A stretch of DNA of 63,910 nucleotides, the filler included, from Folioceros fuciformis (lineage: Eukaryota): the NCBI GenBank assembly GCA_049999805.1. It is 7 parts of 7 records of this genome, joined end to end, with 100 filler letters (N's around TTAATTAATTAA, not from the genome) between each part and the next. Parts side by side here need not be neighbours in the genome. Positions count along the whole stretch, not along the records: positions 1 to 28,982 come from JBNGIO010001106.1; 6 more parts are not named here. One strand, 5' to 3'. The notes under the pieces are model-generated. The model did no database searches. It was not told the DNA's origin and worked only from the letters and a program-made list of their open reading frames with translations. Numbering within the stretch: position 1 is the stretch's first letter; every line of letters begins with the position of its first letter. The translations under genes were made by a program, and so were the position numbers. Of the stretch, positions 1-63,910 are shown one piece after another.

Positions 1-565
1 TCAGCTCACCAGGCCAAGGACACAGCGCTGATGCAACCCAACGTGGACATGTACCGCCTTATTCCTTTCGAATCCCATGGAATGGAACATTATATGGAAA
101 AGAAAGGAAAGGAATGGAATGGAATGGAATTTTTACTGCCTTTTACATTCCCTCAGCTAATAAATTCCCCTCCCTTTGTTTCTCTTTCTCCTTACCAATG
201 CAGACAAAGGCAGACAAAGGCAGACAAAGGCAGGCAGGCCCGTCCCCTGGAAGAAGCTGGGACTCCCACTCCTCCCTTTCAAAAATTCATATTACACTGC
301 TGCCCACCTTACTTTACTCTTCTTTCCACCAGCACCATGGCTGGCTGTGGCCAAGGAATCTAGAGAATACTTGGTACGTTAACAAAATATTCCACTCTCC
401 CCCCCTTTCTCTCCAAGCCAAGGCAAACCCAGCTCTGATCACCCTCGCCCCTTTGCAACACTCTCTCTCTACGTGTGTAAGTTGGGCAAGTACTTTTTGT
501 TGCCTCGGTACAGTAGTACTGGTTTGTGTCATGTGCTGTACTATTAGGGCTACCTTCTATGAACA

Positions 566-628
566 CAGCACAACAACACAACAACACAACACAGCACAGC
601 ACAGCACAACACAACACAACACAACACA
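566..628. repeat. (CAA)n/(CACAG)n/(CACAA)n microsatellite
   Basis: Runs of caacaacacaa / cacag / cacaa seen directly; (CCCAA)n also occurs at about 775-801. Confidence 0.85.
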
Positions 629-1926
629 AGGAGAGAAGGAGCATATATTATTTTACTCCACTTCAACAGCTATGTGGAACATAGGAGGAAGAATATTTAG
701 GGCTGATTCGAACATGTCCTAGAGAATCAAACCTCACTTCAAAAATGTCCTAGAGATCAACTTCAAACCAAACGTCCCAACCCAACCCAACCCAACCCAA
801 CAGAAAGCGCAAGGAATGCAATTCAGTTATTCTTATGGGGTGTATTTTAGTGGCCATGGACAAGGTCTTTTCCTCTCTTTTTTTTCCTTTTTTTTTCTTG
901 GGTGCTTGTCAGCTGGACAAGAGACATGACCCACCTCCCATTTTCCTCTCTTATTGGAATGGAATGGACTGTCTCTCTCTCTCTCACGGCCATAGGGCAT
1001 TGAGCCCAATGAGACAAATTTATTTGAATCTACTTCATCTTTACATACTAATGCATGCAACACATGTTGGAGACACAAATCCATCTTATCCTTAACAAAA
1101 CTGGTAACCTCATGTCTAGTCAACCATCAAAAATTAAACAATAACCAAAAAATAATACCTTTATTAGCTAGCTGCTTGTTGGACATAACAATATTCCAAT
1201 GTGGTGTCGTGTCTGTTTTTTGTCTCTTTTGCAATAGGAATGGTGGTATTACGGGAATTAGTGTTTTGTGTTGACTTTACGTACTCTATCAAGCTTGATA
1301 TTATTATATCATCCCATAAATGCTGGAGTATATTTGTCTCTCTATGTTGTATGTGTTGTTGTTTCTCATGCCCACTACTGTTTTTTCTCTTTCTCTTTCT
1401 CTTTCTCGCACAATTAACTTCGTTAATTCTCTCACTTGTCTCTAGGGCCCTACTGCTCTCTAGTACCCTCACATACTTGCTCTCATGACATAGATAACCC
1501 TCTCTTGCTTACTTGGATCGATCTACAGCCCTAAGTTCAATGACATATGCTAAATGCCTAAAAATTAGATAGAATCTTCAAGATTTTATTCATTTGTATC
1601 CTTGTCAAAAATGGCAGGCAGTGTCAATCCACCTACTGTTCATGGTGGTGAATGCTTATCACATTATTCGAAGCTACTCAAATTTGGGACTTTATCTTCA
1701 AGACTATCAGCTAGCTTGTCCCCACATAGCTCAAGCATCTATGAAAACACTCTCTGAGTAGTTACTGTAATTCTTAACAAAAAAGAAAAGAAAAAAGCAT
1801 CTAATGTATATTACGTATTTATCCTCTATAGATTTTGTTTTTAGAAAAAATATTTGTTTAACTGCTTCTTTGTGAGGACTCTGCAAATATTATTGGATTA
1901 TCACGTGGATATAGGCTTGAAAGAGA

Positions 1927-1980
1927 AGGGTTTAGGGTTAAGAAACCTCTCTCTTAAGGGTTTAGGGTTTAGGGTTTAGA
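1927..1980. repeat. Short interstitial telomere-like (TTTAGGG) tract
   Basis: agggtttagggtt...agggtttagggtttagggtttag matches the plant telomeric heptamer. Confidence 0.75.
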
Positions 1981-2546
1981 AACCTACATTAGAAACCGCT
2001 CTCTTTCAATGCACCGGGTCAGTAGCTTTTAGTAGGGTTCATGTAGAACTTAAAGTGCATGGCTATAGCTTCCAAGGATAATTTCACCCACATTCATTGG
2101 TAACCTTTTCTCTTGGAGACAGCTATTGGTGTCGTTTGGTTTTGTCTCTAAGACTTCTTGTTTATGTTTTATGCGTTTTGCATGTCTCTTTCTACCTATT
2201 TTTACTTATAATTTAGCCTAGTGGATTAGGACAACTAACTCATTCATGCATACTTTAAGCCCATCTTTAAGAGAAGAAATGTGGGCAAGGGCAACAACTT
2301 ACACCTGCATTCTTCCCTTGTTCAACCCACTTTAACTTGCCTTAGTTCCTACTCATTCCTTCTCAAGAAAAGAAATCTTTTCTCTAAACCTTATAACATG
2401 CACTTGGATAAGATTTTTGCCTAACCTTGGTTTAATGTTTAGCCTACTTTCTTGATCATTACCAACAATTATGAATCCTAGGATCCATACTATACTATAC
2501 TATGCACACCGCAATTAAAAGGGCCTTCTTTACTTAACCTTTAATA

Positions 2547-2594
2547 AGGGTTTTAGGGTTTAGGGTTTTAGGGTCTAGGGTCTAGGGTTTAGGG
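2547..2594. repeat. Degenerate interstitial telomere-like tract
   Basis: agggttttagggtttagggttttagggtctagggtctagggtttaggg: about 6-7 TTTAGGG/TCTAGGG units. Confidence 0.8.
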
Positions 2595-3938
2595 TAGATG
2601 ACTTTATGCACGATAGACAATGTTATGACTCCAATGGTAGGTACACTCTTTCCCTTCCCTGAACCATGATGTATCCATTGGTAGTCTTAAATCAAATGTT
2701 GTTGGGGACTAGCCCTCTTAGGCATAGTCAGCTTTGTATGGATAGCTTCCTCTCTTTCAAGGTAGATGAGTTTATTCCACCCTATTTTACACTAAAGTCA
2801 TTATGGATAGCTAACGAAAATATAGGTGTAGAAAGGCTCTCTCATCTCTGCATAGTTATACAGCCTTTACATTCTCTTATCTAAATAGATGTCAAAGATA
2901 TATATATATATATACCATATGTAGGAACAAAATTATCTTTATTGATTTTCATTTTTTTTAAATAATAATAATTAAATATCATAGTATAAAATTTTGGGGT
3001 AAAAAATAAAAGTATTTAATAAAAATATATTCTAAAAGAGACCCTTTTTATATGTGCCACCTTCATACATTGATGTTTTCCTTTTTTTTCCTTTTTGGTT
3101 TTGGGATTCGTATTTAAAGCTTTTTATTGGTGGTAGTACAAGTAGTTGACTTGGTTAAGCACGTTGAATTTACAAATTGAAACAAGAAAAAAGTGTCAAA
3201 AGAAGTGTGCAACTCAAACATATAAAACTAAAAGAAGCAGAATAAAGATGCTTTGTACCCACAAAAGACAAAAGTATAGCTAACATAGTGTTTGTCAGAG
3301 ATATTTAGTTTTCTACACATGACACTCTGAGCCACGTGATGGCATATAGTCTTTCGATGAGTGGGCTACATGTGGAAAAGATGAAGGAGGATGTCCAGCA
3401 CTGGATTCAACTCGTTTTACATTCACAAGGAAAAAACCCACAACCCACAATCCCTAAATGACGGTTGATTGCCAAGATGTTCCACCTTCTCCATTACTAC
3501 ATAGGATGCTAGCCAAGAGGATATGAGGCACCCATATCACAATCTTGATAAGATGTTTCATGCTTTATGTGAACTGAAACTAAGAAGAACATTAATCTTT
3601 CTGCAAGTAGCTAAAACGGATAGTAGTTTGTTGCATGGATTGCTCGTTGGCAAAATTACATGATGATAAAACTAATCTTAAGACTAACAACACAACTTTA
3701 TTGCCACTAATGCACTCTCTAAGAGGCCTATTGTTGTAATCTTTGTGCGCATTCAAGCACATATGTACTAGCTACAACAAGACATGGAAGCTTAAGATTG
3801 TCTTATCAACTATTATGCCTCTGCTTGCCCATAATGCGCACTATTCGACCCCCAGAGTCCACACAGGCCACCACTTTGCTTGTACTTTCATCTTCCAACT
3901 TCATGCCCTAGTAAACGATCTCTTTCATCAGCTAGCTG

Positions 3939-4133
3939 CATTTCATTAGCACCAGAAGTAGAGTTGTTTGTTGCTAGCACATCACTTATGGAGTTACAAA
4001 TCACATTTCATTAGCACCAGTAGTAGAGTTGTTTGTTGCTAGCACATCACTTATGGACTCACAAATCACATTTCTTTAGCACCAGTAGTAGAGTTGTTTG
4101 TTGCTAGCACATAACTTATGGACTCATAAATCA
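3939..4133. repeat. 65-bp tandem repeat x3, just upstream of the first recognisable kinesin exon
   Basis: Units start at 3939, 4004 and 4069 (catttcattagcaccag...ttatgga...aaatca) and are near-identical. Confidence 0.95.
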
Positions 4134-4181
4134 CCCTCGATTGCTTCATTGGCTTGCTCTTGTTTATGTGAAATTCATCAG

Positions 4182-7100
4182 GTTGCAGTTAGGTGCCGAC
4201 CTTTAACAGCTAAAGAACGCACCAAAAGCCGTGATATCCTTAGTGTGGTTGATGATAAAGTGAGGTCTTTGTTTTCAAGATTGATAAAGTGGAATAGTCC
4301 CTACTAACTAAAGTGATGCTCACTGATTCATGTCATTAAGGTTTGTGATTAGATCTTGTTGTTGGTTGATGCATACAAGCATGCACCAGGTTGTGGTTGT
4401 ACTTGATCCAGATGTCACAAAGGAATATCTTGATCGTGTTCAAAACAGAAGCAAAGAAAGAAAGTATGCATTTGATGTAGCATTCGGTCCAAATGCAACA
4501 AACTATGTAAGTCTTTTTGTGAGGAATATTTTGATGTACTAATTTTCATATTATGCTAATACACAAGTAAGTTTCTTTCATAATATTGTATTATAAATAT
4601 AATTTTTTTTTTAAAAATAATTACAAGATTTTATTTAAAAAAAATAATAAACATTTCACATACATATTCAATTTTAGGATGTTTACAAAAATACAATTAG
4701 TAATGTGGTTGAAGGGGTGGTACGAGGTCTTAATGCTACAATCTTTGCTTATGGTGCTACTGGAAGGTGAAATTAATTTTAATTTAAAAGTTTTCTTGAA
4801 TTTTATGTAGAATCTCATAATTTAAATCATATCAATTAATATTATTACAGAAATAAATTTAAATTATATATTGTGAAATATAGTGGCAAAACACATACAA
4901 TGGCGGGAACAGCCGATGATCCTGGACTTATGGTCCAAAGCCTTCAAGCAATTTTTGCACTCATATCAAAAAAAGAAAATGAACATGACTTTGAAGTTAC
5001 TTGTTCCTATCTTGAAGTGTATAATGAGGTGCAAAATTTGGAACAATTTGTTGTGTTTTATTCATAATGTGGCTTTGTAATTGTACAATTTTGTTCACGT
5101 ATGTTTGCCTATCGATAGGTGATCTACGATTTGTTGGAAAAATCATCAGCCCATTTGGAGCTGAGAGAAGATCCAGATCAAGGCATTACTGTAGCTGGCT
5201 TGAAGAGAATTCAAGTATGTGCCATTCTTGCATATTTGTTCGCATATGTATGTATGTACATGAATTGTTGATTCATAGTGGTCATCCATATTAGGTTAAC
5301 ACTGCAGAAAAAATTCTTGAGCTTTTAAATCAAGGAAATAATAGACGAAAGACAGAAAGTACGGATGCAAATGCTACATCTTCTCGGTGCTTACTCTTCT
5401 TATCTCTAATCGAGCATTATGTAGCTATAAGACCATCATTCGAAACTAAGGGCAAGTAGGTCATAAAATGTGCTACTAATAAGACCCTATTTGATATCGT
5501 GCTAATAGGTCGCATGCAGTTCTCGAGATTATCGTGAAACGACAACAGAAAAACCAGTATCGATCTCAAGTGCTACGAGGAAAACTAGCATTAGTCGATC
5601 TCGCTGGCAGGTAGATAATCATTAAAATCTTAATATCCTTATTTCTCTATGTGCTTACTGTGTGCTCGGTATAATGTGCAGTGAAAGAGCTTCAGAAACC
5701 AATAACGTCGGACAGAAACTTAGAGATGGTGCAAACATTAATCGCTCACTTCTTGCACTTGCTACTTGCATTAATGTTCTTGGTAAACAACATAAAAAAG
5801 GATTAGCATATGTACCATATCGCAATAGGTATCACTTTATAGTGCCGGAAGATGTCGTTTAAGGAAATTAATGCACCTTGTCAATAGGATTACAAGACAA
5901 ATTGATGTTGATATCTCATGTAACTTTTAATGTGTGTAGCAAATTGACAAGATTGCTTAAGGATGGTTTGAGTGGAAATTCACGAACTGTAATGGTAGCC
6001 ACTGTGTCATCCAGAGATGATCAATATCATCATACAACAAACACTTTGAAGTATGCTGATAGGGCTAAGGAGATTAAAACACATATTCAGGTACGATGAC
6101 ATTTGAGTTAAGGACGTAAGTGATCTTACATTCTTATTACGTTTTGTAAACATGGTTAGTGTTCTGATTTGGCAACATGAATCAACAAAATGTTTGAATT
6201 GTGGCACATGATTTGAGAACCTACATGTGCTTATAAGAAGCAAGAATAGCATAACCTTTTTTCCCCTTTTGTTTACGCAGACTAATATTGGGACAGTAGA
6301 TGCTCACGTTGCAGACTACCAGCGTATGATAGATAATCTCCAGGTATGATGTATTGTTACATAAGATACCAATGTGGGTAGAATGTAAGTTCTTGTGTTT
6401 GCATTATCGTAGTAATTTACGATTATCATAACATAGGGGGAAGTTAGCCAATTACGAAGAGACCTCGCTGATAGGGATACACAACTAAGTGCTCGAACTC
6501 CAGACAATAAGTCCGTAGACGACGAGCTTTCATGGTTGGATGTATTAAGCCACGACATCAATGAAAATGTTGAGGAGAGAATTAATTTACAAAAAGCCTT
6601 GTTTGAACTTGAAGACATGAACTTCCGAAACAAAACTGAATTGCAACAGCTGGATGAATTCATTTCAAAGCAACAAGTAAGGGGTTATGGACTCATGGTT
6701 TGATCATTTCAATGTGAGCCTCATAAGGGCTCAATCTTATTGCAGCAATACCATATTCTTGTGATGTGCTTGAAAAATATTTTCAGAATAATTGCGACAA
6801 AGAAAGAGAAATTTTGCTCGAACGGAGACAAGTTTTAGCTGAAAATATTCGCGAGAATGATGAGGCTGGGACCCACTATCGGCAGGTCCGAACATATTTA
6901 TGAATTTAAACGCATGGTTTGTTGCATTGAAGACATGTAACATGAAATTAGGATGAATAATGTTCAGGACATTGAGAATAATGAAGCTCAGCGGAGAAAT
7001 CTTCAAAAGATGATTGATGAAGTCATTGACAATGATCGGACCAAAGTAACCTTCCTTCGAATTCTTAGTCAATATCGGTTATTGGTAAGTTCATTAAAAA

Positions 7101-8700
7101 TCATTAATACTTTTTTTTATGCAAAATTACATAATTCTACATTATTATAATAGAATGAACATTGAATAGGGAATGACAAATATGGAGCTACAATTTCAAA
7201 TGGCTATTCGTGACCAAATAATACATGATCAAAAAGAAGCCTTAAATAATTTGTGGCTTGTTTTGGAAAACTCTGGTTTAAACCATGAACAACTTTTGGC
7301 TATCGCATCAAAACATGGGATCATCATAGAAGATAACATGACAACGCTAGCATTGCGAAGAAGTGGAAGCCAATGCACACCTCTTAGCATATCATGCACT
7401 ATTCCTAAGCACTCCTCCACTCCTGCAAGGTTCACTAATTTTGTCCAAATTCCTCTTAGTTGCAAATCTTCACGAATTGTGGATTTTAACACGAGAAGAC
7501 TTGAAACCCTGCAAGGGCATGACTTGAATGGATTAGAGAAAGATGAGAATGGAAAGGATTATGGTGCAATGGAAGAGAACGGGAAACATGAGGATAGTAA
7601 TATGATTATATCCAAAAGTTGTGATTGTTCTATAGAGAAACTATGGAAAGGTGATGTTTACTGTGCTAAAACTAAGAACAAGAACTCTAAAGTTCTGAAG
7701 GCTTGGAGAAACACACACCCACATATCATGACTTTGATGCCACAATCATATATTAGTCCTAACAATGGTAATGGGAATAAGGAAGCACCAATAGCACAAC
7801 ACCAAGAAAGGCGACCGAATTCTAGTGAAAGTTGTCAAGACTGGAAGAGTTGGCAAAGCAATCTCACCAATTCTCTGAAAGTAGGAGATGACAATTCTAG
7901 CGAAAGTTGTCATGATTGGAAGTGTTGGCAAAGCAATCTCACCAATTCTCTGAAAGTAGTAGACAATACTTTGCATCTGCATCCAAAAGAATATCCAGAG
8001 TCAAAGTCCCCTGTGAAGGAGAATATGGAAGGAGGGAGTGAGCTCTCACAAAGTGCAATAGATAATGAAGTTCTCCGAAGGGTGAGAAATGTTATTCCAT
8101 CTACTGCCTCCAGATCTTGTGAACTGTACATGTTGATTGATGGTGGAAGAGAGAAAAATTATCATTCATTCTAAGGTAGCTAAGGTTGCTACGCCGTGCC
8201 AGGAATTGTCTCGATTGGACGATGAGCTTGAAGATATGGAGAGGGGAGTAAGCATGGAGACGAATTTATCATGTGGTGACAACAATCCGACGGAGTCTTG
8301 TAGTGAAGACAGCGAGCTCCAAATTCTCACCATGCCACTATTGAGCGAGTGGAAGGAGATGCGTCATCAGAGCTTGATGGAGAGCATGACGAGCTCCTTC
8401 TTCGGAGCCTTCCGGACACGCAACGGTGGCACCACTCCCGTGTCAAGCAACGAAGAGAATCTCAACTTGTACAGCACCAGCAGCAGTAGGATAGACAGCG
8501 TCAGCATGACGAGGATAAACAACAAGACGATGGGATGCAAAAGCACTGGAAGCGATGGTGGAGCATCAAGGGATGGCCCGACCATGGAGTGTTGCGACAG
8601 CAGTAGGGCCAAAGGCAAGGAACGGAGGAAGTCCAAGTTCGGTTTCGCAGCCGCGGCGGGGAGAGCTCGGCAGCTCATGTGGCCGAAGGAGTGGAAATGA
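4182..8700 (+). CDS. Kinesin-8 family motor protein (KIN8B-like), multi-exon; start exon not identified
   Basis: Exons 4182-4259, 4390-4506, 4678-4766, 4884-5028, 5119-5214, 5295-5386, 5509-5610, 5682-5828, 5940-6090, 6281-6343, 6437-6676, 6787-6885, 6968-7084, 7170-8081, 8176(or 8185)-8700 splice in frame at GT-AG. Motifs: VAVRCRP, FAYGATGSGKT (P-loop), SSRSHA (switch I), LVDLAGSER (switch II), [29 protein letters not shown], then coiled coil. The [17 protein letters not shown] segment resembles plant kinesin-8. Confidence 0.92.
7818..7967 (+). repeat. 75-bp (25-aa) in-frame tandem duplication in the kinesin tail
   Basis: [25 protein letters not shown] / [25 protein letters not shown]; units start at 7818 and 7893. 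Confidence 0.95.
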
Positions 8701-9123
8701 GGCGCCCCGTGCACGCAGCGGCACGTGCAGGGAGACGCAGGCGCAGGTGACGGTAGGAGGTGGAGAACCGACGCCGCGCGGGGAGCGCGAGGCCAGGCAT
8801 TTCGTAGACGGCAGCCTCCGGAGGAGCTGTGAAACTGTGCAGCTCGCCTTCTCCGTCTTTGACTGCCATGGGCATACAAACAGGCACACGATGTGAAGGA
8901 CTGCAGCTGATGAGTGGCCTATGGCACAAGCCTGACCGTCCTGTGGGCCACCCACGCTATCCGAACATGGCCGAGCTTTTCAGCATGTTTGCATGTTCCT
9001 CTCCTTCCCTTTTTCGTCCTAGGGTTTCCTTTTGCTGGCAGGCAATCGCAGACTGATGATCAGAGCCTAGCAAGGAAAGCGTGGTTATGATCCTATTTGA
9101 TGTTCCCTGCGGATCAGACATCA

Positions 9124-9202
9124 CCAGGGCCAAGGCCAGGACCAGAGCGAGGACCAGGGCCAGGGCGAGAGCCAGGGTGAGGGCCAGGGCCAGGACCAGG
9201 AC
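9124..9202. repeat. Degenerate hexamer microsatellite (AGGGCC/AGGACC)n
   Basis: ccagggccaaggccaggaccagagcgaggaccagggcc... seen directly. Confidence 0.8.
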
Positions 9203-11353
9203 TTTCTCTTTTCATGGCCGCCGCAGGACGAAACACAAGGAGCAGCTCAAGACAAATCTGGCTGCAGTGCAGTGCGTAGTGCGTTAACTTCCTGCTGGCC
9301 CAGTGCAATGTTCCAGATGATTCATGGACTTGTCATGCCGTGCCTGCAGATGGGACCACAGTTGGGGGTGCAGTACAGCAGAAGCAGGTCACAGGCCCGT
9401 GTTTATGAGAGCTACTAGACAATGAAATCCGTGAGGCCAGGGCCTGCAGGTGATTTTTACATATTCCAGTGTCGGCCTCGGGGGCTGGACAGATCCCTGG
9501 CTGATTTTGCGAATCTGAATCCTGGCTTAAGCAGCAAGTGCAGAGGAGGTCGCCACGTGGCACGGCGTCTCTCTCTCCGGCGCTACCTATGACGACCACT
9601 ATTGTTCTCGGTCTATCGGTGGTGGCTCCTTCAACGAGGAGGAACGGAATCCTGGAAGAAAGAGGAGGATGGGATACAAGCCGATGGCCCCTTGCACCGT
9701 CCAGGGTTTCATTGGTCTCTTCAGGCAACGTTACGGAGGTCAAGCATAGATGCAGCAGCAGCAGGGACTGTATGTGCGTCATCAGGCCGGCCCTGTGGTG
9801 TCCTTGCCCATGCACCATGAATGAGGCCAATGACAATGAATTGATCCACTGCTACAGGTCCCACCTTATCCCTCACGTGTTTGGCCTTTGCTCCTGAGGG
9901 GGATGTGGTTGGCCAGCAGGACTGCAATGACGCCAGACACTATTTAATTTTGCTATGTGGCTTGTGCAGGCCTCGGTGCAACAAACGAAGCATGTACTGC
10001 ACAACACATATGTACATCTACTGTATACTGTATGTATGTGGAGAATGTTGAGGGAGGCTGTGCACCTTGGGCAGGAGAGGTAAAGGTGACGACTGTAACT
10101 GCCTCTGCTTCCGCTTCGGCTACTGCTTCTGCTGTGAAATGTGGATCACCTCATCGCCCAGCACTGATGTGGTGTGAGAGGGCCTTGAATGCCCATGTTA
10201 CTACGACCCAGGCGTGGAGCAGCTCCCAACGGTGTCTCATAGTGGAGACACATGATGGGGTACGTCAACAAGGGCTGCGCAAGGCATGTGATGTGGATGC
10301 GGACAGAGATGAGCTCATATGTGGACGCCGTGCAACAGGAATCAGCTGGCTGGACTGGAGCCAATGAGCATCCAAGCGAGCATGCGAGGGCTGGGATCAC
10401 GCCGGATTTTCCTCCGGCGCTTTTTTGGACAACGCCACAAACATTCCTCGGTCCACCGCCCTCCTGGCATCCATCCTACGACTTCGTGTGGCAAACGTGG
10501 AGGTTCCTGGATGATTTGTCCAAAGTAAGCGGCTAATCGGATCCCGAGAAATTGGCAAGCAGGCCACTTCTCGAAACTGGTAGTATGGTAGGTAGATACG
10601 TACAGCGAGCCAAGGACACAGTGAAGAGTGTCACAAACGGGCCGCGACATGTGAGATGATCTCCAGAACCTTTCAATGTTACCTAGATTCTGCCCTCACG
10701 GCCAGCTCTCTAGCAATTTGTACAGCAGCGAACAAGGTAACAAGAGCCGTTTGTGCGCACTCCCTTTTCCCTCTGAACTCTTTTGTCCTCATGCTACCAA
10801 CAGTGGAAAGCTGGCAGCTACCGACTGGGAGATATCCGAGAAACCCACCTCAGCCCACACCAAAAAAAGGCCGATGGAGACATGGTCGGAGGGGAAGATT
10901 TTTACAAGTCGGTACTGACATTGTGGAATTTTGCTTCCACAGAAGTCGGTGGCCAACTGTTCTCATCAGACAGAAAAACGAGGACAGGAAACGGGTGAAG
11001 GGCATTGGCTTTCCCTCACACTGTAGCCTGACTGCAGGTTGATCGGCTTGCAGCTAGCTGACTGGAATTTTAGTGTGGTTACTGGTACAAAGGTAAATGC
11101 TTCTCAAAAAGAATCGAGGCTTCCATTCACCAGGATGAGCCGTAGCTTGCATAGGAAGGTGGGTTCGATCGCTGCATGCCGTTATGACCCGGACCGCCCC
11201 AGCCAGATGGCATCCCTGGCATCCCTGGCATTGCTGGCCTGCAAGACCCAAAACATTGATCAACTCAGTCAGCCTCTCGGACACATAGGAGAAAAAAAAG
11301 GAGTAACCACGATACGAATCATGGCAGCAAAGCTTGGAGGAGACAGCATTTCT

Positions 11354-14300
11354 CTACCTTCTGGATGATATTTGCCGGACATCTCTCCAGGCAGGCGAGC
11401 TTCTGAACCTTCCATGAGAACCGTGTGGCAGCATTCCAGGGTTGGGCGATTCTCTGGGAGTACTCGTGGGACGCGGGGAAGGGGTGGGCCAAGATGGAGA
11501 GGACGGAGTGAAGACATCACGGTCCGATCTTTGGTACACCTCTCTGGAGGGTTGAGGGGCACCAGGGCTCGTCAACCTCCCTCCACCGCGGGGAGAGTAG
11601 TTTGGGTCGGGTCTCTGGGGAGAACATATCTGCCATGCCTTGCCACTGATGAAGAAGTTCACTCCCGAAGGAGGGCTGTCCCAGGGTTGTACACTTCGGG
11701 GTGCAGAAGGAACGTAGCTGCTGCTGCTGCTGCTGCCTCCTTGACTTGCGGCCGCTGCCACAAGAGCTGCTGCCTGGTAAGACATGGGATCTGGGCCATA
11801 GTCCATCACGGGTGCTAGCGTCTGCAGAGGCGTTTGCATTTGCCTGCTGCTGTAAGGCTCACTCAGCCTGAAGGCATCCTGCGTCTGTTGCTGCCTGCTG
11901 CTGTATGCCTCACTTTGCCTCAGAAGGGCATCATGAGTGCGATGCTGCCAGCTGCTGGAAGGGTCACTTTGCCTGAGGGAATCCTGCGCATGCGGTTGCC
12001 TGCTGCTGCTGTAGGTGCTGTAAGCTGGGTGGGTTTGGCGGTAGGAGGGAGGATTAAGATTATTGTGCCTATAGGAAGCCATCACTTCCGGCGTAGAGGG
12101 AGCACCGAGCTGGAAGTGAGGGGGCACGGAGGGATTCTTGGCATGGCCTCCATACCTAATGCTGGCGGCTGCAGCTGCGGCAGGGGACCTCTGCTCCGGG
12201 GAGTTAAGCTGGAACTTTGGAGGGATGCTGTGGAAGCGATCCGGAGAACTGGCAGGCAGGTGCAGAGGAGAGTCACTGAGCTGCCGGTCCAGTAGCCTAG
12301 CGTTGGTGCTGCCGGGAGTGCCGGGGGTGCCAGGGGTTCTACCATATCGGATGGGCGACACCCCATTCCCCACAGATGGACTGTGCGGCGAACCCGCAGG
12401 CTGGTGGTGATAGATGGGGGACTTCCTCAACCTCCTTCCCGGAGAATGAGACTGCCTAGGAGAAGCCCTGTTGTGCAAGCCTCCTGGAGACCTCCTGGAC
12501 GAAGGACTGAAGGGAAAGGGAAAGGGGAATGGAGAAGATGGGTCTGGGCTATGCATTCCTCCTCTTGGGCTGTCCGCCTTCCTGATGTCCTTGGAGGATC
12601 TGCCCGACCTGCCCCTGTCTCTATCCAGATGCACAGCAGCCACGCCTTCCACAATGCTGGGCAGTTCCAGCTTCCAGGTGTTCCTGAAGCAGTAAGCCGG
12701 AGGGATCCTGTACTGGGCCCTGGCAACTTTGGCTGCCATCTCGTCGCGCAGTAGCTCCTCCTCCGTTCGATAAGCTGTTAGCTCATTGTAGCGTCCCAGC
12801 CCCAGACTCAAACCCAAGTGGTGCCCGGAAGAGGAAAAGCTGGACCGGGCGCTGTCTGGGAAGCTATACCTGCTCAAGCTATCTTGCCTCCGCAGGTCCC
12901 CGCTGTGGGTGACGCTGCTGCTGCCTTTTTTCATCTCCTGCGAGTAGTCCGAGTCCCACCCCGAGTCCTGCGGGTTGATCTTGCTCGACCTGTTAGTGCA
13001 GCCCATGACTATAAGGCCATGTGACTTGGTGCAGCGCAGAGAGCCACAGATGGCAGGCCTGTTCCCCTTGGCAGACTTCTTGGACTCCCCCTGCAGATGC
13101 CTCTTGGCAGCTGCCGCCTTTAAGCAGCAGCACTTGCAGGCCGGGTACGAAGGCCCCCATGCCAGATTGGGGTCTGCAGCAAGGGGCAAAATCAGCATCA
13201 GCAGAGAGTCCACTTCATGGGTCAGAGGTACAAACAGGCTGGAGTGAGCTCAGTCCAAGGAACAGGAGCAGGAGGGATGTTGACTGCAGCAGGACAGTCC
13301 AGTTTATGATTTGAGAGATGCAAGCTAGCTGGGTCCAGGAAGAGGTGCAGGAGGCCTGGAGGTGTGCAGCAGTACAGTCCGGTTCAGAGTCCAGAAATTT
13401 GTACAAGCGTAGTTAGGCAAAGTCCAGGGAGACGGGCAGGTCAAGGAGAATACATACCAGAATCAGTAACACTGTCGGGAAGCAGGCGAGGAAGGGGCAC
13501 CAGGTAGTAGACGCGCCCACTCTCCAGCTCGGCGTCCAAGGGAACAATGCGACCTCTGTCCGACCGGGGAAGCTGGAAGTCGATGGAACCGTCTTCGCTC
13601 CCGACGTCGCTTTCCAGGTCCGACTGCCCGTCTCCTCCTCGTCCTCCTCCCCGGGGGATGCGCAAAGGGGACATGCCCCCACCATAGCGCCCGCTTCCGA
13701 ATCTCGGACTGGGGCTGCTCCTGGTACTGCTGGGCTTGGGGGACGAAAACCTGCCGAGGGTGAACAGCCGCTGCATCGGGGAGGCCAGTATACCGCCCAG
13801 CACGTCCCGATTTTCCGACTTGGAGCGGCCCAGGATACGGCGAATGATGGGCGACCCCAACGCGGACATGAAGGAAGAGGCCTTGCCGCCGCCGCCGCCG
13901 CCGCTGCTGCTCCGACTCCAGTGCTGCTGCTGCTGCCGGGAAGAGTCACGGAAGGAGGAGCTGAAGCTGCGCCGCGCGGGCGAGGCTGTGAAGGAGTTGG
14001 TGTCCGATCTGTCGTCGGAAGTGCAGGAGTCGGTGTCGAAGGAGCCGTCGTCCACGTCCAAGCCGGAGGACAGCTTCAAGTTGTTTAGCCGGGACTGGTG
14101 GAAAACAAAGTCCTTGGGATTTCCCTCACGCACCAGATGGTGAGGGTGGGATGTGTGCGCCAGGAGGTCTCCTGCAGTCATGCTCCATAGCTCCGGGAAG
14201 CGTAGGAGCTGCCCGTCCGCAGTGAGTACCTTGAGAGTAGTACCTGTGGTGTTCCCCCCGCTTCCCGGGTCGACCACCCCCGATCCCCCCAGGCAGCTCC

Positions 14301-14361
14301 CCGGCCACAGCCCCCGGGCCAGCACAGAGCGTGCCCCTCCACCTCCTTTCCTAAATTTCAT
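11354..14361 (-). CDS. DUF4228/PADRE-domain protein, two exons, about 900 aa with long low-complexity regions
   Basis: Exon 1 14361-13458 (donor G|GTATGT) and exon 2 13173-11354 (acceptor ttgctgcag|AC) join in phase 1. DUF4228-like motifs: LKVLTADGQLLRF..MTAGDLL..HPHHLV, IVPLDAELESGRVYYLVPLP and TWKLELPSIVE (cf. W-x-P-x-L-x-x-I-x-E). There is an in-frame stop just upstream of the ATG at 14361. Confidence 0.8.
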
Positions 14362-17300
14362 CCTCTCCCCTTACGGCGCTGAAGCCGGAGCCCCCTGCCC
14401 CTGCCCTTGCCACTTTCACCTCGAGCTCCTCACCATCTCCCAGGCTACGGCCGTCCTGTCCTGTCCTATCCTAACCTCCGCCTCCTCCTCCTCCTCCACC
14501 CCCTCCAATCCTTCCCTTCCCCACTCTTCCACATGCACTGCTCCCTGCTGTGGAGCCTCCCCTTGCTCCTCTTGCCTTCACTAGCTGTGCGCGAGTCTTT
14601 CACAATGCGTGGCCCTCCCTCCCTTGCCCGGGTCTGCTTGTCTTGCTGGGCAAGGGCAGTAGCACAATGACTAGCCCCCTCTACGCACGTCTCGTGCAGA
14701 TCTCCTCCTGCATCAGCGCAGAAGGCCTGGTCCCACAGAGGGGGAGGGAGAGGAGGCGGCGGATCCCGGAGCCTCCCTCGTCGCCGGTGCTGCCCTCCTT
14801 GTCCGTCATGGATCACGCACAAGGTCAAAAACTAACAAGAAGGAAGCAGCCGGGAAGACGCTGAGCAGAGGGTGGGTGGCGGCGGGAACAAAGAGGCGGG
14901 CCAGCACTGAAAGGAGAGGGACTCAGGAGAGGAGGAGCAGCATCGGGAACCGGGCCGGTAGAGGCAAGGAAAGGAAGAGCTTGCCAGGGCAGCAGCGAGG
15001 GAGGGAAGAAAGCAAGGCAAGGATGGAAGGCGGGCAGGCGGGCAGTCTATGGAAAAGCGAACGGAATGGACTGGAATGGAATGGATGGGAAGGAAGTTGA
15101 ACGTGTGGAGAGACGTTTGGTGGAGTCGAGGTGGAGGGTCTGAGTGAGTGGGCGAGGAGGAGGAAGTTGGGGACGCGAATCCAAAGGCGTGCCTCCTCCA
15201 CAAGTACATTCATTCATACATCCACGGCGCATTGACTTTGGCAACCTGGGAGGCAGGCAGCGGCCACTGTGGAGCTTCCACAGGGGTCCACACACTGGGA
15301 CTCGGGCAGCCCAGCCTCGCAGCCGGATTGTCATCAATTTAACTTGAACATAAACACCTGCAAAATTAGATGATTAAAAACATAGGAGGAAAATCGACGG
15401 AGAGGGCCGGGCCCGGCGGTGACCCCCTGGGGTCTGGATATTATAATAAGCGGCAGCGGCCCGACCCGGCCGAAGGGAATGGCGGGAGGTGATTTATGAG
15501 CATTGAATGCGGGCAGCGGTGGGCCCCGCGTAGCCCATCCGCGCCAGCCCTAATCATGCTTCATGCGCCGGGCCGCCCTAATCATACCCTAAATTTGGAC
15601 CCCCGCATGCACCACGCTGAGCGCAATCATGGCTTGCGGGCTGCCGTCACGCCTCATTTTGTCAACCTTTTTATTTACCCGCGCTTTTGGTTTCTTTCCA
15701 TTGGGGCGGGACCCTCGGCCTCCGTTTCACATGCGGCGGATCCGGGCCATCATCACCGCGCTCTGTCAAGAGCAGTCTGCTCTCGTCCCCCGCGCAGTCT
15801 CACTCGCACTTGGGCTCGGGCTCGAGGAGCCCTAACCCTAATGGCTTTTGGGAGCAAAGCTTGCGAAAACCTCGACTTTTGTGGCTCTTGTCTTGAGTCT
15901 GAGAGGGTGCTTCAAAAGTAATCTCATCAGCTAGCTTGCTTGCTTGCCTGCCTGCTTGCCTGCCTGCCTGCCTGCCTGCCTGCGCTGATTCCGGCACTTG
16001 TCTCTTTCCTGACACCATCCACCACCTGCACGCAAGCACGCCGGCACTTGCTGCAGCGCCATCCGATAGCACATGGCCTTGGCCCCTTCCCCTCTGTTTG
16101 CGAAATTAGATCTGCCTTGATCTCGCTGCTCCTGCAGCTCCCGTTGTTGCTGTTGTACTGTTGCCTTGTCCGGCTCCGCTTGTGGCCCAGACACCGCCAG
16201 CGCCATTGTGTGTCAGACTATCCCTTGTCATGAACTCTCCTCTACCCAACTGGGGCTTCTTCTCCGGCCGCGTCGAGATGTGCTAAAAGGCCAGCCAGCC
16301 TAGCGTCACCGGTGCTTGCCTGGCTCCTCCTCTCTGCCGCCTCCTTCTTCTTCCTGTCTTGTCCTCTTTCTTCTAGACATACCCTTCTTCGTCACCGGCA
16401 GCAGCTCGCTACTGGGCCCCCCCCCCGCGTCCAGATGCTTCCATCCACACGCTCTTCCAAAATGCCTCAACCACCAGCTTCGTCACCAATGACCACTCTC
16501 CCATTACGTCTCCATCCGATCTGGACTCCGGATCCGGGGCTGCTGCGCTTGCTTGCTTTTGCTGCTTTGCTCCCGCCCAGCAGCAATGTTCTCGCTGTTA
16601 CAGTGCTGGACTTTTCTCCCTTTACCTCTACTTTCATCATAAACATTTCAACTCATTCTTGCCCCAGGTTGAGAGATTCACCAAGGCTTCGACTTCGCTT
16701 CAACTGTTTTTATGCCATTTGCGATGCCCACCTGCCCCTTACTTGCCCCCCTTTTCGGAGAAGCAGCCCCTCTCATTGACAAACCAGTACACGACACTCC
16801 TCATGCTTCTCTTTGTCTTGTCTTTTTCTCCCTGAAGAAAGTGAGAACAAAAGCGGCAGCTGGCGGCCAGTCAGCTAATAAGCAGCAGTTGCCGCTTGTC
16901 ACTCACGTACATCCATCGCCTTGGCAACTTGGCGGTGCAGTTGGCCTTGTGGGAAAGGGAAGATTCCTGGTCAGTCCCAGTCCCAGTCCCAGTCCCAGTC
17001 CCAGGCCAGTCCAGTCCACTCATGCGCACGCTACAGAGTCTGCTGGCAAGTTGTTAAATATTACTGTGGAGATCCACCACGAACACAAACCGTTACTCTT
17101 CCACGTCCCGTGCTGTGCCTATTCTCGGCCCTTTTGCCCCGCCCGTTGGACATTACGGACCACCGCCATGATGTACACACATACCTTACCGTGTGTGCTT
17201 CATCCGAAAATCCTGAAACCCCTCTGTCACCAGGATGGCAGTCACCTTACCCTAACGCGCGCTGTCTCTTCGTACCATCTCCGTCTTTTCGTCTCCCTTG

Positions 17301-19349
17301 AAACAGACTCCCCCACACTGCACTCCTAAAGTTCGAACCTAACCTGTCCTTCATGGGCCTGTCTTGGGGTCCATGGGAGCGGATCTTCCCATCCATTTTC
17401 CATAATAAAATGGATGCACGTTGTCTCTTAGTGGCCTGACGCGTACCAGGCTCCTTCTGCATCTACTTTAAGAATCGGCGTAACATGTGTATGTACGTAT
17501 GTACCCGTACGTGGTTTTAAAAAAAGCAACCAAGTTTGTCAAAATAGACTAAACGCATGCAAGGACCAACCAACAGACTCGACCTGGAGCAAACTGTACG
17601 TTACATAAGACATAAATGTGGTACAGTAGTACTGGACACAAGCAAGACAAAGTACACACTTAAGACACAGAAATCTTTGACAGACTTTGCACATCTGCTG
17701 AGGCCTCATGCGCACCACTCACTTGTGAGAATCAGGTTGCCATGGTCTTCGAGAACTACGATATGGTCCCTGTCTTGTGTGAAGCAAGAGCTCAGCAAGA
17801 GCTCAGCAATTTGGGTTCTTGGATAGCTGCCTGGAGCACATGTAACGTTTACAAGGAAAGACCTGACGTACTGCTTGGTGAGCATCTTGTGTGATTCCTT
17901 TCCACTAGATTAACCACTTCACGACAGGTCGACTCCAGGCTCCGCAGCGGAGCTAGGAGACACTGCTGGCATGTCCATGGTGAGACTGAGACTTGCGCCT
18001 GTGCCTGTCCAACTAAAGGTCGATGCAGGACATAGTTATCGGTCCTTTACAACCACACTCATTCCATGCCCTTCCCTGGACCATCATTTAACGTCCATCT
18101 AAATCCCTGCAAAGCAGCGCGCTCGTCATGCACTTGCCAACTTCAAGAACAACAATGCTGCCTAGCGCTGACAGTCTTCAACCTCGGCAGTCGCTGTGGA
18201 CGCTGGTGTCGTCCTGATCCAGCCACTTCTTCCTCGCCGATTCTTCTTCCAACCCTGAAATCCACTTCCGGCAAAGGTGCATCGGAACCGGATCAGTCAA
18301 ATCATATCCATTTCACGAGAACAAACACCGTCGGTTGCAAGTCACTGAATGAATGAAGAAGATCAATCCCTGAGGTGGATCTCTCTGTGGAGCCATGGGA
18401 ATCATCCGGCACGTGATGGCGACCTCCAAACCATCACAAAAGACAAAATAGTCACGGAGTCCGCCTCCAAAGTATCACCGGATAGTATTACAGAAACAGG
18501 CTCCCGCGACTGCGTGAAGGAGGTGATCCGGGAGGTCAGAACTCATGTACAGATTCCAGGCTATGCAACAACTTGCGGTTGTTCAGTCGCCATTGCTTCC
18601 AACGTCCACCTAAGCTTCCACACCTGCCGTGCAATAGCGCACTCCAGCAGACCGCAACGGGGAGAAAAATTCCGGATTGTTAAGTTAGTTAACTACCTAC
18701 ACGGACACGTGTATGTTCCTACATACGTACAGAGACTCTCGATTTCCATGTTGAGCACCCTCCTCCTTCCCACCCACTTGCAAACGGAGGTCTGAACGAA
18801 GGTAAACTGGCTACAAGTCTTGGGTTCGGTGGACGACGCATGTACATATATTGTGAGCATGTGCAGATGCTTCCTTGAAAATTGTGGTAGATGCTTTCTG
18901 CCTTGTTTCCTCTTGAGTACCAAAGACTCATATAATTATTCATCTAATCTGTCAAGCAAGTAATTAGCATCACCAATAGGAAACACATCACTCTCATCGT
19001 TGTAAGAGGACAACATGTTCAAATCTTTTCTAGAGATCCCCCTACGCAAAAGGCTGAAGGATGGTAGCTTGGATCTCTTCATCATATTCATGTAAAACTT
19101 ATGCACAATAGGAAAGAGGGAAGTTTGGCTCTTGTCTTCACACTCGTGGTGTGAAATACTTTTTTCATGTCTACACCATGTAGGACGACAGCTTTCAAAT
19201 CTCAGTTTCGGTCGATGTGTTTGTGTGAAATGAGCTTTACATGTTGCAAAAGAGGAAGGATATTAAGAACTTGGATCTTTGTTCAGATCACTTGCATGAA
19301 ATGTCTTTAAGACACATGGTATGACCTAAATGTCTAACCTTTTGTGGCT

Positions 19350-19513
19350 GGTGGTATGAAAGGCCCCTTTCTGATGTCCCCCATTTATGGCTATTGTAGG
19401 AAGGTGGTATGAAAGGCCCCTTCTTTCTGATGTCCCCCATTTATGGCTATTGTAGGAAGGTGGTATGAAAGGCCCCTTTCTAATGTCCTCCATTTATGGC
19501 TATTGTAGGAAGG
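19350..19513. repeat. 53-56-bp tandem repeat x3
   Basis: ggtggtatgaaaggcccc...catttatggctattgtaggaa starts at 19350, 19403 and 19459. Confidence 0.95.
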
Positions 19514-20266
19514 ACAGATGCTTGGTTTGCTAATTCGACTCATGACAAAGCTCAAAGCACAATTCACTGTGGAGGAGAGGAAATCTTAGATAGTCACATG
19601 CCTAGAATGTTCTTTCCTCTTTGTATGAAGGGAGAAAGGGTAGGATTTGGTACTTTCCAAACTTTGAATACAAGAGCGAGGCTCTTGAAGAAGACCCATA
19701 ATGTTCTTCCATCTTGAACACGAGCCAACTTGAAGAAGAACTTGAAGAAGGATGGCATTGCATGGAGGTAGCCTGGAAAATGGTTTAGTTGATGAGAAAG
19801 CGTTTTGCATTCTGACTCCAGATCTATCCAAGTTTGAAGCACGATTGTACGCAATGGCATGAACTCAAGGTGTAAATGGCCCATACATTTGTGTGCATAT
19901 TATCAATATTGACATGGGTATGAAAATGGAGCATTAATGCTGAGCCAAAGACCTTGACGTCAAGAACCTTAGGGCGCGGTGCTGTAACGTCGACTCTTCT
20001 TGGAGACGTGTGACTGACCTGTTCACCAAGAGGATAAAGCGAAAGGAGTAACGGGCGGAAAACACACAATTTGGGACTATGCCGAAAACCGGAGAAACGC
20101 AAAACCGTGAGGGGAGTGTTACCCGAGGTAAGGGTAGCCGGATGCCGGTAACTACTACCAAGTTTGAAAAATTAGTTAAGAGCGGAGCCAGTTGTGATGC
20201 TCACGAGCTCGCTCACGGGGTGAAGTCACCATGTCAAGAACGGTGGTTCCGTCCAGACGTCATCCA

Positions 20267-21718
20267 ATGGGGAAGGTTGCCAACAGAGCAGCAGCCGCAG
20301 CAGGGAGCGGGCAAACTCGCCGCTGCCGCGTTCTGCTGCTCCCGCCGCTCGTTCTCTTGCTGCTCGTGACTGGCATCGTCTCCTTCCGCAACGTCGGAAT
20401 TGGAATTCAGGGATATCGCGGTGATGCAATCGCGGGTGCAGGTGCAGGTGCAGGCGCGGGTGCAGGAGGGAACGAGGAGCAGGATCGCAACAATCCCTTG
20501 AACCTGCACACCGCCGTCTCCATCTTCATCTACGACCTTCCGCCTTCATTCAACAGGAATTGGCTGCGCGACGACCGCTGCAGAACGCATCTCTTCGCCG
20601 CGGAAGTGGCGCTGCACGACATACTGGAGGCCAGCCCCGTGCGCACCTTGGATCCTCGCCACGCCGACTTCTTCTTCCTCCCGGTCTATGTTTCATGCAA
20701 TTTCAGCACCACATCTGGATTCCCGTCTCTAGGCCGCGCTGCGCAGCAGCTACGCGCGGCTGTCAGCTTTGTGTCGCACCGGTATCCTTACTGGAAGCGC
20801 GGAGGAGGCAGGGACCACATCTTTGTTGCGACGCACGACTTCGGCGCCTGCTTCCATGCATCCGAGGCTGCGGCTGTGGAGTCCGGGATTCCGCAATTCT
20901 TGTCCAACTCCATTATTCTGCAGACCTTCGGACATCAAGGGCGGCATCCCTGCCAGGTTCCCTCCCGCTTCATTCAGATCCCGCCTTACGTGCACCTTGA
21001 CCCCCGGACACAGCAGCTGCCGCAGCCGAGCCCGACCAGGCATATCTGGGCCTTTTTCAGAGGGAAGATGGAGCTGCATCCTCGCAACACAACCGCGGGC
21101 GGAATCTACAGCAGGCAGTTCCTCTTTTCTAACCAATTAATCACCTTCTTGCGTGTAGGAGTGGAGATGTTGAAGCCGCAGCATCTCCTATCCTGCAGCT
21201 CACATGCTTCCAGGACTGTTTAAAGTTTGCTGCAAAGTTCTCACAAACGCGTTTGCTCTGCGCAAATCGGCTGCAGGGGAGTGCGCACTGCCTTGTGGCA
21301 GAAATTCGGCCATGATAGACGCTTCTTCATCAAACGCAAGAGGTCGGATGACTACCAATTGGAGATGCTCCGATCCATATTTTGCCTATGCCCGCTGGGA
21401 TGGGCCCCTTGGAGCCCTCGCATAGTGGAGGCTGTGATATTCGGTTGCGTGCCGGTCATCATCGCTGATGGTATTGCCTTACCTTTCTCACAGGTTATCG
21501 ACTGGCCGCGCATCTCCTTAAGGATACCAGAGACGGATGTCCACCATCTGGACAAGTTATTGGAGACTATCACCTCCACCAACTTGTCCGCAATTCAGCG
21601 CGAGTTATGGAAGCCCTCGAACAGGCGGGCTCTCTTGTACAACACTCCCTCCATCATAGGCGATGCCTCATGGCAAATCCTTGACCACCTCTCCACGCTC
21701 AAACCGTCCCAATCGTGA
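20267..21718 (+). CDS. GT47 (exostosin) glycosyltransferase, IRX7/FRA8/F8H-like
   Basis: Type II membrane anchor (VLLLPPLVLLLLVTGIV), then IFIYDLP..DDRCRTHLFAAEVALH..DFFFLPVYVSCNFST..GFP, DHIFVATHDFGACFH, FFRGKMELHP, FCLCPLGWAPWSPRIVEAVIFGCVPVIIAD. Exons 20267-21114 and 21277-21718. An alternative ATG at 20231 is in the same frame. Confidence 0.92.
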
Positions 21719-22290
21719 CCGATTGCATGCTTGTACATCCTTCTTGCAGACATGTACTTCACACGTCCCCGGGGCCCTTGGACTCGTCTAAATACCTGCT
21801 TCATAGGCAGCCCATAATAGTAGTGCACATTGATCATCGCACAGCATGTAGATGGACGGGATGGGGAGAGAGGTAGACTTTGCAAGGATTTGATACCTCT
21901 ATATAGATATTTGTAAAGTACACACTTATATTTTTTTAGTAAGAATTCATTTTTAATATAGTATTTTTAAAACTTATTTAAAATTAGTTTTTAATGTATT
22001 ATTGCTTATAATAGAGTTATTTTTTTATTTCTCATGACTTAACCCTGTTGCGTGAATTCAAAAATATTCTTGGCTCTCTATGTTCCAATGGAAGAAATCT
22101 TTTAAGAACCTTATCCAAGTTTTTTTTGTACTATGATAAATTCGATAGATGGGTTTCCGTTTTGTTAGAATATAGAGTATAAAGATTCCATTCTTGAGTT
22201 GCATGAAATTTGCATGACATGCACACTTAGTTCTTTGATTAAGTAGCATTTATGTAGGACATATGTGTGACTTCTTTACCCTTGCTATGG

Positions 22291-22448
22291 CCTTGTTTGT
22301 GAGGAGATTGTTTTTGTGCTTCAAAAGCAAGGGGGTTCAGGTCCTTGTTAGTGAGGAGATTGTTGTTGTGCTTCAAAAGGAAGGGGGTTCCGGTCCTTGT
22401 TTGTGAGGAGATTGTTGTTGTGCTTCGAAAGAAGAGGGTTCCGGTCCT
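22291..22448. repeat. 52-bp tandem repeat x3
   Basis: ccttgtttgtgaggagattg..gtgcttc..ggggttccggt starts at 22291, 22343 and 22395. Confidence 0.93.
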
Positions 22449-22995
22449 AAGAACATACGTGATCATTTCAATGAGTGCTTCATCTCCACATTCGGTTTGA
22501 GCATGTTAGGAATACAAACTGCTTTCTTTCAAAGACGCCTAGATCTCCAAAGCTGTGGCAACTAGAAGGGTGATCGCTAGGCACATTTAGTAGTCAGATC
22601 TTTGCACTCGGGTCTGCTCAGATCTTTGCTCTCGGATCTGCACTTGCTTCCCCTCTAGGACGAGTAAAAGAGGACGAGAGTCTTGAAAATTTAGAGGACA
22701 TTAAGGAAGGACATACCGAGTGATGAAGTGCCACGTTCTGGAACAAATGGGGGGCTAGAGTCAGGCAGTGACCAGTGCAATGTTCTGTAAGAACGGGGGC
22801 AGGAGTCAGCCAGCGAAGGTGTGCGAGCTGCACATAGTATGCACCGAGATACGTGCTTGCCATGTATGTTCAATAGATACCGACTTGCTCGTTGTCACGC
22901 ATGCGAGGCCTCGTGACGCGGCAGCCGATGCGCTCGGGAACGTGACATAGCGCTGTTCAAACTGGAAACCTCCTAGCCTTCACAACTACTCCGCA

Positions 22996-25900
22996 ATGGC
23001 CCCCTCGATCCTCATTCCTGCATCAACCTCTCGGTGCTGCGTCGTCCATGCGCTCCTTTCCTTAGGACTGCTGAGGACGGCTGCCTTCTCCACCACCAGT
23101 CGTGCGAGTGCTCACAGCTTGAAGGTTCATACTAAGTTGTCTCAACTTTTTCGTAGGAGGCAGATCATGGATTCAACTGCTGCCTTTGATTATACCAGTT
23201 CGCACGATCATATTCATGCATCAAGGGAACGCGGTGGCATGGTGTGCAGAGTTCGTCCATTCTGAAATCAACGCAAGCACGACTTCCGAGTGCTAGAGCC
23301 TGCTTCTCGAAGTCCTATCGGGTGAGGTGAAGGAACTTGGAAAACTTGCGCACTTACCCGTGAAAGCTGCTGCAGCAGAAGCTTGATGGCCGTGTCGATT
23401 ATCGTGTGATGCATACTTCAGTACCCTGTTTCATTTGATTCAGAACTGTGTGCCATGGCTACAGACACATCCTACAACAAGGTGGAGCGGAAACGATAAG
23501 CCATGGGCCACAAGCACTCTAAGCACGGCAAGGTACTGACGCCGGCCAATCGGTGCATTGAGAAATCCTGAAATGCTGTGCGACTGCGTTTGGACATTCG
23601 AGATTGTGATGAACTCCCTCCAACAGTTGCTGCTTTGCTCTTGGACGCGTTGCGGCTTGCCGAAAATTGCACACTGGCAGCAGTGGACACTGGAGGGAAG
23701 TAGAACCAGTGGGAGGCAACTTGTACGGTGAAACCGTGGCTCACCATGTCCATGTATGACCAACCTAGATACTCCGGACCTTCCCCCGCCTTGTCGCAAG
23801 ACTTGTGACAGTGGGAACCACATTTATAGCTCACGCTGTCCACGAAATCAGATTTTCGTTATGCTTAGCTTGGCATGTGGCGAGCAGGGTTTGTTCTCGG
23901 CTTTCAGCATCATTTCTTCTTATTCAGAACAGCCGTGCATGATGTTGAACAGGCGTCCAAGGAAGGTGAAGGAGAAAAGGCGCCACGGCCTGAACTTCCC
24001 GGGCTGCGAAGGACGGTGTGGGAACAACAAGACAGGCAAGTTGAGTATCCCAAGCTGACCAGGGATGTGAGCGCAGATGTGGTGGTCGTTGGAGCTGGCA
24101 TTGCCGGCTTGAGCACTGCCTATCATCTCGCTAAAGCTGGCAAATCTGTGATAGTTCTCGAGGCTCACTGTCGAGGTAAGAATCTCTGAAGTGCCGGGAT
24201 TCCGCCACCACCATGCTCCAAAGCGTGTTATGTTTCAGGTCTAACCAACATGAGTTTGTAGGTGCTGGTATGACTGGGAGGACAACAGCGCACATAATGC
24301 CTTGGTATGACGATTATTACCAGAACGTGGAAAAGGACTTCGGACTAGCGAAGGCCAAGATCGTCGGAGAAAGCTATCGTTCAGCCATCGACTGGGTTGA
24401 GCGCATAGTCATCGATGAACACATCGATTGCGATTTCACTCGGCTCAACGGGTACCTTTTCCCTCACGAAGACACAAAACAGGCCCACGATCTCCTGCAA
24501 CAGGTGAGAAGTTGTTAGCTTCATTGCAGTTTCGTTGTTTGTAATCTCCCCTTTCCCTCTTCGCGCTTTTCATGAAGACTGTGAACTACGAAATGTTCAG
24601 GAGTATGAAGCGTCTCGACGGGTTGGGTTTGATGTACGGATGGTGGACCTTGGGAAAGATCCAGTGTCCGGCCACATTGGAACTGCAATTGAGTTTCCTA
24701 GGGCTGCCGATTTTCATCCTCTCAAGTGAGCTCTCATTGTGATGTTACTAATGATCCGCTGCTGGCCATGGATAGTTGTGCACGCCCATCTGATTCTTAT
24801 GGGATTACGATTGACTTGTCCCCAGATACCTGGACGGGCTAGCAAGGGCCCTGACGAGGAGAGGAGGAAAGCTGTATGAGATGACCAGGGTCGTCAAAAC
24901 CCAAGGCAATCAAGTGACTACGGAAGATGATATCACAGTGACTGCAGGAGCTGTTGTCCTGGCTACCTGCTCTCCAATCAATCACAATATAGCTATCCAT
25001 GCGCGCCAAGTTCCCAAGCGCACCTATGTTGTGGGCCTGCGAATTCCCAGGGGCTCTGTGAAGTAAGCTCCTTCTCTTCCCGACCTTCAGGCTACAGGCG
25101 CATATGGATTCGAGTCCTTTCCGGAACCGATGCTGGCAGATGTCTGTCGTAGCTTTCTAGCCTGACTCGTGACACGGTTCACATTGGGGAGAACCATTGA
25201 CAGTTTTGAAACTCTCTTCGATGCAGGAGGGCGCAGTATTGGGACACCGCACAACCTTACCACTATGTGAGATTGGAACCGAAAGGCGATTATGACATCC
25301 TGGTGGTTGGGGGAGAGGATACCAGCATAGGAATAAAGCCCACTGATTATCACGATCCATACAAGAACCTCGAGCTTTGGGCTAAGAAGCGCTGGACCTT
25401 AGCAGAGGATGTTGAGTACTCTTGGACAGGGGAGGTAAGCTGAGTGGAGGAAGCTACTGCTTGTGCTTTCGAGGTGCTCGCGTTTCTGTGATGAACGCTG
25501 ACATGTCTAAGCTTTGCTGTGATGTAAGTGGTTCGATCCCGCGGATTACCTCCACCTGATTGGGCCAGATCCTCTGGAATTTGGAGCTCATGATCAATAC
25601 ATTGCAACAGGTGTTTTGCGTGTTTTTCGGCGTGTGTTGGAAACTGATTCTCTCCTCCGTAAATGATTCTTGAAACAAGTCTGTGCATAACTTGTGGACA
25701 GGTGACAGTGGTCAAGGTATGACGGGCGGTACCATCGCTGGTGTCCTGCTCTCGGACCTTATACTTGGAAGGGAAAACCCATGGGCTGAAGTTTACAGTC
25801 CGCGAAGGGCGCTCCCGCTGTCGAAGGACACAGTGAAGAGCGTTGGGGAGGAAGTGATGCACACCATCCAGGTAAGTCATCCAGTACAGCCCCCCCACCA

Positions 25901-26347
25901 TCTGCGGCTTCAACTTTTGTCGCTGTCGCGAGTGGATCAAACAAGGGGTGCCCTTTTTTGTATGCAGGGTTACAAGGACAGGGTGCTACCAATAACGGGT
26001 GCCGACTCTGTTGACATTGAAGACCTTCTGCCCAGTAGCGGAGCCGTCATCCAGAAAGGATTTCACAAGATTGCTGTATACAAGGACGAGAACGGACAAG
26101 TCCATAAATACTCTGGTGAGGAATGTGGATTTATTGCCATGCTTGTCACTCCTTCCTGTGCACGCATTCCACAATTCGCCTTCCTTATTCCTCCTTTGCA
26201 GCGGTGTGCCCCCACATGAAGTGCAGCGTCAAGTGGAATCCCGTGGATGGAAGTTTCGATTGTCCCTGCCACGGTTCGGTGTTCGACTGCTATGGACGCG
26301 TTGTGAGCGCACCTGCCAAGCAAGACCTAAGCCCCATCGTGTCCTGA
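22996..26347 (+). CDS. FAD-dependent (DAO-family) oxidoreductase with C-terminal Rieske [2Fe-2S] domain, YhfW/PuuB-like architecture, probable organelle transit peptide
   Basis: Core exons 23928-24175, 24262-24503, 24601-24725, 24826-25062, 25227-25434, 25529-25610, 25702-25871, 25968-26115, 26202-26347 splice in frame. Motifs: DVVVVGAGIAGLSTAYHLA (GxGxxG), GAGMTGRTTAHI, YWDT..PYHYVR, YIATGDSGQGMTGGT, and Rieske ligands CPH...CPCHGS. Tentative 5' exons 22996-23124, 23250-23321 and 23444-23481 give an S/R/A-rich leader (lower confidence). Confidence 0.88.
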
Positions 26348-26378
26348 AGGCCCTGCAGCTCGTGTAAATAATCCAAGT

Positions 26379-26660
26379 ATGGACAAGGCCGAGGATGAGA
26401 GGCGACAAGAGCGCTGCGACGAGAAAATTCGAGCTTTGCAGAACTGTCACCGGAAGCATCGGAGCGAGATAGAGCGTGAGTTATTGTGTAAGCATTTGAA
26501 CTACGGGGCTGCTTTGTGCCTGGTGTGGACCATATGCCCTGGACAGGTGGAGGCGGTAGAGAGTTTGTGCGAGAGCGTCGGGACCGCGTCCAAGCGTCGG
26601 CAGTGTGAGAGTGCGAAGGCAGGACTGGAGGCTTGTCTTTCTACTCACGTGGAACAATAG
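26379..26660 (+). CDS. 93-aa intronless twin CX9C (CHCH-like) protein, probable mitochondrial intermembrane-space type
   Basis: Four helical cysteine pairs: CDEKIRALQNC (CX9C), CKHLNYGAALC (CX9C), CPGQVEAVESLC (CX10C), CESAKAGLEAC (CX9C). Clean ATG..TAG. Confidence 0.8.
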   Translation: MDKAEDERRQERCDEKIRALQNCHRKHRSEIERELLCKHLNYGAALCLVWTICPGQVEAVESLCESVGTASKRRQCESAKAGLEACLSTHVEQ

Positions 26661-27031
26661 ATTTTCTGTTTGCGTCTTCTCACACAGGCTACTTGTACGG
26701 AAAAGCGTCGTGTCCTTTTTTTTGTCCCGAACAGCGCGATGATCGAGAATCCTCGATCAGCTTTTCGGAATAAGCCTTCTGACATGCATCTATTTTGTAG
26801 CAATTGCTAGCGAGGTTGTTAAGTGCAATGGAGTGCTCTAAGAGAACCTGTTCCACAGTTTGTTTGCGTTTCATGCAAGAACCCCAAACCACTACTAGTG
26901 TACATCACTATTTTTGCCGATGAGAAGATGAATCCTTTCCTCTGCGATATGATCATGAACAAGCAGCAGCCTCTGAATGTGACACCCTTCTCACTCCCCA
27001 CACTGCCCTCCAAAAATTAAGATGCTGACAA

Positions 27032-28613
27032 CTATGAACCAGCTCGTCCGTACGTGCCTCCTGGTTGGAGCTCCTCCAGAATGTGGATATCCCTTGCGCC
27101 ACCGACTTCACGCAGCCCACACCATCCTTTCCGGGTCAAAAACTCGCGAAAATCATCCTCGGTGTACAGAATCTGTTGTTCCGCGTTACCAGTCGGGTGA
27201 CCAGCTTCGTTGTAGGTACACACCTTTACAGTCACACCTGCAAAGCATATGCACCACAACGATCAGCGAAACACCCGCGTCCCATCTCCCTATACAACCT
27301 TTGCCTACGCAAAAGGCCTGCCAAACATGCGGACAGGGAGGATCGTACAGATACCTTGGTCAAGATTTAGGTAGTAGGTAGATAACGGCATGTCGCGACT
27401 CAAAGTTTGCACGATGCCATCTTCGTCCTCAAGCCAGAACAGTCGCTTCGTGCGTAGACCGAACGCAGATTTGATGGAATCTTTGATGAATTCAGAGGGC
27501 CCATCGATCCTTATTCTCCTTGTCATATCACCACACTTCACGACGATGATTTTCCCCTCTAAGGACATGCGTTGCTCCCTGCCTGCACAGCCATCAATGT
27601 GCAGTGCAGAATCTGTTAGACGCAGAACCACGATTGTAAGCTGACTCGGACCAGTCACAGTGCTAAAAGGATGGAAGCGTCCACAAACGAAACCACCTTT
27701 CGAAAGGAAGGCTTTGGATGGAGTGTGACTACTTACCATCACCGTTGGCACCTGTATCCCTCCAGTTCCAAGCTGAATTGATCCCATTGGGCGCCACCAT
27801 GAGATGCGAAGCCAGCTCTGCTGAGGAGAGAGCATTGGGGTGCCCTTCATGATCTAGTCTGCGTTCAAAACTCAGAGCACCTCTAATTGGTCCTGCTGAC
27901 AACAGAAAAGTACATCTTCAATGAGCCAAGGAAAGACCAGAAATCACCAAAACACCCCTCAGAAACGACGTTTATCACCTGAGTTTCCAAAATGATTGAG
28001 CCCTGGGGGTTCAGTGTTTTCCCATCGTGGTTGACCTGCAACCACTTGGGGGGTTGCAGAACAAATGAGCACAAATCAGAAGCCGCGAAAGTAAGCGCAC
28101 CTCAAGTCTCGGACAAAACGAAGCTGTCCTGTGATATGCAAGATGCACAGGGCATGAAATACCTTTGGGAGACAGGAGAGGACTAGCTTCGAGTTTGGCA
28201 GGACTCCTGTACGGCGTCGTTTTGATAGACCGCTCTCCAAGGATTTCTTCCAGATCCTTGTAGCACGCAAACTTAGCAGAGCCACCCCTCTCCTGCTGCT
28301 GCCTGGCCTTCTTATACTCCTTGAGTAGATTCCTCCACTTATCCGTGCACATAGTACCCGACCTCTCATAACCACGGTCCTTCATCTTCATGGCGATCTG
28401 CTCCCAAAGATGCTTGTTCGATTTGGAAGTATTGAAAACATTGTCCATCTCCTTCCTGAAGGCAATCAGCGCCTTCATCTCTTCCTGTGCCCATGTCTCT
28501 GCCCTTTTCTTTGGAGTCTTGATCTCAGGATCGTCCGTGTCTGTGAGCATCAGTTGCTGAGCAGAACCTAGCTGATCAGCTGACAAAGTGCTGGAGGGAA
28601 CACCAACTTCCAT
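27032..28613 (-). CDS. Trihelix transcription factor, GT-1/GT-4 clade
   Basis: Exons 28613-28163, 28035-27979, 27892-27737, 27582-27355, 27237-27032 (all phase 1, GT-AG). [35 protein letters not shown] trihelix domain, [16 protein letters not shown], and the GT-1 C-terminal domain [33 protein letters not shown]. Confidence 0.95.
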
Positions 28614-28982
28614 GGTCAGAGGCAATTTACCCCTCTCCTCTTCAATCGCCTCCTACTACTGACCTACACATGCAAACTCCCTAAAAGACGACTTTCATAA
28701 AGCTCGCAAGTGAGGTCTAAATCCAAAGAAACCCAGCCCAACAAGAATTCGGGGGGGAGCAACAGACGACCACACGCAGCGTCTACGTGACTTCCAGGAG
28801 TGGGATGGGAATGCTGGTACCAACCCCTGACCTAATTAACAACCAAGAAAACCTAAGCTATGCTCATCCTCCGAATTCCCCCTCTCCTGTCCAGCCCCCG
28901 GGCCAGCATGTTGCACATCCAGATGCAGCCCTGCCTTCACTTGGGCTCAGGAAAGACACATACGGCTCCGGATTAGCAAGGC

Positions 28983-29082
28983 NNNNNNNNNNNNNNNNNN
29001 NNNNNNNNNNNNNNNNNNNNNNNNNNTTAATTAATTAANNNNNNNNNNNNNNNNNNNNNNNNNNNNNNNNNNNNNNNNNNNN
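28983..29082. other. Artificial contig linker (N44-TTAATTAATTAA-N44)
   Basis: 100-nt spacer with stop codons in all six frames, identical at all six gaps. Confidence 0.98.
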
Positions 29083-30680
29083 GGGAGAAGGTATTCCCAC
29101 AGAGGATTTGCCCCCTATTACTCAACTTCTGCCAAATGATGCCAGAATCGAGCAAACTCCGTCAAGAATTGAGGCGGATCTAAGGGGTGTGGAAGATTGC
29201 AGGATGAGAAGCAATTCTTGGCTGATTTGACCTGAAATCCACCAAATTCAAGAGAACCATGTGAATTTATTGAGCAGGATAAGGTAGAGCAGACAAATCC
29301 ATGAGGTTTGTTGCAACCCCTGCCTATTCCAAGTGGGCCTTCGAAGAGCATATCAATGGATTTTGTTATGCCATTGCCACCCAGTAATGGATACACATAT
29401 ATCATGACAATTTCTGATAGGTTCAGCAAGCAAGCACACTTTATCCCCACGAAGAAGCAAGTGAAGGCTTTAGAAGTTGCTCAATTGTTTAAGAAGCATA
29501 TCTATGTGTTACATGGATTGCCTATGCAAATTGTGAGTGATAGAGATCCCAGATTCACAATGGAATTTTGGCAACAGCTTATGAAGAGCTTGGGAGTGCA
29601 ACTACGTTTAAGCACAGCATATCATCCTGATATAAATAGATCTACGGAAAGGGTAAACAGAATCCAAGAGGAATACTTACGACACTATGTACAGATGGAC
29701 CAGAGAAACTGGAGTGATCATATTGAGGATGCAGAGTTTTGTTATAACAATATTGTACATAGCTCCACAGGCTATGCACCTTTTCAAATGATAGGTAACG
29801 AAGCAATGGACGCAGTTTCCATGTTGAATGCTGGCGTGTTTGAGACAGCAGCAAGAGAACCACGTGAATTTATTGAGCAGTTGAGGGCCAGGCATGAAAT
29901 TGCTAAGAGGATTTTGGTCAAAGCTCAAGACAGGCAAAGAAATTTGCTAATAGGCACAATATGTTTGTAAATTCCATCCAAATAAAACAGCTTCTTCAAC
30001 TTCTCATAAGTTGTGTCAATTCCCCAATAACCAGCACTTGGTACATCGTGATATTCTGCAAGCAATTTTCTTCTCAACTCTTGAGAATCAGGAATCACAA
30101 TCATGTTTTGCTTGAACATTAACAAACCATTTCTAAGCTTAAACTTAGACCCCGGTTGCTCTATTTCACTGATCCAATCTTGCACTAATGGATCGTGCAG
30201 ATAAGCCTCCTTAATTTGCATATGAGTGTCTCTTAGCTCAATCGCCATCTGTGTTGCAATTAGCTTAGGATTCTTCAGCTTAAAAACAAATATCAAACTC
30301 AACTTCTACTTGCGACTGAGAGCATATGCCACGAGATTCTCCTTCCCTGGCTTATACTTAATCTCCACATCATACATCGCTAGGAAATCTTGCCATGTAG
30401 CTTGTCTTGCATTTAGTCGCAGCTGATTAGGAAAGAAGCTTGTACTTACATTAGCTGTGTACAGCACAAAAGATCTTCCAAGAAGATAGTGTCTCCAAAT
30501 CTTGAGACAATTGATGACGGCTGTCATCTCCTTCTCATATGTGGGGTATTTTCTCTCATGTTCATGCAACTTTTCTTGATTCGTAAGCCACTGGCCTACC
30601 TTCTTACATAAGCACTCCTCCAACAGCTGTATCTGATGCATCAGTATGCACGTTGTAGGGTTATTAAAGCCCAATGTGCT
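29083..30680. mobile_element. Decayed, internally rearranged Ty3/gypsy pol (integrase core on +, RNase H and integrase Zn-binding region on -)
   Basis: + 29308-29970: LQPLPIP..SISMDFV..ISDRFSKQAHFIP..IVSDRDPRF..STAYHP (gypsy integrase). - 30674-29960: ERKYPTYEKEMTAV..WRHYLLG..YKPGKENLVAYALSR (gypsy RNase H) and YHDVPSAGYWGIDTTY. Stops and frameshifts present. Confidence 0.92.
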
Positions 30681-33600
30681 TAGACTAATGTGATTAGTCT
30701 AATTAGACTAATGTGATCAATTTAATTAGACTAATGCAATCAGTCTAATATTAGTATTTAATTAAATATCATTAGCTTAAGCTAATCTTTAGGAAGCTTC
30801 CTGTGGAGTGGAACTTGCACCAAAGAACCACCAAGGGCCACACTTCCCCCTTATTATCGTCGTAGTACTAGGATTCGCTCCCAAGGGAGTGAACCAGTGT
30901 CAAGGTTTTCTATAATCTCCCCCACTCTGCCCTAAGCTAATCCTATCTATCAGCCGGCTCCTATACCTAACCACACTACAGCAAAAAGATCAGAGCCCTG
31001 TCTTCAATACCAGCTACAACCCCAGTTGAATGAGGACTCAGCATCATCTTTAGCTCCCTCTCCTAGCTCCGGGTACTAGCTGCCTCAGCAGCTGAGAGGA
31101 GGTTCCAGCCCTGGCCTCAACCTCCACTCTCAGCCCTAAATGCCATCGACCTCAGCAGCTGATTGAGAACTTCAGCACCTAAGCTCCTCACCTCAGCACA
31201 ACAGCTCTCTACTCCAGCACTTCAAACCTCTACTCCAGCACTTCAAACCTCTTCAATCCTTCACCATCACGTTTCACTCCTGGATTTTGAAACATAGCAG
31301 CCCCTCACTTGCAGTCCTTGAGGCAGGGATGTGCAAACCCAGGCTGGATGGCCTCCTCGGGCCATAGCCCTGCAATTCGTTGCCTTGGAAACCCCTAAGG
31401 GACGTCAAGGTACCCCAACCACCCAACCAGCATGCAAGAAAAGTCAGCCCCTACGGCGATTTTGGGAGCCACCACGTTCCACTAGTGGCATGGGGAATCA
31501 AGGCCGAGGCACATCTGCACACTGGGTTAAACCTCTAACCCAATAGCCTGTACACAAGGTCAAAGGAGCTCTCACCAAAAAAAGCCTCCCCCTCAATGAC
31601 AAGCCTGGTCTCTTATACCCCTTGGCCAGGGACCTCTATCACTGCCTAACTAGGTCAACACGCCTCCGACATAACCCTCCACTTGTCAAAACCCTAAACC
31701 TAACTCTGACCTAATCCTAACCCTAACTCTAACCTAACCCTAACCCCGACTTGTGCCCTGGTTGCTCTTATCAAAATTAATCAACCTCTCAAAACTACCA
31801 AAACTCACGAGTGCCTCTCGACACTCTCTTCCCCCCTTCGATCCTCTCCTTTCCCTTAGATCATCTGCAACCCTTCAAAGACCCCATTGTCTTTAGATCC
31901 TTTCCTCCATTCTGCTGGGCCTTGGCTGGCCAAGGCCCATGACCCGGTAGACCTACTCATCTAGTGTCTTGCAGCCCATCCCCAGACAGCTAACCATCAG
32001 CCAGGGCCTGGGCACCTTCCCTTGCATCTGCAGTCAGCCAGATTTGCCCGAGACCACAGCCCAAATCCCGCTACCTTTCTTGCTTAGGATCCTGCAGCCA
32101 GGCTGCTGCCTGGCTCCCGAATCCAGCCCCCAGCCGCCTCACGAGGGCCACACCTTGCTCCCCGCTTGGTAGGCCTGGCCGTTGCCTTGTGAGTTGTTGT
32201 GACGCCATCTTGCATTGTGTGAAGGGCCGGCGCCGTTTGCGATCTTGCTTCACAGCTAGCACCAGACAATCAGAGTGCTTCATACAGTACTTGGGAGTGT
32301 CTTCTTTCCCCAGGATCCTCCATAACAGTCCTCGTCTGCGCTGTCCCAGGATTATTGCAGATGCAGAGGCTTCCAGCTCTTGGTATCCGACACTATGGTA
32401 GGGCCTTGATCACCTTCAACAACTATGATCTCCACTCTTGCCTCATGATTTTGACGGTCACACAACTTCTTGAGGAACAGAGCAAGCTGATAACCTTTGA
32501 GCCGGAGGAGCCTGCGAGTCATGTCCACAACCTTGGCCCCACCCTTAAGCAAGCATGTTGCACTGTGAACGGGGGAAGAAGGACGGCCAGGGATAGAGGG
32601 GTGCACATGCAACAAGGTGATAATGTCTTCCCTGCGGACCACATTGAGCATGGCCCAGCGTAATGTAGCCCTTGCAGACTTCACATCATCCACCACCATC
32701 CTCCTCGCCTCCTGCCCGTTCGCTTGAGGCTGCAAGCACCCGCTTTTATCCCGTTCCATGCACCCCACTCTCCTACCTCTGCCTCCCCGTCCACCTTCAA
32801 TTCCCCTGGCCAGTCAGCCACCCAGGCGGCCCCAGCTCAACCAGCCACAGCCAGCCTGCCATGCCTGGAGCGCCCTGCCGACAGCCCGCCTCCAGCGTCC
32901 CGCGTGGCCTGCCTGCGCTACTGGTTCGAATCTGGCCAGCCTACTTGGATCTAGCCAGCCCCTTGCACCACGACCTCGGCCACAACTCAGCCAGCCCGCC
33001 GACTGGCCACGGTCCAACCAGTCAGCCTGGTTGGCTGAATCCTCCGCTCCTTGACCTACTTGGATCCAGCTGCGACCAGCTCGCCCAGAGGCCGCACACC
33101 GGCCTTCCGTCCTCATAGATTTGGCCAAGCAACTAGCCCCCCCCCAGATCCCGCTGAGCCAACCGCCGGCCGCCAGGCAGGTACTTGCTCTGGCAGCGCC
33201 CCCTGCTCCTCGCCCTGCCGGCCAGGTTCTCCTCCAGCCTGCACCAGGCGGCTACCTGTTCGGATCCACCTACCGGCTGCTTGCTAGATCCACCCCAACG
33301 ACCTGCGCAGCCCGCTAGTCAGGTCAGCCAGCCTCCTGCCTGCCCAGATTTAGTTGCCATCTGCTACTTGGGATCTTGCAGCCAAGCCGCTGCCCACCTT
33401 TTGGATTCGGCCCCGGCATGCCATGCCCGAAGTGTTCTACATACTAGGATCTGGCCAAGCCTAAGTCAACCCGCCAGGCCCGTCAATCGATCATGCCCGC
33501 CTTCTGGATCTAGTAGCCTTGCCTGTCTGCCTGGCCGGGCTGGGCTGCCTGCTCATTAACGAGCTGCTGTTGGGCCAACCACCAGCCAGGATTTCCCCCC

Positions 33601-34755
33601 CGGCCTCGACACCCCAGCCGGCCGCCTGCCTCCGGCCAGGGGGCCAGCTGAGCCCGCTGGCCAGCCTGCTGGATTCACCTGCCCGCCTCAGCAGCCGTGC
33701 CAGCCGCCGCAGCCCCCTCCTAGCGGATTCTCCCAGGCCGCCCACCTGCCTGGCCTGCGCCGAGCTGGGCCAGCTGCAGCCAGCCTACAAGCTGCCTGCA
33801 ACTGGGCCAGCCTTCGTCGCCTGGCGATCCCGTTAGCCTAGTCTCCATCGTAGGCCGCCAATCGGGCCTGGGGTGCCCTTTCTTCGTCCCTGGCAGGCCA
33901 GCCACCCGTCTGGCCTACCCGGCTACCTGCCTGCAGCTTGCCTGGCTGGCCCCAAATCGGCCAGCCAGATCGGCCACAGCCCGCCTGAGCCTCACCTGCT
34001 AGCCAGCCCCCCTTCTTGCCTCGCCTCAACCAGCCATCAGCCACCGGCCCTGGGTTTCGGATCTGCCACCAGCCAACCAGGCCCACTCGCCACCAGTCGA
34101 TGGTGGCGCCTACCTGCAAGTTGCCTGCCCGCGCCTGGCTGGTCTGCCTCTTAGATCTGGCACTGCCGCAGCCTCGGAGCGGCCTGCCCCCAACTGGGGC
34201 CTCCCCTGTTAGCTATCTCCCCGCCTGGCCCCCGGATCGGCCAGCCAGCACGGGCGGATCCAGCACCGCCCCTGGCTGATCTGCTCCTGCCTGCATGATG
34301 CCTGGCCAGATCCGGCCAACCCACCTTCCCAAACCAGCCTGCCGAACGCCATCCAGGCCCGACTCAGATTTGCTGCCAACCCGCCACCCTGCCTACCTTC
34401 CGGATCTGGCCAACTAGCCAGCCGATCGGAGTCGATTAGCAAGCTTGCCTCGCTTGGTTGCCTGGCCGCGGCCCAGCCCGCCTGTTGTGGGTCTGCTGCT
34501 GCAGCTAGCCAGCGTTGCCTGGTGATCCAGCAAGGCACCGTCCTTGCTCCGCCCCGGATTCACCTCCAGCCTCTTGGCCTGGATCTGGCCAACCTGCCTG
34601 CTTGCCTGACTCCTTGCAGGATTCCGGCCAGTTAGCCTGCTTCCGAATCCGGCCCCAGCCGTCTAGAGCCCCACCTCCCGTGCAACTAACCTTCAGCACT
34701 AGCCAGACCGCCCGCACAGAGGCCACACGCCGGCCTCCTACCTTGATCCAGACTC
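30681..34755 (+). mobile_element. Unclassified long repeat with a C-rich low-complexity body (family A, copy 1); 5' boundary approximate, truncated by linker
   Basis: 31811-32180 aligns by eye with the reverse complement of 56514-56897. Further matching blocks at about 32986-33020 (vs about 56437-56470) and about 33510-33610 (vs about 55820-55905). Confidence 0.7.
32185..32768 (-). pseudogene. Universal stress protein (USP-A-like) pseudogene, intronless, frameshifted, embedded in repeat family A
   Basis: RRMVVDDVKSARATLRWAMLNVVRREDIITLLHV..LRLKGYQLAL..VEIIVVEGDQGPTIVS, then a frameshift into ILGQRRRGLLWRILG..YCMKHSDCLVLAVK, a typical plant USP domain. Confidence 0.85.
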
Positions 34756-34855
34756 NNNNNNNNNNNNNNNNNNNNNNNNNNNNNNNNNNNNNNNNNNNNT
34801 TAATTAATTAANNNNNNNNNNNNNNNNNNNNNNNNNNNNNNNNNNNNNNNNNNNN
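34756..34855. other. Artificial contig linker
   Basis: N44-TTAATTAATTAA-N44. Confidence 0.98.
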
Positions 34856-36184
34856 TCAGTCTTCCATGGCCGAGGAACCATTTCGACTGGGAGCTGATCC
34901 CGTTGAAAAAGCTACCGTTTTCAGGCCAGGTTCCGGCTGCTGATTCCACTCCTTCCCACCTCTTCTCTATCTTTCCCATTGCTCATGCTCCTCCCCTAGA
35001 GGCTGTCTTAGCCACCAAGGGTGAACAGTTGCAGGGGAAGACTTAGCGGGCGACCATCCAACAAGGAAGAGGCGGCGTCCGCAGACCTTTGAAGATCAGA
35101 CATCCTCCTCCGAAGTCTCTGGATAGTCTAAGAGGTGGTAGATCCTTGTGGTGGCAGGGCCAGGAGCTCATTGGTGGCAGGTTGTGCTAGAAGTCTAAAT
35201 AAGTGGCTGGTGACAGCCGGCTAGGCTATTAAAATAATATTTCTCAAGTTAGAGAGAGGTGAAGTCAGAGAGAGAGAGAGGCTCCTATAAGATCAGGTGA
35301 GCCTGTAGGAAGGAGTCATTCACTTTGGGAGTCAGTCTATCTCTTTGTGAGCTCTTGGAGGTCCTCTCATCATGAGCTCTTGTGGTCTGTCCCTGCTTGG
35401 TTTAGGACCTGCAGTGTGTTGCCAACTGTGCAACGTCTGGTAGGATCGCAAGCCGCGTGTTGCTGGCTGTACAGTGTCTGGTAGGATCGCAAGCTGCGTG
35501 TTGCCGGCTGTACAGTGTCTGGTAGGATCGCGGGCAGCGTATTGCCGGTTGTATAGTGTATGGTAGGATTACAAGGTGTAATAACCAGGGTGAAGGGGCT
35601 TGCCCCTAGCTCTTGATTGTAAAGGGTGTATCTTTCTCTCGACCTGTCCACTCTTGTTCCTTGCTTGGTCAAGTGCTGTAGGCCGGCCATGTCTCATGGT
35701 GTCTGGTACGGTTGTAGGGGGGAGATATCCAAGAGGGGAGTGTGTTCCCTTCTTCCTTTTGTTTGGGGTTAGTCTAGTGACTCTTGCCGGGTAGGAGGAG
35801 TCAGTAGGGAAGTGTACAAGGTAGTGGTGTCGTTGCTAGTTGCTGGTGTTGGTGCTGGAGTGAGAGAGTGAGTGAAGTGAGTGAGGGAAGTCGCAGATCT
35901 GAGAGGTTAGGGTCGTTGTAGTGACAGGAGTGAGTTTGTGGGCACCGAGAGAGGTGCAGCTGACCACCGGATAGCGAGGCCTGTCCTACGCCTGATCGGA
36001 GCTAGAGGGGAGCCCTCGAATCCATCATCGAGTCGATCAAGTCCGACCCTCCATCCACAGCAGCAAGGAACCCCATCGCTCCTTCGTGGGAATGAAACCC
36101 AATGTCTCAACGACAGTGGGATAAGTGTGGCCACTAAAGGTGGAACCCATTGGCAATCAGTGCCCAGGGTTTTGCCTCCACACA
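34856..36184. mobile_element. Long LTR-like repeat (family B, copy 1), ending ...GCCTCCACACA
   Basis: Colinear with 47871-49122 and with the reverse complement of 42000-42179. Shared sharp terminus (TG/CA end). Internal ~41-bp tandem unit at about 35415-35570. Confidence 0.85.
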
Positions 36185-39100
36185 GACCCACAATACAAAA
36201 ACAAGGTTATAGCCAAAGGCACTCCCCTTCACGATCTCTGCCAACTTAACATTACATCTAAGCTAGGCAAGAAATCCATAGCTGCACATGTCAACGTCAC
36301 CCAAGCATCAAAACAAAAAGACCAGGCCATGCTGTGGCATTGCAGACTCAGGCACATCAACTTCGAGAAATTAAAAAGCTGGTGTCTAGTAATACCCTCT
36401 ACAGGGAGAAGTTTATGCTGCAATTTACTGACAAGCAATTTTGTGAAGCCTATGTGTTTGGGAAACACCATAGGCTTCCGTACAGTGACAAAAATCCCAC
36501 TAGAGCCTCCAAGTTGCTGGAACTGGTGCATACAGATTTCTGCGGACCTATGTCTACAGTATCCATGGGAGGAGCACTATACATCTTATCTTTCCTGGAT
36601 GACTGGAGTCGGTATGTTATGGTTTACTTGATCAAGCACAAGAGCGAGGCTCTTGGCTGCTTCCAAGACTTTGTTACTTTTGCCCAACGGCAGACAGGCG
36701 AGCTTATAAAAATCCTGCGGAGTGATAATGGAGGTGAGTTCTGCTCTAACGCGTTCAAGGATTATTGCAAGGTGCATGGGATAGGCAGGCAACTAACCGT
36801 GCCTTACACGTCCTCACAAAATCCTCTCACCGAACTCAACAATAAGCACCTGCAAGAACAAGCTAAGTCAATGCTCAAGCTAGCTAGCTAGCTAGCTACC
36901 ATGAACCTATTGGGCGGAGGCTGTGGCTACAACTGCTTACGTCAAAAACCGTCTCCCAATAGAAGCATTTGATGGAGCAACACCTTACCAGAGGTGGACA
37001 GGTCACAGGCCCCGGATAAATCACCTGCGTATCTTTGGGTCTCTAGCCTATGCCCACCTCTCTGAGGAACAACGCAAAGCTAAGTTAGACTACAATGCAT
37101 TCAAGTATGTGTTTATAGGTTATACAAAGGGCATCAAGGGCTACAAGCTGTCTGACCCTACGTCTCAAACCATAACCCATGCTCGTAGCATTTTCTTTAA
37201 TGAGCAGTTGCTGTTGAACCCATCTCCTAGTCGCACATTGGTAGGAGAAGTTTCTTCCAGTCAGCCCTTTGTCGAGATCAGCAGCACTGACTCCCATACG
37301 TCTGCACCAACCTCATAATCTGGTACAACACATCCTAGTCACATAAATCTTGTCAGTGACAAAGATGAAGAGCCTTCTGATTTCCCTGACGATGACAGTG
37401 ATGTAGAACCTGACTTGCATACACAAGAATCTGGAAATAATGCAAATGATGTGGTCAGCCACGACAACATTTTTGATGATGAACAGCAGGAGGATCAGCA
37501 GGATGCTTACTCAGAAGAGGAGGACCCTGTTGCTGAACCTGCTGTACAACCAGACACTGTTCCAGTCAGGAGAGGGACAGACTTGGGCACTAGACGTCAC
37601 ACCACCTTGCCTTCAGAATGGCTGCAGCCTCCGTTAACCTATCAATCATTCTTAGTCCAGGATGACAGCACACCACTCAACACTGGTGATCCGCAGTCCT
37701 ATCAAGAAGCCCTAAATTCTAAGGATGGACAAAAATGGATGGAGGCTATTCAGTTAGAATACCAGTCCTTGGTGGACAAGAAAACTTGGGTGCTGGAGGA
37801 TCTTCCACCTGAGAGAAAGGCAATTACATGTAAATGGGTCTTCAAGACTAAGCTTGATGCCAACGGAGCCATTGCTAGATATAAAGCTCGGCTGGTAGCA
37901 AGAGGCTACAGCCAAGTTGCATGTCTTGATTACATTGAAAGTTTTTTGCCAATTGTACGTGCATCATCCATTCGAGCTCTCCTGGCAATAGCAGCCCAAC
38001 ATGATTACTGCCTACAACACATGGACATGAAGACTGCGTTTCTGAATGGCAATTTAGAAGAAACAATTTATATGAGACAGCCTGAGGGCTTTGTTGATAA
38101 GCAAAACCCTCACAAGGTATGTAGGCTAATCAAAACCATTTACGGACTTAAGCAGTCGCCTAGAGAGTGGTTTAAGAGGATTGATGCATACTTTAAAAGC
38201 AGCGGCTTCATTTAGAGTGAAGTTGAAAACAACGTCTATAAACTGCATGACAATAAGGGTGTTGCATATCTTGCACTATACATTGATGATGCTATAATTA
38301 TAGCTAGCTGCCCTGAACTAATGAATCGAGTGAAAGCTATCTTGACCTCGGAATTCTCTATGACTGACTTAGGACAGCTAACATTCTTCTTAGGAATACA
38401 AATTCATCAAAATCTCTCTAGGCACACCAAATTTATTCACCAGGGCCAGTTCGTACAGCAGGTCATTGCCAGGTTTAGACTTCAGAATGCAAAGCCTGCA
38501 CCTACACCCATGGCAGCCGGGGAAAAACTGTCATTAGATTATTGTCCCAAAACAGAGGAAGAACAACAACAGATGGAGCTGATTTCATACAGACCTATTG
38601 TTGGTGTTCTCATATATTTCCGCAATTGGACTAGACCTGAGCTCTCATACTCAGTGGGAGTCACTTCCCAGTTTCTATCCAACTATGGCAGGTCACACTG
38701 GAGTGCAATGCAAAGAATTATGCGGTACCTGGGGAGCACACCAAATCTGGGGCTGCTGTACAGTAAACGACCAAGCAACCTTCTGCTCACCTGTTTTTGC
38801 GATGCAGATTGGGCGGCCAACGCAGACAGCCGCAACTCCATCTGAGCTCACTGCCTTATGTTAGGAAAAGACCAATTCCAGTCTACAGTAATAGCATGGC
38901 ACAGTAAAAAGCAGCAAGTGGTGGCTCTCTCCTCGACGAAAGCAGAGTACATCTCTACTACCACTGCTGCCCAAGATATAATTCATGCAAGAGAGCTGCT
39001 GAACTCGCTGGGAGAAAGACAAGAGGGACCAACTTTGCTTCTCAACGATAATCAGTCAGCCATTGCATTAGCACAAAATCCTGTAATGCATGCTAGAACC

Positions 39101-39830
39101 AAACATATCGAGATCAAGCATCATTTCATGAGGCAAGTGCTGGCAGAAGGTCATGCTAGTCTCCAATACGTGTCTACAGAAGAAAATACAGCAGATGTCT
39201 TAACCAAAGCATTGCCTTGTGACAAGCACGAAAAATTCTGTAGAGCCTTAGGGCTAGCAGTAAATCCAGACACGTAGCTGCACAACCCACTTAATCAGGC
39301 TACAGGACCTACTGAGCTGTAGGGAATCTTCTAGCCTAGAACCTTCGAGTCGGCACTGTGGAAGAATAGAGATACCAGGGTTCTGCATCACAGAAGATCA
39401 GGTTCATGAATTCGGGAAAGAGACATCACTTGGAGTGGGAGCAATTCTGAAGGACGTACCATACTTTATGATCAGCCTGCCCTCTTCAGTGAAGTCACTT
39501 CCTGCATACATGAATCGATCAAAGCAGTTTGGCAAGTAGCGAAATGGAGCGCTAGGCGACAGCTGCGGCAATCCCTTGGCCTTCCGCCACTTGGAGTGAG
39601 CAATCTCAAAGTCTTCCTCCAATGTCTGCAATTTTTGCAATCCCTGTGCAGAGCTTGCAAGGGTGCCAGCAATGCACAAGAACAACAGCCAAAATCAGCA
39701 CCAAGGCCGACAGCATAGCCAGCTCCAACTCGTAGCTAGCCATCACCGGGACCTGCTCGAAGATCTAATCCAAGACTGTGAAGTTGCCGACCGCAATGAA
39801 TGTTAATTATTGCCAGCTAAGTGGGAGTAA
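36185..39830 (+). mobile_element. Ty1/copia retrotransposon internal region (GAG-pre-integrase, integrase, RT, RNase H), decayed
   Basis: LWHCRLRHIN, LELVHTDFCGP, ILRSDNGGEF, KWVFKTK..RYKARLVARGYSQ, DMKTAFLNG, YGLKQSPREW, KQQVVALSST, HARTKHIEIKHHF in copia order IN-RT-RH. Premature stops. PPT-like AAGTGGGAG at about 39819-39827. Confidence 0.95.
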
Positions 39831-40059
39831 AAGGAGGTTTGGCCATTATATATAGCCAAGCCCTAATTAAATTAAATAAACTAAACTAATTAGCTAGATA
39901 CAAATCGACAGATTTGTATCAACACGACTTAGGGTCGTGTCCCAACGTCCAACGGTCATAAGCCATGGGACCACCAATGCGTGCTCCCGTGCCTTTATAA
40001 ACTGCCACACGGCCCTACAAAAATATTCATTCTTTTTCTTTCCTCTCGATCACCTGATC

Positions 40060-41999
40060 TCAGGGTTCTCGATCCTGTCGATCTTCACTTTGATCTGGCA
40101 TGTAGAATAGGATTAGCGGATACTGCAATTGCCGACTGGTTGTCACATTGTAATGTCGTAGGACCAGTCTGGGGTACTTTAATGTCTCTGAGGAATTGAC
40201 ATATCCAGCTGATCTCGCGGGCTGCCAAGGATAAAGCACTATATTATGCGTTTGTAGATGAGAGGCTGATAGTGCTAAGCTTTTTGCTTTGCCAACGTAT
40301 GGCAGATCCACAAAGAAGATTGCAGTAGGCAGCTATGGACTTCCGTCCATCCACATCGCCGGCCCACTCTACATCCGTGTAGCAGGTAAGTGTAAAGTTT
40401 GGTGCTTTAGTATACTTGAGACATAGATGCCTAGTTCCCTTGAAAAAGCGTAGGATTCTCTTTACAGCGATCCAGTGTCACTTGCCAAGGTTTGATAAAT
40501 AACGTGATACAAGACCTGTTGCTAGAGAAATATTCGGACGTGTCCATCCTGCAAGGTATAGAAGACTCTCGACAACCTCCCTATAAGGTATTTGAGACAT
40601 TTCATATTTGTCCGTCTCTGTTGTTGGGCAGTCTGCTGTTGAGAGCTTTTCTCCAGCAGCAATAGGATTGATATCTTGTAGCTGAAACTTGTTTGGAATT
40701 TGTCGAATGAAGTGCTCTTGATGCAAGGTCACTGAATCATTATCTGGATTCCAAGAGCAAAACGTAGAGGACCAACATCAGTCATAACCCACTCTTCAAC
40801 TAAGTCCTTTTTAACTTGTGTGAGAATATCTTGGCTGCTAGAGAATATGAAATTATCGTCTACATACAGCGCAATGATACATAATCCGTTTGCTGTACAC
40901 AGGACATACACGCTGCAATCTGCTATGAGAGGTTCAAAACCCAAAGCTCGAAGCTTCTTGTCAGCTCGTCCGTTCCATATGTGAGCTGATTATTTCAGCC
41001 CATATAATGACTTCAGCAGTTCACACACAAGGTCTAGATCAAACACATATGCTTATGGTCGTGTCATTAAGATGGTCTCGTCCAGGGGACCGTTTAAAAA
41101 GGCTGTTTTAACGTCCATCTAGTGGACTAGTAAATTGTGTTGAATGGCATAGCAGAGGAGTATCCTCATAGAGGTGGGCTTCACCACGGGACTAAAACTC
41201 TCATTATAATCAAGCCCTTGTACTTGTGTGTATCCTCTAGCGACCAAACGTGCCTTGTAGCGGGCAACAGAACCATCCGAGTTTAGCTTCAACTTAAAAA
41301 CCCACTTGGAGGTAATTGCCTTACGCCCTGGAGGTAATCTATCCAATTTCCATATTTGGTTGTCCATGAGTGATTTATATTCGCTATCGATTGCCTTTTG
41401 CCAATCTGATTTTTGTGGTGAGGTCAGAGCCTCCTTGTAGGTCATGGGAGTATCAGGTGGTTCCATAACAGTATAGGCCATGTGTATTGGTATATTAGGT
41501 TCTGCTGGATCCATCTCCAACTCATCAGCTTGGATAGTGGCCTTATCAAGCTGATTATTATCATGACCAAGTGGATCAGGGGCTGGAGGCAAAACTACAG
41601 CTGTCTTTGGCTCAAAATCACGTGATCACTATCTAAATTTGAATAGGGTAAACTGTCTTCATGTATAGGTGTATGGCCATTTATGGTGATTGTAGGCAAA
41701 GGGTCATAACTGGATACTAACTTCTCGTAGGACTTCAGGATACAGGATTCATTAAAGCTTACACTACGTGCTATAGATAGCCCCCTCCCTAGTGGAGGGA
41801 TTATAAAGCTTGTATCCTTTCACCGTATCTGAATAGCCAACGAATATATGCTTTGTGGCTTTGTTGTCCATCTTTCTTCACTTGTCTGCTGGTATGTAGG
41901 CATAGGCTACTGCTCCAAAGATTTTGATACAAAGTTTGTGAGCAATCTATCTTTCAAAGGGTGTGTTGTCAAAAAAAGGCTTTAGAGGCAACCTGTTGG
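40060..41999 (-). mobile_element. Second decayed Ty1/copia element (integrase C-terminus, RT), convergent with the first
   Basis: KIFGAVAYAYIP..FVGYSDTVKGYKL, KWVFKLK..RYKARLVARGYTQVQGLDY, IALYVDD, PYREVVESLLYLAGWTRP; many stops and frameshifts. Confidence 0.92.
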
Positions 42000-42179
42000 T
42001 GTGTGGAGGCAAAACCCCGGGCACTGATTGCCGACGGATTCCACCTTTAGTGGCCACACTTATCCCACTGTCGTTGAGACATTGGGTTTCGTTCCCACGA
42101 AGGAGCGATGGGGTTCCTTGCTGCTGTGGATGGAGGGTCGGACTTGATCGACTCGATGATGGATTCGAGGGCTCCCCTC
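42000..42179. mobile_element. Family B LTR-like repeat terminus (copy 2, inverted), interrupting the second copia element, truncated by linker
   Basis: tgtgtggaggcaaaaccccgggcactgattgcc... is the reverse complement of about 36005-36184. Confidence 0.9.
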
Positions 42180-42279
42180 NNNNNNNNNNNNNNNNNNNNN
42201 NNNNNNNNNNNNNNNNNNNNNNNTTAATTAATTAANNNNNNNNNNNNNNNNNNNNNNNNNNNNNNNNNNNNNNNNNNNN
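42180..42279. other. Artificial contig linker
   Basis: N44-TTAATTAATTAA-N44. Confidence 0.98.
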
Positions 42280-42378
42280 CAGCATGCCTGCAAGAAAACT
42301 GCAAGCAGCATGCCTGCAAGAAAACTGCAAGCAGCATGCCTGCAAGAAAACTGCAAGCAGCATGCCTGCAAGAAAACT
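42280..42378. repeat. 26-bp tandem repeat (about 4 copies, truncated at contig edge)
   Basis: cagcatgcctgcaagaaaactgcaag repeated perfectly. Confidence 0.95.
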
Positions 42379-43486
42379 TGCGAATAGCAGCACGTTGGTT
42401 TGCTCACTATAGGTACTTCAAGTAGGGTTTGTAGATGGGCGATGCTTCTTCGAGCTCAAAGCTACGCGGTAAAGTGAACGAGAACTAATAGTTCTCATAT
42501 CAAGAAAGATGACGAAACGCATTATCGAGATTAGAGAAAGTGCACGAGAAAACACACGCTTCTCGGATTGTATTTTATGGTAATTACAGAGTTAAAAATT
42601 ACCCATAAAATGTATTTTTATTTTACATACATATGTAATTTTATAATATACAGTGTAATTACATTTTTCTTTACTATAAAATATAACTATAAAATAAGAT
42701 TTTACCTTACAATAACAATTACGATAGTAATTACCACCCAAAATGGGTCTTACCCGTAATACCCACAAGCCTAGTTCAACTCTTTTGATACTGTGCATGT
42801 GCTCTTTACAATGTTATTGGCAACTTCAAGTGGTGCTCTTGTAGAGACATTGGGAATGCGTTTTCTAAATATTTGGTGGAAAGTTGTTGCTTTGGTGGAG
42901 ACATTGGAAATGTGTTTTCCTAATGTCAGGTGGAAGGAACCATTTGCAACATGACTTTGGAAAGAGCTTTGTGTAAAAGTTGGTACTAGGAGGGCTCTCA
43001 AATAGAAGAGATGAGCATTGGCAAAGAAAATGTCAAATGTCCTACCCAACTTCTACGGTACTTGTTGACCAGTTGTAACCCTTACTTGATGTGCAACTTA
43101 CAAGATATGTACCCTCACTTGTATAGGGAACCTTGTTACATGCTATAGGTATGCACATCACCATGAACACCTATACCATGTAAACAGGTTGCGCATCATC
43201 AAGAACACCCATACCATATAAAAAGGATGTTGGTTTAGTCTTGCGTAGGTTGGGCAAAAGTACGTCTTCACTAATTGATAGTGGCCTCTAAGTATGGAGT
43301 TGATGATGCCAAAGTTGTGAAGTACACAAGGCTCATTATTTCCATCTTAATGATTTACAAAGTTATATTTTACATTTGTGGCCATTCCATTAGTTGAACG
43401 ACAAACATTGAGATATCACAAGCTTGTGAGAAGTGCAACTTATTGCCTAACATTGTTATGAGAAGTACACCTTATTGCGTGACATT

Positions 43487-43605
43487 GTTAAACGACAAAT
43501 TGAGATATGCATAGATATGTGCCTAGTTAAACGACACATTGAGATATGCATAGATATGTGCCTAATTAAATGACACATTGAGATATGCATAGATATGTGC
43601 CTAGA
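43487..43605. repeat. About 39-bp tandem repeat x3
   Basis: ttaaacgacacattgagatatgcatagatatgtgccta repeated three times. Confidence 0.92.
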
Positions 43606-44330
43606 TAGAGAGGCTATAGAGAGAAGGGAGCTATAGGGAGAAATAGAAGAAATCTTTTCTTACCTCTTTATTGCATCTATTTGAATATGACATATTAGCA
43701 ATTGTGGGTACTTAGGGGACCTATAATTAGGTGGGCTAGCTCCCTCTGGGCTAGAGCTCTTTCCATGTCTTTTCCTTTTGTTCTTTGGGTTATATGAAAT
43801 TTTCATCCCTTTTAAATAAATACTCTCTCTCTCTATACATAAGTATAATTTAAATTATAATTTACTAATATTTTTTGAAATATTTTACAGTTCAATATTT
43901 ATACGTTCTATGTAGAGCGAAAAAATCAGAAGGTAGATGCCAAGCTATAGCCTAGAAAGATCTAAACGCTTTCATATTTTCAGCATTTTACTTCTTACTT
44001 AATTAACCTCATCTTTTGATCTTAGGCAGGCTAGACAACCAGAGAGGCAGCAGGGTCGAGGCAGCTGTAGCTGCACCACTTGAGGCCCGGGCGTATCGTG
44101 AAGCTCGGTAAGAAATGGATGTCTCTTGAAAGCAAAAGAGCAAATGTCGCTAAGAATACCGAAAGTAAACCTACTACACAAGAATAAGCTAGGTATTGCA
44201 AGTTTCGATAAGTCTGAATTTGCTAAAACGGATTTGCGTAGATATGTTATTGATCGTTTCGATATGCTTGTTAGTGTGCTCGTTGGTCTGACTTAGAGTC
44301 TGTCTGCTCCGTCGATCGACAGGAGCTGGG

Positions 44331-47300
44331 ATGGGGGCTCTGAGGAGAAAGCGGGAGGATGAAGAGAATGAGGAGGCGGAAGACCTTGATAATAGGTTGG
44401 AGTTTCCCGGAGTGCAGGATTTTACAGGAGATGTCGAGCCGCTCTCAGCATCGCAGCTGAAGCTCCAGAAGAAGCTGCGGAAGAAGGCCAAATCGGGGGG
44501 TTTCGAGACGCTGGGCCTGAGCGGGCCTGTTTTCCGCGCCGTCAAGAAGAAGGGTTACCGTGTGCCCACGCCAATTCAGCGGAAGACTCTGCCGTTGATC
44601 CTTGCAGGCTATGATGTGGTGGCTATGGCCCGGACCGGGTCTGGAAAGACGGCTGCATTCCTCATTCCTATGCTGGAGAAGCTCAAGGCCCACTCCTCCA
44701 AGGCCGGTGCCCGCGCTGTTATCCTGTCTCCTACTCGAGAGCTGGCCCAGCAGACGTTTAAGTTCTGCAACGAGCTTAAACGATATACTGGTATTGTGCC
44801 TTCCCTTGGTTGCGTGTGCCTGCCTGTATGTCTGATCTCTGGCAGATTGTGAGTTTAGGTTAGGGTTACAATCCACAAGGTTCTGCCCAGCGAGGTGTGT
44901 GGTTAGCTCAGATATGATATCCAGCTCATTTCCTATCCCTGCAGACCTTACAGCCGCTGTGCTTGTCGGAGGTGACAGCATGGAGGCTCAGTTTGAAGAT
45001 ATCTCCAAGAACCCAGACATCCTCGTCGCAACTCCCGGACGGCTCATGCATCATTTGTCTGAAGTGGAGGGCATGAGTCTACGAAGCGTGGAGTACGTCG
45101 TTTTTGATGAAGCCGACAGGTTGTTTGAGATGGGGTTTGCTGAACAGCTCAGGCAGATTTTAGGTCATCTGAGCGAGACTCGGCAGACACTGCTGTTCAG
45201 TGCGACTCTGCCACGGTTGCTGGCCGATTTTGCCAAAGCAGGTCTGAGGGACCCTCATTTGATAAGGCTGGACACCGAGACGAAGATCAGCCCAGATTTG
45301 AAGCTTGCTTTCTTCACTCTCAGGCACGGGGAGAAGCCTGCAGCCTTGGTACATCTCGTGCAGGAAGTGATACCTGCGGACCAGCAGACTATCATATTTG
45401 TGGCAACCAAGCATCATGTCGAGTACTTGTACGAGGTTCTCAAGGGAGAGGGGATAGAGCTCTCTGTAGTCTATGGAGCAATGGACCAGTCGGCTCGTAA
45501 GATACACGTTGCTAAATTTCAGGCGAGGAAGACTATGCTGCTTCTCGTAACAGACGTAGCGGCTAGGGGCATAGACATTCCTCTGTTGGACAATGTGGTC
45601 AACTACGACTTTCCAGCAAAGCCGAAGCTATTCGTCCACAGAGTGGGCAGAGCTGCACGAGCGGGTCGACGTGGGACTGCCTATTCCTTTTTCACTGCTG
45701 ATGAGATGCCTTTTGTACTTGACCTTCACCTGTTCTTGTCAAAGCCTATCCAGCCGGCGCCCTCAGAGGAAATGGTGGTAGCGGATGAAGAGAAGGTGCT
45801 GCAAAAAGTGGATCAGGCTGTCAAGAGAGGTGAAACAGTCTATGGCCGTTTCCCACAAGCTGTATTAGACTATACAATGGACAGACTCCGGGAGGCAGTC
45901 CTGCAGAAGATGGAGCTTGGCGCTTTGCAAAAGTCTAGTGAGAACGCATTCAAATTGTATTTGAAGACGAGACCTGATCCATCGTCAGAGTCAATCAAGC
46001 GAGCAAAGAGTTTGGCTGAGGAAGGTATGCATCCTCTTTTCAGAGGCGCTATTCACAAATCAGAGGCTGAGGCGTCGGCATTTACAGAACGTTTGAAGAA
46101 TTTCAGGTGTGTGAGATTGGCGTGCTGGAATTTCCTATTCAGCATGACTTGGTAACTCATTTAATCTCCAAATTCAGTTACAGGCTCTCCTTGGCTTATC
46201 TTAGACTTATCGTAGCTACTGTGTGAGGCTTGTAGACCGAAGCAAACAGTCTTGGAAGCAGAAGCAGAAGCTGCAAAATCGAAGAATAGGAAGGTACCGA
46301 CTTTGAAGGGTTTGCCTGTGTAGAACTTGGTGCCCTCGTTACAGGCGTCCCCTAACTGCTTGCCTTGCGAGCGCAGACCCCTCTAGCCCAAGCAGGAGAG
46401 ATAATGAAGCGAAAAAGAGCTGTCCATGAACATGTGATCTCTACAGTTCATGAACAGAAGAGTGTGGCCAAGGCTGCTGAGAATCCAACTGTGATTGAAG
46501 AGCCAGTGGATGAGGATGTCCAAAAGCCTAAACGAACAAAGGGTAATTTGGTTGCATTGTCGAACTTGGACATGTTGGCACATTTGGTTCGATGTTTCTT
46601 TGTGTTTGCAAGTGCTCACTGTCTCAGGATCAGTGTTTGCCACAGTGTAGGTGTTCCTACGGCAAGGAGGTTGCCGGAAAGCTTCAGAGATGAAGAGTTT
46701 TTCATAAGTTCAATTCCTCAGCAAAGAGTGAGTTTTTTAATCTCTACTTTTATCGGTTTCACAAACTACTTTGACCTATATGCGAATCAAATTTGATTCA
46801 AATGACCCTGACATCATGGCTTCATATATCATCCATTTCTGGCAGCATTCAGAGGCTGGACTGACAGTCACCAAAGACGGAGAGCATTTCGGACCCAATA
46901 GGTGCGGTTGTTTGAGCGGAGTGTGATTGAATAGCACCATGTTGTCTGCAGCTCTCGTCTGGGAACTCTGGCAGGATGATTGCTACCTTCATTATCGCCA
47001 CCATGTATGCAGGATTTTTGCTTGTAGGCTCATTCGAATCTGTTGATTGACAGAATGGATTCAGAAGTCTTGGATCTTGTTCCTGATGACGAGCTCGGGG
47101 TCCAGAAACAGAGAGCCACGTATCACTGGGATAAGGTATGCAGCGTACACGTGGGGCAAACTTGTTGCAGTGTATGTGACAGTGTGTTCACGACCTGTGG
47201 CTTTGTCTCGTTTTCCACAGAAAGGCAAGAAGTTCATTAAACTCAACCGAGGGGAAAAGATTGGTGCATCTGGAAAGGTCTGATCCAAGCTCTTACCACT

Positions 47301-47546
47301 TCACAGTAGACTAGAAGGGTGCAAGTTGAAACGGTGCCAATCCTGGGAAAAAGTTCTTCTGCCCTGAATAGACAATTGAGTTATCTGACTTGCTGTACCC
47401 TCATTCTGTTTTTTGACAGATAAAGACAGAGAGTGGTGCCAAAGTCAATGTGGGCAACAGAAACATCTACAAAAAGTGGAAGGAGAAAACACGCAAGGAG
47501 ATTTCTTCTCATGGTGGAGACAGGCAAACTGAGGATCAGCCAAGGG
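44331..47546 (+). CDS. DEAD-box RNA helicase, DBP10/DDX54 (plant RH29-like), 3' end cut by linker
   Basis: Exons 44331-44790, 44945-46106, 46236-46293, 46377-46542, 46651-46727, 46846-46901, 47054-47135, 47221-47277, 47420-47546. Motifs: [68 protein letters not shown], and the DBP10 C-terminal WDK..KKFIKL..KIKTESG. Confidence 0.95.
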
Positions 47547-47553
47547 GTATGTT

Positions 47554-47653
47554 NNNNNNNNNNNNNNNNNNNNNNNNNNNNNNNNNNNNNNNNNNNNTTA
47601 ATTAATTAANNNNNNNNNNNNNNNNNNNNNNNNNNNNNNNNNNNNNNNNNNNN
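47554..47653. other. Artificial contig linker
   Basis: N44-TTAATTAATTAA-N44. Confidence 0.98.
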
Positions 47654-47870
47654 CCCTTGTATTTAATATTGTTCAGGTACATTTTTAATACGTACTGATA
47701 TGTATACCATATACATATCCCCATATTTCTTTTCTTTTTATTTTCCTAATTTTCCCTTTTCTATTTTCATCCCTATTTTTCTGGATTAAATTCCAGAAAT
47801 TCCAATTCAACTCTGTTTCACCTGCTTTCTTCTCCTCCTAGTTCAGGGCCTATTCCAGCACCCCAGGGTT

Positions 47871-49122
47871 AGTCTTCCATGGCCGAGGAACCATTTCGGC
47901 TCGAAGCTGATTCCGCTGAATAAGCTACCGTTTTCAGGCGAGGTTCCGGATGCAGATCCCGTTGCTTCTTACCTCCTCTCCATCTTTCCCACTACTCATA
48001 CTCCTCCCCTGGAGGCTGGCTCAGCCACCAAGGGTGAACAGTTGCAGGGGAAGACTTAGCAGGCGGCCATCCAGCAAGGAAGAGGCGGCTTCCGTAGATC
48101 TTTGAAGATCAGACATCCTCTGAAGTCTCAGGATAGTCTAAGAGGTGGTAGATCCTTGTGGTGGTAGGGCCAGCTCATTGATGGTAGGATGTGCTAGAAG
48201 TCTAAATAAGTGGCTAGTGACACCCGGCTAGGCTAGTGGTCCTATTAAAATAATATTTGCCAAGTTAGAGAGAGGTGCAATCAGAGAGAGAGTCAGAGGC
48301 TCCTATAAAATCAGGTGAGCCTGTAGGAGGAGGTAGTCATTCACTTTGGGAGTCAGTTTGTTACTTCGTGAGCTCTTGGAGGTACTCTCTTCATGAGCTC
48401 TTGTGGTCTGTCCCTGCTTGGTTTAGGACGTGCAGTGTGTTCCTGGCTGTGCAACATCTGGTAGGATCACAAGCAATGTGTTGCCGGTTGTACAGTGTCT
48501 GGTAGGATCACAAGGTGTAATGACCAGGGTGAAGGGGCTTGCCCCTAGCTCTTGATTGTAGAGGATGTGTCTTTCTCTCAACCTGTCCACTTTTATTCCC
48601 TGTTTGGACAAGTGCTGTGGGCTGGCCATGTTTCATGGCGTCTACTAAGGTTGTGGGGAGGAGATATCCGAGAGGAGAGTGTGTTCCCTTCTTTCTTTTC
48701 TTTGGGGTTGGTCTAGTGACTCTTGCCGGGTAGGAGGAGTCAGTAGGGAAGTGTAGAAGGTAGTGGTGTCGTTGTTAGTTGCTGGTGCTGGTGCTGGAGC
48801 GAGAGAGTGAGTGAAGTGAGTGAGGGAAGTCGCAGATTTGAGAGGTTAGGGCTGTTGTAGTGACTAGAGAGAGTTTGTAGGCACCGAGAGAGGTGCAGCT
48901 GACCGCTGGACAGTGAGGCCTGTCCTACGTGTGATCGGAGCAGAAGGGGAGCCCTCGAATCCATCATCGAGTCAATTGAGTCCGACCTTCCTTCCACAGC
49001 AGCAAGGAACTCCATCGCTCCTTTGTGGAAACGGAACCCAATGTCTCAACGACAGTGGGATAAGTGTGGCCACTAAAGGTGGAACCCATGGGCAATCAGT
49101 GCCCGGGGTTTTGCCTCCACAC
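47871..49122. mobile_element. Family B LTR-like repeat (copy 3); may extend left to the contig edge at 47654
   Basis: Colinear with 34858-36183, ends ggggttttgcctccacac; fewer internal tandem units than copy 1. Confidence 0.87.
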
Positions 49123-49865
49123 TCCTATTGATCATTCTTCTACCTCTGCTCCTTCTGGCACAATCCCCGACACCCAAACTCCAATACCACCAGACCCTGG
49201 AGCTACTTCAGGGCCTATACATGAACCCCTTCTTAGTTTGATCCAGTAGGTGCTGGGCTCCTTCTGAACAATGGCAAGAACCCCGTTATGAATATGTGGA
49301 TTTTCGGATATCCTATGCAGAGAGTGTTCACTTTGCATCTATGACTATCCACCTAGAACCATAGTCATTATCAACAGCACTTAGTGGACCTGACCGAAAC
49401 GAATGGAAAATGGCTGTCAATGATGAATTCAATTCTTTGATTAAGAATGAAACCTGGAAACTTATAGATTGGCCATCTAGATGTCAACCCACATCCTATA
49501 CATGGGTGGTTAAACTTAACTTAAATGCTGAAGGAGAAATAACTAGGTATATAAGGCTCGGTTAGTCGGCATACCTCACAAACATGCCGTGGGGAGTTTA
49601 CTATTTATTGCTAACTAGACCAAGCCGCCAAGCATAGCTAATATTGTAAACAAGCTTTCTCAATTTCTTGAGAAACCAGGAATTACCCATAGGGTAGCCA
49701 CAAAACGTGTTTTTCGCTATTTAGAAGGCACTCAAATTTAAGGTTTGCAATACAAGAGTAGCCATACAAGCTTTCTCACCTTAAAAGGATATATACTAAT
49801 GCAGATTGGGCATGGAATGGAGATTCCAAAAGAGGCCTTTCTACTTATTGTCTTATGCAGCTTGT
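49123..49865 (+). mobile_element. Heavily deleted Ty1/copia RT remnant
   Basis: EWKMAVNDEFNSLIKNETWKL..VKLNLNAEGEITRY, then LSQFLEKPG..TKRVFRYLEGT after a large deletion. Confidence 0.8.
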
Positions 49866-50268
49866 GGAAGAGGGAGGACAGACCTTGCCATTCAAGATCT
49901 CCATCTCAGGCGGGCTACAGCATGGTCTGGTATTTTGGTTTGATTCCAAGAACAGGAGTAGGCGGATTGCAGCTTTGCAAACATTTATGATTTTGGGGAT
50001 TTTGGGATTTGCTGAGCGCCCCTTTCACTTCTGCTGGTTTCTTATAGTGACAACGTGCTGGAGAGGAGAATAGATCCCACCATCGAGGTGTTTGGCTCAG
50101 CTTGGTCAGAAAGTGGGAGGGGAGGATCCCATTTATTTGACACTTACGTTTCAATTTTGGATGTGTGAGTGCCATTCGTCGTTGCTGACCTTTCTCAGAG
50201 GATGAGGCGTGGGTGCTGACCCCTAGACAGCCCCATTTTAGGGACTGTATAGTCCTAATTCTAATGGC

Positions 50269-53200
50269 TGTGGGAACAGTCCCATTTCTAACAAATTTAG
50301 GTAGATACAGATCAATTAAACACATAAGATAATTACATTGTGTCAATAATACATGAGTATATGTTATGAAAAGCAACTTAAGCCACATATAAAACATCGT
50401 GACCTAATCAAACGACGTAACCCTAATGAAAAGGCATGTTATGAAGGTTTTAACTTAACTAAACCACTGAACCCTAATCATCTATCCAACACACATATTC
50501 CTTCACTCCCACTTGTTGGTAATGATTTCTTGTATAGTCTTTGGTCTGCTGGAGGCTACCCGTGAGACTATGATTCATCTATGCCTTCAATTTCATGCTT
50601 CATAGCCATCATCTCCTATACTCGGTTACGCTCTCACATTCCTGTCAATTCTGATCAAGATACTTTGCGCTAGAGTGAAGTCGGCAGAGATGAGGTGCGG
50701 GTTCCTTATAACATTGGCTTTTTTCATTTCATTTCACTCTCACTCTCCGAGCTACTGCAACAGAGGATCGCTTTTCTTCTCATCACCACGGCTTCCTCAG
50801 ATTGCGACTATGAGCCTAGTCCTAAGCGCCACTTGATACAAGATTCCAAGGGCCAGTTTGCCGTTAAGACAACTACCACTCTTGGAGCTTCGACACCGAC
50901 TGCTGCAAAAGGTGTTAAGCGGGGAGTAGGGAGACCCTAAGGGCACCACTAAGGAGTTCTTGGAGCAATGAAAAACCGCTAAGGCTACTGCGTTCAAGGC
51001 AAATTGCGACATGGGTAGCCCTTCAGCCCCACCTGCACCCAAGGCAAAGACGACGGCTGCAAAACTGAAACAGCCCGATTTTGCCTATTCTAATGATGAG
51101 TCTCGTTGTGCTCCACCTATTGTGTTCCCTAAGCCTACTGACACAAATTGTGAGACAAGAATTGTCAATTGTGGGACTATGAAGCACCCTCGCTCACTTG
51201 TATGGTACAAGGCGTGGATAGGCTATACTGAGATCACCATGAGAAGAGTTGGCGTGCACATCTGTAAAACCTATCCTAGTCACATCGTGAGCACATACAG
51301 TAAGCATATGTGAACCTTTCTTATTCTGGTTGCTCCTGTTATTTTGTCTTGTGGTAATCTCTTACGCTTGCTCCCACTTCTTCTGTACAGGGTCTAATAT
51401 AAGACTCGAGAAAGAAGCTGATCTTGAGTCTGAGGAACGGATTTCTTATGAAGAACGTTGTCTCCGCAACTCTCCAAGATCAAATGAGAGTTTTTCTTTT
51501 GTTAGTAGTAATGGCCATGACTCCTGCGTAGAAGAGGAGGAGTCCGAACCCGAGTCTCCGCATTCTAGAGAGTCAGTAGACTTTGGCTACTCCTCTGACC
51601 ATGGTAGTTTTGACTCGCGTTTTTAGGCCTTAGGGCATTACATTGAACTATTGCTGCTGCTGGATAAGAGAGCTATTGACTCTCCCATCCCTAAGCGTTG
51701 GACATGTCTTTGGCGAGCATCTCTGCTAAGTGCCTTTGTGAGAATGTTTGTTGGGTTGCTTTGTGTTGATACATACTCGAGTGCTATGGTTCCTGCTCCC
51801 ACCAGTTCCCTAATATAGTGATACTCGACTTCTACGTGCTTCGTTCGAGAATGGAACACATGATTCTTGGCTAGTGCCTTCGAGCCCTGATTGTCAGTGT
51901 AGATAGTTGTGCATGTGGAAAGTGGAATCCCAAGTTCTGAGAAGAGTAATTTGCACCACACAACTTCCTTGGCAGCTGCAATTAATACCTAATATTCTAC
52001 TTCGGTACTAGAGAGAGCCACAGTCGGTTGTTTCTTGCTAGACCAGCATATTGGTTCACTAGCAAAACATAGCACATACCCAAAACCAGATTTTCTTGTG
52101 TTTATATCACCTCCGTAGTCAGAATCCGTGTAGACTTCTATGTCCAGGGTCTGTCTAATCTGTTGTTTGCAGGAGATCCCCAAAGTTGGTGTCCCTTTCA
52201 AGTACCTAAAGATACGTTTCAGACTGGCCAAATGTTTTGGACCCGGATTTTTCAAGAACTACGATAAAGCACTTGCTGCATAGGCCACCTCTAGCCTTGT
52301 TGTATTCGATGCATATATTAGCTTACCTACTCCCTTTTTGTAAGTTATCTTTGACATTTGATCCTTTTCTGCCTGTGTAGAAGGAGACATACTCCGACTG
52401 AGCTTAACTCCCGTGGGCAGAGGGGTAGAAGCGGGCTTTGCATCCTTAAGGCCTAACTGCTTAGCACTATTCATAAGGTAACGTGGCTAAGATGGAGTCA
52501 TTACACGAGTCTGCCTGTTTCTTTGAATATGAATGCCTAGGCAACTTTGCAAGGGGCCAAGGCTAGGCATCTTGAATTTTGTGGCTAGCATATATGTGAT
52601 GCTTGTTATAAAAGCTTGGCTGTTGCTAGAAAGGATTAGGTCGTCCACATAAATTGCAAGGTAACATATCACGTCTCCCTTTATGTAGACATGCAGACTA
52701 CTGTCCGCCTTGCTCTTGGTGAAGCTTAATTCCAGTAACTTTGTCTCTAAAGCTGCATTCCATTTCATAGCTGATTGCTTCAAGCCATACAAGCATTTAA
52801 TTAGCCGGCAAGCATGATTCTCTTTTCCTTTTACCTCATATCTAGAAGGCTATTGCATGTATATCTCTGTGTCCAATTTCCCGTGTAGAAATGCTGTTTT
52901 GACATCATACATTTGTAGCTCATAATCATAGTGTGTGGATATGGCAAGGATTGTTCTAAGGGTGGTAAGCTTGACGACTGGAGCGAAAGTTTCAAGATAG
53001 TCCAGTCCAGGGACTTAAGAGAAACCCCTTGCGACCAAGCGAGCCTTGTACCTATCAAAGGTACCATCTACCTTTACTTTCAACTTGAAGACCCATTTGC
53101 AAGAAACCAACTTTTTGCATAGTGGCAATTCTGCAAGCTCCCATGTGCCATTTTTTATTAGAGAGTCATATTCTGACTGAATGGCTTTCTCCCACTCGAT

Positions 53201-53300
53201 GTGGTCAGGTCTACTCAACGCCTCTTGGTAGTATTGTGGTTCTACAAGATCCAGGGACGTTGCAGCATTAGCTTTCACATGTGAGGAAGTGACTCTAACA
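50269..53300 (-). mobile_element. Ty1/copia element 3' half (RT, RNase H, 1.1-kb 3' region, PPT, putative 3' LTR)
   Basis: KWVFKLK..RYKARLVARGFS, YGLKQSA, LAIYVDD, YTDSDYGG, WSSKKQPTVALSSTE, HSRTKHVEVEYHY; pol stop at 51638. PPT AAGTGGGAG at 50514-50506 is followed by TG at 50505, with a candidate LTR end CA at 50269. Confidence 0.9.
50788..51626 (+). pseudogene. Decayed, spliced antisense ORF in the copia 3' region with an AT-hook-like motif and acidic tail
   Basis: One 1-nt frameshift (about 50937), one TGA (50969) and a GT-AG intron 51300-51390 (phase 1, in frame) link three ORF-track fragments: KRGVGRPKG ... EEEESEPES. Putative start ACG in accACGg context. Confidence 0.55.
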
Positions 53301-53599
53301 TCGGGTGCACGGTAATAATCTGGAGGTTTTTTTTTCGCGAAGAAAAAAATCTGATTATTCGCAGCTTAGGTTGCAGCAAGGGTACAACAATTACATATGC
53401 AACTAATTGAGGAGTTAGCATACAAGCTAATTCTAAGCTGCAAAAACGAGTAAATCTGATCTGTCCTGCAGGCGGGAGATACTCGGCCCTAATGGAACTT
53501 ACTTGCCCTGCGGGCAGGAGTGGTCCCACTGGCCATTGTGCCGGAGCAAACCTGCTAATTTCCACTCTTTCCGTCTGAACTTAGTGTGAATGGAAGTTC

Positions 53600-54840
53600 G
53601 AATACTTTCCGCGACCATAAGGACCTATTCCTAGATGCACCACAGCAGAGCTTTCCCAGATACCGAATCGCTCCCGCCATAGACCATCGTTGTCCAATTT
53701 TGCCATAAGGAGAAAAGAGACGAGAACCATACCACTCCCCACCATTGGTACTGAAGTAGTGGCCCTCCTAACTGCCCATCAAGCCCGAATAAGGAAGTTT
53801 GCTCAGTAACCAAGATGGTTCTCTCAGGGAGAAGTCTCGGTAACCACCAGCCAACTTTGTTCCAGATACCTTGCGCATAGTCGCACTGAAAGAAAATATG
53901 TTGACTTTTATGAGGGGCGCCAACACTGCGTAGCCTGCAACATTCCTCCCTCGTGGCCACCAACAACCGGTCCCAGTAGTCTACATTAGGCAAGCAAGCT
54001 TGAAAGAAACACCAGATGGTTACCTTCACCTTAGGGGGGATCCCTACAGTTGACCACAAGAGTTTGATCGTTGCCCTAGACTTTGTTGCAGGGTCTGTTT
54101 CATGTTGCCTTGTTCTTCCTGGGTAAGCTAGTGACGTGCCTGCCTAGCCTTGTAGTGCGTAGTAATCCCTCTTAGGGCCATTCCATCTATTGCATCTTCC
54201 TCTGTACCTCTCTCCTCCGGAAGCCCCTCTGTGTTCAGCATCCTATAAGAGAGATTCTGTTTATCATTTGTCAGTGATGACACAAGCACCGCTCTTTCAA
54301 AGTCTGGGAGGGGCACATCCACCTCTTGGTCGGAGTCACATGACCTATCTTCCATGGGGTAAGCTCCCCACATATTGATGCCCACCTCGGCCTGCTGTAG
54401 TAGCGCGTGCTTCACCTTCTCTACCATCCCTTCCTGTAGCCAAGAAAGCATTAGTCTCACATGTCGGATAGGAACCCCAAACTCTTCTCTTGCCTCCTCC
54501 ACTGTTTTCCAGCCATCCTCTATTTGGTTCCACAAGTGTCCGAGTTGCACAATGCCTCTTCTACTAGCGGAACCAAAGATCTGGGACCAATACACCCGGG
54601 AAAGGAAGTCCTGTCACCACAGCCCCTTAAAGCCTTGGAGAGGAAGGCCCAATACATCATCCCTATTCCTAGGCTTGGCAAGGAGAAGGAAGGTTTTAAC
54701 CTCCAAGAAGCGGCACCAGATTGAGGCAAAGAGAGGAGAACAATCCCTGGTGTCTAACATGGGTCTATCCGCTAGTAGGTTGTCCATAGACCTCCAACCC
54801 CGGGTGTGGAGACCACATGGTGCATAGGCCCCTTAGAAAA
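53600..54840 (-). mobile_element. LINE (L1-type) ORF2 C-terminal remnant including a zf-RVT-like region
   Basis: LWSTVGIPPKVKVTIW..LP..C..C..HIFFQCDYAQGIW..WFSSLFSLWQNW matches the plant LINE zinc-finger region downstream of RT; degenerate. Confidence 0.8.
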
Positions 54841-54850
54841 TGGGTGGTAT

Positions 54851-56897
54851 TTGTTTTTTTTTGGAGTTTTGACAGAATTCCTTGGAGAGGTAATTAGGAA
54901 ACTATGTTAGATAAGGCTAGATTAAATAGGATGATCAGAGATAGTGGTGGTGCAGTTCAGAAAGTCAACAATCGTCTAACTAGAACGGGGCCGTGGAAAA
55001 TGTGAAGTAGGGGGTAGGTGTGCCCGTGGAGAGGGACGCCAGTGTGTGTGGAACCCTAAGTCGGGCGTGTGAGGGTGAGTTGGGGCCTCGGGAGCGTGCG
55101 GAAGGCGGTTGGGCATAGGCATGGGGGTGACGTGCTTAGACTTGCCATGGCCTTGCCCAGGTGCGCTGGGGGCTGAGGATCTTGAGAGCAGGCAGGCTGG
55201 GCCTTGTGGGAAGGCTGCCTGGTCGGAGCTGGGAGCCAACAGCGGCCCGGCCGTGCGACCAGCGGGGCTGATTAGCTGATTGCATCGGCGGCAGGATGGC
55301 AGGCGCCTGGCCGTCGGATCCGGCCGGCTGGTCGAGGATGGGCCAGGCGGGACAGGTCATGACGGGAAGACTAGCCAGGCTGCTGGATTTGCGCGGCAGG
55401 GTCAAAGCCAGTTTTAGACGATTGGGCGCAGGGGTGCAAGTTTCCAGGCGAGGGCCTGGAGCTGAGCAGCGGCTAGGGGTTGAGGGGCAGGCGGCCCGAC
55501 ACTGGCGCAAGTGGCGGGCCGACACTAGTGCAGGCAGGCAGCCCAGAAGACAGGCCGTCCTGCCCCGCCGACCAGCGGGGCTCAGCGGGATCTGGGGCCA
55601 GCCAGGCGGGCTGCAGGCAAGGCTGGGGGGACGACGGATCCAGCAGCCAGGTCGACCAGCTACACCATGGCCAGTCGGCGGCTGGCTGGATCATGGCCAA
55701 AGCAGCTAGGGTGCAGGTAGGCGCGGCCACCGGGCCGGCTGCGGAGGGGGCTGCAGGAAATTCAGGCCGGCAGGCGGATCAGCAGCTGCTGGATTTGGAA
55801 TCAGCAGGCAGTTGGCTGGGGGAAGTCCAGGCCAGGGGGGATCCTGGCAGGTGGCTGGCCCAGCAGCAGCTGGTTGAGAAGCGGGCAGCCAGGCAAGGCT
55901 GTTTGATTTAGGAGGCAGGCGGCGGGCTGGTTGGCTGGCAAGCAACCCGATCGTCAGTATGGGAACCGGTAGGCAGCACCCCGCCCAGCAGATCGGGCTG
56001 CAGGCAGCCAGCACCGGCAGTGGGTGGCGTGCAATCGGGTGGTGGGCAGGATCGGTTAGGCAACAAGGCAGCTGGGGAAGCCAGGCAGTGACTGGCTGCA
56101 GGAACCAAGCAGCCAGGCACGCTGGCTGCCTCGCTAGATCCGGAAGGCAAGAGGCCGGTGTGTGGCCTCAATGCAGGCGGCCTGGCGCTAAAGGCTGACT
56201 GCGTGGGAGGAAGGGCTCCACATGGCTGGGGCCGGACTTGGTCGGCCAGGGGATTAGAGGGGAGCACTGGCCTCCAGGTGACCGGTGCTCCGAGCAATCA
56301 GTCGAGTAGACTGGCTGGTTGGTGGAGAATCTAAGCCTTGCCAGATTGTTGGGGCTGAGTGGGCCGGGGTGGTAGGATCCAGGCAACCATGCCGGTGGAA
56401 TCCAAGCAGGAATGAGGGGCTTAGGTAGCCATGCGGGTGGTCGGATTGTGACCGGTCGACGGGCTGGCTGAATCCCGGTAGGTGGCTGGCCTAGCAACAG
56501 CTGGCTGGACCGAGGCCAGGCCTACCAAGCGGGGAGCAAGGGTGGCCCTCATGAGACGGCTGGGGGCTGGATTCGGGAGCCACGCAACGACCTGCGGCCT
56601 GGCTATAGGATCCTAAGCAAGAAAGTCAGCGGTATTTGGGCTCTAGTCTCAGGCGGATCCGACTGACTACAGATGCAAGGGAAGGTGCCTGCAAGGGAAG
56701 GTGCCTGGGCCGTGGCTGATGGTTAGCTGTCTAGATACGGGCTGCAGGGCACTACGGGCTGCAGGGCACTAGATGAGTAGATCTGCCGGGTCATGGGCCT
56801 TGGCCAACAGAATGGAGGGAAGATCTTTGAAGGATTGCAGGTGATCCAAGGGAAAGTAGAGGGTCAGAGAAGGGAAAAGGGTGTCGAGAGGTACTGG
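54851..56897 (-). mobile_element. Repeat family A copy 2 (inverted), without the USP insert, with an A-rich 3' end
   Basis: Reverse complement aligns to 31811-32180 and to later blocks of copy 1. The minus strand ends aaaactccaaaaaaaaaacaaa at about 54870-54850. Confidence 0.72.
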
Positions 56898-56997
56898 NNN
56901 NNNNNNNNNNNNNNNNNNNNNNNNNNNNNNNNNNNNNNNNNTTAATTAATTAANNNNNNNNNNNNNNNNNNNNNNNNNNNNNNNNNNNNNNNNNNNN
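56898..56997. other. Artificial contig linker
   Basis: N44-TTAATTAATTAA-N44. Confidence 0.98.
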
Positions 56998-57791
56998 TTA
57001 GAACACGTTGCGCATTTGTAGTCCCCAGCTAACTTACCTGGAGACTTCTTAGATTTGGTGTCCTTTGCATCTTTGGAGCCGACTTCGGGACCCTTCTTGC
57101 CTCCTTTTTGACCTCCTGCCTTGCCATCGCTGGCAGGCTGAGGCACCGGGCCCTTCACCTTCACTTCAGGGGTCTCTGCTCCACCTTTCGGCTTTTTAGC
57201 TGCAGGAGAGACCTTGTTCGTGGGAGTAGCAGGGAACGCCCTTTTCTTCGACTCATGCTTCGGTTCTTCCTCTTCCTCAGAGGATTCATCCTCTTCCTCG
57301 CCGTCCTCCTCACCATCCTCGTCGTCATCCTCATCCATGTCGTCATCGTCATCCTCGGCAACTATCGGAGCAGCTGCCTTAACCGTTGCCTTGACCACCT
57401 CCGGCTTGGCCCTGGACAAGGGCACGGCCTCAGGAATCGTATCGTCGTCCTGGTCATCCTCGTCGTCGTCATCTTCGTCGGTGAACTCTTCCTCCCGTGG
57501 ACTGTCGGTCTTATAGCCGCACACGTAAACACTGGAGCCAGTACCGCTGTGGAACAACTTGAACTCCCTGTCGAAGATGAGGTCCGTATTCATCTGGTCG
57601 CATTTGCCATGCGTCAGGGTTCCCAGTACCACCTGCTTCCCGTCAATCTCCACCCGGATCACCACGCGCTCCTCTTTGCCGTTTATGATCTCTCCCAACG
57701 CCACCTGCGTGACGTGCAAGTATGTGTCCTCTCCTGGATTGCAGCTGACCTTCTTCGAGCCAGGCCTGACCTCTACTCCCCAGAACTCCAT
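56998..57791 (-). CDS. HDT: Plant-specific HD2/HD-tuin (HDT) nucleoplasmin-domain protein with acidic tracts and a C-terminal C2H2 zinc finger (truncated by linker)
   Basis: MEFWGVEV N-terminus, LHVTQVALGE, DLIFDREFKLFH..SVYVCGYK, long D/E tracts, basic NLS region, YKCATC start of the zinc finger. Confidence 0.95.
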
Positions 57792-58248
57792 AGCTTAGCT
57801 CCTGGGGTGAAATCCGAGCTCCTGCACCCGCGTCGAGCGTAGTGTCTATACACGGCGCCGGCGCACGCGACTATTGCAGCTGCGGAGTCCCGAGGCACCA
57901 ATGACCTGATACACCGCTGCTTAATGGAGTGTGTCCTATGTACAGCTTCTTCTTCCACTCCAGAACGTTCGACTATTCGGACCCGTCAATCGTCTGCCAA
58001 GCCGTTTGAAAACTGCACAGGTGGGGTTCTACGAGGGGGGTTCTTAAACCCTATACCCTTCGGCGCCGCAGCGTTTTCCATTTTATTTTTGAGAGGCACA
58101 GGATCCGGTAGATTCTAGATTCAACAATTTTCACTTCGTTTTTACATCACACGTAAATAATAGTAAGATTCAACAGTGCGTGAATTATGATGTTAACAGC
58201 TTTTCCCACGGATTCGTGGTGCCATGATACTCTACTGTTAATACATAG

Positions 58249-61313
<3,065 letters not shown>

Positions 61314-61936
61314 CTTGGCAGGCTGGATCGCGATGCAGCGTCCCCGACCGCGAACAAATGCGAAACCCAGCAAGCTCTGGCCCTCAAATCAGGCAAGATC
61401 CACCACCCAGCCTGACGCGGAGAAACCACGACAGAAATGCCGCGAACACTCGTAAGTCGAATCAATGCGAGTCATGTGTCACAGGACGTGGCTCCATGTG
61501 GTCAAACCAGGCATTTCCTGCTCGCTTCGATCACGTCGTACTGTACATACAGGAGTCCAGGACATTCCACATTCACTTCACTTGGACTCTCCCGCAATCC
61601 CAATAATTCATGCTCCTTATGACCTACACCAAGTGTAACTCCTCTATATAGATACATTTACATATATATGCAATAACTCCAACACATTAATTCCATGTTC
61701 ACTTAAATATCCATCTATCTACACATCTGTTTAATCTAATCTAATGATCTCTCTTTGCCCACCTAAGAAACCACTTGCCTTCATGCTTTCTAGATTCAAA
61801 ACTACACCAAATCCTTCCTTATAAGAAGTTGTTACACGTCTCAAAAAAAACAACTCGACTCATCAACAACATCACACAACCAAGAATCGAGTTATGAAAA
61901 CTCTCCCACAATCGACTCATACATTACAACACTTCA

Positions 61937-62383
61937 CTAAAACGGCGGTGCCGGACAAGCTTTAGGATCAGGTGGGTCTATAGTGTATTGCAAATCACAA
62001 TCGTCCCGCCTATAAGCTGCAGATCGTCTCCAAATGCAATAGTGCTCCAAGAGTTCAACCTCAGCAATCTGGAGGCATACCTTGCATCGATCTTTCATTT
62101 GCTCATGTTCAAGGCCATCAAAGTAGCATGTGACTCGGCCACTGAAAAAAAATGGAAACGTTAACAACAAGTAATATGGAGATATTTCTGGATAATTTTC
62201 CCCTCCGTTTGTGACTAATGTTGATACTCCTGATCTCACAATGCTAATGGCATTATCCAAAGGCCATATTCTTTGACCACATCTGTAGACCACACCCGGC
62301 CCAAATTCAAATGGTTGGGCCTTTACATAAACTAATATAAAATGTAGTATTAGACATGTTTTTAATAAATGAAAATATTTCAT
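61937..62383 (-). CDS. Small secreted cysteine-rich protein, divergent single DUF26/Gnk2-homologous domain
   Basis: Signal-peptide-like MKYFHLLKTCLILHFILVYVKA-Q, then G..TC-x13-CxxCL..A...L...C...A.....C.L.Y, matching the DUF26 C-terminal half except for the spacer length. Intronless. Confidence 0.65.
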   Translation of the reverse strand: MKYFHLLKTCLILHFILVYVKAQPFEFGPGVVYRCGQRIWPLDNAISIVRSGVSTLVTNGGENYPEISPYYLLLTFPFFFSGRVTCYFDGLEHEQMKDRCKVCLQIAEVELLEHYCIWRRSAAYRRDDCDLQYTIDPPDPKACPAPPF

Positions 62384-62736
62384 TCTCTAGATTTGTTTGT
62401 CTCACAAAACATAAAGTATTCTGAATTTTAGAGTCCAGAAAATTAAGGACGTGAAATCCTTTGTGTGTTGATTTGATTGAATTATGTTATGATTATTATG
62501 GAATGGAATGTTAAGTCAATATATAATTTATTATCATAAATAATTAATTAAAAAATCATCGGAATCATTTGGTCAACCATATTCTTTATGAATTGATGAA
62601 TATTTAGTCCTTTTGCAACTTTCTATCACGATCTATCTTTTTTCTGTCAAGTTTTAATGTTTCTTGAAGAAGTTTAAAATCTTATGTATTCATTATGTTA
62701 TGTTAATGATCATTTTTTCCTTTATATATATATATA

Positions 62737-62836
62737 NNNNNNNNNNNNNNNNNNNNNNNNNNNNNNNNNNNNNNNNNNNNTTAATTAATTAANNNNNNNN
62801 NNNNNNNNNNNNNNNNNNNNNNNNNNNNNNNNNNNN
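62737..62836. other. Artificial contig linker
   Basis: N44-TTAATTAATTAA-N44. Confidence 0.98.
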
Positions 62837-63910
62837 GTTGCCGATTACTGAGGATGAGGACAGGCTCCCGTTCAACCCACCGCTGCGCCTCCTCCTCCGT
62901 CAGTTCCTCCAAGATTGCCTCAGAATAGCAATGAGGCAGCCCCCATACCCGCCAACGGTAGTAGTACATGCCCCTGCGGGTCTTCAATTGTAGGCCGTAG
63001 CCCCGCGTCCCTCCTGTGCCCACGCGTACATACAAAAATAGCTTCAAAATTCGGGCTCCCTCCACGTAGAGGCCTGGCACATAAGAAGCCTCCTCATCAT
63101 ATTGCAGCATAACCTGACCCTCTGTCATAAGGGAGGTGCTTACCCCTTCCTCCCTTGGGCTACTTTGGGCTGCCTGACCCTTGCTCTCCTAGGGTACCTG
63201 AGAGTCCTCCATTCCTCCGGCTGCTACTGCTTCCTCCAGCTCTGTCCGCCTGGTGCGAGTCGCCCTCCTGGAACGCCTGGGCATAGGCACCCTGGCTCTT
63301 GCTACTCCGGCTACCGGGGTTGTGACTTCGGCTACCAGGGTCACACCACCCTTCCAGTAGCCCCTTCAACTACCTCGGGCGGCACGAGACTACCGGTAGC
63401 CCCCCCGGCTACCGGTTGTGAAACTGGACTACCAGTAGCCCCTTCGGCTACCGGTTCTGAAATTGGACTACCGGTAGCCCCTCCGGCTACCGGTGTCGCC
63501 GTCCGGCCACAGCACCCAGCCTTGCCCTTCCCTTTTACTAGCTCCCTGGCCTCATCCCGCTCCCGTTTGTACCTGTACTCCAGCTTCTGGGCTTGTTCCA
63601 TCGCAGTCATCTCCTACTCCTGAGCCTCCGCCAGCTCCTGCTGTATTTCCAAATTAGTTTCATGGGCTACCCTCACCTGAGCTAGGAGCGACTCCTGTTG
63701 CTCCATCAGCGCCTCGATCTTTGCCTTGGCCTGGCGTGCCTCTCCCTCTGCTTGTGCCTTGCCCTCACTCAGGACCCGCCGCTCTTCTTCCAGAAGCCGT
63801 CGTGCCGTTTCTGACTATGCCAGCCGTCTCTAGGCTTTGGATTCCTTTCCTCTTGCCTTTGCCTCTCCACTTCGGGCCTCGGCCTCCTTCTCTGCCTGCC
63901 TGCTTAGCCA
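62837..63910 (-). pseudogene. Degenerate coiled-coil-rich ORF with 13-aa repeats, probably transposon-derived
   Basis: E/A/R/K-rich frame interrupted by TAG stops (..LEIQQELAEAQE*EMTAMEQAQKLEYRYKRERDEAREL..); no introns; no family recognised. Confidence 0.4.
63350..63495. repeat. 39-bp tandem repeat, about 4 copies (PVAxGATGSPxSx on -)
   Basis: actacc(a/g)gtagccc recurs at 63389, 63428 and 63467. Confidence 0.9.

What the first reader, a model, noticed from the sequence alone, without database searches (positions are those of the whole stretch)
26202..26660. Candidate nuclear dicistronic locus: FAD-Rieske oxidoreductase stop lies only 31 nt before a twin-CX9C gene
Seen: the oxidoreductase ends at TGA 26345-26347 and a clean 93-aa ORF with four CX9C/CX10C pairs starts on the same strand at 26379. 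The 31 nt between them cannot hold a 3' UTR, poly(A) site, promoter and 5' UTR. Known: nuclear polycistronic mRNAs are rare in land plants (CDC26-TTM3 is one case) and more common in green algae; twin CX9C proteins are typically Mia40-imported mitochondrial intermembrane-space factors. Inference: either one mRNA encodes both proteins (reinitiation on a downstream ORF), or the small gene's promoter lies inside the Rieske-coding exon/intron. An AATAAT in the spacer could allow alternative polyadenylation that switches between mono- and dicistronic forms. An Fe-S flavoprotein coupled to a disulfide-relay substrate could be an undescribed organellar redox module.
Basis: partly seen in the sequence, partly recalled or inferred. 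Interest (0 to 1): 0.78.

Follow-up and report, generated by a model that had tools for sequence, protein, structure and literature searches.

The report
Two plant genes 31 bases apart
In a plant nuclear genome, a bacterial-type flavin/iron-sulfur enzyme gene ends 31 bases before a small, conserved mitochondrial assembly-factor gene; the two are transcribed without a gap, but it is not shown that one messenger RNA makes both proteins.

Summary
The oxidoreductase stop is TGA 26345-26347, the spacer is 31 nt, and a 93-aa ORF with CX9C, CX9C, CX10C and CX9C pairs runs 26379-26660.

Both genes are real. A spliced RNA-type contig lacks all 11 GT..AG introns of the upstream gene and runs uninterrupted over 26201-27235. 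The script-spliced 536-aa protein aligns end to end with bacterial DAO+Rieske proteins, so the TGA is its native end. The small ORF has 46 homologues, including the plant "COX assembly mitochondrial protein / Cmc1-like" family, and all eight Cys are kept.

In a relative, the closest homologues of both genes come from Logan contigs of identical length, 11,245 nt. They are probably one contig, which would mean linkage is conserved.

A single dicistronic mRNA is not shown, because the same contig also fuses a convergent gene. The architecture is the reverse of known leaky-scanning bicistrons: a long first ORF, a strong first start and 24 intervening AUGs with no depletion.

Most likely these are overlapping transcription units, and the small gene has its own start site inside the 3' end of the upstream gene. 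No evidence links the two proteins functionally. Interest is moderate.

The parts
22996..23532 (+). 5' exons of the oxidoreductase gene: exon 1 up to 23124 (the RNA contig begins near 23010), exon 2 at 23250-23321, exon 3 at 23465-23532. Exon 3 holds the ATG at 23503 that opens the 536-aa ORF. An upstream ATG at 22996 opens a presequence-like ORF.
   Evidence: GT..AG joints in the contig, boundaries checked, reading frames.
23503..26347 (+). Coding region of a 536-aa FAD (DAO-type) plus Rieske [2Fe-2S] oxidoreductase in 10 coding exons: 23503-23532, 23953-24175, 24262-24503, 24601-24725, 24826-25062, 25227-25434, 25529-25610, 25702-25871, 25968-26115 and 26202-26347.
   Evidence: Spliced contig. 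All 11 introns are GT..AG. ORF of 536 aa. 36-45% identity end to end with the full-length (474-545 aa) bacterial-type DAO+Rieske proteins of the set. Pfam Rieske E 5e-10 on the last exon.
26202..26347 (+). Last exon: the C-terminal Rieske boxes CPHMKC and CPCHGS, and the stop TGA 26345-26347.
26348..26378 (+). 31-nt spacer. It holds a second in-frame stop for the upstream frame (TAA 26369-71), an AATAAT (26367-72) and an acceptor-like CTGCAG (26353-58).
   Evidence: Transcribed continuously with both sides. No Rfam family and no unusual fold.
26379..26660 (+). Intronless 93-aa gene for a Cmc1-like protein with two CHCH hairpins (four Cys pairs). Start context is A at -3 and G at +4.
   Evidence: AlphaFold2 model pLDDT 90.8 with helices carrying the Cys pairs.
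26661..27031 (.). 371-nt zone between the stops of the small gene (+) and the convergent gene (-). It holds the 3' UTRs of both, which overlap or abut.
   Evidence: The contig is continuous 26201-27235, then has CT..AC introns. Minus-strand stop at 27032-27034.
27032..28652 (-). Convergent neighbour: a trihelix (Myb/SANT-like) gene. Its last exons are 27032-27237, 27355-27582 and 27737-27892.
   Evidence: (PF13837, E 3.8e-22).

Best explanation
This is a real, expressed, extremely tight tandem pair in a plant nuclear genome whose transcription units overlap.

The upstream gene makes a 536-aa bacterial-type FAD/Rieske oxidoreductase. The downstream gene is intronless and makes a conserved Cmc1-like protein with two CHCH hairpins, probably a factor of the mitochondrial intermembrane space.

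Most likely (inferred, not shown), the oxidoreductase mRNA runs through the small ORF to a poly(A) site beyond 26660. That mRNA would be dicistronic in structure only. The small protein would be translated mainly from a shorter, separately capped transcript that starts inside the last intron, last exon or spacer of the upstream gene (about 26116-26360). The AUG-free stretch 26295-26378 would be its leader.

The juxtaposition may have arisen when an intronless copy of the small gene came to lie just behind the oxidoreductase stop.
For: Shown:
- The coordinates and frames hold.
- One 4,658-nt contig of run X1 is 100% identical to the window. It lacks all 11 plus-strand GT..AG introns and is continuous over 26201-27235. 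RNA molecules therefore cross the stop/start boundary.
- The stop at 26345 is the native C-terminus.
- The small ORF keeps every invariant residue of its family. Of 15 aligned sequences, C13, C23, C37, C47, C53, C64, G68, K72, C76 and A79 are invariant. It has 46 homologues, the best at E 3e-29.
- Its homologues are ordinary stand-alone genes of about 100 aa in Marchantia, Carex, Ananas and others.

Against translation from a dicistron, and so for a separate start site:
- ORF1's start is in a strong context (G at -3, G at +4).
- 24 ATG triplets lie between the two starts, against 25.8 expected, a ratio of 0.93.
- Green-algal bicistrons work by leaky scanning and have short first ORFs (median 357 and 291 nt) with AUG depletion (passages).
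- In 271 Arabidopsis read-through loci the second ORF is rarely translated (abstract).
- No structured or Rfam element lies at the junction: fold z = +0.82, and the one Rfam match is sub-threshold and elsewhere.
- The last 84 nt before the small ATG are free of ATG.
Against: - No transcript 5' end or 3' end was observed. Only contigs were available, and they cannot show starts, ends or single molecules.
- No promoter element was identified inside the upstream gene.
- Both genes seem to be linked in a relative too. P0001 and P0109 both come from a Logan contig of 11,245 nt. That fits selection for co-expression as well as plain synteny.
- The contig is unbroken from about 23010 onwards, so no abundant alternative junction is visible. 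A dicistronic RNA would also give this picture.
- An 84-nt ATG-free stretch is expected by chance about one time in four (my estimate, (63/64)^84).
Confidence: 0.5

Rival explanations
1. True functional dicistron. A single mRNA from the promoter near 23000 is the only source of the small protein. Ribosomes that terminate at TGA 26345 resume scanning and reinitiate 31 nt downstream, or they enter internally.
For: - Transcription is continuous across both ORFs.
- The spacer is too short for independent signals.
- The second start has a strong context.
- A short inter-ORF distance is typical of algal bicistrons (median 40 nt in A. protothecoides).
- Small mitochondrial proteins are frequent in algal polycistrons.
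- Linkage is probably kept in a relative.
Against: - Reinitiation after a 536-codon ORF is inefficient by established knowledge of eukaryotic translation, and cites the negative correlation with uORF length.
- Leaky scanning is ruled out by the strong first start and 24 non-depleted AUGs.
- No IRES-like structure or Rfam element was found.
- Second ORFs of Arabidopsis read-through RNAs are rarely translated.
- The 156 nt upstream of the relative's start codon show no similarity to any frame of the window's Rieske exon; 127, 149 and 213 of 300 shuffles score as well. This hints that the 31-nt spacing is not conserved.
Confidence: 0.2
2. Shared promoter with alternative splicing. A 5' exon donor (23124, 23321 or 23532) is sometimes joined to the acceptor-like CTGCAG ending at 26358. 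This gives a monocistronic mRNA for the small protein whose leader is the oxidoreductase's 5' exons.
For: - CAG at 26356-58 matches the acceptor form of this gene's own introns; 8 of 11 end in CAG.
- It lies 20 nt before the small ATG.
- The 5' region already looks alternatively used, through the exon 3 frame effect.
Against: - No such joint appears among the 14 joints of the contig, although contigs drop rare variants.
- The pyrimidine tract before the CAG is weak.
- AG dinucleotides are common, so this is a pattern match only.
Confidence: 0.08
3. The small ORF is a silent relic, an untranslated copy sitting in the oxidoreductase 3' UTR. The functional gene would be elsewhere in the genome.
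For: - It is intronless. In contrast, 15 of the 46 homologues lose similarity part-way and continue with unrelated residues, as ORFs called across introns would.
- A 9-nt direct repeat flanks spacer plus ORF.
Against: - The frame is intact and all family-invariant residues are kept.
- The start context is good.
- The closest homologue, at 61% identity (58% in the multiple alignment), is likewise an uninterrupted ORF, probably linked to the same upstream gene. That implies long-term purifying selection.
- The 9-nt repeat is at chance level: about 1 pair is expected in 751 nt and 2 were seen (the expectation is my estimate).
Confidence: 0.05

Closest known systems
Green-algal nuclear bicistronic loci (Gallaher et al. 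2021, PMC7896298, passages read; Duenas et al. 2025, PMC11892635, passages read)
   Same: Two independent ORFs on one strand in different frames, a very short inter-ORF distance, continuous transcription, and one partner a small mitochondrial-type protein.
   Different: In the algae ORF1 is short (median 291-357 nt), has a weak start context and is AUG-depleted, and ORF2 is the long one. Here ORF1 is 1,611 nt with a strong start and 24 AUGs, and ORF2 is the short one. The organism is a plant with land-plant-type genes: PADRE, trihelix and GT47. Single-molecule evidence is missing here.
Arabidopsis polycistronic read-through transcripts (Kurihara et al. 2022, PMC9768141, abstract read), and CDC26-TTM3
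   Same: Tandem nuclear genes found on one RNA. The downstream ORF lies in what is effectively the 3' UTR of the upstream mRNA.
   Different: In those loci each gene normally has its own termination and promoter, and read-through is a minor, NMD-sensitive product. Here 31 nt leave no room for that, so overlap is obligatory. From recall, in CDC26-TTM3 the small ORF comes first.
Cmc1/CMC1 and other twin-CX9C (CHCH) proteins. Arabidopsis CMC1 is AT5G16060 and CMC2 is AT4G21192 according to Table 1 of PMC5877523. CHCHD5 is PDB 2lql.
   Same: CX9C pairs on antiparallel helices. Weak Pfam Cmc1 match (E 6e-4). Homologues are named 'COX assembly mitochondrial protein' or 'Cmc1-like'. The two-hairpin layout resembles CHCHD5 (weak hit at E 0.64; atlas row 5).
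   Different: There are four Cys pairs rather than two, and the third is CX10C. The protein scores below Pfam's Cmc1 cut-off (20.2 against 22 bits). Function and location are untested. Which Arabidopsis gene is the orthologue was not determined.
Bacterial DAO-family FAD oxidoreductases fused to a C-terminal bc/b6f-type Rieske domain. I recall Bacillus subtilis YhfW as a member, but this was not checked.
   Same: Same domain order and length. 36-45% identity over nearly the whole length with the full-length (474-545 aa) homologues. GAGIAG dinucleotide-binding motif and CPH../CPCHGS boxes.
   Different: It is encoded in a plant nucleus with 11 spliceosomal introns and an optional presequence-like N-terminus. 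No curated NCBIfam equivalog and no solved full-length structure exist for the family, so the substrate is unknown.

Membership tests
Nuclear polycistronic (bicistronic) locus | Two separate, conserved protein-coding ORFs on the same strand with a short inter-ORF gap | tested here: met
   31-nt gap, different frames, and both products have homologues.
Nuclear polycistronic (bicistronic) locus | Single full-length mRNA molecules that carry both ORFs | tested here: inconclusive
   one spliced contig spans both. It also spans the convergent gene, so it is an assembly of overlapping transcripts. No long reads or raw reads were available.
Nuclear polycistronic (bicistronic) locus | No independent monocistronic transcript or internal start site for ORF2 | not testable with these tools
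   This needs CAGE, 5' RACE or long reads. Contigs cannot show starts.
Nuclear polycistronic (bicistronic) locus | Both proteins translated from the shared RNA | not testable with these tools
   No Ribo-seq or proteomics were accessible.
Leaky-scanning bicistron (green-algal type) | Short ORF1 with a weak start context, and AUG depletion upstream of ORF2 | tested here: not met
   ORF1 is 1,611 nt and its start is GCCATGG. There are 24 ATG triplets against 25.8 expected, one of them in a strong context.
Twin-CX9C / CHCH proteins (Cmc1-like) | Paired CX9C motifs on helix-turn-helix hairpins | tested here: met
   C13/23, C37/47, C53/64 (X10) and C76/86. The model has helices 3-26, 30-52, 54-64 and 70-92 at pLDDT 90.8. 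The eight Cys are invariant or nearly so in 15 sequences.
Twin-CX9C / CHCH proteins (Cmc1-like) | Reaches the Pfam Cmc1 (PF08583) gathering score | tested here: not met
   20.2 bits against a cut-off of 22. 13 of 22 family members match Cmc1 at E<=0.01, best 5.7e-7. The window's protein itself falls below the cut-off, so membership of Pfam Cmc1 is not claimed; the protein is called Cmc1-like on the strength of its named homologues.
Twin-CX9C / CHCH proteins (Cmc1-like) | Location in the mitochondrial intermembrane space with oxidative import, and a role in COX assembly | not testable with these tools
   Inferred only from family names and reviews.
Twin-CX9C / CHCH proteins (Cmc1-like) | Structural match to a solved CHCH protein | tested here: inconclusive
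   Foldseek found no match at E<=1e-3 among 105 rows. VIA-align's best Z was 6.2, to unrelated helical proteins. The profile hit to CHCHD5 2lql had E 0.64.
DAO-Rieske fusion oxidoreductase | N-terminal FAD dinucleotide-binding motif plus a DAO-type domain | tested here: met
   VVVVGAGIAG motif in the script translation. Homologues carry PF01266. Alignment is end to end.
DAO-Rieske fusion oxidoreductase | C-terminal Rieske [2Fe-2S] ligand boxes CxH ... CxxH | tested here: met
   CPHMKC and CPCHGS in the last exon. Pfam Rieske E 5e-10.

The most novel reading that the evidence does not exclude
A land-plant nuclear mRNA that is an obligate dicistron of an unprecedented 'long ORF first' type. A full-length 536-codon enzyme ORF would be followed, 31 nt later, by a conserved Cmc1-like ORF. 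Terminating ribosomes would reinitiate on it, or it would be translated by an unknown internal-entry mechanism. The arrangement would be kept in at least one related species. It may have been created when an intronless copy of the assembly-factor gene landed behind the stop codon of a bacterial-type gene.
Probability: 0.15. Interest if true: 0.75.

Novelty: new member of a known kind. Interest (0 to 1): 0.4.

Why it matters
If the small protein is made from the long mRNA, this would be a natural plant case of efficient translation after a long upstream ORF. That is not explained by the leaky-scanning rule established for green algae, and it could be useful for stacking transgenes.

If, as seems more likely, the small gene starts inside its neighbour's last exon or intron, the locus is a clean example of obligatory transcription-unit overlap in a plant genome that is otherwise not compact; retrotransposons and kilobase-scale intergenic gaps lie in the same window. 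It would also warn annotators that a conserved 93-aa gene can hide in an apparent 3' UTR.

The upstream gene is of separate interest: a bacterial-type FAD/Rieske fusion, rich in introns and expressed in a plant, with unknown substrate.

Tried and rejected
- **Sequencing runs.** No RNA holder is listed. The one holder, X1, is labelled 'RNA?' (a guess). I treat it as RNA-derived only because its contig lacks all introns.
- **Runs X2 and X3.** Nothing was laid from either.
- **Window's genome.** No whole genome is held, so copy number and a second copy of the small gene could not be checked.
- **Adjacency in other genomes.** Two metagenome scans, with alignment A2 and with P0006, gave 0 confirmed loci out of 107 and 248 pattern matches. 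The tool that returns the DNA around a given protein is closed, so the relative's 11,245-nt contig could not be read and its spacer length is unknown.
- **P0001's N-terminal extension.** Comparing its 52 residues with all three frames upstream of the small ATG gave no signal; 127, 149 and 213 of 300 shuffles scored as well.
- **Word-based homologue search with the small protein.** No candidates.
- **Structure searches.** Nothing informative.
- **Rfam on 22800-27400.** One sub-threshold snoRNA-like match elsewhere, at E 0.38.
- **RNA fold of 26290-26440.** Not more stable than shuffles.
- **Retroposition footprint.** A 9-nt direct repeat (26337-45 and 26708-16) flanks spacer plus ORF, but at chance frequency.
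- **Read-through or fusion.** Rejected on frames and stops.
- **Literature.**
  - Searches for YhfW/Rieske/HGT in plants and for Marchantia locus identifiers (0 papers) gave nothing relevant.
  - I found no report of this gene pair in the six answered searches.
  - That is no proof it is unpublished.
- **Earlier findings of this scan.** Nothing was returned.
- **Complex prediction.** Not run, because I do not claim that the two proteins bind.

Full report
**1. The observation**

- The upstream reading frame ends at TGA 26345-26347.
- An ATG at 26379-26381 opens a 93-aa ORF that ends at TAG 26658-26660.
- The gap between them is 31 nt (26348-26378).
- The ORF has Cys pairs C13/C23, C37/C47 and C76/C86 (each CX9C) and C53/C64 (CX10C).
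- An AATAAT lies at 26367-26372.

The two ORFs are in different frames. The upstream frame meets a second stop (TAA 26369-26371). The small ORF's frame is closed 48 nt upstream by TAA 26328-26330. Stop-codon read-through or a fusion protein is therefore excluded.

**2. The upstream gene**

Run X1 holds all sampled words of 26202-26800. Its kind is only guessed as RNA. When laid on 23000-28000 it gave one contig of 4,658 nt, identical to the window, with 14 joints.
- Eleven joints are GT..AG introns on the plus strand. I checked the boundaries: 23125-23249, 23322-23464, 23533-23952, 24176-24261, 24504-24600, 24726-24825, 25063-25226, 25435-25528, 25611-25701, 25872-25967 and 26116-26201.
- Three joints are CT..AC introns of a convergent minus-strand gene.
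- Removal of every intron is what processed RNA gives, so I treat the contig as RNA-derived.

Joining the exons in a script gives a 536-aa ORF from ATG 23503 to TGA 26345.
- It has a GAGIAG dinucleotide-binding motif.
- Its last exon carries the Rieske boxes CPHMKC and CPCHGS (Pfam Rieske, E 5e-10).
- It aligns at 36-45% identity, nearly end to end, with the full-length (474-545 aa) DAO+Rieske proteins of the set, which are named bacterial where a name is given. An example is residues 41-532 against 21-516 of the 518-aa Hymenobacter protein P0071.
- The TGA is therefore the native C-terminus.

The family has no curated NCBIfam equivalog and no solved full-length structure, so its substrate is unknown.

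**3. The small gene**

HMMER against 1.84 billion representatives found 46 homologues at E<=1e-3 and 26 at E<=1e-10.
- Named members are stand-alone plant proteins of about 100 aa. They include Marchantia polymorpha Mp1g13400/MARPO_0019s0110 and proteins of Carex, Ananas, Castilleja, Ipomoea and Cuscuta. Sources call them 'COX assembly mitochondrial protein' or 'cytochrome c oxidase biogenesis Cmc1-like protein'.
- In a 15-sequence alignment seven Cys are invariant and the eighth nearly so, and the window's protein keeps every invariant position.
- Pfam gives the window's protein only a sub-threshold Cmc1 match (20.2 against 22 bits). 13 of 22 family members match Cmc1 at E<=0.01.
- The ESM Atlas's nearest cluster is a streptophyte family of 99-aa proteins, 35% of them with Cmc1.
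- An AlphaFold2 model (pLDDT 90.8) places the Cys pairs on helices 3-26, 30-52, 54-64 and 70-92. This amounts to two helix-turn-helix hairpins, a layout like CHCHD5 (weak profile hit to 2lql, E 0.64).
- Structure searches were otherwise uninformative.

The ORF is thus a genuine member of a plant Cmc1-like, double-CHCH family. Location in the intermembrane space and a role in COX assembly are inferred from family names and reviews only. MIA40 is reported to be dispensable in Arabidopsis (abstract of PMC10669224, seen in the listing).

**4. What the RNA evidence does and does not show**

The contig is continuous from 26201 to 27235, across the last Rieske exon, the spacer, the small ORF and its 3' flank, with no intron. 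With a 31-nt spacer this means some RNA molecules cross the stop/start boundary, so the two transcription units overlap.

The same contig runs on into the spliced exons of the convergent trihelix gene, whose stop is at 27032-27034. It is therefore an assembly of overlapping transcripts and cannot prove a single dicistronic molecule. Contigs also cannot show transcript starts, ends or relative levels.

**5. Mechanism**

Known translated nuclear bicistrons of green algae use leaky scanning.
- ORF1 is short (median 357 nt in C. reinhardtii and 291 nt in A. protothecoides).
- ORF1 has a weak start context.
- AUGs are depleted before ORF2.
- Adding a single AUG severely cuts ORF2 output.

This locus is the reverse.
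- ORF1 is 1,611 nt and starts in GCCATGG.
- 24 ATG triplets precede ORF2 against 25.8 expected (ratio 0.93), and one of them is in a strong context.
- Leaky scanning is therefore not possible.
- Reinitiation after 536 codons is inefficient by general knowledge of eukaryotic translation.
- The junction has no Rfam element and folds no better than shuffles.
- In Arabidopsis, 271 read-through loci exist, but second ORFs are rarely translated and the RNAs are NMD targets (abstract).

The explanation I favour (confidence about 0.5; this part is inferred) has three parts.
- The oxidoreductase mRNA probably carries the small ORF in its 3' UTR.
- The small protein is made from a shorter transcript starting inside the last intron, last exon or spacer.
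- The 84 nt before its ATG are free of AUG, and the ATG itself has A at -3 and G at +4.

The rivals are:
- a true reinitiating dicistron (about 0.2);
- a shared promoter with splicing of a 5' exon to the acceptor-like CTGCAG at 26353-58 (about 0.08; no such joint is in the contig);
- a silent relic (about 0.05; contradicted by the conservation).

**6. Conservation of the arrangement**

- The closest homologue of the small protein is P0001, at 61% identity and E 3e-29. It comes from a Logan contig of 11,245 nt.
- Searching with exon 24264-24503 of the oxidoreductase among short proteins gave 2 hits. The better one, P0109 (78% identity, E 6e-37), is also from a Logan contig of 11,245 nt. It ends at the same exon/intron border as in the window.
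Linkage within 11 kb would then be kept. I could not read that contig, so orientation and spacing are unknown.
- P0001's gene call extends 52 codons upstream of the aligned start. This stretch resembles no frame of the window's Rieske exon. That is a weak hint that the relative's spacer is longer than 31 nt.
- Two metagenome scans found no further loci.

**7. Origin (hypothesis)**

The small gene is intronless here and in P0001. In contrast, 15 of the 46 homologues lose similarity part-way and continue with unrelated residues, as expected when ORFs are called across introns. Examples are P0012, P0023, P0028-P0031 and P0034-P0036.

An intronless copy placed behind the oxidoreductase stop would explain the tight spacing. 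The only footprint seen is a 9-nt direct repeat at 26337-45 and 26708-16, which is at chance level.

**8. The 'redox module' idea**

Nothing links the two proteins functionally.
- The small-protein family is stand-alone in plants.
- None of the 53 oxidoreductase hits bore a plant name. That search is word-limited, so this is weak evidence.

One relevant point did emerge in passing. An ATG at 22996, 14 nt upstream of the contig's 5' end, opens exons 1 and 2. These encode a 67-aa stretch with 15 Ser, 5 Thr, 10 Ala, 6 Arg, 3 Lys and no acidic residue. Skipping the 68-nt exon 3 would join it in frame to the enzyme. An organelle-targeted isoform is therefore possible, but which organelle is unknown and no isoform data were available.

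**9. Context and verdict**

The window is plant nuclear DNA of ordinary density. It holds a PADRE-domain ORF, a GT47 exostosin gene, a trihelix gene, a DEAD-box helicase, a nucleoplasmin-like domain and several Ty1/copia fragments. More than 1 kb separates the GT47 gene from the oxidoreductase 5' end. The 31-nt spacing is therefore exceptional locally.

- The 'candidate dicistronic locus' reading is partly supported as a structural statement and unproven as a translational one.
- It is a new example of a known kind: tightly overlapping or read-through tandem genes in plants.
- A minority reading, long-ORF-first reinitiation, would be notable if experiments bear it out.

Noticed in passing
window 22996-23532: An ATG at 22996 (context GCAATGG) lies just upstream of the RNA contig's 5' end. 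With exons 1 and 2 it encodes a 67-aa stretch rich in Ser/Thr/Ala/Arg and free of acidic residues, which looks like a transit peptide. The 68-nt exon 3 breaks the frame and supplies the ATG at 23503. Skipping exon 3 would fuse the presequence in frame to the oxidoreductase. Targeted and untargeted isoforms are possible.
   Followed up: partly
window 23503-26347; P0110: The oxidoreductase is of bacterial type, 36-45% identical to the full-length homologues, whose names, where given, are Bacteroidota, Ignavibacteria or Gammaproteobacteria. None of the 53 hits had a plant name, yet the gene has 11 spliceosomal introns. P0110 (ENA contig of 111,460 nt) looks like an exon fragment starting at the same boundary in another organism. 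This points either to ancient vertical inheritance with losses or to an old gene transfer.
   Followed up: partly
window 26337-26345 and 26708-26716: An exact 9-nt direct repeat, TCGTGTCCT, abuts the oxidoreductase stop and recurs 47 nt after the small ORF. It brackets the spacer plus the small gene. About one such pair is expected by chance in this 751-nt stretch, so it is probably coincidence.
   Followed up: partly
window 27032-28652 (-): The convergent trihelix (Myb_DNA-bind_4) gene has its stop only 371 nt from the small gene's stop. The RNA contig fuses the two, so their 3' UTRs overlap or abut.
   Followed up: partly
window 23048-23065: A five-codon upstream ORF with a weak context sits in the oxidoreductase leader.
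   Followed up: no
window about 22290-22445: About two and a half tandem copies of a roughly 60-nt unit lie 0.6 kb upstream of the oxidoreductase 5' end. They follow a very AT-rich block at about 21900-22250.
   Followed up: no
window 29305-29967, 36262-38842, 41122-41625, 53634-54143: Fragments of Ty1/copia-type retroelements (rve, RVT_2) and a zf-RVT ORF, interrupted by stops.
   Followed up: no
window 13444-14370 (-), 20198-21715 (+), 44836-46152 (+), 56949-57794 (-): Other plant genes in the window: a PADRE-domain ORF, a GT47 exostosin gene (two adjacent ORFs), a DEAD-box helicase and a protein with a nucleoplasmin-like domain.
   Followed up: no
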